Under the pieces are notes generated by a model that ran no database searches, was not told the DNA's origin, and saw nothing but the letters and a program-made list of their open reading frames with translations. From the sequence record DRR378314_1610: 53,425 bases of DNA; one strand, given 5' to 3'. The position numbers were made by a program, and so were the translations under genes. Below, piece after piece: positions 1 through 53,425 of this stretch (positions are counted from its first letter, which is position 1; the number at the start of each line of letters is the position of its first letter).

Positions 1-77
1 AACCCGGTCAGGCCCGGAAGGGAGCAGCCGAAGCGGTGGACTTGTGTGCCGGAGTGTCGCTGATGGAGTCACCCCCA
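1..77 (+). ncRNA. ffs: Signal recognition particle 4.5S RNA, 3' portion (5' end outside the window)
   Basis: Conserved domain IV motif GGTCAGGCCCGGAAGGGAGCAGCC at 6-29, followed by TGTGCCGG and a closing ...CACCCCCA; lies just upstream of dnaX, a common linkage. Confidence 0.93.
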
Positions 78-190
78 GATTTCTTGATTGTACGCCCCCG
101 ATTAACCCTCCCCGATTGCTGCTTGTTGGCTTCTTCTAACACCCTGACCGTGCTATGGTTAAACCCATTTTTAACGGCAGTTGGCAGAAC

Positions 191-2083
191 ATGAGCTACC
201 AGGTACTTGCCCGCAAGTGGCGCCCCCGGACATTCGAAGATATGGTCGGCCAGGAGCATGTGCTCCAGGCACTGATCCACGCCCTGGACAACCAGCGGCT
301 GCACCACGCCTATCTGTTTACCGGCACTCGAGGCGTGGGCAAAACCACCATCGGCCGATTGCTGGCCCGATGCCTGAACTGCGAAACCGGCGTCACCGCC
401 ACCCCCTGCGGAACGTGCTCCAGCTGCCAGGAGATCCAGGAAGGGCGATTTGTTGATCTGATTGAAATCGACGCAGCGTCCCGCACTGGCGTGGATGATA
501 TGCGGGAGCTCACCGATAACGTCCAGTACTCGCCGACCCGTGGCCGCTTTAAGGTGTACCTCATTGACGAGGTGCATATGTTGACGAATCAGTCCTTCAA
601 CGCCTTCCTCAAGACCCTTGAAGAACCCCCGGAACACGTCAAGTTCCTGCTGGCCACAACAGACCCCCAGAAGCTGCCTGTTACCGTGTTGTCCCGCTGC
701 CTGCAGTTCAACCTCAAGCGCATGACTCCGGAACACATTGCCGGGCATCTGCGCCATGTGCTGACGCAGGAAGGTATTCCTTTCGAGGAACCGGCCCTGT
801 GGCTGCTGGCACGTGCCGCGGATGGCAGTATGAGGGACGCCCTGAGCCTGACGGACCAGGCCATCGCCTTCGGCAATCAGACGCTCAGTGGAAGTGATGT
901 CAGCAACATGCTCGGCACGATTGACCAGAGCGATATCGAGAACCTGGTGAATGCGCTGGTTGAAGACAACGGGCCCGCGCTGCTGTCCGAAATCAACCGC
1001 ATTTCCGATTTCGCGCCGGATTACAGCGTGATCCTGGCGGACCTGCTGTCGCTGTTCCATCGCGTCACCATGGAGCAGGTGGTGCCAGGAAGTGTCGATA
1101 ATGCTCTTGGGGATGCTGCGCAAGTGGAATCCCTGGCGCGCCGGCTGAGCGCGGAAGATGCGCAACTGTTCTACCAGGCCGCGCTCATGGGCCGGAAGGA
1201 CCTGGCGGTTACGCCGGATGCCCGCATGGGGTTCGAGATGACGCTACTGCGGATGCTGGCCTTCCGGCCTGGCACCGACCGTCGTGAACCGCCCGTGGCG
1301 GCCTCCGGGAGTTCATCGTCCGACCAGGAGTCCCGGGAAGACCCCGAGCCTGGCCCTGCGGCAGCGGAGAAAGAAACCGCAGCGATTCAGCCCGAACAAA
1401 CGCCTGAACCGGAGCCAGAACCGCAAGTCGCACCGGAGCCGGAGCCCCAGGAGCCTGTGCCGGAATCCCGGCCGGCACCTGCGCCAGAAGAGACTGACGA
1501 CACCTGGCTGGCGAGCCTGGACGAAGCGGCTGAATCCGCAGCCGCCGAAGCTGCCAGCGCTGAGGATTACGAGCCCGAGCCAGTAGCGCCGGAACCGGAG
1601 TACGCCGAAGAGCCCCGGGCCGAGACGCCTCAGGTAGAATGGTCAGATCCGGCCGCACCGATGGATCCGGTTGAAGAACGCCCGGACACCGGTGAGTTCG
1701 TCTGGGAACGCGATTTCCGTGGCTTGGGCATTGTTGGTATGCCGGGCAACCTTGCCAGCAACGCCGCCATGACCCGCAACGGCGATGAGATCGTACTGAC
1801 CATTGACGAAGGCCACGCACGGTTGCTGAACGCCCGCCATGAAGAAAAAATCCTGGAGGCGTTGAGGAATCGGTTTGGCGCCACCATAACCCTGCGTGTG
1901 GAAGAGGGTGATGCGGGCGGCAAAACCCCGGCCGCCTGGGAAGAGCGCCAGCGGCAGGCACGTCAGGCGGCGGCCGAAGAGTCGATTCGCAATGATCCCG
2001 CGGTGCAGTCGATTGTTGAACGATTTGAGGCCCGCGTCGTCGAAAACAGTATCCGGCCGCCGAGTCAGGCGAAGTCCGGATAG
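191..2083 (+). CDS. dnaX: DNA polymerase III subunit gamma/tau
   Basis: MSYQVLARKWRP start, Walker A GTRGVGKT, Zn motif CGTCSSC, DEVHML, SRC motif; acidic Pro/Glu linker and tau C-terminal domain. Start moved from 155 to the ATG at 191. Confidence 0.97.
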   Translation: MSYQVLARKWRPRTFEDMVGQEHVLQALIHALDNQRLHHAYLFTGTRGVGKTTIGRLLARCLNCETGVTATPCGTCSSCQEIQEGRFVDLIEIDAASRTGVDDMRELTDNVQYSPTRGRFKVYLIDEVHMLTNQSFNAFLKTLEEPPEHVKFLLATTDPQKLPVTVLSRCLQFNLKRMTPEHIAGHLRHVLTQEGIPFEEPALWLLARAADGSMRDALSLTDQAIAFGNQTLSGSDVSNMLGTIDQSDIENLVNALVEDNGPALLSEINRISDFAPDYSVILADLLSLFHRVTMEQVVPGSVDNALGDAAQVESLARRLSAEDAQLFYQAALMGRKDLAVTPDARMGFEMTLLRMLAFRPGTDRREPPVAASGSSSSDQESREDPEPGPAAAEKETAAIQPEQTPEPEPEPQVAPEPEPQEPVPESRPAPAPEETDDTWLASLDEAAESAAAEAASAEDYEPEPVAPEPEYAEEPRAETPQVEWSDPAAPMDPVEERPDTGEFVWERDFRGLGIVGMPGNLASNAAMTRNGDEIVLTIDEGHARLLNARHEEKILEALRNRFGATITLRVEEGDAGGKTPAAWEERQRQARQAAAEESIRNDPAVQSIVERFEARVVENSIRPPSQAKSG

Positions 2084-2141
2084 GGGTGCGGTTGGCGCCA
2101 CAGGGTGGCAACTGTCCAAGGCAATTTTGTAAAAGGTGAGC

Positions 2142-2465
2142 ATGATGAACAATATGGGCGACCTGATGAAAAAGGCCCAGCAGATGCAGGAAGAAATGAA
2201 GAAGGCCCAGGAAGAGGCCGCCAAAGCCGAGATTACCGGGGAAGCCGGTGCGGGCCTGGTAAAGGTGACCATGAATGGTCGTCATGATGTGAGGAAAGTG
2301 GATATCGATCCGTCCCTGCTGAGCGAAGACAAGGAAATTCTGGAAGATTTGTTGGCAGCGGCTATTAATGACGCCGTTCGCCGTGTCGAGGAAAACCAGA
2401 AAGACAAAATGTCCGGAATGATGTCCGGTATGGGTATGCCCCCGGGCTTCAAGATGCCGTTCTGA
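2142..2465 (+). CDS. ybaB: YbaB/EbfC nucleoid-associated protein
   Basis: MKKAQQMQE...[10 protein letters not shown]...[12 protein letters not shown]; located between dnaX and recR; AAGGTGAG SD before ATG 2142. Confidence 0.95.
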
Positions 2466-2478
2466 TCGAGGATAGCTG

Positions 2479-3081
2479 ATGGCTTTTAGTCCGTTGGTAG
2501 ACGAGTTGGTGGAATCGCTACGCTGTCTGCCTGGCGTCGGTCAGAAAACGGCCCAGCGTATGGCCTTTCATCTGCTGGAGCGTGGTCGCTCAGGCGGTTC
2601 CCGGCTTTCAGATGCGCTCGAGCGTGCCATGACCGGCGTGCGTCGTTGTGAGAGTTGCCAGAACTTCGCCGATACGCCCACCTGCAATATCTGCGAAAAC
2701 CCTGAGCGACGTAACGGCACGCTCTGTGTGGTGGAAAGCCCGTCCGATCTTCTGGCCATTGAGCAGGCCGGCGACTATCGCGGCAGCTACTTCGTGTTGA
2801 TGGGGCACCTGTCTCCCATCGACGGTGTGGGCCCCGAGGAAATTGGTATTGAGCGTTTGCTGAAGCGAATCCATGACGAAGGGGTTACCGAGCTCATTCT
2901 CGCAACCAACCCGACCGTTGAAGGTGAAGCAACCGCCCACTACATCGCCGACAGGCTGGATGGCCGCAATATCCTGATTACCCGTCTTGCCCATGGTATC
3001 CCCGTGGGTGGCGAACTGGGTTACGTTGACGGATTTACACTGACCCATGCCTTCCGTGGCCGCAAACCCCTGACTGACTAA
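2479..3081 (+). CDS. recR: Recombination mediator RecR
   Basis: [11 protein letters not shown] HhH, C4 zinc finger, Toprim [24 protein letters not shown]. Confidence 0.97.
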
Positions 3082-3099
3082 ACCTGACCGGGCCTTTTT

Positions 3100-4248
3100 A
3101 TGGATTCCAATACCCCGGCCGCAACCGTTCCTGCGGCTCCCGACACAATTACCTGGATTCGGGATCCGAACGACCTGGATCACTGGCTTGCCGAAGGGCA
3201 GGGCGAGCCGCTGGCATTGGATACCGAGTTCGAACGGGTAAACACCTTCTTCCCGATTCCGGGCCTGGTCCAGCTTGGACTCGGGCAGCGTTTCTGCCTG
3301 GTGGATCCTTCGGTTGCCGAGGCCTCCCAGGGATTCCGCAGCGCGCTGATCGATCCCGGCACCCCAAAGCTGCTGTACGCCATGAGCGAAGACCTGGAGC
3401 TTTTCCGCCACTGGTTGCAACTTGAGCCAGAGGGGGTGATAGACCTGCAGATTGGTGCTGCCCTGGCCGGTGCCGGCTTTTCCGTCGGCTACGCCCGACT
3501 GGTGGAAACCCTGTTCGGCGAGTCGCTGGATAAATCCGCGACGCGCTCGGATTGGGTCTCACGCCCGCTTTCTCCGGCGCAGGAGCGCTACGCTCTGGAC
3601 GACGTCCGCTTCCTTGTTCCGCTGTATCGCTGGGTGACCCAGCGCTTGAAGGAACGGGGCCTTGAGGAGGCACTTTCCGACGAATCCGCCCGGTTCTCAA
3701 AAGAATTGGCAAACCAGGACAACCCCGATAGCCACTACCTGAAGCTGCGTGGCGGCTGGACGCTGAGTCGCCAACAGCAAGGGGTGCTGAAAAGCCTGGT
3801 GTGTTGGCGGGAACATGAGTCGCGCGCCAGGAATCGACCCCGTAATCGGGTCGTGGCAGACCCGCTGCTGATCGCCATTGCGCAGAGGTTGCCGGCGACC
3901 GTTCGCGACCTGTCAGGCATCCAGGGCGTTCCTTCGGCAGTGGTGAGGCGCTACGGCGATACTATTATTGACAGGGTTGCGCAGGCATCGACCGCGGACA
4001 ATTCCGGCATTGATGTTATATCCGCCCCCCTGAGCCGCCAGGACCAGATGTTCTATAAGCAACTCAAGCGCCTCATGGTGAAGGCGGCGGAGGAGCAGGA
4101 CGTCCCGGTGGAACTGCTGGCACCCAGGAAACGTCTTGAAGCCGTTGTACAACAACGAAATCTGGCCGTTGGGCTGTTTGACGAGGGCTGGCGCCGAGAC
4201 ATCCTTGCACCAGTACGGGAACAGATTGAGGAACTACTGACATCATGA
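3100..4248 (+). CDS. rnd: Ribonuclease D
   Basis: DEDDy exonuclease motifs ALDTEF, SEDLE, SDWVSRPLS, YALDDV, plus HRDC-like C-terminal region. Confidence 0.92.
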   Translation: MDSNTPAATVPAAPDTITWIRDPNDLDHWLAEGQGEPLALDTEFERVNTFFPIPGLVQLGLGQRFCLVDPSVAEASQGFRSALIDPGTPKLLYAMSEDLELFRHWLQLEPEGVIDLQIGAALAGAGFSVGYARLVETLFGESLDKSATRSDWVSRPLSPAQERYALDDVRFLVPLYRWVTQRLKERGLEEALSDESARFSKELANQDNPDSHYLKLRGGWTLSRQQQGVLKSLVCWREHESRARNRPRNRVVADPLLIAIAQRLPATVRDLSGIQGVPSAVVRRYGDTIIDRVAQASTADNSGIDVISAPLSRQDQMFYKQLKRLMVKAAEEQDVPVELLAPRKRLEAVVQQRNLAVGLFDEGWRRDILAPVREQIEELLTS

Positions 4249-4538
4249 CCGAAAAGACCTTTGTATCGGTGTTTCGCAGCAGTAAGAAACCCGATACCTA
4301 CCTCTATGTTCGACGGGGACAAACCTGGGATGACCTGCCGGAAAGCCTGCGGGGCATATTTGGCCAGCCGATCCATGCCATGGATCTGATCATGACGCCG
4401 GATCGGAAGCTTGCCCGAACCTCGGGCAAGCGGGTGCTGGAGGCTATTGCGGACAAGGATTTCTTCCTGCAGATGCCCGAGGAATCCAGCGGCTACGTCG
4501 TGGATTTTCGCCGCAAACCGGAGCCTGGCCGAGAATGA
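4245..4538 (+). CDS. ycgL: YcgL domain protein
   Basis: SVFRSSKKPDTYLYV...FFLQMP family pattern; ATGA overlap with rnd. Confidence 0.88.
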   Translation: MTEKTFVSVFRSSKKPDTYLYVRRGQTWDDLPESLRGIFGQPIHAMDLIMTPDRKLARTSGKRVLEAIADKDFFLQMPEESSGYVVDFRRKPEPGRE

Positions 4539-4981
4539 TTGCAGAGATTCCGTTCTGGCAACGCAAGCGTCTCCATGAGATGACCGCCAAGGAATGGGAG
4601 TCCCTGTGTGACGGATGCGGAAAGTGCTGTCTGGCCAAGCTGGAAGACGAAGACACCGGCGACGTCTACTACACTGAACTGGTGTGCCGCTATATGGAGC
4701 AGGACACCTGCCAGTGCAGTGTGTATTCCGAGCGGCTTGAGAAGGTGCCTGCGTGTACAGTGCTGACACCGGATACACTGAACGACTACCATTGGCTGCC
4801 GTACACCTGCGCCTACCGTACTCTGGCGGAAGGCCGTGCACTGGCGGACTGGCACCCGCTGCGTTCCGGTGACCCGGATACGGTTCATGAAGCGGGTGTA
4901 TCGGTGCGCAACCGTGTGATCTCGGAAGCCGATGTGCCGGAAGACGATTGGGAAGAACACATTATTCACTGGATCCTTTGA
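4535..4981 (+). CDS. ycgN: YcgN-family cysteine-cluster (CxxCxxCC) protein
   Basis: PFWQRKRL...WESLCDGCGKCC...WLPYTCAYR...WHPL. Confidence 0.9.
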   Translation: MIAEIPFWQRKRLHEMTAKEWESLCDGCGKCCLAKLEDEDTGDVYYTELVCRYMEQDTCQCSVYSERLEKVPACTVLTPDTLNDYHWLPYTCAYRTLAEGRALADWHPLRSGDPDTVHEAGVSVRNRVISEADVPEDDWEEHIIHWIL

Positions 4982-5325
4982 TGATAGACGCTGAAACAAA
5001 CCTCGCATACGGAATCTTCTGGGCGCTGTACGCCGTTGCCTTTGTGGTTTTCTTCTACACCGTATCCCGTTTATTCCGGGTTATACCGGTTTACGCCATT
5101 CGCACGCTCTTGCAGGCTGCGTTGATTGTCATCCTGCTGACGCCCGTGGAATCCGGGGAGGTGGCGGGTTGGTGGATGCCCGCCTGGCTACACGGCGGCT
5201 ACGAAACCATACTGGGTGATGCCACCAACGCGGGCCGGGCATTTGTGAACCTGGGTATCGCATCGTTGGTGATGGTGCTGGTCTGGGTTCTCGACCTCGT
5301 CAGATACCGTCTTGTAAAGCGCTGA
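4981..5325 (+). CDS. Small membrane protein (about 3 TM helices), unknown function
   Basis: Three hydrophobic segments; ATG 4981 overlaps the ycgN stop (TGATG). Confidence 0.7.
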   Translation: MIDAETNLAYGIFWALYAVAFVVFFYTVSRLFRVIPVYAIRTLLQAALIVILLTPVESGEVAGWWMPAWLHGGYETILGDATNAGRAFVNLGIASLVMVLVWVLDLVRYRLVKR

Positions 5326-5370
5326 GCCTGTTCTCAATCCGCTACCCGCTACCCGCATGGAGCCGCCCTG

Positions 5371-7341
5371 ATGCGACAACTTCTGAGCTGCTTGTTGATC
5401 CTTTTCCTGGCCCAGCCTCTCTTGATATCGGCCCAGCAGGCGCCGACATTGGAGCTACCGGAAAGTGCCGATGTCCGCATTATTGTGGACATCTCCGGCT
5501 CCATGAAAACCAATGATCCGAATAATCTGCGGCGCCCCGCCGTCCGGTTGTTGGCTCGTATGCTGCCGTCGGAGGCCAGTGCAGGGGTTTGGACCTTCGG
5601 GCAGTACGTCAACATGCTGGTGCCCCATGGCAAAGTCACAGAGGACTGGCGGGGGCTAGCTATCGAGCGCTCGGATGAGATCAATTCAGTGGCCCTTCGG
5701 ACCAATCTGGGGGAGGCGATCCAGGTTGCCAGTGACGACTACCTTCTGGGTACGGACGATCTTGGAAACACCGACTTTATCCTGCTCACGGATGGCAAAG
5801 TGGATATCTCCGACAACGAGAGCGCCAATGACCGCGAGCGTGAGCGGATTCTGGAGCCGTTACTGGAGACATTGAGCAGCCGCGGCGCCACCATCCACAC
5901 GGTCGCCTTGTCCGAGGAGGCCGATCTCGAATTATTGAAGGCCCTGGCAGAAGCAACGGATGGCCGATATGCCTTGGCATCTTCAGCCGACGCATTGACC
6001 CTGGCCTTTCTTGAGGCCCTCAACACGGCTGTACCTCAGCAACAGATTCCCATTGAGGGCAACGGGTTCCAGGTGGACAGCGGCGTGGAGGAATTCACTG
6101 CGCTGATTTTTCGCGCGGGTGATGAATCCGCCGCCAACCGCACACTGGAACTGGTGAGCCCCGGCGGCACCGAAGCCGGGCCGGAGTCCGTTCTTGAGGG
6201 AATGCGTTGGGTCCGCGAAACGGAGTACGACCTGATTACCGTCACCGATCCTGAGGCGGGTGACTGGACGATCAACGGCGAGTTGGGTGAGGGCAGTCGG
6301 GTCACGGTGGTCAGCGACCTGAGGATGGTTGTGAGCCCGGTTCCACCGACATTCACAGAGGAGGAGCCGATCACTCTTCAGGTTGCCTTCTTTGAGGAAG
6401 ACCAGAAAATTGAAAACCCGGACTTCCTGGGTGTTATCGAGGTAAGTGTGGCTCTAACCTCAGAAGACGGGCGCAGTGGCACCAAAGTGTTGTCTCCGGA
6501 TCAGCCGCCGCAGGACGGCGTGTATACCGACTCTATCACACGCCTGCCCGGTGGCGGAGAGTACCAGCTCAGTATCATTGCCGACGGCCAGACCTTCTCC
6601 AGACGCTTTAGCGCTGTCACCCGATTCATTCCGCCGGAAGGGCCTCCTCAGGAAGTCCCGGCGATGGACAGTGAAGCGCAGGAGAGCTCTCCCGAGTCAG
6701 AGATGGAGACCGCTCCCGAGCCGGAGACAGAGCCACCCGTATCCGATGTCGGACCGATCGATATCAGTCAGGTTGAGGAGCCCGATCCGCTGCCTGTCGA
6801 GGAACCGCCTGCTGATAAGGAGGCGCCGGAACCGGAGGCCCCGTCCGACAATGACGAGGCGGCGGGTATGCCTTTGTGGATGATGGGCGCTGCTGGTGGT
6901 CTTGGCCTGTTGGTTGTTGCGGGGGCAGCGTTCCTGTGGCTGAAGCGGAAAAAAGCTGCGCAGGACCAGGATCCAGATGAGGACGGCGAACCACCGCTTG
7001 TTGCAGAGCCGGCACCGGAGGCGGAAACCATTGTTGAACCCGATCCGGAGCCGGATCAAAACTCGGAAGACGTGGCTGAAGAGATACCTGACGAGCCACC
7101 TGAAGTAATACCTGAACCGGAGCCGGAACCGGAACAGGTGCCGGAGCTTGATCAGGACGAAGCGCTGCCAGAGGACGATATTCCCGTTGCTGAGGAAGAG
7201 GTCGAGGACGGTGAAGACGAGTTCGGCCTCGAGGATTTTGATCTCTCGGAATTCGACGATCTGCCAGACGCCGGCGAGGAGAGTGAGTCCGGAGCCGACG
7301 ATGAACCCGATAATAATGAGGATGACGGGAAGGACCGGTAA
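5371..7341 (+). CDS. Exported VWA-domain protein with C-terminal TM anchor and acidic tail
   Basis: Signal peptide, MIDAS DISGSM plus LLTDG, beta-rich middle, Pro/Glu linker, TM LWMMGAAGGLGLLVVAGAAFLWL followed by KRKK, D/E-rich tail. Confidence 0.85.
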   Translation: MRQLLSCLLILFLAQPLLISAQQAPTLELPESADVRIIVDISGSMKTNDPNNLRRPAVRLLARMLPSEASAGVWTFGQYVNMLVPHGKVTEDWRGLAIERSDEINSVALRTNLGEAIQVASDDYLLGTDDLGNTDFILLTDGKVDISDNESANDRERERILEPLLETLSSRGATIHTVALSEEADLELLKALAEATDGRYALASSADALTLAFLEALNTAVPQQQIPIEGNGFQVDSGVEEFTALIFRAGDESAANRTLELVSPGGTEAGPESVLEGMRWVRETEYDLITVTDPEAGDWTINGELGEGSRVTVVSDLRMVVSPVPPTFTEEEPITLQVAFFEEDQKIENPDFLGVIEVSVALTSEDGRSGTKVLSPDQPPQDGVYTDSITRLPGGGEYQLSIIADGQTFSRRFSAVTRFIPPEGPPQEVPAMDSEAQESSPESEMETAPEPETEPPVSDVGPIDISQVEEPDPLPVEEPPADKEAPEPEAPSDNDEAAGMPLWMMGAAGGLGLLVVAGAAFLWLKRKKAAQDQDPDEDGEPPLVAEPAPEAETIVEPDPEPDQNSEDVAEEIPDEPPEVIPEPEPEPEQVPELDQDEALPEDDIPVAEEEVEDGEDEFGLEDFDLSEFDDLPDAGEESESGADDEPDNNEDDGKDR

Positions 7342-7389
7342 TCGGCGGTTAATACGACCGAGGCCCTTATCAGAACGCCTTCGGTTCTC

Positions 7390-7423
7390 TATACTTTGAG
7401 GCTGTTTTCAAACAGACGTTTAA
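7390..7423 (+). promoter_or_regulatory. Putative -10 (TATACT) followed by PsrA-like operator TTCAAACAGACGTTTAA
   Basis: TATACT at 7390-7395; CAAAC-N4-GTTTA palindrome at 7409-7422, upstream of the MoxR gene. Confidence 0.5.
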
Positions 7424-7450
7424 CCGTTAATCGAACAGGACACTATCAGC

Positions 7451-8293
7451 ATGAAGTTTACCGGTACCGAGAAATACGTAGCCACTGATGACCTGCAGAT
7501 GGCAGTCAACGCAGCCATAACGCTGCAACGCCCGCTACTGATCAAGGGTGAGCCCGGCACCGGTAAAACCCTGCTGGCGGAAGAAATGGCGTCGGCGCTC
7601 GGCATGCGCCTGATTCCATGGCACATCAAATCCACCACCAAGGCCCAACAGGGGCTTTACGAATACGACGCGGTCTCCCGTCTGCGGGACTCCCAGCTTG
7701 GTGATGAGAAGGTCAAAGACATCAGCAACTACATCGTCAAGGGCAAGCTGTGGGAAGCGTTTGAAGCCGACGAGCAGGTGGTGCTGTTGATAGATGAAAT
7801 CGACAAGGCGGATATCGAGTTTCCCAACGATCTCCTGCTGGAACTCGATCGCATGGAATTCTTCGTGTACGAAACACAACAGTCCGTGCGTGCCAAATAT
7901 CGTCCTATCATTGTGATCACCAGCAACAATGAGAAGGAACTTCCGGATGCCTTTTTGCGCCGCTGTTTCTTCCACTACATCAGCTTCCCGGACCACGATA
8001 CCATGAAGAGCATCGTGGACGTGCACTTCCCGGGCTTGCAGCAGCAGGTGGTTCGGGACGCTCTGGAAGTCTTCTTCGACGTCCGCAAGGTACCAGGGCT
8101 GAAGAAAAAGCCGTCCACCTCGGAATTGATTGATTGGCTCAAACTGCTGATGGCGGATGAGCTGTCTGCGAAAATGCTGCAGGAGAAGGACACCAGTTCT
8201 GCCTTGCCGCCGCTCTATGGCGCGCTGGTGAAGAACGAGCAGGATGTCCACCTGTTGCAGAAACTGGCCTTCATGGCCCGTCGTCGCAGCTGA
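7451..8293 (+). CDS. MoxR-family AAA+ ATPase
   Basis: Walker A GEPGTGKT, Walker B LLIDEIDK, ITSNNEKELPDAFLRRC. Confidence 0.92.
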   Translation: MKFTGTEKYVATDDLQMAVNAAITLQRPLLIKGEPGTGKTLLAEEMASALGMRLIPWHIKSTTKAQQGLYEYDAVSRLRDSQLGDEKVKDISNYIVKGKLWEAFEADEQVVLLIDEIDKADIEFPNDLLLELDRMEFFVYETQQSVRAKYRPIIVITSNNEKELPDAFLRRCFFHYISFPDHDTMKSIVDVHFPGLQQQVVRDALEVFFDVRKVPGLKKKPSTSELIDWLKLLMADELSAKMLQEKDTSSALPPLYGALVKNEQDVHLLQKLAFMARRRS

Positions 8294-8315
8294 AATTCAG
8301 CAAGAGCAGCACCCT

Positions 8316-9494
8316 ATGTTGATTGATTTCTTTCTCGAAGTCCGGCGAGCCAAGGTGCCCGCCAGTCTGCGCGAATTTCTGGATTTGCTGGAAGCCCTGC
8401 AGAACCGGCTCGCCTTTGCGAACATGGAAGAGTTCTACTATCTGGCCCGGGTATGCCTGGTCAAGGATGAGCGTCATTTCGACAAGTTCGACCGAGCGTT
8501 TCAGACTTATTTCGAGGGCATTGAAAACCTCGATGACCTGATGCAGGCGTTGATTCCGGATGACTGGCTGCGAGCAGAGTTTGAAAAGCAGTTGTCCGAG
8601 GAGGACAAGGCCAAGATCGACTCCCTTGGTGGGCTGGAAGAGCTGATCGAGACCTTCAAGAAACGCATGGAAGAGCAGAAGGAACGGCATCAGGGCGGAA
8701 ACAAATGGATTGGCACCGGTGGAACGTCGCCCTTCGGCGCCAACGGCTACAATCCGGAAGGTTTTCGCATTGGCCAGAACAAGGGCCGTCACGGCCGCGC
8801 CGTCAAAGTCTGGGAGAAACGCGAGTTCAAGGACCTGGACGACAGCGTTACCCTGGGCATCCGCAACATCAAGGTCGCCATGCGTCGGTTGCGGAAATTT
8901 GCCCGCCAGGGTGCCGCGGATCAGCTCGATATGGACGATACTATCCGTTCTACCGCGCGCAACGCCGGGTACCTGGATCTGAAAATGGTTCCCGAGCGGC
9001 ACAATGCGGTCAAAGTGCTGATCTTCTTCGACGTGGGGGGCTCCATGGACCCACACGTGCGGGTGTGCGAAGAGCTTTTCTCGGCGGCCCGGCTTGAGTT
9101 CAAGCACATGGAGTACTTTTACTTCCACAACTTCATCTACGAAAGCGTCTGGAAAAACAACATCCGCCGGATGAACGAAACGACGAGCACCTGGGATATC
9201 CTTCACAAGTACACGCCGGACTACAAAGTGATCTTTGTGGGGGACGCCACCATGGCGCCCTATGAGGTTTCACACCCCGGAGGCTCGATCGAGCATTGGA
9301 ATGAGGAAGCGGGCGCAACGTGGTTCCAGCGTATTACCGACCACTTCCGCAAGGTGGTGTGGATCAACCCATTGCCCGAGAGTTACTGGGGCTCGGGTGG
9401 GTCGCTCGGTATGACACGCCAGCTGGTGAACGACCACATGTACCCGTTGACCATTGAAGGCCTGGAATCGGCCATGAAGCAATTGAGCAAGTAA
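8316..9494 (+). CDS. VWA-domain (CoxE-like) partner of the MoxR ATPase
   Basis: WIGTGGTSPFG, MIDAS-like DVGGSM, FVGDATMAPYE; directly downstream of MoxR; start at ATG 8316. Confidence 0.88.
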   Translation: MLIDFFLEVRRAKVPASLREFLDLLEALQNRLAFANMEEFYYLARVCLVKDERHFDKFDRAFQTYFEGIENLDDLMQALIPDDWLRAEFEKQLSEEDKAKIDSLGGLEELIETFKKRMEEQKERHQGGNKWIGTGGTSPFGANGYNPEGFRIGQNKGRHGRAVKVWEKREFKDLDDSVTLGIRNIKVAMRRLRKFARQGAADQLDMDDTIRSTARNAGYLDLKMVPERHNAVKVLIFFDVGGSMDPHVRVCEELFSAARLEFKHMEYFYFHNFIYESVWKNNIRRMNETTSTWDILHKYTPDYKVIFVGDATMAPYEVSHPGGSIEHWNEEAGATWFQRITDHFRKVVWINPLPESYWGSGGSLGMTRQLVNDHMYPLTIEGLESAMKQLSK

Positions 9495-9525
9495 AAAAAA
9501 GCCGATGCGGTTGAGGGCATCGGCT
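9493..9525 (-). terminator. Intrinsic terminator oriented for minus-strand transcription
   Basis: Minus strand reads AGCCGATGC-CCTCAACC-GCATCGGCT followed by a T tract. Confidence 0.75.
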
Positions 9526-9542
9526 AAGCTCGGCATATCAAA

Positions 9543-9575
9543 CGGGGTGGCCAAAGGCTGCCCCGCGTTTTTATT
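9543..9575 (+). terminator. Possible intrinsic terminator of the MoxR/VWA operon
   Basis: CGGGGTGGCC-AAA-GGCTGCCCCG hairpin followed by CGTTTTTATT. Confidence 0.55.
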
Positions 9576-9736
9576 GGAGCAAATCCGGGGCCAGTTCAAA
9601 TTAACCCCTGCAAAACAATCGTTTAACCGACATTCCGAGTCTTTCCCGAAAACGTGACATTCCCCAACGTTTTCCTTCTGTCAAAAAAACCGACGTTTTC
9701 GGATTTCCAATTGGTGATCTGGATACCGTTCTTGCC

Positions 9737-9772
9737 TGTTACCAAGTGTTACTCTTTCCGCCAGTTTGTTAC
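9737..9772 (+). promoter_or_regulatory. Helically phased TGTTAC direct repeats upstream of the TPR/ExbBD operon
   Basis: TGTTAC at 9737, 9747 and 9767 (10 and 20 bp spacing). Confidence 0.45.
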
Positions 9773-9798
9773 AGAACATTGCAAGAGGCAGGAAGCGT

Positions 9799-10359
9799 AT
9801 GGTCGCCGGAGCGCAGCGAACAGTAACGGTTGGGCGCCAGGTCGTGGTGGCGGGGCCAGTCACCGTGGCAGTGATGGTGTTGTGTCTGCTCGGTTTGGCA
9901 CGCGGCGCCTTCGCGGAGTCGCTGGATCATGAGATAGACCGCCTGAAAGCCGATGTGGCGGACCTCAGCCAGACCTTGTACGAACTGGAGGAGAGCGTCC
10001 TCTATCCCGTCGATACGCAAGTGGCAGTTTTCCTGACACTCGAAAAAAAGGAAGGGCTGGATCTCGACTCCGTGGAGCTTTATCTGAACGGAACACCGGT
10101 CGCTTCACACCTTTATACCGATCGGGAACGTGACTCTCTGAAGCAGGGCGGCGTCCAGCGTCTGTACATTGGAAACCTGCCACACGGCTCCCATCGGTTA
10201 AAAGCCGTACTGACAGCCCGGTCGGCGAATGAGCGGTTTGTTCGCCGGGAGGCCACCCACCAGTTCCGGAAGCGGCCCGGCGAATCCCGCATACAGTTGA
10301 CTCTGGATGCCGCTGCGCCTGATTACGAGCCGGTTGTATCCTTCCGGGAATGGAAGTAG
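9799..10359 (+). CDS. Exported coiled-coil plus beta-sandwich protein, first gene of the Agl/Glt-like operon
   Basis: Signal peptide ending AFA, short coiled coil, beta-rich domain (LDSVELYLNG, GGVQRLYIGNL); no HTH visible. Confidence 0.75.
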   Translation: MVAGAQRTVTVGRQVVVAGPVTVAVMVLCLLGLARGAFAESLDHEIDRLKADVADLSQTLYELEESVLYPVDTQVAVFLTLEKKEGLDLDSVELYLNGTPVASHLYTDRERDSLKQGGVQRLYIGNLPHGSHRLKAVLTARSANERFVRREATHQFRKRPGESRIQLTLDAAAPDYEPVVSFREWK

Positions 10360-10365
10360 GGCGTA

Positions 10366-12018
10366 ATGATGGCCTTGCCCGCAAAACTTCGAAAAGTCAG
10401 CGCTCTGCTGGCCCTCTGTCTGACCATGGCGCTTACCCCGGGGGTGGCAGTCGGTGTCGGCAACGATGACCTGGCCTCTTTACGGTCGGGGCTGGCGCGG
10501 TTCGCGCTGGACGCCGGCGATCCTGCCGCAGCGCTGCGTTACACCCGGAATGCCGTTACAGAGCTCGATCGTCTGGTCCGTGCCAAAGCACTTATGGTCA
10601 CAGGCAATGGTCAGCAGGCTGAACCACTGCTGAAGGCACTGCTCGAAGGTCAATATTACCGTGGGCGGGCGGCGTTGTTACTGGCGGACCTGGATGGGGA
10701 CACCGATGACAGTGGAGTCCGTGAGTACCTTGAAACCGCCGCAAGGCTGGGCAATGGCAATGCCCGGCAAAAGGCGCTCTATCGGTTGGCCGAAATTGAG
10801 CGGCAAGCAGGGCACACTGACCGCGCCGGGAAGGTATTGGCTACCATGGAGCCCGGATATTGGGCGGCGTTGGGCTACATGAATATGGCGGCTGACTATG
10901 GCAAGCAGGATAGGAGCCCCTCCCGAGCCCTGGTTGCACTTCGTGTGGCATTGGCGATGTCTGAGAAGGATGGCGATAGCCAGCGCAGTCAGGAGCTCAG
11001 AAGCCGCCTGCTGGTGCGGACTGGATACCTTGCGTACGAGCACGAGGACTACGAAAAGGCCATCGGGTTTCTGGAAAAGATACCGCTGGAAAGTTACAGC
11101 ACGCCCCATGGCCTGTATCTTCACGGGCTTGCGCTCTCTGCCAGTGGAAACCAGCGGGCGGCAATGCAGTCCTGGCACCGGGCCAAGAAATACCCACTGG
11201 CCTATCCCGGAGTGGCCGATGCCTGGCTAGGTACAGGCAGGGGATACGACCTGGCAGGCTACCTGGGGCAGGCCGGCGAGGCCTACCTTGCGGCCAACGC
11301 CTCCTATGAAAGCGAACGGGTGACGCTCCGCAAGTTGGCAGACCAGATTCGTCAAAAAGGCGCCTACCAGGCGTTGGTGCTGGATGCGCGTAATTCCGAA
11401 GCACAGTGGTTCCTGGCGGACAATCGTACGCTTACCCAGCCCCGTACCGCTTATCTTCTTCGCTTCATGGAAGGAAGTAGCGCCCAAGCTGCCGTCAAAC
11501 GTGTGGCTGAACTGAGAGACATGAAGCAAACGCTGGATCAGCGTGAAGACAGTCTTGTGGTTTTCCGGGGCGCCATCAGCGAGCGTTCGGGGCCCGTTAC
11601 CAACGACATCGCTGCTCACGCCTTCGGGGGCGACATTGAAGCGTTGACGCAACGAATCGCCACCCTGAAAGACCGTACCGAGTCATCCGCCCAACGAGAT
11701 GAACTCAAAGGCGCGGCCCGGACACTCGCCGATGTGAAAGCGTCGATCGCCAGGCTTGAGAGCCGATTGGACGAAAAGGACCGCACGCTAGAGCTGTTGA
11801 TGGCTCGAACCGATCAGGCATTGGAGCGCTTGCGGGCGATTCGTAGCACGGCCGACGCCCTGCTTGGCAAGGCAGAGTCGGTTCTGGATGAGAGAGCGCT
11901 GGCCTATGTCGAAGAACAGGACCATCGCATGGCGTTTGCGCTGGATCGGACAGAGCAGCAGGTTGCCCATCTCTACGAGTACCTGGCCCTGGAAAACCTT
12001 GAGCGGGGGCAGCCATGA
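10366..12018 (+). CDS. Exported TPR/coiled-coil protein (GltC-like)
   Basis: Signal peptide, TPR-like helical repeats, long C-terminal coiled coil. Confidence 0.75.
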   Translation: MMALPAKLRKVSALLALCLTMALTPGVAVGVGNDDLASLRSGLARFALDAGDPAAALRYTRNAVTELDRLVRAKALMVTGNGQQAEPLLKALLEGQYYRGRAALLLADLDGDTDDSGVREYLETAARLGNGNARQKALYRLAEIERQAGHTDRAGKVLATMEPGYWAALGYMNMAADYGKQDRSPSRALVALRVALAMSEKDGDSQRSQELRSRLLVRTGYLAYEHEDYEKAIGFLEKIPLESYSTPHGLYLHGLALSASGNQRAAMQSWHRAKKYPLAYPGVADAWLGTGRGYDLAGYLGQAGEAYLAANASYESERVTLRKLADQIRQKGAYQALVLDARNSEAQWFLADNRTLTQPRTAYLLRFMEGSSAQAAVKRVAELRDMKQTLDQREDSLVVFRGAISERSGPVTNDIAAHAFGGDIEALTQRIATLKDRTESSAQRDELKGAARTLADVKASIARLESRLDEKDRTLELLMARTDQALERLRAIRSTADALLGKAESVLDERALAYVEEQDHRMAFALDRTEQQVAHLYEYLALENLERGQP

Positions 12019-14810
12019 AACCGGTCGTGTTAATTTCCCTGACGGTCATGCTGACCTGCGTAGCGGCGACCGTCCATGCCCAGGAATCCTTCCGGGTAGA
12101 GCTCGGTCGCGACGGCGAAACCATTGCCGACATGCGCCCGGTTTTCCTGGAGTTTGAATCCCGCCCGATGCCGGCCATCTCGCCCATGGAAGTCGCCCGC
12201 CGATACCAGCGTCTTTTTGAACATTCTGATGAGCCCGAGGTGCGCATCGACGCGCTTAACCGGCTGTCCAATATCCAGAATGTGACGGACGAAGACGTCA
12301 GCTTCAGTGAGGAGCGCGAGCAGCAGGTCTACCGACAGGCGCTGGAAAGCTACGAATCCATTCTCGACAGGGGCGCCTATCAGGGCCGGCTGGACGAGCT
12401 GCTCTACCAGATGGCCAAGGCCCATGCCTATACCGGGCAGGCGGAGCAGTCCATCGACCGGCTGCGCCAACTGGTTGGCCTCTATCCTTCCTCCTCTCTG
12501 GTTCCGGAGGCTCGTTTCCGAATTGCGGAGTCTGCCTTTTCGGCGGGCGACTACGCGATGGCTGAATCGGAATATAGCCGCGTAATCTCCGGCGATGGCG
12601 CAGACAGTCTGAAAACCAAAGCCCGTTATATGCAGGGTTGGAGTCAGTTCAAGCAAGGCCCCGCAGCGTGGCGAAGGGCGGGCGAGACATTTCTGGCCGT
12701 ATTGGATGGGTTCGGTGCGCAAACCGGTGGGTTCCGCCGTATCCCCGCCAACGATGCCGAGCTGATTGACGACACCTTCCGGATTGTCGCCTTGATGGCG
12801 GCTGAAGACAGGGGTATTGAGTCCCTGGCCAGCTGGCTGGGCCAGGTGGGCGGCAAGGACTACGGATACCTGTTATACGATCGGCTGGCGGACTACTACG
12901 CCAGTCAGCGGCGTTATGATGACAGCGTGGCGGTTAACGAAGCCTTTGTCAGCGCTTACGCCTCGCATAACGTCGTTCCAGCCTTCTTGGCTCAGAACGT
13001 AGACGTCTGGCGCATGGCCGGGCGAACCTCCCGCGCGAGGGAGGCCAGAGCCGGGTATGTCAGGGCATTTTCCAGCGATGCTCGTTACCAGCCGCTCGCC
13101 GGCGCTGATCGGGAGCGCTGGCGGGATTTCAGTCGCTCGCTGGCGGATTATCATTATGACCAGGCCGAAAACGCCCAGGCGGGGGCACGGGCAGAGTCTT
13201 TTCTCCTGGCTGCGGGCTTTTACAGTCAACTGGCTCACCGAAGTCACCAGAGTGGAGAGATTCTTCGCCTTGCCGGCGATGCGTTCCTGCAGGCCGGTCA
13301 CCACAGTGACGCCTTCGAGCACTATCAGCAGGCAGCTTATGACACCGAAGGGTATGCGGCAGCAGCGGATGCCGCGTGGGCGGCGATACTGATTCAGCGT
13401 GATGCGCTGGACGGTCAGAATTCGCTGCCCGCGACCCTGGACGACCTCGCATCCGCAACTGACCGATTCGCCTCTGGGTTTCCTTCAGACGAGCGACAGC
13501 CGGGGCTGGCCGCTGATATCTCTAACCGAATGCTCGCGCGTAACCGTCATGCCGAGGCCCTCCGGTTTGCTGAGGTTGCCATAACTCATCCGTCTGCCAG
13601 CACAGCCGAGCGGTACAGCGCATGGGTGGCTACCGGAGAGGCACACGTGGCGATGGAATCGTTCGGGCCCGCTGAGAATGCGTGGCGTAAGTCACTGACG
13701 CTGATCACCGGCGGGGCATTGCAGGGGAAACAGGCCCAGGACGTTGGCGGCCTGCAACGGCAGTTGGCCAGCAGCATCTATTACCAGGGTGAGAAAGCCG
13801 CGAACGAGGGCCGTATCGACACTGCCGTGGCGCATTTTCAGCGTGTGGAGTCGGCCCTTCCGGGCTCGGACATTGCGATCAAGGGGCGTTACGACGCAGC
13901 GAATACGCTGCTAACGGCCGAGCGCTGGCAGGCTGCTGTTAATGAACTGACCCGGTTTCGTCAGGATTACCCGCGACATGATCTCACCAAGTCCTTGAGT
14001 GAAAAACTGGTGTTTGCCTATCAGTCATCGGGCCAGCCGGTGCGGGCGGCGGATGAAATCATGGCGGCCTCGGGGGAGGGGGTGCCGTCCTGGGAACAGC
14101 AGTTGCGGGCAGCAGAGCTATACCACCAGGCGGAGGCCCACGAGCGCCGTAATCGCATCTATGTCGAATGGTTGAATCGCGACTCTGCCGGTGCCAACGA
14201 CTCCGACAGTCATATCCGCAACCAGACCCTGCGCCACCGTCTTGTGCTCGACGATGTGGAGCCGCGCCGATATAGAAGCGAGCTGGTAAAGCAGGAACTC
14301 GACAGCCAATGGCACTCGGAAGACACGCTCGCCTGGGCTGGGCGGGCTGCCATTGTGCTTGCTGAGGAGGAGTCGAAGCGGTTTGCCGGTGTTGCATTGC
14401 AGGTTCCCCTGGCCGAATCCCTGACGCGTAAACAGTCGGCCCTTGCGGCTGCGCGGGAACGTCTTTCGCAGGCCGAGAAGTTGGCCGGTGAGGGAGTGCT
14501 CTCGGAAATTCTGTTTCGTCGTGCGGAGTTGTACCGGGTGATGGCACAGGATCTCATGGCGTCTGAAGCGCCCGAGGAACTGAGCGACCTGGAAGCAGCC
14601 CAGTACCGGATGTTGCTTGAAGAGGAAGCCTTTCCGTTCGAGGAAAAAGCGATTGATTTGCACGCACGGAATCATCAGCGTCTTGCGGAAGGCCGGTTTG
14701 ACGAGTGGATAGAGCGCAGTCTGCAGGTCTTAGCCGACCTGTTTCCTGGCCGCTACGACCGGGAGGTACGTTGGATGACCTGGAACGAGGAGACAAACGA
14801 TGGCGCCTGA
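12015..14810 (+). CDS. Large periplasmic TPR protein (GltD/AgmU-like)
   Basis: Signal peptide ending VHA, many TPRs (LLYQMAKAH, EARFRIAE, KARYMQGWSQFK), C-terminal APEELSDLEAAQYRMLLEEEAFPFEEKAI. Confidence 0.8.
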   Translation: MKPVVLISLTVMLTCVAATVHAQESFRVELGRDGETIADMRPVFLEFESRPMPAISPMEVARRYQRLFEHSDEPEVRIDALNRLSNIQNVTDEDVSFSEEREQQVYRQALESYESILDRGAYQGRLDELLYQMAKAHAYTGQAEQSIDRLRQLVGLYPSSSLVPEARFRIAESAFSAGDYAMAESEYSRVISGDGADSLKTKARYMQGWSQFKQGPAAWRRAGETFLAVLDGFGAQTGGFRRIPANDAELIDDTFRIVALMAAEDRGIESLASWLGQVGGKDYGYLLYDRLADYYASQRRYDDSVAVNEAFVSAYASHNVVPAFLAQNVDVWRMAGRTSRAREARAGYVRAFSSDARYQPLAGADRERWRDFSRSLADYHYDQAENAQAGARAESFLLAAGFYSQLAHRSHQSGEILRLAGDAFLQAGHHSDAFEHYQQAAYDTEGYAAAADAAWAAILIQRDALDGQNSLPATLDDLASATDRFASGFPSDERQPGLAADISNRMLARNRHAEALRFAEVAITHPSASTAERYSAWVATGEAHVAMESFGPAENAWRKSLTLITGGALQGKQAQDVGGLQRQLASSIYYQGEKAANEGRIDTAVAHFQRVESALPGSDIAIKGRYDAANTLLTAERWQAAVNELTRFRQDYPRHDLTKSLSEKLVFAYQSSGQPVRAADEIMAASGEGVPSWEQQLRAAELYHQAEAHERRNRIYVEWLNRDSAGANDSDSHIRNQTLRHRLVLDDVEPRRYRSELVKQELDSQWHSEDTLAWAGRAAIVLAEEESKRFAGVALQVPLAESLTRKQSALAAARERLSQAEKLAGEGVLSEILFRRAELYRVMAQDLMASEAPEELSDLEAAQYRMLLEEEAFPFEEKAIDLHARNHQRLAEGRFDEWIERSLQVLADLFPGRYDREVRWMTWNEETNDGA

Positions 14811-15273
14811 TACTACGGTACGCGCAGTTCTGTTTACGAGTTGCCTTGCGCTGTTGATAGTGGGGTGCGCCAGCCAACCCAAACCGGAGCCAACGGTTGT
14901 CAACACGGCCGAGGCTCGCGAACTGGTGCGTCAGGCCTGGGAGGCTCACCAGCAGGGGCGCACGAACGATGCTCTCGAACGATATCGCCAGGCCTTCAAG
15001 CTCGACCCGGGCAATGCACTCACGGCCAACAACCTTGCCTTGATGCTGCGTGAGCAGGGGCGCTTTGACGAGGCAGTGAGGGTGCTTGAGCAGGGGCTCA
15101 GGCATTCCCCGAATACCGCCGAATTGCATTACAACCTCGCCGTTATCTCCGAGTTGTATCTTCTCGATCTGGACGGCGCACTGTCCCATTACCGCCGCTA
15201 CCGCGAATTGGCTGGTACCGAAGAGAGGCAGGTTGCCGGTTGGATTGCAGACCTGGAACGGAGGCTGGACTAA
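14800..15273 (+). CDS. TPR lipoprotein (GltE-like)
   Basis: Lipobox IVG-C (Cys23), about three TPRs (ANNLALMLREQG, LHYNLAVISELY). Confidence 0.8.
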   Translation: MAPDTTVRAVLFTSCLALLIVGCASQPKPEPTVVNTAEARELVRQAWEAHQQGRTNDALERYRQAFKLDPGNALTANNLALMLREQGRFDEAVRVLEQGLRHSPNTAELHYNLAVISELYLLDLDGALSHYRRYRELAGTEERQVAGWIADLERRLD

Positions 15274-15624
15274 ATGTGTGTTGTTCGAGGATTGGCGGCT
15301 TCCGGGCTGCTATTGATGCTGGTTACGTTGCCGGTCTCTGCGGAGAAGGGGCCTGAATCGCCGGCTGCTGCCGCGACAGACGCTCAGGAAAGCACCGTTG
15401 CCCTGGGTGTGGAAGGCATCACCCGGCACACCGGGGACGACGACCCCGGCGTGCTCTATATCCTGCCCTGGCAACCACCCACGTTACCCCGCCGGTCACG
15501 CGCCGAACTGGGCGCCGGCAGTGATGAATTGCTCACACCCAAGGACCCGTTGACCCTTGAACGTCATCGGATGTTTCGCGAAACCCTGAATCCGTCCATG
15601 GATTCCACCCTTTCCCTGCAGTAG
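15274..15624 (+). CDS. Small exported protein (GltF/CglF-like)
   Basis: Signal peptide; TGDDDPGVLYILPWQ motif; sits between the TPR lipoprotein and the motor genes. Confidence 0.6.
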   Translation: MCVVRGLAASGLLLMLVTLPVSAEKGPESPAAAATDAQESTVALGVEGITRHTGDDDPGVLYILPWQPPTLPRRSRAELGAGSDELLTPKDPLTLERHRMFRETLNPSMDSTLSLQ

Positions 15625-15634
15625 AACCGGGAGT

Positions 15635-16285
15635 ATGAATATGCTGGAAACTGTTGTTCGTTTTTTTCAGGAAGGTGGTCCCTTCATGTACCCAATTGCC
15701 ATCGTACTGGCCGTTGGGCTGGCGATTACCATTGAGCGCTTCCTGTATCTTGCCTCGGTGCGTCGACGGAATCGGCTGGCGTTCGAGAAGGGCATACTGC
15801 CGTTGCTGAGGAAGCGGGACTATCAGCGTGCGATGAAGGCTGCGACGAGCTCGGACAGCGCCATCGCGTCTATCATGAGTGCCGGCATCGGTAGACTGTT
15901 GAATAATCACCCCCGGGAAGACGTCGAGTACGCCATGGAAGAGGGGTTGATGGAAGTCCTGCCACGCCTTGAAAAACGCACCCAATACCTGGCGACACTG
16001 GCCAACATTGCCACGCTCCTTGGGCTGTTGGGCACGATCATTGGCCTGATTGCCGCGTTCACGGCGGTGGCGGCCGCTGATCCTTCCCAAAAAGCCTCGC
16101 TGTTGTCGGAAAGCATCTCGGTTGCCATGAACACCACGGCGTTCGGGTTGATGTCAGCTATTCCCCTGCTGATGTTCCACGCATTACTGCAGACCCGTAC
16201 CAATGAAATTGTTGACAGTTTCGAGATGGCCGGTGTGAAGCTGTTGAATATTATTTCCGAGCAGCCCGCCCCCCGATCCGCCTGA
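15635..16285 (+). CDS. MotA/TolQ/ExbB proton-channel protein (AglR-like)
   Basis: GGPFMYPI TM1; LATLANIATLLGLLGTIIGLI and ISVAMNTTAFGL TM2/TM3. Confidence 0.92.
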   Translation: MNMLETVVRFFQEGGPFMYPIAIVLAVGLAITIERFLYLASVRRRNRLAFEKGILPLLRKRDYQRAMKAATSSDSAIASIMSAGIGRLLNNHPREDVEYAMEEGLMEVLPRLEKRTQYLATLANIATLLGLLGTIIGLIAAFTAVAAADPSQKASLLSESISVAMNTTAFGLMSAIPLLMFHALLQTRTNEIVDSFEMAGVKLLNIISEQPAPRSA

Positions 16286-16301
16286 ACCAGGGTTTTGCCG
16301 A

Positions 16302-16817
16302 ATGAGACGAAAGCATCGCAGGCTTGTGAGCAATCCGGAACTGGATATTACGCCGTTCCTGAACCTGATGATTGTGCTTGTCCCGGTATTGCTGCTGGGC
16401 ATGGTCTTCAGCCAGATTCGAATGATTGAGCTGAACTTTCCCGGAATGAACGCGGGCGAGGCGCCTGAGGCGGACGAACTGCGCCTGGTCGTGGCGCTGA
16501 TGCCTCAGGGGCTGGAGGTGCTGGACAGCCAACGCGGGGTGATACGAACGCTACCACTGATGGAGGGCGAACAGGATTTTAATGGCCTGAGGGAAACCCT
16601 CAAACGGATCAAGAAGCGTGTGCCAGAGAAGACCGATATCATCCTTGAGGTAAGCCCGGACATCGATTATCAGACGCTGGTGACCGCAATGGACACGGTT
16701 CGATCTTACCCGGCGGTCGTTGCAGCCAGTGTGGTGGAGGGTGAGCTCTTTCCGGACGTAGCCCTGGCGGACGCACCTGAAAACCGGACGCTATCCGGCG
16801 TAGGGGAGGGCGTATGA
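16302..16817 (+). CDS. ExbD/TolR-family protein with Asn at the conserved Asp position
   Basis: ELDITPFLNLMIVLVPVLL single TM; C-terminal PDIDYQTLVTAMD. Confidence 0.88.
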   Translation: MRRKHRRLVSNPELDITPFLNLMIVLVPVLLLGMVFSQIRMIELNFPGMNAGEAPEADELRLVVALMPQGLEVLDSQRGVIRTLPLMEGEQDFNGLRETLKRIKKRVPEKTDIILEVSPDIDYQTLVTAMDTVRSYPAVVAASVVEGELFPDVALADAPENRTLSGVGEGV

Positions 16818-17308
16818 AAAGCTCGCGCCGAGCTCGTCGGATTCAGCGACATTACGGCCGTATGCACCGGCCTGGCGGCTTGAACCTGGTTTCCCTGATG
16901 GACATCTTCACCATTCTCGTGTTCTTCCTGATGGTGAATTCATCCGATGTGAAGGTTATGCAGAACACGGCCGATGTTCCGTTGCCGCAATCGACGGCGG
17001 AAAAGGCAGCGACTGAAACTCTGATCGTCCAGGTGGCTGGCCGGTCCATTCTTGTCCAGGGCCGGGAAGTTGCGCGACTGGATGGCATTGAAACCGGTGA
17101 CCGTACGATTGGGGGATTGGCGGAGGAGCTCGCCTGGCTACGAAACCGGCGGGGCGCCGTACCAGATCAGGGCCATGAGGTAACCATCATGGCAGGGCGC
17201 GCCACCGATTACCGGCTGCTTAGAAAGGTCATGCAGACCTGTATTGACGAGGATTTCCGGCAGGTCAGGCTGGCTGTTGAGTCGGCAAAGGAGGTGAACA
17301 ATGGCTGA
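16814..17308 (+). CDS. ExbD/TolR-family protein retaining the TM Asp
   Basis: LNLVSLMDIFTILVFFL TM; C-terminal TDYRLLRKVMQTC; ATGA overlap with the previous gene. Confidence 0.88.
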   Translation: MKSSRRARRIQRHYGRMHRPGGLNLVSLMDIFTILVFFLMVNSSDVKVMQNTADVPLPQSTAEKAATETLIVQVAGRSILVQGREVARLDGIETGDRTIGGLAEELAWLRNRRGAVPDQGHEVTIMAGRATDYRLLRKVMQTCIDEDFRQVRLAVESAKEVNNG

Positions 17309-18287
17309 GCGCCAGAATCCTTCTACCAGGAAGCTTTCTTCCGGACTGCCATGGGGGGCGGAAAAGGGCGAGAACCGCCGCTTTTTGCTGGCGTTGCTGG
17401 TGATGCTGGCGGTCTTTCTGCCTCCCGCACTGCTTATACCGGCCCTTCAGCTCCCAGAGCCCGATCGTCACGAGGTGGAGAAAATACCCCCTCAATTGGC
17501 AAGATTGGTGGAGAAGCGCGAGGCTCCCAAGCCGGCGCCAGTACCGGAGGTAGAGCCAGAACCCGAGCCTGTACCTGATGAGCCAGAGCCTGATATTGAG
17601 CAACCCGAGGCGCCAGCTCCGGAGGTGGAGCAGGCGGCACCCACCCCTGAGCCCGCGCGCCCGACGCCCGCACCCTCGCAAACGGTGGAGCAGGCCAGGG
17701 AAACCGCTTCCAGGTCTGGCCTGATGGCGATGCAGGACCAGCTTGCCAGCATGCGGGCACAGGAATCTGAAACCGTGGACACTCTGTCCGCCAACGTTGA
17801 CGCTGATGGTGCGAGCAGCGGTGGAGATCCGTTTGGTGTCGAGGTCGACCCTGACACGGCTCTGGCCGGGAGCGGCGGCGTCACCCGTGAAGCAGCGCCT
17901 GAAAATGAGGTGGCGGTGGCTGGCCATCAGGTACGGGATGTCGACGTGGCGAAGGAAGCAGCGCCGGAACCCGCACCAGAGCCGTCTGGTGGGGCAGGCC
18001 AGCGGGGGATGAGTAACATCCGTCAGGTCTTCGATGCCCAGAAAACGTCACTCTATTCCCTCTATCGCCGTGAACTTCGGCAGGATCCAACGCTGGAAGG
18101 GAAGGTTATGCTGGAGTTGGTGATCGAGCCCGACGGCTCCGTGTCGAGGTGCGAGGTGGTCAGTTCCGAGCTCAGCAACGAGAGCCTGGAGCAACGAATT
18201 GCAATGCGAGTGCGCCTGTTCAATTTCGGCGAGGACGACGTGGAACCCAGGACGGTGCGGTTCCCTATCGATTTCCTGCCGGGGTAA
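17301..18287 (+). CDS. TonB-like energy transducer with AgmX/PglI-type C-terminal domain (GltG-like)
   Basis: N-terminal TM, Pro/Glu-rich linker, C-terminal YRRELRQDPTLEGKVMLELVIEPDGSV...FPIDFLP. Confidence 0.85.
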   Translation: MAERQNPSTRKLSSGLPWGAEKGENRRFLLALLVMLAVFLPPALLIPALQLPEPDRHEVEKIPPQLARLVEKREAPKPAPVPEVEPEPEPVPDEPEPDIEQPEAPAPEVEQAAPTPEPARPTPAPSQTVEQARETASRSGLMAMQDQLASMRAQESETVDTLSANVDADGASSGGDPFGVEVDPDTALAGSGGVTREAAPENEVAVAGHQVRDVDVAKEAAPEPAPEPSGGAGQRGMSNIRQVFDAQKTSLYSLYRRELRQDPTLEGKVMLELVIEPDGSVSRCEVVSSELSNESLEQRIAMRVRLFNFGEDDVEPRTVRFPIDFLPG

Positions 18288-18315
18288 TCGAGACAGCACC
18301 CGCACTCAATGGCAC

Positions 18316-18801
18316 CTAGCGCTCTATGGTGATCCTGGGGAGCTGTGGTTTGTTCAGCGACAGTTTCTGGGTTGGCGCGATCACTTTTGCTTCGCCCGTT
18401 ACAACCCGCTCATCATTCTGGTTGCGGACCTCGCAGGACAGGGTCACGCGGTTTTTGCGCTCCTTGGCCAGTACGGTCAATGTCACCGTCAGTGTGTCGT
18501 CCAGTTTTACCGGGCGCTTGAACGCCAGGCTTTGCTCCAGGTAGATGGTGCCGGGTCCAGGCATTACCGTGGCCAGGGCGGCAGAAATCAGCGAGCCGCT
18601 CCACATGCCATGGGCAATTCTTTCCTGAAACATGGACTCGGCCGCGAAGTCAGAGTCCAGGTGAACCGGGTTTACGTCGCCGGAAACAGCGGCGAACAAC
18701 ACCAGTTCATCTTCGGTCAGCGTCTTCACGTAGGTTGCAGAGTCGCCTTCCTGGAGTTCGTCGTAGGTGATGTTCTCAAGCGTGTCCAGGGTATCGCTCA
18801 T
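18316..18801 (-). CDS. MaoC/PhaJ-like (R)-specific enoyl-CoA hydratase
   Basis: FAAVSGDVNPVHLD and IAHGM hotdog hydratase motifs. Confidence 0.9.
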   Translation of the reverse strand: MSDTLDTLENITYDELQEGDSATYVKTLTEDELVLFAAVSGDVNPVHLDSDFAAESMFQERIAHGMWSGSLISAALATVMPGPGTIYLEQSLAFKRPVKLDDTLTVTLTVLAKERKNRVTLSCEVRNQNDERVVTGEAKVIAPTQKLSLNKPQLPRITIER

Positions 18802-18997
18802 CGTTGGCTCCAGTGCTGGGGTGGCTGTGGGAATACTGGCTGCAAGAGCAGTGGTTCTGGTTGGAAAACTACCTCATCGTTCACAAAACTGCTATTCTCT
18901 CCCGACTTTTCGAGGCTGATACTTTTGTCTGGTTGATTTTTTGATCAAACCGGCATCGGTAAACATTATAAGCACAAATGCCAAACAGGAGATGGTG

Positions 18998-20674
18998 ATG
19001 GATTTTGAGCAGTTCTATCAGGACAAATACCCAACTGGTGTGCCCCGCAACGTAGACCTGGAAAAATACACGAGTATGGTCGACGTGTTTGATCAGGCCG
19101 TAAAGAAGTACGCTGATCGTCCTGCCTTCAGTGCCGTTGGTGCCACGCTCACCTATCGCGACCTGGACACCCAGAGCCGGAATTTTGCCGCTTGGCTGCA
19201 GAACAAGACCGACCTCAAACCGGGCGACCGGATTGCGGTGCAGATGCCCAACGTGTCCCAGTATCCTGTTGTCGTTTTTGGCGCCATGCGTGCGGGTTTG
19301 ATCGTGGTGAATACCAACCCGCTTTACACGACTCGCGAAATGGAACACCAGTTCAATGACTCCGGTGCCAAGGCGCTTGTAGTTCTGGCGAACATGGCGC
19401 ATAACGCCGAGAAAGTGCTCCCTCATACGGGTATCGAGCATGTCATCGTGACTGAAATCGCCGACATGCACTCACCACTTAAGCGTACCCTGATGAACGC
19501 GGCAGTGAAGCACCTGAAGAAAATGGTTCCGGCCTTCAGCCTGCCCCAGGCCCACAAACTGCCAGCGGTACTCAGCGCCGGCGCCCGGGAAAAGTTCACC
19601 CCGGTTGAGTGTAAGAAAGATGACATCGCGGTGTTGCAGTACACCGGCGGCACCACCGGTGTTGCCAAGGGTGCGATGCTGACGCACGGTAATCTGGTGG
19701 CAAACCTGCTTCAGGTTCGTCCAATGATGGAAGACACCGTGGAAGAGGGCAAGGAGGTTGTTGTCGCGCCGCTGCCGCTGTACCACATCTACTCGTTCAC
19801 CCTGAACTGCGGCATCATGCTGGAAGCCGGTGCTCACAACGTTCTTATCCCGAATCCGCGTGATATCCCCGGCTTCGTGAAGGAGCTCAAGAACCACCGC
19901 TTCACGGCGTTCCTGGGACTGAACACTCTGTTCGTGGCGTTGTGCAATAACGAAGAGTTCAAAGCTCTTGATTTCAGTGGCCTGAAGCTTACGTCTTCCG
20001 GCGGCATGGCACTGACCAGCGATACCGCAAAGATGTGGCAGCGGGTGACAGGGTGTGAGATCAGCGAAGGTTATGGCATGACTGAAACCTCGCCGGTTGT
20101 TACCTTCAACCCCAACAGTGCGATCCAGCTTGGCACCATTGGCCTGCCGATTCCCGGTACCGAAGTCAAAACCATCGATGATGACGGCAATGAAACGCCG
20201 CTCGGCGAACCCGGCGAATTGTGTGTGAAGGGGCCACAGGTGATGCGTGGCTATTGGCAGCGCCCGGAAGATACCCAGAAGTCCTTCACTGAAGACGGTT
20301 TCCTGCAAACCGGCGATGTTGCCCTTATTCAGGAAGATGGCTACATTCGCATCGTCGATCGCAAGAAGGACATGATTATCGTATCTGGCTTCAACGTGTT
20401 CCCCAACGAGATTGAAGACGTGGTCAGCGGTCATCCGAAAGTGGTCGAGTGCGCCGCCGTTGGTGTTCCCGATGACAAGAGCGGGGAAGCGGTGAAAGTT
20501 TATCTGGTGGCAACCGCGGAAGGTGTTACCGAAAACGAACTGAAAGAGTTCTGCCGCGAACGCCTGACCGCCTATAAAGTGCCCAAGTCCTTCGTGTTCC
20601 GTGACGAGCTGCCGAAAACCAATGTGGGCAAGATCTTGCGGCGCGAGCTGCGAGATGAGGCCAACAGCAAGTAA
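18998..20674 (+). CDS. fadD: Long-chain fatty acid-CoA ligase
   Basis: LQYTGGTTGVAKGAM, EGYGMTETSP, TGD, DRKKDMIIVSGFNVFPNEIE, KTNVGKILRR; AGGAG SD 6 nt before ATG 18998. Confidence 0.95.
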   Translation: MDFEQFYQDKYPTGVPRNVDLEKYTSMVDVFDQAVKKYADRPAFSAVGATLTYRDLDTQSRNFAAWLQNKTDLKPGDRIAVQMPNVSQYPVVVFGAMRAGLIVVNTNPLYTTREMEHQFNDSGAKALVVLANMAHNAEKVLPHTGIEHVIVTEIADMHSPLKRTLMNAAVKHLKKMVPAFSLPQAHKLPAVLSAGAREKFTPVECKKDDIAVLQYTGGTTGVAKGAMLTHGNLVANLLQVRPMMEDTVEEGKEVVVAPLPLYHIYSFTLNCGIMLEAGAHNVLIPNPRDIPGFVKELKNHRFTAFLGLNTLFVALCNNEEFKALDFSGLKLTSSGGMALTSDTAKMWQRVTGCEISEGYGMTETSPVVTFNPNSAIQLGTIGLPIPGTEVKTIDDDGNETPLGEPGELCVKGPQVMRGYWQRPEDTQKSFTEDGFLQTGDVALIQEDGYIRIVDRKKDMIIVSGFNVFPNEIEDVVSGHPKVVECAAVGVPDDKSGEAVKVYLVATAEGVTENELKEFCRERLTAYKVPKSFVFRDELPKTNVGKILRRELRDEANSK

Positions 20675-20719
20675 TCGACGGATCCCCGGGCAGCGTGACT
20701 GCCCCTATCGGATGTCTTG

Positions 20720-20742
20720 AACCCCGCCTTGGCGGGGTTTTT
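20720..20742 (+). terminator. Intrinsic terminator of fadD
   Basis: AACCCCGC-CTTG-GCGGGGTT-TTT. Confidence 0.8.
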
Positions 20743-20831
20743 CCGTTTAACGAGGCGCGGGATATCGTTAGACTGTCGCCACGCCCGAAACAAGCCGGGT
20801 ATTCAAGATCCAACAACGGTAAAACGGACCG

Positions 20832-23800
20832 ATGACGCAAGCCCCACCGGAACAGCCCACGAATACGCCAGACAGCAAGGCCGCCGTGAAAGCCATCACG
20901 GAGCAGTTGGATGCCTGCAACCAGTTGGAAGCCGCCCGTATTCACAAGCTACTGGCTCGAACCAAGGGGCGCCCGGGGCAGAAGGATCTTGAAAAGATGG
21001 CGCAATGGCTCGATCGCGGGCAAGTGCGTGTTACGGAGCGCCAGGCGATGCACAAGCCGGCTACGTTTCCGTCGTCGCTGCCCGTATCTGATCGGGTTGA
21101 CGATATTCGTGACGCCATAGAGCAGAACCAGGTTGTGATTATTGCCGGGGAAACCGGTTCGGGCAAGACGACCCAGATTCCCAAAATCTGCATGAACAGT
21201 GGCCGCGGTATACGTGGGCTGATCGGCCACACCCAGCCCCGAAGGATTGCCGCTCGCACCGTGGCTGGCCGTATTGCGGAGGAGCTTGGAGAACAGACGG
21301 GCGGCCAGGTGGGGTATCAGGTGCGCTTTACAGACACCACGTCCGATCAGTCCCGGGTCAAAGTGATGACCGACGGCATCCTGTTGTCGGAAGTCCAGCA
21401 CGACCGTTTTCTGGACCGCTACGATACCCTGATTATTGATGAAGCCCACGAACGCAGCCTCAATATCGACTTTCTGATGGGCTATCTGCGGCAACTATTG
21501 CCGAAACGGCCTGACCTGAAGGTCATCATTACCTCCGCCACCATCGAAGTGGAGCGTTTCAGCGAGTTCTTTAACGGGGCACCGGTCATCGAAGTCAGTG
21601 GTCGAACATTCCCTGTGGATGTCCGTTATCGCCCGCTGACCGGCGACGAAGATGATCGGGATCAGGGGTGGACCGAAGGCGTACTGCGTGCGATGGAGGA
21701 AATCGAGCAGCACGAGCGTACGGAGAAGCAGCCTCCGGGTGACGTACTTGTGTTCCTGCCCGGAGAGCGCGAAATTCGCAGTCTCAGCAAAGTGCTGCGG
21801 CATGCCGACTTGCGGCACACCGAAGTACTTCCCTTGTATTCTCGTCTCAGTAACCAGGAGCAAAACCGGATTTTCCAGGGCCACCGCGGTCGCCGGATGG
21901 TGCTCTCGACCAACGTGGCGGAAACCTCCCTGACAGTGCCCGGCATACGCTATGTCATCGACACTGGCGTAGCCCGTATCAGCCGCTACAGCGTACGTTC
22001 GAAAATTCAGCGTCTGCCCATCGAGCCGGTGTCCCAGGCCAGTGCCAATCAGCGTGCAGGGCGCTGTGGTCGAGTGGCTCCGGGGATTTGTTTCCGGCTC
22101 TACGACGAAACCGATTTCATTAACCGGCCCGAGTACACCGACCCGGAAATCCTGCGCACCAATCTGGCATCCGTTATTCTGCAGATGACGACCTCGGGGC
22201 TGGGGGATATCCGCCATTTTCCATTCCTCGAGCCGCCCGACCGTCGCCTGATCAATGATGGCTACAAATTGCTCGAAGAGCTTGGCGCCGTTGATGACAA
22301 ACGCCGTGTGACAAACCTCGGCCGCACCATGGCTCGCCTGCCACTGGACCCAAGGTTGGCGCGCATGCTGGTGACTTCCTCGGAACAGGGCAGTCTCGCG
22401 GAAACCCTGGTCATCATAGCCGGCCTGAGCGTTCAGGACCCGAGAGAGCGACCTCAGGACAAGCAGCAGGCCGCCGACCAGGCCCATGCGCCGTTCAATG
22501 ACAAGGAATCGGATTTCCTGACTTTGCTGAACATCTGGAACTTCTACGAGGAGCAACGCCAGGAGCTCTCCCAGAATCAGTTGAAGAAGGTTTGCCAGAA
22601 AAGTTTCCTGTCTTGGATGCGTATGCGGGAGTGGCGTGACATCCACCGGCAACTGACGCTGATTTGCCGTGAGCAGAAGCTGAAACTGAACCCGGAAGCC
22701 GCCAGTTACGAGTCTCTGCATAAGGCCATTCTGGCAGGCCTGCTGGGGCAGGTGGCCGTAAAACTCGAGAAGAAAGAGTATCTGGCGACCCGCAATCGCA
22801 AGGTCATGATCTTTCCGGGCTCGAAAGTGTCGAAAACCGGGCCGAAATGGATTGTGGCCGCGGAAATCGTTGAAACCAGCCGGGTCTTCGCCCGAGTGGT
22901 CGCAAAGATTGAGCCGGAATGGATTGAGCCCCTGGCCGGCCACGTCGTGAAACATCACTTTTTCGAACCCCATTGGGAGCAGAAGCGCGCCCAGGTGATG
23001 GGCTATGAGAAGGTCAGCCTCTATGGCCTGGACATCATTGCCAAGCGCCGTATTCCTTACAGCAAGGTGGACCCAGCGGAGTGTCGCAACCTGTTCATCC
23101 GTCGGGCGCTGGTGGAAGGCGATTATCTGTCGAAGGCGCCCTTTATTGCCCGAAATCGCGAACTGCTGGACACCGTCGAAAACCTGGAGCGCAAGACCCG
23201 GCGGCGGGACCTGTTGGTGGAGGACGAAGTATTGGTGGCCTTCTACGACCAGCGCCTACCGGCGGACATTGTCAGCGGTCGTCACTTTGAAAGCTGGTGG
23301 AAACAGCTGAGCGCGGATCAGCTCCGCGACATGGAATTGACGGAGGCCGATATCCTCCAACGCCCGGTGGATGAGCAGGCGGGCTCACTCTATCCGGACT
23401 ACCTGGAGTGGGAAGGGGTAAGGTACCCTCTCAGTTATGAGTTCGAGCCTACCAGCGAGCGGGATGGCGTTACCCTTCAGGCACCGGTGATGGCGCTGAA
23501 GCAACTGCCGGCACGACGGCTTGAATGGCTCGTCCCCGGGCTTTTGCGGGAAAAGTGCATTGCTCTGGTCAAAGGCCTTCCCAAGGCACTGAGGCGAAAC
23601 TTCGTTCCGGTGCCGGATTTCGTGGAAGCCGCGCTGGAGAACCTCCAGGCGTCCAACGAACCGCTGGCGCTGCAACTCGGAGAGCAGTTGCGGCGAATGA
23701 CAGGCGTCAGAATTGACGCCGACGCCTGGCCTCAGGAGGATTTGCCAAAGCATCTGCGAATGAATCTCCGCGTTGTTGACGATGCAGGCAAGCCCATCGC

Positions 23801-24758
23801 AGAGGGGCGGGAAACCGAGAAGCTGCAGAGCGAACTGGAGGGACGGGCAGAAGCGGCGTTGTCGTCGGCGACCCGGAGAGAGCCCTCGGCTGAGGCGGCG
23901 AGTACGTCAACACGCTGGGACTTCGGATCTCTGCCCGAGTCCGTCAGGACCGAAAAAGGCGGTATGGAAGTGACCGTATACCCGGCGTTGGAGGATAACG
24001 GAGATTCGGTACGCCAGACACGGTTCCTTGATCGGCTGACGGCGGAGGATGCAACCCGGAAGGCGGTGGCACGGCTGATCCTGATTCGGTTGGGCAACAC
24101 ATTGGAGGATATGGAGCGGCGGCTGCCGCACTTCAAGTCATCGGCATTGATGTTTGCGCCTGTCGGCAAGGCCCGGGTGCTTCTGGATGACTTGCTGCTG
24201 GCCACGGCGATGCAGCACTTTGTGCCTGATGCAGTACCCAGGGATGAAAGCGCCTTCGAGAAGGCCTTTGACGCCGGGAGGGCCGAGTTTGTGCCGGCTC
24301 TTGAGCAGGCCGACGAGCGCCTGCACCAGGCCATGGCGGGATACCACGGTGTGATGAAACAGCTCAAGGGTAAAATCAACCTTGCGCTCGCAAACAGTAT
24401 GGCGGACCTGAAGTTCCAGCTTCAGAACCTGGTATACCCGGGCTTTATTGTCGCCACACCACCGGAATGGCTTGCCCATTTCGGGCGTTATTTCGAGGCG
24501 GCCAGCATCCGTTTCGAGAAAATGCCCAGGGAACTTGGCCGTGAGCGAGAGTTCCTGCATGCCATGGAGCCGCTTTGGTCTCGTTACGCCAGCAAACGTG
24601 ATGAGCAGCAACGCCAGGGGATAAGGGATCCGGAACTGGCATTGTATCGCTGGATGCTTGAGGAGTTCCGGGTCTCGTTCTTCGCACAACAGCTGGGCAC
24701 GGCTGTGCCGGTGTCGGTCAAGCGTCTTGACAGGCAGTGGGAGCAGACGCGCGTGTAA
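20832..24758 (+). CDS. hrpA: ATP-dependent RNA helicase HrpA
   Basis: GETGSGKTTQ, DEAH, SAT, QRAGRCGR, C-terminal RWMLEEFRVSFFAQQLGT; 1308 aa. Confidence 0.96.
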   Translation: MTQAPPEQPTNTPDSKAAVKAITEQLDACNQLEAARIHKLLARTKGRPGQKDLEKMAQWLDRGQVRVTERQAMHKPATFPSSLPVSDRVDDIRDAIEQNQVVIIAGETGSGKTTQIPKICMNSGRGIRGLIGHTQPRRIAARTVAGRIAEELGEQTGGQVGYQVRFTDTTSDQSRVKVMTDGILLSEVQHDRFLDRYDTLIIDEAHERSLNIDFLMGYLRQLLPKRPDLKVIITSATIEVERFSEFFNGAPVIEVSGRTFPVDVRYRPLTGDEDDRDQGWTEGVLRAMEEIEQHERTEKQPPGDVLVFLPGEREIRSLSKVLRHADLRHTEVLPLYSRLSNQEQNRIFQGHRGRRMVLSTNVAETSLTVPGIRYVIDTGVARISRYSVRSKIQRLPIEPVSQASANQRAGRCGRVAPGICFRLYDETDFINRPEYTDPEILRTNLASVILQMTTSGLGDIRHFPFLEPPDRRLINDGYKLLEELGAVDDKRRVTNLGRTMARLPLDPRLARMLVTSSEQGSLAETLVIIAGLSVQDPRERPQDKQQAADQAHAPFNDKESDFLTLLNIWNFYEEQRQELSQNQLKKVCQKSFLSWMRMREWRDIHRQLTLICREQKLKLNPEAASYESLHKAILAGLLGQVAVKLEKKEYLATRNRKVMIFPGSKVSKTGPKWIVAAEIVETSRVFARVVAKIEPEWIEPLAGHVVKHHFFEPHWEQKRAQVMGYEKVSLYGLDIIAKRRIPYSKVDPAECRNLFIRRALVEGDYLSKAPFIARNRELLDTVENLERKTRRRDLLVEDEVLVAFYDQRLPADIVSGRHFESWWKQLSADQLRDMELTEADILQRPVDEQAGSLYPDYLEWEGVRYPLSYEFEPTSERDGVTLQAPVMALKQLPARRLEWLVPGLLREKCIALVKGLPKALRRNFVPVPDFVEAALENLQASNEPLALQLGEQLRRMTGVRIDADAWPQEDLPKHLRMNLRVVDDAGKPIAEGRETEKLQSELEGRAEAALSSATRREPSAEAASTSTRWDFGSLPESVRTEKGGMEVTVYPALEDNGDSVRQTRFLDRLTAEDATRKAVARLILIRLGNTLEDMERRLPHFKSSALMFAPVGKARVLLDDLLLATAMQHFVPDAVPRDESAFEKAFDAGRAEFVPALEQADERLHQAMAGYHGVMKQLKGKINLALANSMADLKFQLQNLVYPGFIVATPPEWLAHFGRYFEAASIRFEKMPRELGREREFLHAMEPLWSRYASKRDEQQRQGIRDPELALYRWMLEEFRVSFFAQQLGTAVPVSVKRLDRQWEQTRV

Positions 24759-24859
24759 GCCCGTCGCGGTTGCGGGCAAAACGTTGAGACTGTGTTAGTA
24801 TTTGGGCAATATTGGTGCAGTTAGATCGTTCGTTTTTACAACTATGACGTGGGGTTAGC

Positions 24860-25981
24860 GTGATTAGAGCCGTTATCAGCGGGACCGGGTTGTACACACC
24901 GCCAGCAACCATTACCAACGAAGAGCTGGTGGAGGCATTCAATGCCTTCGTCGAACTCCACAATGCACGTCACGCTGACGATATCGCCAGTGGCGACATG
25001 GAGCCACTGCAGCCGTCATCGTCCGCGTTCATTGAAAAGGCGTCCGGTATCAAGCGTCGCCATGTGATTGACAAACAGGGCATTCTGGACCCTGAACGCA
25101 TGTGCCCGACCATACCGGATCGAGACAACGAAGAAGCCTCGGTTCAGTGCGAGATGGCGCTGTCTGCTTGCAATGAGGCTCTCAAGCAGGCCGGCAAGTC
25201 GGCCGCTGATGTCGATGCGGTCATTGTCGCATGCTCCAACATGCAGCGTCCGTACCCGGCTATTTCCGTTGAGGTTCAGGACGCGCTGGGTATTGACGGT
25301 TTCGCCTATGACATGAACGTGGCATGCAGTTCCGCGACCTTTGGGCTGCAGGCGGCTGCAAATGCCGTCGAGAATGGCACCGCCAGGGCCGTATTGGTGG
25401 TCAGCCCGGAAATCTGCTCAGGCCACCTGAATTTCCGCGACCGGGATAGCCATTTCATTTTTGGTGACGCCTGTACGGCTATCCTGGTGGAGCGGGATGC
25501 GGATGTCGCAGACGGGCATGGCTTTGACGTTCTCGGAACCAGCCTGAAAACCAAGTACTCCAATAACATACGCAACAATTTCGGCTTCCTGAACCGGGGC
25601 GATAAAGACGGCATCAACAAGCCGGACAAGCTCTTCGTGCAGCAGGGGCGGAAGGTGTTCAAGGAAGTGTCGCCGTTGGTGGCTGAAACCATTCTCAAGC
25701 AGCTGTCCAGCCTGTCGTTGTCACCCGATGACCTCAAACGGATGTGGCTGCACCAGGCCAACCTGAATATGAACCAGCTGATTGCCCGTAAGGTTCTGGG
25801 CCGCGATGCGGATACCAAAGAGGCGCCGGTGATTCTGGATGAGTATGCCAACACCAGCTCCGCTGGTTCCATCATTGCCTTTCACAAGCACAAGGACGAC
25901 TTCGGCGCTGGCGAACTGGGCGTGATCTGTTCGTTTGGTGCAGGCTATTCCATCGGCAGCGTCGTGGTTCGCCGCCGATAG
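24860..25981 (+). CDS. Beta-ketoacyl-ACP synthase III (long, FabH2/PA3286-like type)
   Basis: Catalytic triad in ACSS, WLHQAN and YANTSSAG; RDRDSHFIFGD. Confidence 0.9.
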   Translation: MIRAVISGTGLYTPPATITNEELVEAFNAFVELHNARHADDIASGDMEPLQPSSSAFIEKASGIKRRHVIDKQGILDPERMCPTIPDRDNEEASVQCEMALSACNEALKQAGKSAADVDAVIVACSNMQRPYPAISVEVQDALGIDGFAYDMNVACSSATFGLQAAANAVENGTARAVLVVSPEICSGHLNFRDRDSHFIFGDACTAILVERDADVADGHGFDVLGTSLKTKYSNNIRNNFGFLNRGDKDGINKPDKLFVQQGRKVFKEVSPLVAETILKQLSSLSLSPDDLKRMWLHQANLNMNQLIARKVLGRDADTKEAPVILDEYANTSSAGSIIAFHKHKDDFGAGELGVICSFGAGYSIGSVVVRRR

Positions 25982-26007
25982 AATTTTTGGGTTGACGATG
26001 GGTGGCC

Positions 26008-26415
26008 TTAGCTGGCCGCCAGTGCCCTGAGCTTGTCAGGCAAACTCATCGAGCTGCGTTTGGCCCGGTCAAACCAGACAATCTTCGCGTAGCCTTCCGC
26101 GTAGAGTACGCCGGTCTCGGTATCGGTCAGTGTGTGATAGGTGTCGAGACTGGTATTGCCCGCCTTGTCGGCGTATGTTCTGACCTCAACGGTTGCTGGG
26201 TGGGCCAGCTCCTTCAGAAAAGTCGCGCTGGTCTTTATAATGACGGGGCCGTCGGGGTCGTTTTCCGCACCGAGTTTCAGGGACGCCAGCCAAGTGATGC
26301 GGGCTTCCTCGAAAAAGCGGAAATAGACCGTGTTGTTGGCGTGACCGTATGCGTCCATATCTCCCCACCTCAGTGGCATGGAGAGTGTGCTAACCAGATT
26401 CCCGGGTACTGACAT
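26008..26415 (-). CDS. Acyl-CoA thioesterase (4HBT/YbgC hotdog family)
   Basis: RWGDMDAYGHANNTVYFRFFEEAR. Confidence 0.9.
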   Translation of the reverse strand: MSVPGNLVSTLSMPLRWGDMDAYGHANNTVYFRFFEEARITWLASLKLGAENDPDGPVIIKTSATFLKELAHPATVEVRTYADKAGNTSLDTYHTLTDTETGVLYAEGYAKIVWFDRAKRSSMSLPDKLRALAAS

Positions 26416-26510
26416 CGGGGCTACTCCTCAAGTAAGGGGTCAATAATAAGAAACCAGAGCGCCGGTATTTTCGACGAACAGAAACAGATTTAACAACCTC
26501 AGGTCTGACG

Positions 26511-27302
26511 ATGAGAGACATTTTATTCCGGCACCCGACAATCGGCGCCCTTATTTTTGTTTGCCTGTTTTCGGGCAATGTGGCCGCGCAGACGGTGCAG
26601 CCAGCCAATCCAGACATGGCAGAGCGGAAACTCGATGCGCCACCCAGCGAAATCGATCCCTACGAAGACTGGAACCGCAAAGTTTATCGTTTCAATGAAA
26701 CCATTGATAACTGGTTTCTGCGCCCCGTTGCGCAGGGCTATCGAGCGGTTGTACCCGGTTTCGCCGATCGTGCGGTGACGAATTTCTTCAACAACCTGAC
26801 GGAAATTCGGAACCTCGCCAATAGTCTCTTCCAGTTAAAGGGAGAATCTGCGGTTGTGGCTGCTGGCCGCTTCACCTACAACACCGTTTTTGGTCTGGGT
26901 GGATTGATTGATGTCGCCACTATGTTCGAGCTGCCGGAGAGACCCGAGGATTTTGGTCAGACGCTTGGCTACTGGGGAATGAATTCAGGTCCCTACCTGA
27001 TGCTTCCTCTCATGGGGCCCTCGAATCCCAGGGACTTTGGCGGTTTTCTGTCTGATAACTTTTTGTTGCCGTCTGCCTGGGACTATGCCGAAACCCCAGA
27101 GGTGTATTACGCCAGGGCGCTGCAAATCGTGGACAAGCGGGCGGACTTGATCCCCGCTGAGAGTTTTATGTCGGGTGATGGATACACGTTCGTGAGAAAC
27201 GCCTATCTCCAACGGCGAGCCTTCCTGATCAATGATGGCAGGACGGTAGAAGATCCATTCGCCAGTGGTGACGATGAGGATTTGATGCTGGAGGATTTCT
27301 GA
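26511..27302 (+). CDS. mlaA: MlaA/VacJ outer-membrane lipid asymmetry protein
   Basis: DPYEDWNR, NFFNNL, GLGGLIDVA, EDFGQTLGYWG, GPYLMLPLMGP, YTFVRNAYLQRR. Confidence 0.9.
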   Translation: MRDILFRHPTIGALIFVCLFSGNVAAQTVQPANPDMAERKLDAPPSEIDPYEDWNRKVYRFNETIDNWFLRPVAQGYRAVVPGFADRAVTNFFNNLTEIRNLANSLFQLKGESAVVAAGRFTYNTVFGLGGLIDVATMFELPERPEDFGQTLGYWGMNSGPYLMLPLMGPSNPRDFGGFLSDNFLLPSAWDYAETPEVYYARALQIVDKRADLIPAESFMSGDGYTFVRNAYLQRRAFLINDGRTVEDPFASGDDEDLMLEDF

Positions 27303-27338
27303 CGCATCGGATCGGCTGGAGCAACGGAGGTTTAGCTG

Positions 27339-28826
27339 ATGGTTGATGACCGTATCCGGAAATTTCGCAAGATGCTGGCGGAAGCACCCAATTATGAGGT
27401 GTGGAAGGCGGCGGCGCTTGAGCTGGACTTCCTTGAAGGCAATGTGGAGTGGAAGGAGGAATTTGGGTCGGGTCTTTACCATTACGAGCTCATCTACGAC
27501 CGACTCAGCAATCTTCGCTCCTACCGCCAGCAGAATGATTTCGAGCGTCTTAAACGGGCGCTGAGGGAAGGGCTGCACCACGACTTGGGGAACATGGGCA
27601 ATACCGCCCTGTACACCCGTTCACGGGTCGGCACCAAGCATCTGATCGAGGAATACATTACTCAGGTGTGCGAATCGTTGGACTTCCTGTGCGACACCAC
27701 GGTGCCGGGATTTCCAGTGGCTGAAAAACTGCAGTTCTTCCGCGATACCCTGACCAGCTACGGCCGTCCAGCTTTGCTCCTCAGTGGCGGTGCCACGCTG
27801 GGCATGTTCCATTTCGGCGTTATTAAGGCCCTTTGGGAGAAAGGGCTGCTGCCACAGGTCATTGCGGGCTCCAGCATTGGCGCCATCATCGCCGGGATAC
27901 TGGGGGTCCACAGCGATGCTGAAATACCGGACATGCTGGTGCCTGAAAACCATGACATGAGAGCCTGGAAATGGCGCGGGCTGTTCAGTGCCGTCCGGGG
28001 TGACGGCCTGATGGACCAGGAACAGTTGAAAGCCTGCCTGCGCGCCAATATTGGCGAATACACCTTCGAGGAAGCGTTCCAGAAGACCGGACGGTCCATC
28101 AACGTGAGTGTCTCTCCGGTTCAGGCCCACCAGAAGGCGCGATTGTTGTGTGGCTATACGTCGCCCTATCTGTTGGTCTGGAGTGCGGTGCTGGCCAGCG
28201 CGGCAGTGCCGGGTATCTTCCCACCGGTGCCGCTGATGAAAAAAGACATTCACGGAAACGTGTTGCCCTACATGTCGCGTCTGAAATTCGTAGACGGTTC
28301 GGTGGTCAGTGACTTGCCCATTGAACGGCTGATGCACCTTTACGACGTGAACTTCACCATTGTCAGCCAGACCAACCCCCATGTGGTGCCTTTTTTGAAC
28401 CGTCGTGGGCGGGACGAAAAGATCAACATCGCCAACCTGCCGATGCACTTGCTGAAATCGGAAATCCAGTTCCATGGCCAGGGCCTGTTCGACTACCTGC
28501 GAAAGCGTGTGCAGCCCGAGATGCTGCGGCAGATGTCGGGGCAGATGTACACCATCATGGGGCAGCGTTACTCCGGGGACGTCACCATCTCGCCGAGGTA
28601 TCGTCTTCGCGACTATCGGCGCATGCTGTCGAACCCCGACCCGGCCTGGGTCCGGGAGATGATTCTGCAAGGCGAGCGTGCGACCTGGCCCAAGATCTCA
28701 ATGATTCGCTCTCATGCACGGATCTCCAAAACCCTGGAGCGATGCATTCGCCGGTTAAAATCCGAGCAGCGCCGCTCCACGGCCGAACTGAGACTGGTAA
28801 GCAGTGCGGATTCCGGCACTTCATGA
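27339..28826 (+). CDS. DUF3336 + patatin lipase (TAG-lipase-like)
   Basis: N-terminal YEVWKAAALELD region, LSGGATLG, GSSIG nucleophile, VDGS, IVSQTNPH. Confidence 0.85.
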   Translation: MVDDRIRKFRKMLAEAPNYEVWKAAALELDFLEGNVEWKEEFGSGLYHYELIYDRLSNLRSYRQQNDFERLKRALREGLHHDLGNMGNTALYTRSRVGTKHLIEEYITQVCESLDFLCDTTVPGFPVAEKLQFFRDTLTSYGRPALLLSGGATLGMFHFGVIKALWEKGLLPQVIAGSSIGAIIAGILGVHSDAEIPDMLVPENHDMRAWKWRGLFSAVRGDGLMDQEQLKACLRANIGEYTFEEAFQKTGRSINVSVSPVQAHQKARLLCGYTSPYLLVWSAVLASAAVPGIFPPVPLMKKDIHGNVLPYMSRLKFVDGSVVSDLPIERLMHLYDVNFTIVSQTNPHVVPFLNRRGRDEKINIANLPMHLLKSEIQFHGQGLFDYLRKRVQPEMLRQMSGQMYTIMGQRYSGDVTISPRYRLRDYRRMLSNPDPAWVREMILQGERATWPKISMIRSHARISKTLERCIRRLKSEQRRSTAELRLVSSADSGTS

Positions 28827-28923
28827 GATGACAGCCCCGGGAGCCGGGCGGTATGATACCGCGATAGCCGGGGAGCCCTTAGCGGCTCCCGCAAGCTCCG
28901 CCTGAGCACCTGACTGGACACGC

Positions 28924-30648
28924 ATGTACTACGATTTCTTCGGTTTTCGGGAACCCCCGTTTTCGATAGCTCCCGACCCTCGCTATCTGTATCTCAGCGA
29001 GCGCCATAAAGAAGCGCTGGCCCATCTGATGTATGGCGTGCAGGGGCAGGGCGGTTTTATCGTGATTACCGGGGAAGTTGGCACTGGCAAAACGACGGTC
29101 AGCCGTTGCTTCATCGAGAATGTGCCGGATCATGTGGACATCGCACTGATCCTGAATCCGAGGTTATCTGCCCGGGAATTACTGTCATCCATATGCGATG
29201 AGCTTGAGATCGCCCACCCGGTTGGGTCAACCATCAAGGAATTGGTGGGGTTGATTAACGACGATCTGCTCAAAGCTCATGCGGCGGGCCGTCACAAGGT
29301 TCTGATGATCGATGAAGCCCAGAATCTGTCTGCTGAAGTGCTTGAACAGCTTCGACTGCTGACCAATCTTGAAACCGCCGAGAAAAAGCTGCTGCAGATC
29401 GTATTGCTGGGACAACCTGAACTGCAGGAGATCCTGGCGCTACCGGAGCTCCGCCAACTGAATCAGCGGGTGACGGCGCGTTATCACCTCGATGCCCTCG
29501 GACGCGCGGAAATAGAAGCCTACCTGCGTTATCGGCTCAGCGTGGCGGGCCTCCGGGGCGAAATCTTTACCGATCGTGCCATTCGGGCTTTATACCGCGC
29601 AAGCCATGGTGTCCCCAGGTTGATTAACCTGATCAGTGACCGAGCGTTGCTGGGCGCCTATGCCGAAGGTGAGCATCAGATCACGGCCCCCCATATTCGC
29701 AACGCTGCCCGTGAAGTGAATGGCCAGGGTTTGTCGGGGCGTGCCCGGCGATCCGGCAGGTCGCATTCCCTGTCGCATACCCTAATGGTGGCCGCAGGCC
29801 TGCTGATGGCCGTCATCATGACAACCTGGCTACTGATGGGGATTCCGGGAACCGGAGGGACCGCACCCGATGCTGTCGCTGAAGATCGGGGTGAGGGGCT
29901 GACCGGTACCATTGAACGAGTCGAGCCGGATGAGCCTGTCGCCGGGCTATCGGAACAGGCCCCTGACGCCAATCTGGAGATAGGGTCGGCGACGGAGCAG
30001 GAGTCGCTACCCGGGTTCGAATTTCCGGAGCAGGCAGTCTCATTACCGGTTGCCTTCCGCGAGTTGTTCGAACTGTGGGGGATGGATTATCGCGCATCGG
30101 AGAGTCCCGTTGCGTGTGAGTTTGCCGAGGGGCAGGGATTGCGTTGCCTGCAAAACAAAGGGGCACGCCGGAGCCTGGAGTTTCTGGACCGCCCCGCGAT
30201 ACTTCAGCTTCGCAATGGACAGGGGGACAGTCACTACGCGGTCTTGAGTGGCCTCCAGGACAACCGTGCCACCCTCGAACTGCCGAGTGGTCGCCGGGAG
30301 GTTACGTTCTCCAGCCTGGAGCCTTATTGGTTTGGCGAATTCACCGTACTCTGGGAAGCGCCTTCCTACACCCTGGGTGATGCTGCGGATAGCGAGCAAG
30401 GGAACGACAGGGTGTCCGAGCAGATCTGGATGGGGTCAAGAATCATGGAGCTCGCAAGCCGATACGCCGGTAGTCGGCAGGAAGAGAGCCTTGTCAACCG
30501 TATGTCGATCGAAGAACAGGTCCGCTGGTACCAGCGGCAGAGGGGCCTGACGGTGGATGGGATTGCGGGTGCGATGACCATCATTCAGATGAACAACGAC
30601 CTGGGTACCGCCGTGCCCCGGCTGACATCTGGAAGGATGGTGAACTGA
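28924..30648 (+). CDS. exeA: ExeA/GspA-family AAA ATPase with peptidoglycan-binding C terminus
   Basis: PFSIAPDP, GEVGTGKT, IDEAQNL, GQPEL, GVPRLIN, TM, C-terminal YQRQRGLTVDGIAG. Confidence 0.9.
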   Translation: MYYDFFGFREPPFSIAPDPRYLYLSERHKEALAHLMYGVQGQGGFIVITGEVGTGKTTVSRCFIENVPDHVDIALILNPRLSARELLSSICDELEIAHPVGSTIKELVGLINDDLLKAHAAGRHKVLMIDEAQNLSAEVLEQLRLLTNLETAEKKLLQIVLLGQPELQEILALPELRQLNQRVTARYHLDALGRAEIEAYLRYRLSVAGLRGEIFTDRAIRALYRASHGVPRLINLISDRALLGAYAEGEHQITAPHIRNAAREVNGQGLSGRARRSGRSHSLSHTLMVAAGLLMAVIMTTWLLMGIPGTGGTAPDAVAEDRGEGLTGTIERVEPDEPVAGLSEQAPDANLEIGSATEQESLPGFEFPEQAVSLPVAFRELFELWGMDYRASESPVACEFAEGQGLRCLQNKGARRSLEFLDRPAILQLRNGQGDSHYAVLSGLQDNRATLELPSGRREVTFSSLEPYWFGEFTVLWEAPSYTLGDAADSEQGNDRVSEQIWMGSRIMELASRYAGSRQEESLVNRMSIEEQVRWYQRQRGLTVDGIAGAMTIIQMNNDLGTAVPRLTSGRMVN

Positions 30649-30649
30649 T

Positions 30650-31411
30650 ATGTCCTATATCCTCGATGCCCTCCGGAAATCTGAAACCGAAAGGCGACAG
30701 GGTCGGATTCCGGACCTTGGCCAACAGGTGCAACTGATCCACAAGCCCAGAAAGAAGTCGATTCCGGTCCTGGTGTGGGTGGCTGCCGGCCTGGTCCTCA
30801 ATGCGGCAGTGTTGGCCTGGGTGTTATGGCCACAGGGTGGCCAGGCTCCATCCCCTGACCAGGCTGTGTCTTCAGACGCAATTGCTGTGCCTGCACCCAC
30901 CGTTGAGCCGGCCGTCGTTGAGGCTGAACCGGAAGCGTCCCGCCGGGCAACGGCGCCGGAACCTGTTCCATCGCCGCCGACCGGCGATACGCTTCAGGGC
31001 GCTATTGAGATTCCAACACCGGGCGCGAATACCGACTCCTCACGTAACGCAGTGGCCGAGACCGGTGATGAGGATGAGCGGGAGCGTCCGACCGTGATCG
31101 TTCCCACGCCGCGTACACCGAGTGCGATCAACCCAAGTGATACGGACGGCGCCACGACTCGGTCGGCGCCGCACCTTGTAGAACTTCCACTTTCCTTCCA
31201 GAAAAGGGTGCCCGACCTGATCTTCAACAGTCACATTTACGCCTCCGAACCGTCTGCACGACGGGTCATGATCAACGACAATTACCTGCGGCCAGGGGAG
31301 TCGTTTTCCGGAATTACCGTTGAGCGGATCACCGAGGAAGGCGTGGAACTGAGCATGGATGGTCGTCGCTTCCGGGTGGGTGTGGTACGCAACTGGGTGA
31401 GCCCCGAATAA
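30650..31411 (+). CDS. exeB: ExeB/GspB secretin-assembly factor
   Basis: MSYILDALRKSE start, TM, Pro-rich linker, FNSHIYASEPSARRVMIN. Confidence 0.88.
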   Translation: MSYILDALRKSETERRQGRIPDLGQQVQLIHKPRKKSIPVLVWVAAGLVLNAAVLAWVLWPQGGQAPSPDQAVSSDAIAVPAPTVEPAVVEAEPEASRRATAPEPVPSPPTGDTLQGAIEIPTPGANTDSSRNAVAETGDEDERERPTVIVPTPRTPSAINPSDTDGATTRSAPHLVELPLSFQKRVPDLIFNSHIYASEPSARRVMINDNYLRPGESFSGITVERITEEGVELSMDGRRFRVGVVRNWVSPE

Positions 31412-33600
31412 TGGCACTCACCGAGGACGTCAAACAGCAGATTCAGCAGACCTACCGTGATGTGCTGGCCGGCAAGGACATCCGTGCCCGCTATGGTCAG
31501 CGCCTGATGATCGCCGAAATTGCGCGCTACATGGGCGAGATCACCGAGAATGATGGCCAGCGCACGTCTGCAGCTGGAACCTGTGTGGTCGAAGCGGGTA
31601 CCGGAACCGGCAAGACCCTGGCCTATCTGATTGCGGCAATTCCAGTGGCTCGCGCCCTTGGCAAGACCCTGGTGATCTCCACGGCGACAGTTGCCCTGCA
31701 GGATCAGATTGTTCACAAGGACCTTCCGGACCTGAAAAAACACAGCAAGCTGGATTTTACCTGGACACTGGCAAAAGGGCGGGGCCGTTATCTGTGTATG
31801 TCCCGTCTCGAAGCGCGCCTGCATGACGAAGGAAACGGCGACAGTGATACCATGCCGTTGTTTTTGTTGGATGGCCCCGGCAAGGAGGAACCCGGCACTC
31901 GCGCTTATTTCGAGGACATGCTGGCCAGTTACGGTTCCCGCAAGTGGGATGGTGACCGGGATCATTGGCCGGACCAGATACCCGATGACATCTGGCGACA
32001 GGTCACCACCGACCATCGTCAATGCACCAACCGTCACTGCAGCTATTTCGACAGCTGTGCTTTTTTCGATGCGCGAAAAGACCTCGATGATGCGGACATC
32101 GTCGTGGCCAATCACGACCTTGTGCTGGCGGATCTTGCCCTTGGTGGTGGCGCCATTCTGCCGGAACCGGAAAACGCGTTGTTTATTTTTGACGAGGCGC
32201 ATCACCTCCCGGACAAGGCGTTGAATCACTTTGCCGCGTCAGTGCCGTTGAATGCCACCCGCCAGTGGCTCAAACAGTTGTCCCAGGCATTGGGAAAGAT
32301 GCAGCCGTTCCTGACGCCCGGCACGCAGGCTGCAAAAACCATCGACAGGATCAGTTCGGCTTCTCGTGAAGTGGATATCTGCCTGACGAAGGTGTACGAC
32401 GAGGCCGAGCAGAATACCGGCTGGGAGTTTAACGAAGAGCGACGCTCTGCCCAGTGGCGCTACCCCGAAGGTGAATTGCCGGAAGTGCTTGCGGGATTGG
32501 CGGTGGAAACCCGAGTGGCAACGGCCACCCTGGCACGCCAGCTCGGCGTAATGGTGGAGGAGTTACAGACCGCCTTTGACGAACGCAAGGCCAGTGATGT
32601 GGACCGTGATACGGCCGAGTCCTGGTACCCGGTGATTGGATCGTTCCACAGCCGCGCCGAGGATCAACTGCGATTATGGGCCGCTTGGTGTGACAATCCG
32701 GGCCAGCCGTCCAGTGAGGCGGCAGAAGGCGACGATCCAGCGCCAGAGCCGAAGAAACGTCCAGGGCCGCCTGCGGCGCGTTGGGCTGTGCGTCAGCGCT
32801 GGGAACACGCGGAAGACATTACGCTTTACAGTAGCCCGGTTCTCGCGGATAACCTGCTTTATTCAAGACTCTGGTCGAGGGCCTACGGCGCCGTACTGAC
32901 CAGTGCGACCCTGACAGCTCTTGGGCGTTTTGACCGGCTGAAGGCCAGAGCTGGCCTGCCGGAAGCCAGCCGCTTTGTGGTGGTCCCCAGCTCTTTCCGC
33001 TACGGTGAAATGGCAACCGTGGAGGTGCCGGCCATGACGGCCATGCCCACGGACGACAGTTTCACCGACCAGGTGGTGGCGCGTTTGCCCGATCTGTGGG
33101 CTGGAGAAAAAGCGACCCTGGTGTTGTTCACCTCCAGGCGCCAGATGCAACTCGTGCGCGACGCCCTGTCACCTGAGTACCCCGACCTGATCACCACACA
33201 GGACGACATGGCCAAAGGCGAAGTCCTGCGCCGCCATTGCAGCCGAGTGGATGAGGGGCTGCCCAGCGTGTTGTTCGGGGTCGCGAGTTTTGCCGAGGGT
33301 ATCGACTTGCCCGGCAAGTATTTGAGTCATGTGGTCATCACCCGTCTGCCCTTCTCGGTACCGGATGATCCCATTGAGGCGAGTCTGGCGGAATGGGTCA
33401 CACACCGGGGCGGCAACCCGTTCATGGAAATCACGGTACCCGACGCGTCCATCAAACTGGTGCAGGCCGTTGGCCGCCTGCTGCGGACCGAGTCGGACAC
33501 CGGTCGCGTCACCATCCTTGACCGACGCATCATTGCCCGTCGTTATGGGCAGTTACTGCTGGACGCCCTGCCGCCTTTCAGGCGGATCATAGAGCCCTGA
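31411..33600 (+). CDS. dinG: ATP-dependent DNA helicase DinG
   Basis: EAGTGTGKT, Fe-S cysteines (YLC, CTNRHC, SC), DEAHH, SAT, FAEGIDLPG, QAVGRLLR; TAATG overlap with exeB. Confidence 0.93.
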   Translation: MALTEDVKQQIQQTYRDVLAGKDIRARYGQRLMIAEIARYMGEITENDGQRTSAAGTCVVEAGTGTGKTLAYLIAAIPVARALGKTLVISTATVALQDQIVHKDLPDLKKHSKLDFTWTLAKGRGRYLCMSRLEARLHDEGNGDSDTMPLFLLDGPGKEEPGTRAYFEDMLASYGSRKWDGDRDHWPDQIPDDIWRQVTTDHRQCTNRHCSYFDSCAFFDARKDLDDADIVVANHDLVLADLALGGGAILPEPENALFIFDEAHHLPDKALNHFAASVPLNATRQWLKQLSQALGKMQPFLTPGTQAAKTIDRISSASREVDICLTKVYDEAEQNTGWEFNEERRSAQWRYPEGELPEVLAGLAVETRVATATLARQLGVMVEELQTAFDERKASDVDRDTAESWYPVIGSFHSRAEDQLRLWAAWCDNPGQPSSEAAEGDDPAPEPKKRPGPPAARWAVRQRWEHAEDITLYSSPVLADNLLYSRLWSRAYGAVLTSATLTALGRFDRLKARAGLPEASRFVVVPSSFRYGEMATVEVPAMTAMPTDDSFTDQVVARLPDLWAGEKATLVLFTSRRQMQLVRDALSPEYPDLITTQDDMAKGEVLRRHCSRVDEGLPSVLFGVASFAEGIDLPGKYLSHVVITRLPFSVPDDPIEASLAEWVTHRGGNPFMEITVPDASIKLVQAVGRLLRTESDTGRVTILDRRIIARRYGQLLLDALPPFRRIIEP

Positions 33601-33615
33601 CATAAAGGCGGCCAT

Positions 33616-33647
33616 AAAAAAAGAGCCAACCCATGTGGGTGGCTCTT
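33616..33647 (-). terminator. Intrinsic terminator (minus strand)
   Basis: Minus strand reads AAGAGCCACCCA-CA-TGGGTTGGCTC followed by T7. Confidence 0.8.
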
Positions 33648-33748
33648 GTAGAGTGGGTCCTTATCGAACCCGGGCGTCGAAACAACGCGGAACAAGAAGT
33701 CTGAAGGCCTGAAGTTTCAGAAATCTTACCGAGGTTTCCCTCAGCGTT
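33616..33748 (-). ncRNA. Candidate trans-acting sRNA (~135 nt)
   Basis: Minus-strand -10 TACTAT (33755-33760), 5' GAAA-tetraloop hairpin (33729-33744), U-rich segment (33679-33700), hairpin at 33655-33671, terminator. Confidence 0.55.
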
Positions 33749-33770
33749 GGGAGCATAGTAAGGGAGGAGG

Positions 33771-33808
33771 GGGCGTATCCGGATCGTCCAAAGGGCGTAG
33801 AGGGCGTA
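33771..33808. repeat. Three GGGCGTA (TACGCCC) direct repeats, putative activator boxes
   Basis: Copies at 33771-33777, 33793-33799 and 33802-33808. Confidence 0.6.
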
Positions 33809-33824
33809 CAAAAATCCGTAAAAG

Positions 33825-33840
33825 TGTGACACGCGTCACA
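33825..33840. promoter_or_regulatory. Perfect CRP/Vfr-type box
   Basis: TGTGA-CACGCG-TCACA with A-rich flanks. Confidence 0.75.
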
Positions 33841-33873
33841 AAAAGCCATTGGAAGTTCCCAGGGTTTGGTCGC

Positions 33874-36597
33874 CTAGGCCAATAGTCGCAGCGACCGCGC
33901 CCGGGCCAGGGCCTCGGTGCGGGAGCCCACCGCGAGTTTGCCATAGAGATTGCGGATATGGGCCTTCACCGTGGTCGGCGCCACGCCCATGGTGGTGGCG
34001 ATGTCCTTGTTGGCAAGGCCCTGGTTAATCAAATCCAGCACTTCCAGTTCCCGTTGGCTCAGGGGTTCGGGAAGGTCTGTATTGCCAGGCGCCTCTGCAG
34101 CGTCCGTCAGTGTGTCCTTGTCGTTCGTTTCAGGGGCTTCTGATTCTGCAAGGTCAGACAGCATCTCGGTGACCCGGCTGTTCCAGCGCCCCGGTGCCTT
34201 TAGAGCAGGTAGTGCCATGCACAACTGGCGGATGGTGGGGCTCTCCTCCGCGAGCAGCCGCATAAACCCGGCTTCCGACGCGCGCTGCACGGCCTGGGCC
34301 AGCATTTGTTCGGCCTCCTTCGTTTTACCTTCGGCGAACAATGCTTCGCTGTAGACCAACTGTATTTCCACCAGATGACGATAATGCTGGTCCTGCTCCG
34401 CGCTGAGGCGAAGGGGAGCAAGCGTTGCCATGGCGTCCTCCGGCTGCCCCAGAGCTACCTGAACTCGGGCAATGCTGATCTGATTCTGTTCCCGGTTCAG
34501 TGGATTGGTGAATCGGTCACTCCTTACTTGGTGCATCCAGTCCTGAGCAAGCTCCAGGTGGCCGGTGGCGAGATAGCACCTGGCCAGCATGGCGGAACAG
34601 GCGGGTGGCTCGAAGACGATGTGGTCCCGACGCCGCCTTGCCACGCTGGCTGCATCCTCCAGCGCCTCCATGGCTTCCTGGTAGCGCCCCTCGCTGAAGG
34701 CCAGGTGGCCGCGCACGTACTGGATAACCACATGCTGCCCGGGTTCGGTGCCATTGTTGACGTGGTCGAGCAGGGGAGCCAGATAGGAGGCGGCCAGTTG
34801 AGGTTCGTTGCGTTCACGGTAAATCTCGATCAGTGCGCTGTTCTGCCAGCAGGAAATCAACATGGGCTGGCGCGGGTCGCTGTGATGCTTGTCGACCCAT
34901 TGGCGCACTCGGGTACAGGTATCCAATGCTTCGTCGATATCGCCCCGGTTGTACTGAATCCAGGCAAGCAGGCCACCGCTTGAGAGCACGGTGCTAGGCT
35001 TTCGCTCAAGTTCCCCGTAGCGAACCGCCGATGTCAGGGCATCCTCCGCCGCGGCCAGATCACCCTTGCCGTAGTAGTCCAATCCCACGCCGTAATAGGT
35101 GACCGATTTCAAAGGTATCCGGGTGTGGTCAATGTCCCTCAGGACCTGTTGGGTCAGGTCACTGGCACTCTTGTCGTCGCTTTTGGAGCGAGCGAGGTAA
35201 GAGCGAATCAGAGAAATTTCACTCTGCAGGCCCAGTGCGCCCTCGGCGTCGGGGTGGGAATCGGCCACCCGTTTGTCGAGCATGTCCTCCAGTTCGCCGA
35301 GGAGAGGTTCCAATACGTCCACCCGGTTGGCGAAAAACAGTGCCCACACTCTCAGCATCAATAATTGCGGGCTGTCCTGAAGGGTGTAGGTGGGCAGGGA
35401 ATCCAGCCAACTGAGAACGGGAAGGTGAAACCCTCCGTGGATCAGGTTATTGCCGTGTTCAGCCAGCACCTTTGCAAGCCAGGGCCAGTCCTGATGCTGG
35501 ACGATCTGGGAGATGCCCTCCTGAACGTGACCATGGACCAGCAACCAGTTCACCGCACGTTGCCATCGCTTGTCGGTATCCTCCGGTTTGAACTGTCTGG
35601 CCCGTTGCAACAGCGCGTCCCGAAACAGGTCGTGATAGCGAAACCATTCATTGTGGGTATCCAACGGAATCAGGAACAGGTTTTCACGCAGCAGCTGCTC
35701 GAGCAGGACCTGGCTGTTGGTGGTGCCGCGAACCGCATCGCAGAGTGAGGCGCACAGCCTTGGGCAGCAGGCGGTATCGAGCAGGAAATCGCGAACTGGC
35801 CCAGGTTGCTGTTCCAGCACTTCGGTGAGCACGTAATCGCTGATGCGCCGCTCGTCGAGGTCGAGGCGTTGCTGGCCAGCCCCGGATTTCTGATCATCGA
35901 TGCTGCCCCCGGACAGCGCGGACAACTGCATGGCCGCCACCCAACCCTCGGTTTTGCTGCAGATCCGGCGGACCTCCTGCTCCGAGAGTTCAAGTCCCAT
36001 GGTGTCGTGGAAGAAGCGCTGGCATTCCTCCTCGGAAAACGCCAGCAGGCCCGGGTGTATATCCTCCACCCAGCGACGCACCCGCCAGCGTGATAATGGC
36101 AGGGCGGGTTCCGTGCGGGACGCCAGGGTCACCAGAATCCCAGGCGGAAGGTAGTCCATGAAATACGACATCTGGCGCTGTAATTGTGGGTCCCGAACAA
36201 AATGATAGTCGTCCAGAACCAGCGACCAGGGCGCCCCATCGGCGGCGAGTACGTTAATCAGCCCGGTAATGGGGCCTTCCAGTTCCTGGAGGCTGCAATG
36301 GCTGAGTTGCTGACGGCATTGTTCAAGGCCTGCCAGGCCATTGTGTTCAAACGCCCCGACCACGTACTGCCAGAACCGGCGAGGCTCGTCATCGTGCTCA
36401 TCCAGGGACAGCCAGGCAACGGTCGACGGGGACTGGGAACACCATTGGCTGACCAGCGTGGTTTTGCCAAAGCCCGCCGGAGCCACCACCAGGTTCAGCC
36501 GTTTGGCACCGTTCGGTTGCAGCAGCGCGCTCAGGCGCTCCCGACTTACCGAGCGGGGGTCCGCGGTTGGTCTGAGGAATTTGGTGGTTAGCAGCAT
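33874..36597 (-). CDS. MalT-like ATP-dependent LuxR-family transcriptional activator
   Basis: MLLTTKFLRP start, Walker A APAGFGKTT, WLSLDEHDD, LVLDDYH, TEGWVAAMQL, FRYHDLF, TPR-like region, C-terminal LuxR HTH LSQRELEVL...TVKAHIRNLYGKL. Confidence 0.93.
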   Translation of the reverse strand: MLLTTKFLRPTADPRSVSRERLSALLQPNGAKRLNLVVAPAGFGKTTLVSQWCSQSPSTVAWLSLDEHDDEPRRFWQYVVGAFEHNGLAGLEQCRQQLSHCSLQELEGPITGLINVLAADGAPWSLVLDDYHFVRDPQLQRQMSYFMDYLPPGILVTLASRTEPALPLSRWRVRRWVEDIHPGLLAFSEEECQRFFHDTMGLELSEQEVRRICSKTEGWVAAMQLSALSGGSIDDQKSGAGQQRLDLDERRISDYVLTEVLEQQPGPVRDFLLDTACCPRLCASLCDAVRGTTNSQVLLEQLLRENLFLIPLDTHNEWFRYHDLFRDALLQRARQFKPEDTDKRWQRAVNWLLVHGHVQEGISQIVQHQDWPWLAKVLAEHGNNLIHGGFHLPVLSWLDSLPTYTLQDSPQLLMLRVWALFFANRVDVLEPLLGELEDMLDKRVADSHPDAEGALGLQSEISLIRSYLARSKSDDKSASDLTQQVLRDIDHTRIPLKSVTYYGVGLDYYGKGDLAAAEDALTSAVRYGELERKPSTVLSSGGLLAWIQYNRGDIDEALDTCTRVRQWVDKHHSDPRQPMLISCWQNSALIEIYRERNEPQLAASYLAPLLDHVNNGTEPGQHVVIQYVRGHLAFSEGRYQEAMEALEDAASVARRRRDHIVFEPPACSAMLARCYLATGHLELAQDWMHQVRSDRFTNPLNREQNQISIARVQVALGQPEDAMATLAPLRLSAEQDQHYRHLVEIQLVYSEALFAEGKTKEAEQMLAQAVQRASEAGFMRLLAEESPTIRQLCMALPALKAPGRWNSRVTEMLSDLAESEAPETNDKDTLTDAAEAPGNTDLPEPLSQRELEVLDLINQGLANKDIATTMGVAPTTVKAHIRNLYGKLAVGSRTEALARARSLRLLA

Positions 36598-36885
36598 CGT
36601 TTCCCTGAATGCCGGTGAATGGCAAGTGTCCAGTCCGGTTAACGAATTAACCAGACGGGACACCAGATAACGGATTGTGTGCTTTGTCACCGTTAAGTCA
36701 AGGGCCGCAAAGACAAATGACGCCGTCGTCATGCTGCGTTCTGTGTTTTTTGGTCTAAACTGTGTTGGAAGGGATTCTGTATACTCAATAAGAATGAAAA
36801 ATCACGTTTTTATGCGTATTCTTCTAATAAGATCAGCGTATACATGCCCGGTCTGTACCGGGCCTTATGGGGAGCGACAGGGTAG

Positions 36886-37863
<978 letters not shown>

Positions 37864-37877
37864 CGGTCCGGGGCGGT

Positions 37878-38600
37878 TTATTCGCGGGCGATCAGGTTTC
37901 CGGCGTGTAGGCCACATTCCTTCTGCGTGGCTTCTTCCCACCACCAGCGGCCTTCACGCTCGTGCTGTCCCGGCAGTATAGGGCGTGTGCAGGGTTCGCA
38001 GCCAATGCTGACAAAGCCCTTTTCGTGCAGTTTGTTGTAGGGGGCTTCCGTCATACGGATATAGTCCCAGACTTCCTTCGAGCTCCAGTTCGCCAGCGGA
38101 TTAAATTTCACCAGCGTTTTCTCGTCCGTAGAGAAGGCGTCATCAATCTGCACCACAGGTACGTCGTTGCGGGTGCCAGGACTCTGGTCCTTGCGCTGGC
38201 CGGTAATCCACGCATCAACGGTGGCCAGTTTCCGCCGTAACGGATTGACCTTGCGGATACCGCAGCACTCGCCGTGGCCGTCCTCATAGAAACTGAACAT
38301 ACCCTTGCGGGTGACCAGATCCTGCACTTCCGCAGCATCAGGGAACATCACCTCAATGTTGATGCCATAGTGCTCACGGACCCGGTCAATGAACTGATAG
38401 GTTTCCGGGTGAAGGCGCGCCGTATCCAGGGTGAATACCTGAAGGTTGTCGGTCAGCTTGTGGGCCAGCTCAATCAGCGCGACGTCTTCCGCACCACTGA
38501 ATGAAATGGCAATGTTGTCGTACTTCGCCAGAGCAGCCTTGAGGATTGCCCTGGGGCTTGCGCCTTCAAGCTCCGCCTGTAACTGTGCAATGTCCGTCAT
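37878..38600 (-). CDS. cysH: APS/PAPS reductase ([4Fe-4S] APS-reductase type)
   Basis: [37 protein letters not shown]. Confidence 0.94.
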
Positions 38601-38799
38601 TTGAAAGGATCACCTGGGATGTAAATGTGTGATAAATCTACCATTAACCGGAGGCAGTCTGAAGGAATGGCGAAGTATATCGTTATAGCCGCACAGATGT
38701 ACGATGCATTCCGCCCCGGTTTTTCTTATCATACCGCCTGATTCCAATCCCCGGCGGCCGTCGCCGGACTGACCAGCGTTCAACTATCAGGAGACCATT

Positions 38800-39411
38800 G
38801 TGGAACTCGCGTGCCTTGACCTTGAAGGAGTACTGATCCCGGAAATCTGGATCGCGTTTGCGGAAAAAACCGGCATTGAGGCGCTCAAGGCGACCACCCG
38901 AGACATTCCCGACTACGACGTGTTGATGCAGCAACGCCTGAAACTGCTGGACCAGCACGGCTATGGCCTGCCGCAGATCCAGGAAGTGATTGGCGAACTG
39001 GACCCACTGCCCGGTGCGCGGGAATTTCTGGACTGGCTGCGGGAGCGGTTCCAGGTGGTCATTCTCTCCGACACCTTCTACGAGTTTGCCATGCCGTTGA
39101 TGGCAAAGCTGGGCTATCCGGCGCTGCTGTGCCACAAGCTGGAAGTGAACGAAGAGGGCAGGATCACTGATTACCTGCTGCGCCAGCGTGACCCCAAGCG
39201 CCAGTCCGTCCGTGCCTTCCAGCTGCTGAACTACCGCGTCATCGCAGCGGGTGATTCCTACAACGACACCACCATGCTGGGCCAGGCGGAAGCGGGCATC
39301 CTGTTCCATGCGCCGCAGAACGTCATTGAGGAGTTCCCCCAGTTCCCGGCGGTGCATACCTTTGCAGAGCTTAAGGATGAGTTCCTGAAAGCCAGCGCTA
39401 TCCATAACTGA
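38800..39411 (+). CDS. thrH: Phosphoserine phosphatase/homoserine phosphotransferase ThrH
   Basis: HAD motif CLDLEGVL, LSDTFYEF, GDSYNDTTML; AGGAG SD before the GTG start. Confidence 0.94.
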   Translation: MELACLDLEGVLIPEIWIAFAEKTGIEALKATTRDIPDYDVLMQQRLKLLDQHGYGLPQIQEVIGELDPLPGAREFLDWLRERFQVVILSDTFYEFAMPLMAKLGYPALLCHKLEVNEEGRITDYLLRQRDPKRQSVRAFQLLNYRVIAAGDSYNDTTMLGQAEAGILFHAPQNVIEEFPQFPAVHTFAELKDEFLKASAIHN

Positions 39412-39424
39412 TTGCGCAGAAGAG

Positions 39425-39449
39425 GCCGGGGCACAGAGCCCGCCCCGGC
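39425..39449. terminator. GC-rich hairpin between convergent thrH and pabB
   Basis: GCCGGGGC...GCCCCGGC inverted repeat; no strong U tract. Confidence 0.4.
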
Positions 39450-39473
39450 TGTCCTGTCTTGGCGTTTCGCTCT

Positions 39474-40772
39474 TTACAGAGCTTCCAGTACGTTCATCAG
39501 CTTCTGAACTTTATCGACAGATTCCCGGTATTCATCGTCCGGATCGGAATCCGCGACGATCCCACACCCCGCCCAACAGTGGATCTTTCCTTCCGAATCC
39601 GTCATCAGGGTACGGATGGCAATGTTGCTTTCCAGGTTATTGGAGAAATCCCAACGGAAGACCGAGCCGCAGTAGGGCCCGCGACGATGCGGTTCCAGGT
39701 TGTCGATGATCTCCATGGCCCTGCGTTTGGGCGCGCCGGTGATGGAACCGCCCGGGAAGGCGGAGAGAAGCGCTTTTAACGGTGTTGTCTCGGGTTGTAG
39801 GCGACCCTCTACGGTGCTGACCAGTTGATGAACGTTTTCGTAGCTCTCAATGCTGAAAAGCTGAGGTACAGACACGGAAAATGGCTCACAGAATCGCGAC
39901 AGGTCGTTGCGAATCAGGTCCACGATCATCAGGTTCTCGGCCCGGTCTTTTTCGGCGGCGGCCAGGGAGTTAGCAATCCGCTGGTCATTTTCGGGCGAGC
40001 TCAGGTCTCTGGGACGAGTACCTTTGATGGGTTTGCTGGTGACTCTCCTGCCTTCTTCAATGCTCAGGAACAGCTCGGGTGAAATGCTGAGTACCTGGTA
40101 GGAGCCCGCATTGATATAGGCCGCGTGGGGGACGGGTACGGCCTGACATAAAGCCCGGAACGCGGTGTACGGCTCGCCCTGATAGCCACCCGTGTATTTG
40201 TTGGACAGGTTGACCTGGTAGCAGTCCCCGGCATGTATGTAGCTCAGCACTTGGGACACGCCCTGGCGATAGTGTTCCGCTGGTTGGTCTGCTGCGAAAT
40301 CTTGGCTTATGTGAAAGGGAGTAGGAGGATTTGGCTCCTCGCTGCTGAGGCGCAACACCCGTTCCCGGGTTTGATCGTCGCATTCCGCATGGAAATCGAG
40401 GCAGGGCGGATGGGTGCCGGAAACATCCAGTGTCAGTTGCCAGAGATAAAGACCGATATAGCCATAATCCCTCTCACTGGCCTCGCCGGAGAATCCGGGT
40501 ACCGTGTGGTTGCCAGCCTCGTAAAACAGGGTGCCCATGATGCCGCCTGCCAGTTCCCGGTTCGACGCTTCAGCCAGTCCTGCCCAAGCCTGCTCCAGCA
40601 CGTCCGTCAGGCGTGAGAACGATAGCGCGTCCTTGGGGACTGGCCAATGCTTTAGCGGGAACGCCGTGATGATCCGCCGTTGCCTGCCGGCGTCGGTGTA
40701 GTCGATAAACCCATGTTGGCTGCTGATCTGTGAAACGAGGCGCTCTGCCTCTTCCGCACTTAATGTTTTCAC
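39474..40772 (-). CDS. pabB: Aminodeoxychorismate synthase component I
   Basis: GDCYQVNL, SISPELFL, PIKGTRPR, KDRAENLMIVDLIRNDL, FPGGSITGAPK; linked to cysH-thrH. Confidence 0.88.
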   Translation of the reverse strand: MKTLSAEEAERLVSQISSQHGFIDYTDAGRQRRIITAFPLKHWPVPKDALSFSRLTDVLEQAWAGLAEASNRELAGGIMGTLFYEAGNHTVPGFSGEASERDYGYIGLYLWQLTLDVSGTHPPCLDFHAECDDQTRERVLRLSSEEPNPPTPFHISQDFAADQPAEHYRQGVSQVLSYIHAGDCYQVNLSNKYTGGYQGEPYTAFRALCQAVPVPHAAYINAGSYQVLSISPELFLSIEEGRRVTSKPIKGTRPRDLSSPENDQRIANSLAAAEKDRAENLMIVDLIRNDLSRFCEPFSVSVPQLFSIESYENVHQLVSTVEGRLQPETTPLKALLSAFPGGSITGAPKRRAMEIIDNLEPHRRGPYCGSVFRWDFSNNLESNIAIRTLMTDSEGKIHCWAGCGIVADSDPDDEYRESVDKVQKLMNVLEAL

Positions 40773-40899
40773 GATGTTACATACTTAACAAAATCTTGCA
40801 TGGGTTCACGGTAGCCTGTGCGGCAAGTCACCTGACTTCGGGCTCGAAAAGGCTTGGGCCGGTGCATTCTAAACAATAATCCTAAGGGCAGTAACCAGT

Positions 40900-41487
40900 A
40901 TGAAGACTTGTAACGGCATTGGTAAGCGATTTGTCTTGGCGATGATCGCAGGATGTGCGATTTCCACGGCGTCGTTGGCGCAGGATGCCATCGATCGCGA
41001 GGATCATGTGCTCTCTGACGGCAAGCTGGATGACAAGGACCTGGCGGCGGTGGTTGCGGTTGCACAACGACACCTTACGGAACTGACGGATTCGGTTGTG
41101 AAAAAGGCAGGCACAGAACTTGAGGAAGCCGGCATTTTTCGCCCAATGGCGTTCATGGTGATGAAGTCCGACAAGGTTCAGCAAATGAGGCTTGAGGAAA
41201 AGGCTGAGGAAGCACCGGGGCAGGTAAAGGTGTTGATGTACCGCGCGGGCCTCAAGTCCATCGCTCGCCGTGGCGAGATCCACGCGTCTGCGATTGCCTA
41301 TCCAGGCAGCGTCGAGAAAGACGGGGAGACTATCCGAGCCTTGGTACTTGAGCATGAACATCGTCTTGGGATTTCGGGGTTCAAGCTGATCCCTATCAAC
41401 CTTGAAAACGGGAAAGCCAGTTTTGGAGCGCCAATGTCGCAGGAAAAGCCGTTTCAGATTTTTTACGACGACAAAGGTGAGGCTTAA
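40900..41487 (+). CDS. Exported protein of unknown function
   Basis: Signal peptide ending SLA-Q; globular mature region; no family recognised. Confidence 0.65.
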   Translation: MKTCNGIGKRFVLAMIAGCAISTASLAQDAIDREDHVLSDGKLDDKDLAAVVAVAQRHLTELTDSVVKKAGTELEEAGIFRPMAFMVMKSDKVQQMRLEEKAEEAPGQVKVLMYRAGLKSIARRGEIHASAIAYPGSVEKDGETIRALVLEHEHRLGISGFKLIPINLENGKASFGAPMSQEKPFQIFYDDKGEA

Positions 41488-41555
41488 ACCTCAAATAGCT
41501 GATAATAAGGACTATTTTTGCCCAGTATTACGAGCAGAGTTGTTTTGTGACAATT

Positions 41556-41571
41556 TGTGAATGCATTCACG
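41556..41571. promoter_or_regulatory. CRP/Vfr-like box upstream of the DUF6160 gene
   Basis: TGTGA-ATGCAT-TCACG (9/10 match to consensus). Confidence 0.6.
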
Positions 41572-41675
41572 GAACCAGAGTGTAAAACAATCTTAAATGG
41601 AGTGGTGAGGTTGAGCCTCACAACAAAGTTAAAAAGTTCAACTGGATAACAATAAGTTCAATCAAGGAGAACAAT

Positions 41676-42611
41676 ATGAAAGGCCTGAAGAAAATTGCAC
41701 TGGCAACAGCCGTTGCCGCTGCGCCCTTCGCCGCTCAAGCCGAGCTGCAGGCGATGGACGACAGCATGATGGGTAATGTCACCGGTCAGGCCGGTGTGAC
41801 CATCGAGCTGGAAACCCAGGTAAGCATTGGTCAGTTCACCTACACAGACGAAGGCACCTTCGCTGTGAAGAACATCAACCTGGGTGGTGCGCTGACCAGT
41901 AGCTCACAGTCTGCTACCGATTATGCTAACAGCACTGGCGCTGGTGCTTTGTTGGACCAACTGGAAATCAAGATTGATGTTGCTGACGATGGCGACGCGA
42001 TCATTCACGTTGGCTCTCTCCAGACAGATGGCAGCGGTAACCCGATTCCCATCGACTGGGGTATGACTGCAGGCTCCATGGAGCTTGAAGGTAACGGCGG
42101 CGAAAACACCGTTCTCGTTTCCAACATGGATGCTTGGGGTCTTCTCGGCGCGCTGGACATCGTTGTCGACACTGACGACGTAGATGGACAGGCCGGTACT
42201 GGTACTCTGAACATCGACGCAGCGTTCACCGTTGAAGAAATGAGCTTCGACGTTGACTTCCTGGGTGTCGGCATTGCTGGCATGACCATCAAGGGCTCTG
42301 AGTCCGGCGGTGAAGCGCTGGGTGCAGCTGGCCTCGCGCAGATCTTCGGTGAAGATCCTGCCAACCTGACTCCGGAAGAGCAGCGTAAAGTTGGTCTGGC
42401 TCAGGCTGGCTTCGCGATTGTTGGTCTGGACATCTACAAGGGCGACGGCCTGGGCGCTTCCACAGCGACTGGCGTACTGCGTGTAGATGTTGATGACGTC
42501 CTGATGGACATCAACGTTGCCGAAACCAACATCGGCGGTGCAAACATCGGTACTATCGGTATCGACAACCTGCACATCAGCAACACCAAGCTGGCTGTAT
42601 ACGGTCACTAA
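41676..42611 (+). CDS. DUF6160/FilA-like exported beta-rich protein
   Basis: Signal peptide ending AQA, ELQAMDDSMMGNVTGQAGVTIE, alternating beta-strand pattern, C-terminal KLAVYGH; strong AAGGAG SD. Confidence 0.78.
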   Translation: MKGLKKIALATAVAAAPFAAQAELQAMDDSMMGNVTGQAGVTIELETQVSIGQFTYTDEGTFAVKNINLGGALTSSSQSATDYANSTGAGALLDQLEIKIDVADDGDAIIHVGSLQTDGSGNPIPIDWGMTAGSMELEGNGGENTVLVSNMDAWGLLGALDIVVDTDDVDGQAGTGTLNIDAAFTVEEMSFDVDFLGVGIAGMTIKGSESGGEALGAAGLAQIFGEDPANLTPEEQRKVGLAQAGFAIVGLDIYKGDGLGASTATGVLRVDVDDVLMDINVAETNIGGANIGTIGIDNLHISNTKLAVYGH

Positions 42612-42637
42612 GCTGATCGCATAACACCTCTGGTGTG

Positions 42638-42666
42638 AACGCCCCGCTCTGCGGGGCGTTTTTTTT
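42638..42666 (+). terminator. Intrinsic terminator of the DUF6160 gene
   Basis: AACGCCCCGC-TCT-GCGGGGCGTT-TTTTTT. Confidence 0.9.
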
Positions 42667-42686
42667 GCCGGTCAAAAAGTGCGGAC

Positions 42687-42725
42687 AAAAAAAGAGCGGT
42701 GACTCGCCAGGAGTGACCGCTCTTT
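42687..42725 (-). terminator. Intrinsic terminator of the convergent minus-strand gene
   Basis: Plus strand reads A7-GAGCGGTGACTC...GAGTGACCGCTCTTT. Confidence 0.8.
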
Positions 42726-42753
42726 CCGTTTTGGAACCTTTAGCGAAAGCCTC

Positions 42754-43386
42754 TTACCGATCCGGCACCGCTATGGACAGATCAAACCCACCGCCAGGAC
42801 GGGGCGTTAATGTGATCGGGCCTTCGTTAATGCCATGGGGCACCTGGATCGTATCGATACCCGGTGGGTTGCCGATGGAGAAATTCAGGTTTTGACCATC
42901 AAAGCCGACGCCCAACTGATCGTTCAGGAACGTCTGAGTGAACGGTTCGTCCGGTATCTCAGCCTGTTGTCCGAAGATGATGGGCGGAATGGTTGGGGTG
43001 AATTCCGCTGGTGGCTGTGCCCGGGCAAGCTCTTCCTGGGGAAGCAGCAGGGCGCGGCGGAGGAACTCTTCCTCAGCGCTCTGAAGGGCACCTTTTTTGC
43101 CTTCCCGTTCGAAGCGCTCAAGGGCTTCTCGGTAAGCCTCTTCTTCGGCCTCCGTCAGCACAGGCTCACCCGGCGAAATCGTCAGGGAGCGGATGATCTG
43201 CTGCCGATCCGCGTCGGTTTTCCGCCGCTCCTTGGGAACCACGATGACAGCGGAATCTTTCACATAGGTTTCAACCATCTCATCGGAGGTCAGGGTTTGT
43301 ACCCCGGCCATCAGCGGAGCGCTCAACGAAACAGCCAGGCTGGCCGTACCAGCCAGGGCGATGTACAGGGGGGTTCGGCGGTTCAT
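42754..43386 (-). CDS. Exported protein of unknown function
   Basis: GAGG SD, signal peptide, mature start GVQTLTSDEMVETYV; has its own terminator. Confidence 0.65.
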   Translation of the reverse strand: MNRRTPLYIALAGTASLAVSLSAPLMAGVQTLTSDEMVETYVKDSAVIVVPKERRKTDADRQQIIRSLTISPGEPVLTEAEEEAYREALERFEREGKKGALQSAEEEFLRRALLLPQEELARAQPPAEFTPTIPPIIFGQQAEIPDEPFTQTFLNDQLGVGFDGQNLNFSIGNPPGIDTIQVPHGINEGPITLTPRPGGGFDLSIAVPDR

Positions 43387-43611
43387 GACGTAGCCTCTTG
43401 CCGTGTCCAAACGCGAAATGGAGACGCTTCCGACACTAAACTGCAGTCAGTAGGCTCCTTACTGGCAGTATTCTGCTCAAAGAGACGGATTTCAAGGTGA
43501 TTGTGTGGCGTTTGTGATCAGAATCGGACTATTGTCAGTATTCTTCTGTAAAACCACGCAAACGTGTTTATATAAAGGGCGTGATCCATTCAGGTTTGTA
43601 ACAGGGCTCTT

Positions 43612-44655
43612 ATGTTGAAGGTATTTCGTTCGCGCTGGCGGCGCTGGGTAAATCGGCGAATTCCGCGAGCAGATCAGCGCGTGTTCGGGCAGCGCAATAT
43701 TTTCATCCTGCCCACGGGCGCCGGCATGACGTTTGCCGGGCTTCTGCTGATCATGCTGATAACCGGCATCAACTATCAGAACAGCCTGATTTACCTACTC
43801 ACGTTTTTGTTGGGTGCCGTAGTGGTTGCCGCCATGCACCAGACTCATCGGAACCTGTCGGGGCTGGAACTGACACTGATACAGGCCGGTGAAGGCTTTG
43901 CTGGTGATACGATACCCTTCCGGTTACGCGCTGTTTCGCCCCGTCACGACTCCCTGGCGATTTCACTGTTCTGCGACGACAGCCAGCTTGGAAACCAGCA
44001 CGTGCCAGCCGGTCACCAGGAGGACATGACCCTGGCCATACCGTCCTATCAACGTGGCTACCTTCAGCCGGAACGTATCCGCGTGGAAACCCGCTTTCCT
44101 TTCGGTCTTTTCAAGGCGTGGTCCTGGCTTCGACCGGTCATGTCCGGCATTGTCTACCCAAACCCGTTGGTAGCACCGGACGTGACCAGCACGGTTCAGG
44201 ATGGAGAGGAGCAGTCGAAAGCCCGCTCATTGGATGGTAATGACCATGCAGACATCCGGCCCTGGCGGGAGGGGGATCTGAGCCAGCGGGTTCAGTGGAA
44301 GCGATACGCCCGCACCGGTGAAATGGTGATTACCGATTGGGAAGGTGAGCAAGGCAGCCCCCACTGGCTGGATTATGACGCCTTCAAGGGCGTGGACCGG
44401 GAGCTCCGCCTGGGCTACCTGGCCCATCAGGTGATGGAGCGGGCCAGGAACAACAGCCGTTTTGGCCTGAATCTGCCGGGGCAGGTCATTGAACCGGACA
44501 CCGGCGCCGCCCACGCCAATCGCTGCCTCAAGGCGCTGGCGCTCTTCGGCCATGAGCAACCCCGGGAGGGTGGCCCTTTACCTCATGGTACCCGTTCTGA
44601 CGAAGTTGAAGGTCGATCGTCTACGTCCTCTGTTTTCGGGGAGGGGCGGGCATGA
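43612..44655 (+). CDS. DUF58-domain membrane protein
   Basis: IFILPT, INYQNSL, FPFGLFKAW, IRPWREGD...VQWKRYAR. Confidence 0.85.
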   Translation: MLKVFRSRWRRWVNRRIPRADQRVFGQRNIFILPTGAGMTFAGLLLIMLITGINYQNSLIYLLTFLLGAVVVAAMHQTHRNLSGLELTLIQAGEGFAGDTIPFRLRAVSPRHDSLAISLFCDDSQLGNQHVPAGHQEDMTLAIPSYQRGYLQPERIRVETRFPFGLFKAWSWLRPVMSGIVYPNPLVAPDVTSTVQDGEEQSKARSLDGNDHADIRPWREGDLSQRVQWKRYARTGEMVITDWEGEQGSPHWLDYDAFKGVDRELRLGYLAHQVMERARNNSRFGLNLPGQVIEPDTGAAHANRCLKALALFGHEQPREGGPLPHGTRSDEVEGRSSTSSVFGEGRA

Positions 44656-46730
44656 ATCTCAGGCTCCCAGGTATTTTTCGGGATTCCGGCTCATTGCAGG
44701 CTGCGGAATTGGTATCCGGTCGCGCGTTGATATGGCTGATCGCGGGATTTGCGTTGTTGCTGGTGCCCCAGTGGGATCGATTACCGATCTGGCTGGTGGC
44801 CAGTTGCGCCGTGCTTTCCGGATGGCGTTGGTTGGCGCAGTCCGGGCGGGTCAGGTTGCCAGGCAGGTGGGTGCGAACCGGGATTATGCTGGTGCTGGTG
44901 GCTGTGTACATCGCAACCGTGCAAGGTCGCTTCACGGTTGATACTGCTGCGTCGTTCTTTGTGCTGGCGGTGGGGCTTAAGTGGCTTGAAACCCGATCGA
45001 CGCGGGATTTTTATGTGCTGTTTTTTATCCTGGTGTACCTGGCGACGGTCAACTTCCTGTTTCATCAGGAGATTCACTGGAGCGTTATCAATATTGCCGG
45101 GGTTGCCTTGTTACTGGTTGGGCTCCAGGTGGTGAATGCGCCGGAGGTACCCGGTGCCATGAAGAAGGGATGGCGGCGCCTGGGGCTGATGTTGGTCAAG
45201 ACCTTACCTATCGTGGTGCTATTGTTCGTATTCTTCCCGCGCATGGCGCCTCTCTGGAGCGTGCCCTTGGTGTCCGGGCAAGCCCGAACCGGTATCAGCG
45301 ACACCATGACACCTGGTGATATTTCCAGCCTTGCACAGAGCAGTGAGCGAGCCTTTCGCGCCACCTTTGGCGGCGAGTTACCGGCTTACCGGGATCGTTA
45401 CTGGCGTGGCCTGATCCTTGACCGCCTGGACGGTGATACCTGGCGGCAGGGCTTTGGCGAGCGCTTTCGTCGGCTCGGCCGTGTGGATGTGGACGGCGGC
45501 GTGGGTCCGCTTGAGCCAAACCAGTATGACGTATTGATGGAGCCTACAGACCAGACCTGGGCCTACGCACTGGACGATTCCGTGGCCGTCTCCGACAACG
45601 TTGAGCCGACGGATGAGGGACTGTTCCGGTTTGACCGACCCGCCGACAGCGCGATTCGGTATCGGATGGAGAGGGTCGAAACCGCCTCAACGGATGGCGC
45701 CAGCGCGGAGCCCGGTGACCTCCGGCGCTATCTGCAGTTGCCTCAGCGTGGCAACCCGAGGGCACGGGCGTTTGGGCAGCAACTGGCTGATCAGCACGAT
45801 AGTCCGCAGGCCGTAGTGCAGCAGCTTCTGACCCGCTTTAGGGAACAGCCGTATTTCTATACCCTGCGCCCACCCGCGATGCCTGTGGATGGCATCGACA
45901 GCCTGTTATTTGATGAAAAACGAGGGTTTTGTGCCCATTACGCGGGGGCCACAACATTTGTGTTGCGGGCGTCGGGCATTCCCGCACGCATCGTTGTCGG
46001 TTACCAGGGCGGTGAGCCCGGTGCCGATGACGAATACCTGATTGTGCGGCAGTACGACGCCCATGCCTGGGTAGAGGCGTGGATACCCGGCCAGGGCTGG
46101 GTGCGGGTAGACCCGACGGCCGCGATTGCTCCCGACCGCATTGAGTTTGGTCTGCGGGACGCCGTTGCGGAGGAAGGGTCGTTCCTTGAGAACGACTGGA
46201 CCTCGCCCCAGCGCTATGGCGACTTGGCGATCCTTCAGTGGGCATCCTTGCAGTTGGATCTGGTGAATTATCACTGGCAGCGCTGGGTTGTCGGGTATCA
46301 GGGGCAGTCTCAGATGGATCTGATGTCGCGTCTGCCGGGCGGAATAGGTATGCGTGAGCTCGGCTACATCACGGCAGGTGTCGTCGGTATGGCGTTGCTG
46401 CTGGCGGGCTTGGTCACCGCCTGGCAGTACCGCCGCGTGGAAGGCCGGGATCCTCTTGGCCGTCTGGTGGGCCGCTGGTATCGGTTGTGTGACCGCGCGG
46501 GTGTGCCGGTGCGCCATGGCGAAACGCCGTCACAGCTGGCCTGCAGGCTGGCGCAGGCGAAGCCCGCGGCCGCTGGCACGGCAACGGCTTTTGCCCGATT
46601 GGTCAACAAACATTACTATGGCCGGGATTCCGATGCCGGTCATCAGGGCGAACTGGCAAAAATGAAACGCTTGCTGGCCACGATGAAGCGGCAGGCTGAT
46701 CGACCGTCAACCAGTTCATCAAAGGGGTGA
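44652..46730 (+). CDS. Membrane transglutaminase-like protein (TgpA family)
   Basis: Multiple N-terminal TMs, catalytic GFCAHYA, AHAWVEAW, VDPT; ATGA overlap with DUF58. Confidence 0.9.
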   Translation: MNLRLPGIFRDSGSLQAAELVSGRALIWLIAGFALLLVPQWDRLPIWLVASCAVLSGWRWLAQSGRVRLPGRWVRTGIMLVLVAVYIATVQGRFTVDTAASFFVLAVGLKWLETRSTRDFYVLFFILVYLATVNFLFHQEIHWSVINIAGVALLLVGLQVVNAPEVPGAMKKGWRRLGLMLVKTLPIVVLLFVFFPRMAPLWSVPLVSGQARTGISDTMTPGDISSLAQSSERAFRATFGGELPAYRDRYWRGLILDRLDGDTWRQGFGERFRRLGRVDVDGGVGPLEPNQYDVLMEPTDQTWAYALDDSVAVSDNVEPTDEGLFRFDRPADSAIRYRMERVETASTDGASAEPGDLRRYLQLPQRGNPRARAFGQQLADQHDSPQAVVQQLLTRFREQPYFYTLRPPAMPVDGIDSLLFDEKRGFCAHYAGATTFVLRASGIPARIVVGYQGGEPGADDEYLIVRQYDAHAWVEAWIPGQGWVRVDPTAAIAPDRIEFGLRDAVAEEGSFLENDWTSPQRYGDLAILQWASLQLDLVNYHWQRWVVGYQGQSQMDLMSRLPGGIGMRELGYITAGVVGMALLLAGLVTAWQYRRVEGRDPLGRLVGRWYRLCDRAGVPVRHGETPSQLACRLAQAKPAAAGTATAFARLVNKHYYGRDSDAGHQGELAKMKRLLATMKRQADRPSTSSSKG

Positions 46731-46734
46731 AGAC

Positions 46735-47760
46735 GTGAATGCATCCATAGCAACCATGGCATGGCTTGAGGAGGCCTGGAGCAGGCTTCTACAGCGCATT
46801 GCTGGCAATCGGATGCCCCATGCCCTGATGGTGACGGGCGAGAATGGTGTGGGTAAGCGCCTGTTCGCCAATGCTCTGGCTGGATTACTGGTCTGTGAAA
46901 AGGCGGACATGACCACAGGAACCCCGTGTGGCACCTGTAAGCAGTGTGAACTGGTTGCCGCCGGTACCCATCCGGATATCCGAATCTACGCACCGGAAAA
47001 GTCACGGATGATCAAGATTGACCAGATTCGGGCGCTGTCGTCGTTTGCAGTTGGTTCGCCCCAGGTGGCGGCACGCAAGGTGGCTATTATTGATCGTGCC
47101 GATCAGTTGAACATCAATTCCGCCAATGCGCTGCTGAAAACACTGGAAGAGCCGGCAGAAGACGTGGTGCTTCTGTTGTTGCAGGAGAGCGGCAGACCGG
47201 TTTTGCCGACCATCCGTTCACGCTGCCAGAGTTTGCTCATCGCCACTCCAGACAAGGATCAGGCTGCCAGCTGGCTTGCGGCGGCGGTGGCGAAAATGGA
47301 CGGCGACAACCGCCCAACGCCGGAACAATGCACGAAGGCCCTCGTGCTGGCCGCCAATGCGCCACGATTGGCCCTGGAATACGCCACCGGAGAGTTCATT
47401 AGCCTGCGGGATGAAGCGCTGGAGAATTTCCGCCGCTTCATGAAGGGCCAGCTCACGCTTTCCGAGGCCGCAAAACCGTTCAAGGCAATGGGGCTTGAGA
47501 GCGCGCTATGGCTCTTTGAGGGCTGGGCCGGTGACCTGGCCCGCATCGGTGCCGGCGGTCAGCCAAGGGATGCGGAAGCCTCGGACATGTTAACGTTCCT
47601 TGCCAGAAGCAATCCTTCCTGGCGAGCGCATGAACTCCTGGATGCAATCCACGAATCCAGGTCGGCCGGCGTGTATAACGTGAATCCCGAGCTGGAGGCC
47701 GGTCGTTTGTTGATCGCCTGGCAAAAACTCATGCCGCACCGCCGGCCTGCTGCGGGATAA
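46735..47760 (+). CDS. holB: DNA polymerase III delta' subunit
   Basis: PHALMVTGENGVGK, PCGTCKQC, HPD, SANALLKTLEEP, LPTIRSRCQ; upstream of pilZ. Confidence 0.92.
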   Translation: MNASIATMAWLEEAWSRLLQRIAGNRMPHALMVTGENGVGKRLFANALAGLLVCEKADMTTGTPCGTCKQCELVAAGTHPDIRIYAPEKSRMIKIDQIRALSSFAVGSPQVAARKVAIIDRADQLNINSANALLKTLEEPAEDVVLLLLQESGRPVLPTIRSRCQSLLIATPDKDQAASWLAAAVAKMDGDNRPTPEQCTKALVLAANAPRLALEYATGEFISLRDEALENFRRFMKGQLTLSEAAKPFKAMGLESALWLFEGWAGDLARIGAGGQPRDAEASDMLTFLARSNPSWRAHELLDAIHESRSAGVYNVNPELEAGRLLIAWQKLMPHRRPAAG

Positions 47761-47842
47761 TGGGGTGGGTCGATGGCACGGCAGGATAGGGCAGTTTTTA
47801 ACAACTACTGCTATGATTGCGGAATATCAGGAGTTTATTGAC

Positions 47843-47893
47843 TCCAGTTGCTATCAATCCGGTTGCTATCAATACAGAGCTATCAATACAGAG
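47843..47893 (+). repeat. Imperfect 14-15 bp tandem repeat in the pilZ leader
   Basis: TCCAGTTGCTATCAA TCCGGTTGCTATCAA TACAGAGCTATCAA TACAGAG. Confidence 0.8.
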
Positions 47894-47906
47894 AAAGGTG
47901 TTTACT

Positions 47907-48257
47907 ATGGGGCCTGGTTTTGGCGCACGCAGTGGCATTCTCACGCTGACCATCAAGGACAAGGCGGTACTCTACGCTGCCTACATGCCTTACATCCGGC
48001 AGGGCGGGTTGTTCATTCCCACGCAGAAACAGTATCAATTAGGCGATGAAGTGTTCCTGTTGCTCAACCTGATGGATGAGCCGGAAAAGATACCGGTTGC
48101 GGGCAAGGTGATCTGGATTACACCGAAGGGCGCACAGGGCAATCGTGCTGCCGGTATTGGGGTGCAGTTCGATGGTGAAGACGAAACCGCGCGTACCAAA
48201 ATCGAGTCCTATCTGGCGGGTTCACTGAGCTCGGATCGTCCCACCCACACCATGTAA
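47907..48257 (+). CDS. pilZ: Type IV pilus biogenesis protein PilZ
   Basis: LYAAYMPYIRQGGLFIPT, VAGKVIWITP, GIGVQF, SDRPTHTM; AAAGG SD. Confidence 0.93.
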   Translation: MGPGFGARSGILTLTIKDKAVLYAAYMPYIRQGGLFIPTQKQYQLGDEVFLLLNLMDEPEKIPVAGKVIWITPKGAQGNRAAGIGVQFDGEDETARTKIESYLAGSLSSDRPTHTM

Positions 48258-48265
48258 GCGTTTCA

Positions 48266-49183
48266 ATGAATGACACCGTTCTGGAAACCTCTCCTGACAC
48301 AACACTGACGTGTCGGGAAATCAATTGGTCCCTCAAACACATTGACCTTGCGGGCCTGCACTGGCCCGCTGAAACCGCCCCTGACACATGTCCGGTATTG
48401 ATGATCCACGGCTGGTTGGACAACGCCCTGTCGTTCGCCGGGCTGGCGCCAGCGTTTGAAGGTACTCGCGACGTGTACTCCCTCGATATGGCGGGTCACG
48501 GGCACTCCGGACATCGACCGGAAGGCCAGGGCTACCAGCTAATGGATTACGTTGCTGACCTGGCGGAACTGGTTGAGAACCATTTCAAAGACGCACCGGG
48601 CGGCCAGGTTGACCTGGTTGGCCATTCGCTCGGGGGTATTGTCAGCGTTCTCTATGCGGCGGCGTTTCCAGAGCGGGTCCGCCGGTTGGTGATGATCGAC
48701 AGTATTGGTCCGATCAGTCGCAAACCGGACGAGGTGATCGGGCAGATGCGCAAGGCGATCATCAAACGAATGACGGGTTCCGGTAAAGCGGTCGTATACC
48801 CGGATATAGAGTCGGCCGCGAAGGCTCGAGAGGGCGGTATGATCCCCTTGTCTCCGAAAGCCGCGCGAATGCTGGTAGCACGCAGCATGAAGCCCTCCGG
48901 GGAGGGCTTTGTGTGGCAAACAGATCCGCGGTTGCGTCACCCATCGATGATGATGATGGACGAGGCTCAGGTTACGGCCTGCCTGAAAAAGGTCATCACG
49001 CCAACGCGTTTTTTGCGGGCGACGCAGGGGCTGCTGGCCAGCCGACCCGAGTTGGACTCACGTTTGGATGCGATCGCGACCCTGGATGTAGTGGCTGTGC
49101 CTGGAGGCCACCATTGCCACCTGGAGGGAGACATTACACCCGTCATTGATGCAGTCAGAGGCTTTTTAGACGATGCAGAATAA
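48266..49183 (+). CDS. Alpha/beta hydrolase
   Basis: HGWLDNA, DMAGHGHS, GHSLGG nucleophile, GGHHCHL. Confidence 0.9.
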   Translation: MNDTVLETSPDTTLTCREINWSLKHIDLAGLHWPAETAPDTCPVLMIHGWLDNALSFAGLAPAFEGTRDVYSLDMAGHGHSGHRPEGQGYQLMDYVADLAELVENHFKDAPGGQVDLVGHSLGGIVSVLYAAAFPERVRRLVMIDSIGPISRKPDEVIGQMRKAIIKRMTGSGKAVVYPDIESAAKAREGGMIPLSPKAARMLVARSMKPSGEGFVWQTDPRLRHPSMMMMDEAQVTACLKKVITPTRFLRATQGLLASRPELDSRLDAIATLDVVAVPGGHHCHLEGDITPVIDAVRGFLDDAE

Positions 49184-50075
49184 GCGCTTGTCCCAGTTAG
49201 TCATGTGGCTGGCCGCCGTATTCATGGGTGTCTCGCCCGTGGTGTCGGCGCAAATGCCTCCCCCCGAACCGTTTCCGGACGCACGGCTGGATCAGGAGGT
49301 GAGCATCCAGTCTCCGGGGCATCTGGTTTTGTTCAGCCCGGTGCGTGAGGTGAATAACGAGATACGCTCTGCGTCGATGGCCCGGCTTCCGGTCAAGGGT
49401 GTTGGGCAGTTGTACGAAGTTCAAGGTGGCGCTAACCGTGAAGAAGCTCGCGATCATTATTTAAGGGAATTGCAGGCCCGTGGCGCCCAGATTCTGTTCG
49501 AGTGTTCCGGCAGAAACTGTGGCCGCAGTAACGTATGGGCCAACCAGATTTTTGATCAATCCAGCCTGTATGGCCGGGACAACAATCAGGACTATCTTGT
49601 CGCCGGATCGGTTGATGAGAACGGTCAGCCCTGGCTGACATTGGTGTACACCGTTACTCGCGCCAACCAGCGCCAGTTTGTCTGGGTTGAGCACCTGCTG
49701 GCCCCGATGGGAACCAATATTCCCGGCATGGGTAATGAAAGCGCCAGAATAAAGGGGCCGGTGATTGTGCCCTGGCAAGGTGGCATTACCTACCGTTTTG
49801 AATGGAGTGGCGCAGACCGCCGAATCATCAATGACTGGGCTGGCGAGGCCGATGCCCGGGTGATACTGACGGCCTATTCCGAGCTCAAGGAAAATGAAAC
49901 ACTGGACGAGTCCATGAAACGAGCGGAGGCCGCGGCACAGTCTCTTTCCCAGGTACTGGCAAAAAGTGGCGTTTCGGAGAGCCGTCAGAAAATCATTACA
50001 GTGGGCCCGACCGTTGTGATACCGAATCCCGATCGCCAGGGTGATCGGGTGGAAGTCATGGTGATTACGAGGTGA
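49173..50075 (+). CDS. DUF4892-like exported protein
   Basis: Signal peptide; LFECSGRNCGRSNVWAN motif; degenerate OmpA-like C terminus (DRVEV). Confidence 0.7.
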   Translation: MQNKRLSQLVMWLAAVFMGVSPVVSAQMPPPEPFPDARLDQEVSIQSPGHLVLFSPVREVNNEIRSASMARLPVKGVGQLYEVQGGANREEARDHYLRELQARGAQILFECSGRNCGRSNVWANQIFDQSSLYGRDNNQDYLVAGSVDENGQPWLTLVYTVTRANQRQFVWVEHLLAPMGTNIPGMGNESARIKGPVIVPWQGGITYRFEWSGADRRIINDWAGEADARVILTAYSELKENETLDESMKRAEAAAQSLSQVLAKSGVSESRQKIITVGPTVVIPNPDRQGDRVEVMVITR

Positions 50076-50080
50076 TAGGG

Positions 50081-51289
50081 ATGAACAAGCCATCGGAGAC
50101 CGAGCTCCAAGATGACGACCAGACGCCCGCAAACGAACTCTCACAAATCGTAACCAGCACGGGCATCTCCGCGGCACAATCTCCGTCAGAGAAAGGCGAC
50201 CCCAGGCCGACGGCCCCCGGCAGGGGCAAGACCGTTGCACTGACACTTGGCAGTGGCGGCGCACGGGGTTACGCCCACATTGGGGCGATCGAGATACTGG
50301 TGGAGCGCGGCTACGACATTGTTGCCATTTCCGGATGTTCCATGGGTGCGTTGATCGGTGGCGTCTTCGCGGCCGGAAAAATGAAGGATTACAAGGATTG
50401 GGTAACCGGCCTCGGCCAGTTCGATGTATTGAAATTGCTGGATGTGACGTTCAGCTCCGTTGGCGCTATCCGGGGCGAAAAGATCTTCTCCGTTGTCCGG
50501 GAGATGATTGGTGATACCCGCATTGAAGATCTTCCGCTTGCCTACACCGCCGTGGCGACAGACCTGCTTGCGCACAAGGAAATATGGTTCCAGGAAGGTC
50601 CCTTGGACCAGGCCATACGGGCGTCTGTAGCCATTCCCAGCGTCGTTACCCCCTTGGTACTCAACGGTAGGGTGCTGGTGGACGGAGCGCTGCTTAATCC
50701 ATTGCCTATCATTCCGACCATTTCCTCTCACGCTGACATTGTTGTGGCTGTGAATCTCAGCGGCGAGGATGATCGCGGTCGACGCTTGCCAGATGCGGCG
50801 TTCGAGAATCTTGACGACGATGGTGACACGGAAGAGTGGGTCGATAAAATCAGGGACAAGGCGTCTCGCTGGTTTGACTGGGACGCACTGAAAACCTTCA
50901 GCGGCAAGAAAGAGGCTGGGTCGGCGAATTCACCGGAAGAAAAAATTAGCAAAGCGGTGGCAAAGAACGAAAACGACAAGAAAACGGCCGCGATAAAGCA
51001 GGAACCGAAGAAGCATCAGGACGATCACGAGACGATTGACTGGGACAAGCTCGGTATCGGGAAATTCGATGTGATGAACCTGACGATCGAAACCATGCAA
51101 AGCGCCCTGGTGCAATACAAGATTGCAGGGTATCCGCCGGATCTTCTGGTCAACATTCCCAAGAATGCCAGCCGCAGCTACGATTACCACAAGGCGCCGG
51201 AACTGATCCAGCTGGGCCGCGAGCGAATGGCCGCCGCACTGGACCGTTATGAACGGAATCAGAACAGCTCCGGACCACTGGCGATATAG
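50081..51289 (+). CDS. Patatin-like phospholipase (RssA/NTE family)
   Basis: LGSGGARGYAHIG, GCSMG, AVATDL, LVDGALLNP. Confidence 0.9.
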   Translation: MNKPSETELQDDDQTPANELSQIVTSTGISAAQSPSEKGDPRPTAPGRGKTVALTLGSGGARGYAHIGAIEILVERGYDIVAISGCSMGALIGGVFAAGKMKDYKDWVTGLGQFDVLKLLDVTFSSVGAIRGEKIFSVVREMIGDTRIEDLPLAYTAVATDLLAHKEIWFQEGPLDQAIRASVAIPSVVTPLVLNGRVLVDGALLNPLPIIPTISSHADIVVAVNLSGEDDRGRRLPDAAFENLDDDGDTEEWVDKIRDKASRWFDWDALKTFSGKKEAGSANSPEEKISKAVAKNENDKKTAAIKQEPKKHQDDHETIDWDKLGIGKFDVMNLTIETMQSALVQYKIAGYPPDLLVNIPKNASRSYDYHKAPELIQLGRERMAAALDRYERNQNSSGPLAI

Positions 51290-51330
51290 ACGTCGAGTCA
51301 GGGAGGCTGCAGCCGGTGCCGGAAAGAGCG

Positions 51331-51336
51331 TATAAT
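51331..51336 (+). promoter_or_regulatory. Probable sigma70 -10 of prmB-aroC
   Basis: Perfect TATAAT 38 bp upstream of the prmB start; weak -35. Confidence 0.45.
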
Positions 51337-51373
51337 TCTGCGCTTTGATCATTTCCGGACAGGAAGAGCGTTT

Positions 51374-52258
51374 GTGAGCCACCCGATTGAAGACCTGCAT
51401 ACCGTTAGGGATTACCTGCGATACGTGTCGTCCCGCTTTGCCGACTCGCCACTGTATTTTGGGCATGGCACGGATAACGTGTGGGACGAGTCCGTGCAAT
51501 TGGTTATGCGCAGCCTTCACCTGCCGCTGGAAAACAACACTCTGTTTCTTGATGCCCGGCTGACACGCGAAGAGCGTGCGCTGATCCTTGAGCGGATGCA
51601 GCGTCGTATAGATGACAGGGTGCCCTTGGCCTATCTGTTGGGAGAGGCCTGGTTCATGGGGCTTCCATTTCATGTGGATGAACGCGTATTGGTGCCGCGC
51701 TCGCCATTGGGTGAGCTGATTCAGGGTGGGTTACAACCCTGGCTGGGCGACAAGTCGGTGGGTAGAATTCTGGATCTGTGCACCGGCAGCGGATGCATCG
51801 GTATTGCTGCCGCAAGTGTCTTCGAGGACGCTGAGGTAGACCTGGCGGATATCTCGGCCGACGCGCTGGACGTGGCGGCGGTCAACATTGACTACCACGA
51901 AGTTGGTGATCGTGTGAGCACTAAACGGTCCGATGTATTCGATGGGCTTGAGGGGCGATACGATGTCATCCTCAGTAACCCGCCGTACGTCGACGCCGAT
52001 GATATTGCGGATATGCCGGCGGAATATGGCCACGAACCGGAACTTGGTCTTGCAGCCGGGGGCGACGGGCTGGACATTGCTCACAGGATACTTGCCGGGG
52101 CAGCGGACCATCTGAATCCGGGCGGCCTGTTGATTGTCGAGGTTGGTAACAGTTGGGTGGCCTTGCAGGAGGCGTATCCGGATCTGCCCTTTACCTGGCT
52201 GGAGTTTGAGAATGGCGGCGACGGTGTGTTTCTGTTGACTGCTGAAGACCTACATTAA
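51374..52258 (+). CDS. prmB: Ribosomal protein L3 glutamine methyltransferase
   Basis: [38 protein letters not shown]; upstream of aroC. Confidence 0.95.
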
Positions 52259-52282
52259 AAAACCTGGATAAGATACTGAATC

Positions 52283-53377
52283 ATGTCGGGAAACACCTTC
52301 GGAAAATTGTTTACAGTGACCAGTTTTGGTGAGAGCCATGGTGCCGCGCTCGGGTGCATTATTGATGGTTGCCCTCCGGGACTGGACCTGTCTGAGGCGG
52401 ACATGCAGCGGGATCTGGACCGTCGCAAGCCGGGCACGTCGCGGCATACCACTCAGCGCCGAGAGGCGGATGAAGTGAAAATTTTGTCGGGGGTGTTTGA
52501 AGGCAAGACCACGGGAACCCCCATTGGATTGGTGATTGAGAATACCGATCAGCGTTCAAAGGATTATTCGAAGATCGCGGAACAGTTCCGTCCTGCCCAC
52601 GCCGACTATACCTACATGCACAAGTATGGTGTGCGGGATTATCGGGGTGGCGGGCGTTCCTCGGCACGTGAGACGGCGATGCGTGTTGCCGCCGGTGCTG
52701 TTGCGCGTAAGTTTCTGGAACAGCGCCTGGGTATCACGATCCGGGGCTACCTGTCGCAACTTGGTCCCATCCGCATTGAGAAGATTGATTGGGATCAGGT
52801 CCACCAGAATCCGTTCTTCTGCCCGGATGCCGATAAGGTGCCCGAAATGGAAGCCTACATGGATGCCCTGCGCAAAGAGGGCAATTCCATCGGTGCGCGT
52901 ATCAATGTAGTGGCGGAGGGCGTTCCTCCTGGCCTGGGAGAGCCTATTTTTGATCGGCTGGATGCGGATCTCGCCCACGCGTTGATGAGCATTAATGCGG
53001 TGAAGGGCGTGGAGATCGGTGCCGGTTTTGGCTGTATTGATCAGAAAGGCACGGAGCATCGGGATGAGCTGACGCCGGAGGGGTTCCTGTCGAACCATGC
53101 CGGTGGTGTTCTCGGCGGGATTTCCTCGGGGCAGCCGATCCTGGCCAGTATTGCGCTGAAACCGACGTCCAGTTTGCGATTGCCGGGGCGGAGTATTGAT
53201 GTGCACGGCAATCCGGTTGAGGTGATTACGACCGGGCGGCACGACCCCTGTGTGGGTATTCGTGCGACGCCGATTGCGGAGGCGATGATGGCCATTGTGT
53301 TGATGGATCACTACCTGCGGCATCGTGGTCAGAATGGGGATGTCTCGGTCTCCACCCCGAATATAGGCCAACTCTGA
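52283..53377 (+). CDS. aroC: Chorismate synthase
   Basis: [30 protein letters not shown]. Confidence 0.97.
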
Positions 53378-53395
53378 CCCCAGCCGCATATTCCG

Positions 53396-53425
53396 GTAGG
53401 TCGGATTAGGCGAAGCCGTAATCCG
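53396..53425 (+). repeat. GTAG-family REP element, truncated by the window end
   Basis: GTAG-GTCGGATTA-GGC-GAA-GCC-G-TAATCCG: GTAG tetranucleotide plus an imperfect palindrome. Confidence 0.8.

Follow-up and report, generated by a model that had tools for sequence, protein, structure and literature searches.

The closest described system is the Agl/Glt core complex of Gammaproteobacteria, which was defined in 2011 by Luciano et al. (PLoS Genet, PMC3169522) as the Group B genes gltC, gltD, gltE, gltG, aglR, aglQ, and aglS together with one extra gene. In the sections of this paper and its supplements available to us, two copies of the core complex are listed for Marinobacter aquaeolei VT8, Maqu_1595-1602 are given as homologues of MXAN_4867, 6860-6862, 4869, 4870, and 2541, proteins of Marinobacter algicola DG893 are included in the trees of Fig. 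S4, and GltG is bound by AglR in a two-hybrid assay. The occurrence of related core clusters outside the myxobacteria, pointed out in a first-pass annotation of the locus studied here, had already been described in that work. According to the accessible part of PMC3858216, the AglRQS motor of Myxococcus drives both Glt and Nfs, and the D28N mutation in aglQ abolishes proton conductance, motility, and sporulation. An AlphaFold study, likewise available in part (PMC11761067), presents five AglR subunits with an AglQ-AglS heterodimer as plug and places GltF as a bridge from GltC to the head of GltG. As far as the consulted sections go, the function of the core complex in bacteria of this kind was still termed unknown in a text from 2013 and a preprint from 2020.

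The DNA analysed here, called the window, is a stretch of 53,425 nucleotides from sequence record DRR378314_1610. Its open reading frame list contains nine abutting frames (g1 to g9), all on the + strand, which occupy positions 9799-18287 (Table 1). Neighbouring frames overlap by at most 11 nt or lie at most 16 nt apart, bearing out the nine co-oriented and tightly packed genes of the first-pass annotation. Very probably, this operon is orthologous to the published core complex (PMC3169522) and represents its "copy A" in Marinobacter. The order gltC-gltD-gltE-extra gene-aglR-aglQ/S-aglQ/S-gltG at a single locus was found in the window and in all 20 clusters fetched, and the lengths of g2 to g9 closely follow those given for Maqu_1602-1595. 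A Marinobacter nauticus locus (L027) has the same order with 47-88% identity per protein, and the closest loci are those of M. algicola DG893 and of a Marinobacter MAG, with a g3 identity of 80-81%. The earlier view of an Agl/Glt-type core distinct from TonB and Tol-Pal is upheld by this agreement with Maqu_1595-1602 in order and lengths, and by the profile scores described below.

Table 1. Features of the operon region, with protein lengths (aa) of Maqu_1602-1595 as found in the accessible Table S3 and Fig. S1 of PMC3169522, and of M. nauticus locus L027.
Feature	Position	Strand	Length and remarks	Maqu	L027
Terminator-like hairpin	9543..9565	+	3' of MoxR/VWA gene pair; operon 5' limit		
Conserved non-coding block, candidate operator/promoter region	9680..9772	+	upstream of g1		
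g1, exported protein, ninth conserved cluster member	9799-10359	+	186 aa from ATG		
g2, GltC-like exported helical-repeat protein, C-terminal coiled coil	10366-12018	+	550 aa	550	550
g3, GltD-like periplasmic TPR scaffold	12015-14810	+	931 aa	939	939
g4, GltE-like TPR lipoprotein	14800-15273	+	157 aa; position of Maqu_1600	162	161
g5 (X), small exported protein	15274-15624	+	116 aa; strand-like motif PGVLYILPWQPP, C-terminal helix-like motif		123
g6, AglR-like ExbB/TolQ-family channel subunit	15635-16285	+	216 aa; Pfam MotA_ExbB 103.6 bits	221	216
g7, ExbD/TolR-like plug subunit	16302-16817	+	171 aa; Pfam ExbD 51.2 bits		176
g8, ExbD/TolR-like plug subunit	16814-17308	+	164 aa; Pfam ExbD 50.7 bits		162
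g9, GltG-like TonB/TolA-type transducer	17301-18287	+	328 aa	321	321

The nine-gene arrangement did not arise by chance, because the block is syntenic at 79 Marinobacter loci and 20 clusters fetched from other genomes of Gammaproteobacteria share its gene order. The hairpin upstream of the operon consists of a 10-pair stem with eight GC pairs and a T-rich tail, and the stem is conserved across nine Marinobacter sequences. The non-coding block contains three TGTTAC direct repeats, at 9737, 9747, and 9767, out of 13 copies in the 53-kb window. It displays long invariant runs in nine Marinobacter species with proteins only about 50% identical, and a comparison with Rfam yielded no family at threshold. 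From the tight junctions, the upstream hairpin, the conserved order, and the co-occurrence of g1 with the AgmX/PglI domain of g9, the nine genes are predicted to form a single operon. The neighbouring MaoC, FadD, MoxR, and VWA genes, by contrast, are conserved within Marinobacter but present in none of the 20 other clusters (about 1 kb of flank each), and uptake of hydrophobic substrates, which had been suggested from the adjacent lipid genes, is not borne out.

The first gene proved to be a constant part of the cluster. Its ATG start is preceded 6 nt upstream by the Shine-Dalgarno sequence AGGAAG, with an alternative TTG at 9766 also open, and inspection of the sequence suggests a signal peptide at the N-terminus. 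In an AlphaFold model (pLDDT 85.9), a long helix at the N-terminus is combined with a beta-sandwich of eight strands. In a Pfam search neither g1 nor g2 nor g5 matched any family at E <= 0.01. Copy B holds a g1 paralogue at the equivalent place (39% identity, E 2e-35). Among 400 gammaproteobacterial genomes searched, 76 are matched by the g1 profile and 74 hold the AgmX/PglI domain, with both occurring together in 72; 58 of the 94 g1 matches share a contig with the domain at a distance of 6.5-9.9 kb. A g1-g2 fusion is present in 12 of 76 Marinobacter loci. Thus g1 is a ninth core member which is widespread in Gammaproteobacteria and sometimes fused to the GltC-like gene. It is not among the seven genes and one extra gene of the core complex in the accessible parts of PMC3169522 and its supplements.

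The following four genes encode predicted periplasmic parts. Both g2 and g3 have signal-peptide-like N-termini. The annotation of two large TPR proteins holds for g3, which matches TPR families in Pfam, but by sequence not for g2, where the TPR evidence is one weak YbgF-TPR match (E 9e-4); the AlphaFold model of a fused orthologue comprises helical repeats and a long coiled coil. No Glt-named match at E <= 10 was obtained for g2 and g3 in NCBIfam, which may hold no GltD or GltC model. They are regarded as GltC-like and GltD-like homologues, respectively, on the basis of Table S3 and the Fig. S4 trees of PMC3169522, as far as available: Maqu_1602, equal to g2 in length and position, is listed as homologue of MXAN_2541 (gltC), and Maqu_1601, the g3 orthologue, as homologue of MXAN_4870. 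Identity of g3 is 47-81% over the 79 Marinobacter loci. The TPR lipoprotein was confirmed in g4, which matches Pfam TPR families and carries the lipobox LIVGC (Cys23), also found in the three Marinobacter copy-A orthologues shown. The GltE model gives a weak 26.4 bits (cut-off 225) with g4, which does not exceed the scores of other models for TPR lipoproteins; as the Tgl model scores higher, the GltE match is a generic TPR likeness. In agreement with the small exported PxVLYI-motif protein seen earlier, g5 has a signal-peptide-like N-terminus and the motif PGVLYILPW, and its alignment displays an invariant P, P, and W. A small open reading frame with signal peptide lies between the GltE-like and the ExbB-like gene in all 20 fetched clusters. 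Judging, among other evidence, from gene-number gaps in Fig. S1 of PMC3169522, as far as accessible, g5 corresponds to the "additional gene" in the published core. Its position is that of gltF in Myxococcus.

As the core complex demands, one TolQ/ExbB-like gene (g6) and two distinct TolR/ExbD-like genes (g7, g8) were recognized by Pfam, in line with the first-pass annotation, which had also named a TonB-like protein. This is g9, in which a membrane helix at the N-terminus is followed by a Pro/Glu-rich linker and a C-terminal domain of the AgmX/PglI type. It passes NCBIfam NF033768 "AgmX/PglI C-terminal domain" with 62.7 bits (cut-off 40), but stays below the TonB cut-offs with 23.1 bits for tonB_Cterm (27.1) and, narrowly, 24.4 bits for Pfam TonB_C (24.6). 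The GltG and GltJ models match g9 via its C-terminus. The NF033768 domain occurs exactly twice per genome, once per cluster, in three of three Marinobacter genomes, and its cut-off was passed in none of 14 control genomes.

A Tol-Pal-like paralogue, in which the motor and a TolA-like g9 would tether or remodel the outer membrane via YbgF/CpoB- and BamD-type TPR proteins and serve envelope integrity or constriction rather than cargo, is unlikely. The best models for g6 to g8 are indeed TolQ and TolR, g3 matches the BamD/YfiO and YbgF TPR models, and the accessible part of PMC11761067 describes a great similarity between the Myxococcus motor model and TolQ5R2-TolA. The scores, however, are far under the cut-offs: 64.5 bits (221) for g6 with TolQ, 24-29 bits (127.3) for g7 and g8 with TolR, 59.2 bits (81.4) for g3 with YfiO, and 48.1 bits (90.1) with YbgF. 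Moreover, g9 has an AgmX/PglI-type head, and complete TolQ (283.5 bits) and TolR (151.7 bits) are encoded elsewhere in the genome of the nearest relative, M. algicola. Neither TolB nor Pal nor Plug/TonB-dependent receptor families were detected in the 32 other large open reading frames of the window (E <= 1e-8), as had been stated earlier. In alignments with true TolR, g8 keeps the membrane aspartate (D30; Asp in 24 of 24 orthologues), while in g7 it is replaced by Asn21 (Asn in 22 of 24). Together with 24 other cluster-linked ExbB-like proteins, g6 forms one group (25 sequences) that excludes the outgroups, namely TolQ, two further ExbB-like proteins, and four stators of M. algicola, with a support of 89/81 and long outgroup branches; with the bootstrap not settled, this clade is not strongly supported.

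An ordinary extra TonB-ExbB-ExbD system of the TonB2/TtpC kind with accessory TPR proteins, energising TonB-dependent receptors encoded elsewhere, has very little probability. The Pfam ExbB and ExbD matches and the near-threshold TonB_C score speak for it, and Marinobacter genomes contain nine MotA/ExbB-family genes each and therefore several energisers. Against it, the ExbB (39.1 bits for g6, cut-off 206.2) and ExbD (19 bits, cut-off 152.95) cut-offs are missed like those for TonB while that for AgmX/PglI is passed, the 32 scanned frames of the window contain no receptor, and in every one of the 20 fetched clusters the motor is accompanied by GltD-, GltE-, and GltC-like genes. A simple energiser also fits poorly with a Marinobacter subgroup in which copy A is reduced to g1-g5 and g9, a cluster without any motor; two Glt-like modules may have to share a single motor there. 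That the operon is a complete surface-motility (gliding) machine like Agl-Glt of Myxococcus is scarcely credible, as the core parts are common to both, but the operon encodes no Group A parts (CglB; the GltA/B/H barrels; the GltI, GltJ platform) and no outer-membrane barrel, a search of the M. algicola genome with the CglB model stayed below the cut-off (best E 0.41), and g9 has no long cytoplasmic part as in GltG (328 aa versus model lengths of 650 and 671 for GltG and GltJ).

For an Agl/Glt core complex, a working mode can be proposed by homology to the Tol/Exb motors and the Myxococcus Agl-Glt model. Five g6 subunits would form a proton channel in the inner membrane, plugged by a g7:g8 heterodimer with the proton-carrying aspartate on g8 only. 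Proton flow would drive conformational cycling of g9, anchored next to the channel like TonB or TolA, whose Pro/Glu-rich linker would cross the periplasm and whose head would dock on a scaffold to which g3, the lipoprotein g4, g2, and the g2 partner g1 contribute. Small and mostly unstructured, g5 probably links parts of the scaffold, like the modelled GltF in Myxococcus. By analogy to Agl-Nfs and Agl-Glt, the output is most likely the moving, positioning, or releasing of outer-membrane-associated or surface cargo, a polymer or protein.

With the identity of the core complex published in 2011, the operon is a further orthologue and no new system. In the accessible core-complex literature no mention was found of g1 as a ninth member, sometimes fused to the GltC-like gene, of the small gene g5 at the gltF position, of one ExbD paralogue with Asn for the proton-carrying Asp, or of the Marinobacter subgroup retaining copy A without motor.

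Compared to the Maqu_1595-1602 core complex, genus, gene order, near-identical protein lengths, and one ExbB-like with two ExbD-like genes are shared, as are the AgmX/PglI head, the small extra gene between the gltE-like and aglR-like genes, and, with M. aquaeolei VT8, a second, diverged cluster copy per genome. There is no essential difference; g1, present here at both copies, is absent from the published list as far as available. A core-complex relative of another phylum, Fisuc_1892-1897 (FSU_2397-2403) of Fibrobacter succinogenes, appears in Fig. S1 of PMC3169522, and is likened here via that list; it has OmpA-family neighbours. Its TPR, ExbD, and TonB-family proteins occur in envelope proteomes, ExbD and the TonB-family protein only with cellulose (PMC4619616, accessible part), a tie to growth on insoluble substrates which serves as a lead only. 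With Tol-Pal and ExbB-ExbD-TonB the operon shares the motor superfamily and a membrane-anchored transducer with Pro-rich linker and small C-terminal head, along with accessory TPR proteins resembling YbgF and BamD; it differs in failing every Tol/Exb equivalog cut-off and in a predicted heteromeric plug with one Asp-less subunit. With Myxococcus Agl-Glt and Agl-Nfs it has in common the AglRQS-type motor of one channel protein and two different plug proteins, the GltG-type transducer head, and putative GltD-, GltE-, and GltC-type periplasmic proteins. In contrast to Myxococcus, a single operon holds all the genes, g1 and g5 are without reported Myxococcus homologue, the operon lacks the outer-membrane barrels GltA/B/H, GltK, the CglB adhesin, and the cytoplasmic platform (GltI, GltJ, AglZ), and g9 has a short stretch before the membrane helix where GltG carries two cytoplasmic FHA domains (PMC11761067, accessible part). 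Myxococcus has derived both its gliding and its spore-coat machinery from this proton-driven core complex.

The operon consists of nine open reading frames on the plus strand (g1–g9), which span positions 9799–18287, with neighbouring genes overlapping by at most 11 nt or lying at most 16 nt apart. With these coordinates and the family matches listed in the table, the nine co-oriented, tightly packed genes proposed in the first-pass annotation were borne out.

Genes of the operon in the window, with Marinobacter loci (L-numbers, fetched homologous loci) showing gene fusion or loss of the motor genes
Feature	Coordinates	Strand	Description
g1	9799-10359	+	186 aa; no family match at E ≤ 0.01; signal-like N-terminal region
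g2 (GltC-like)	10366-12018	+	550 aa; single weak YbgF-type TPR match, E 9e-4; signal-like region
g3 (GltD-like)	12015-14810	+	931 aa; TPR families; signal-like region
g4 (GltE-like)	14800-15273	+	157 aa; TPR families; lipobox LIVGC
g5	15274-15624	+	116 aa; no family; signal-like region; motif PGVLYILPW
g6 (AglR-like)	15635-16285	+	216 aa; MotA_ExbB 103.6 bits
g7 (ExbD/TolR-like)	16302-16817	+	171 aa; ExbD 51.2 bits
g8 (ExbD/TolR-like)	16814-17308	+	164 aa; ExbD 50.7 bits
g9 (GltG-like)	17301-18287	+	328 aa; TonB_C 24.4 bits (cut-off 24.6); one N-terminal membrane helix, Pro/Glu-rich stretch
g1-g2 fusion loci	e.g. L069:8166-9989		L026, L030, L032, L034, L035, L038, L042, L056, L069, L073, L074, L079
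Motor-less loci	e.g. L069:13314-14710		L060, L061, L066, L068, L069, L070, L072, L075, L076, L077

The g9 protein passes the NCBIfam model NF033768 (AgmX/PglI C-terminal domain) with 62.7 bits at a cut-off of 40, matches the GltG and GltJ equivalog models solely through this domain, and stays below the cut-offs of the TonB C-terminal models; when the g9 head was used to search for longer proteins such as GltG or GltJ, nothing was found at E ≤ 0.001. The ExbB-like g6 reached 64.5 bits with the TolQ model (cut-off 221) and 39.1 bits with the ExbB model (cut-off 206.2), and g7 and g8 reached 24–29 bits with the TolR model (cut-off 127.3). The operon is thus read as an Agl/Glt core and not as an ordinary Tol-Pal or TonB system, in agreement with the first-pass annotation. 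The genomes of M. algicola, a Marinobacter MAG, M. nauticus and M. salarius were used as stand-ins for the genome from which the window derives. Of the nine MotA/ExbB-family genes in M. algicola, two are the cluster copies, two are other ExbB-like genes and four are of flagellar-stator type; the ninth encodes a true TolQ (283.5 bits), with a true TolR (151.7 bits) after it. In a maximum-likelihood tree 25 cluster-linked ExbB-like proteins formed one group apart from the M. algicola paralogues (support 89/81), a separation that is suggestive only, the bootstrap not having settled and the outgroup branches being long. Neither the profiles, with their failed cut-offs, nor, for the ExbB-like g6, this tree placed the genes with ordinary TonB or Tol-Pal systems.

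A core complex of Agl/Glt genes has been described by Luciano et al. 2011 (PMC3169522), where the gammaproteobacterial locus carries one additional gene listed as having no Myxococcus homologue and its function is stated to be unknown. For M. aquaeolei VT8, two core copies appear in Table S3 and Fig. S1 of that paper, the first being Maqu_1602/1601/1600/[1599]/1598/1597/1596/1595, with lengths of 550, 939 and 162 aa for the first three, 221 aa for Maqu_1598 and 321 aa for Maqu_1595, and the second Maqu_1814-1807 (PMC3169522). The tabulated lengths of g2–g9 in the window compare well with the first copy, as do those of a M. nauticus locus (L027; 550, 939, 161, 123, 216, 176, 162 and 321 aa). 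Because the lengths match, and because the Marinobacter genomes searched contain a second copy and two AgmX/PglI domains each, the window operon is, as judged from sequence, the orthologue of the first VT8 copy. The finding is real and correctly read, and of a kind already described for the genus Marinobacter; the details added here are modest and new in part. In 2013 the core was put forward as a candidate for 'a basal transport machinery' (PMC3858216), its own function still being called unknown in that paper and in a 2020 preprint, and the literature searched contained no subsequent study of what the gammaproteobacterial core does, nor any under the Maqu locus tags. A lead comes from Fibrobacter, whose Fisuc_1892-1897 are listed as a core relative (PMC3169522); these proteins were detected in envelope proteomes, the ExbD and TonB-family ones only on cellulose (PMC4619616).

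When species-representative genomes were scanned with g3, 155 relatives were confirmed, from which 79 distinct loci were kept. Identity of g3 over these loci was 47–81%, and all belong to Marinobacter save one 'Pseudomonadota bacterium' MAG, the closest (80–81%) being M. algicola DG893, M. salarius and a Marinobacter MAG. In M. salarius R9SW1 the g3 orthologue (L007, G001:C1:3138031-3140830) is split into three fragments and has two in-frame TGA codons, the gene either being disrupted or containing sequencing errors. Besides the cluster orthologous to the window operon (copy A), a second, diverged cluster (copy B, g3 identity 29–32%) was present in all four Marinobacter genomes searched; the two are sisters in the ExbB-like tree (support 99/96), and in three of three genomes there were exactly two AgmX/PglI domains, one per cluster. 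Among 400 sampled gammaproteobacterial genomes the g1 profile matched 76 (one further genome was not scorable), the AgmX/PglI domain exceeded its cut-off in 74, and both were found in 72. About one in five of the gammaproteobacterial species genomes sampled thus shows signs of the cluster.

The first gene, g1, belongs to the core unit. Its paralogue takes the same place in copy B (39% identity, E 2e-35), and 58 of the 94 g1 matches lie 6.5–9.9 kb from an AgmX/PglI domain on the same contig. Most remaining matches come from draft assemblies and fall on a different contig; in one genome (G401) both share a contig with the domain match yet are more than 500 kb off. Twelve of the 76 assessable Marinobacter loci (three were not assessable) have g1 and g2 fused in one reading frame, where the g1 domain stands in for the first 110–130 residues of g2. 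A structure model of the fused protein informs on domain composition alone; inter-domain confidence is absent from it and docking is not claimed. The predicted structure of g1 (pLDDT 85.9) consists of a long helix and an eight-strand beta-sandwich of common type. Foldseek found nothing similar in the PDB at E ≤ 0.001, and the best VIA-align hits (Z up to 9.1) were the extracellular domain of PepT2 and transthyretin-like and fimbrial beta-sandwiches. As this Z is near the background of 7–8, the predicted fold is called a generic beta-sandwich and nothing more specific. Public records label the family 'AraC family transcriptional regulator', a name which looks wrong since g1 carries a signal peptide, folds as a beta-sandwich in the model and gave no DNA-binding domain match.

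A small open reading frame with a signal peptide was found between the GltE-like and ExbB-like genes, the position of g5, in 20 of 20 clusters from other genomes, which had been picked for having g1 and an AgmX/PglI domain on one contig. Most of these frames share the consensus GNxELPKxLYIVPWK followed by DRxVFxRxxxYY, and two prolines and a tryptophan are invariant in all 25 rows of the g5 family alignment. Look-ups of g5 and g2 in the ESM Atlas led to unnamed or generic TPR clusters of Pseudomonadota alone. By the locus tags in Luciano et al. (PMC3169522), g5 occupies the place of gltF in Myxococcus (gltD-gltE-gltF-gltG), and GltF has been modelled as mostly disordered, one of its strands pairing with the head of GltG and its C-terminal helix seated in GltC (PMC11761067). 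A comparable bridging part may be played by g5. A complex prediction of the g9 head (residues 225–328) with g5 (40–116), run with alignments unused and an uncertain partner fold, scored 0.02 where the mark is 0.34, a result that weighs neither way on binding. A lipobox was detected in at least 8 of 25 g4-like and at least 10 of 25 g3-like sequences, both counts being floors as automatic starts in distant loci are often too far downstream. The g3-like sequences concerned are those of L127-L137 and other distant clusters; the window and three copy-A orthologues from Marinobacter show a g3 without lipobox and g4 as the lipoprotein.

The membrane aspartate of TolR, ExbD and MotB is the proton-carrying residue. 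Aligned to true TolR, its position is occupied by Asn21 in g7 and Asp30 in g8, and likewise in copy B. The first ExbD-like paralogue has asparagine in 22 of 24 orthologues and aspartate in two, the second aspartate in all 24; the two proteins are not equivalent. Both paralogues keep the aspartate in L138 and L139, from genomes G389 and G180. For the corresponding aspartate of AglQ the substitution D28N is cited (PMC3858216). Ten of the 74 assessable copy-A loci of Marinobacter do not contain g6–g8; there g5 abuts g9, and g1–g5 and g9 are intact. In four of four motor-less genomes searched, only the copy-B-type ExbB-like gene remains: the best g6 match was 64–66% identical, as copy B is, and those ranking after it 33–34%. 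If working, the motor-less copies must borrow a motor, most obviously that of the sister copy B.

A terminator-like hairpin at 9543-9565 sets the operon apart from upstream MoxR-like ATPase and VWA-like genes. The upstream pair (7451-9494), a MoxR-like AAA ATPase gene and a 416-aa gene with no Pfam match at 1e-8, encodes products 87–100% identical genus-wide and always precedes the operon in Marinobacter, with a terminator-like hairpin between. The non-coding block at 9680-9772 is near-invariant over nine Marinobacter species and has three TGTTAC repeats spaced by 10 and 20 nt directly ahead of the g1 start codon, which are missing upstream of copy B in M. algicola; a response-regulator-type factor might bind there. 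A search upstream of g1 for a sigma-70-like promoter found none, and no Rfam family exceeded its threshold at 9400-9900. A sigma-54-like reading of TGGATACCGTTCTTGC was dropped as its spacing is one base over. The operon is followed by a converging MaoC-type dehydratase gene and an acyl-CoA ligase gene. The first-pass annotation had tied a possible role in hydrophobic-substrate uptake to adjacent lipid genes, a tie that found no support: this neighbourhood is Marinobacter synteny, found in none of the 20 clusters from other genomes within the approximately 1 kb of flank fetched. Its statement that TonB-dependent receptor, tolB and pal are absent stood, none of these families being matched among the 32 other large open reading frames of the window at E ≤ 1e-8. 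Envelope and lipid genes at 26511-31411 and 48266-51289 include an MlaA lipoprotein, two patatin-like phospholipases and DUF4892, and the same stretches contain an AAA_22 protein adjoining a T2SS protein B-domain protein.

In the proposed working of the machine, a g6 pentamer plugged by a g7:g8 heterodimer would convert proton flow to movement of g9, which would span via its Pro/Glu-rich linker to a periplasmic g3 scaffold bearing the lipoprotein g4 and a g2–g1 pair, with g5 as bridging peptide. No outer-membrane barrel is encoded in the operon, and cargo or partner would therefore lie elsewhere. The main rival assigns the operon a Tol-Pal-like role in envelope maintenance. Analogy with Agl-Nfs and Agl-Glt favours a machine that transports, positions or releases an outer-membrane or surface component.

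A bolder proposal is tentative and on the doubtful side: the gammaproteobacterial core might be a nine-protein machine in which g1 is an obligate partner of the GltC-like protein and g5 the ancestral counterpart of GltF, bridging the TonB-like head and the GltC-like protein via its LYI(V/L)PW strand and C-terminal helix. If true, GltF would not have been invented by the myxobacteria, the core would already contain the force path of the gliding models, and the motor-less Marinobacter copies would represent one motor serving two Glt-like modules, arisen independently of Myxococcus. As signs of the cluster occur so widely in the gammaproteobacterial genomes sampled, a phenotype in culturable Marinobacter would be informative for many marine and soil bacteria as well as for the evolution of gliding. 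The window offers no new kind of system; its handles are a ninth gene, a candidate GltF counterpart, a plug subunit without the aspartate and natural motor-less variants of a core complex which is the proposed ancestor of the gliding and spore-coat assembly machines of Myxococcus.
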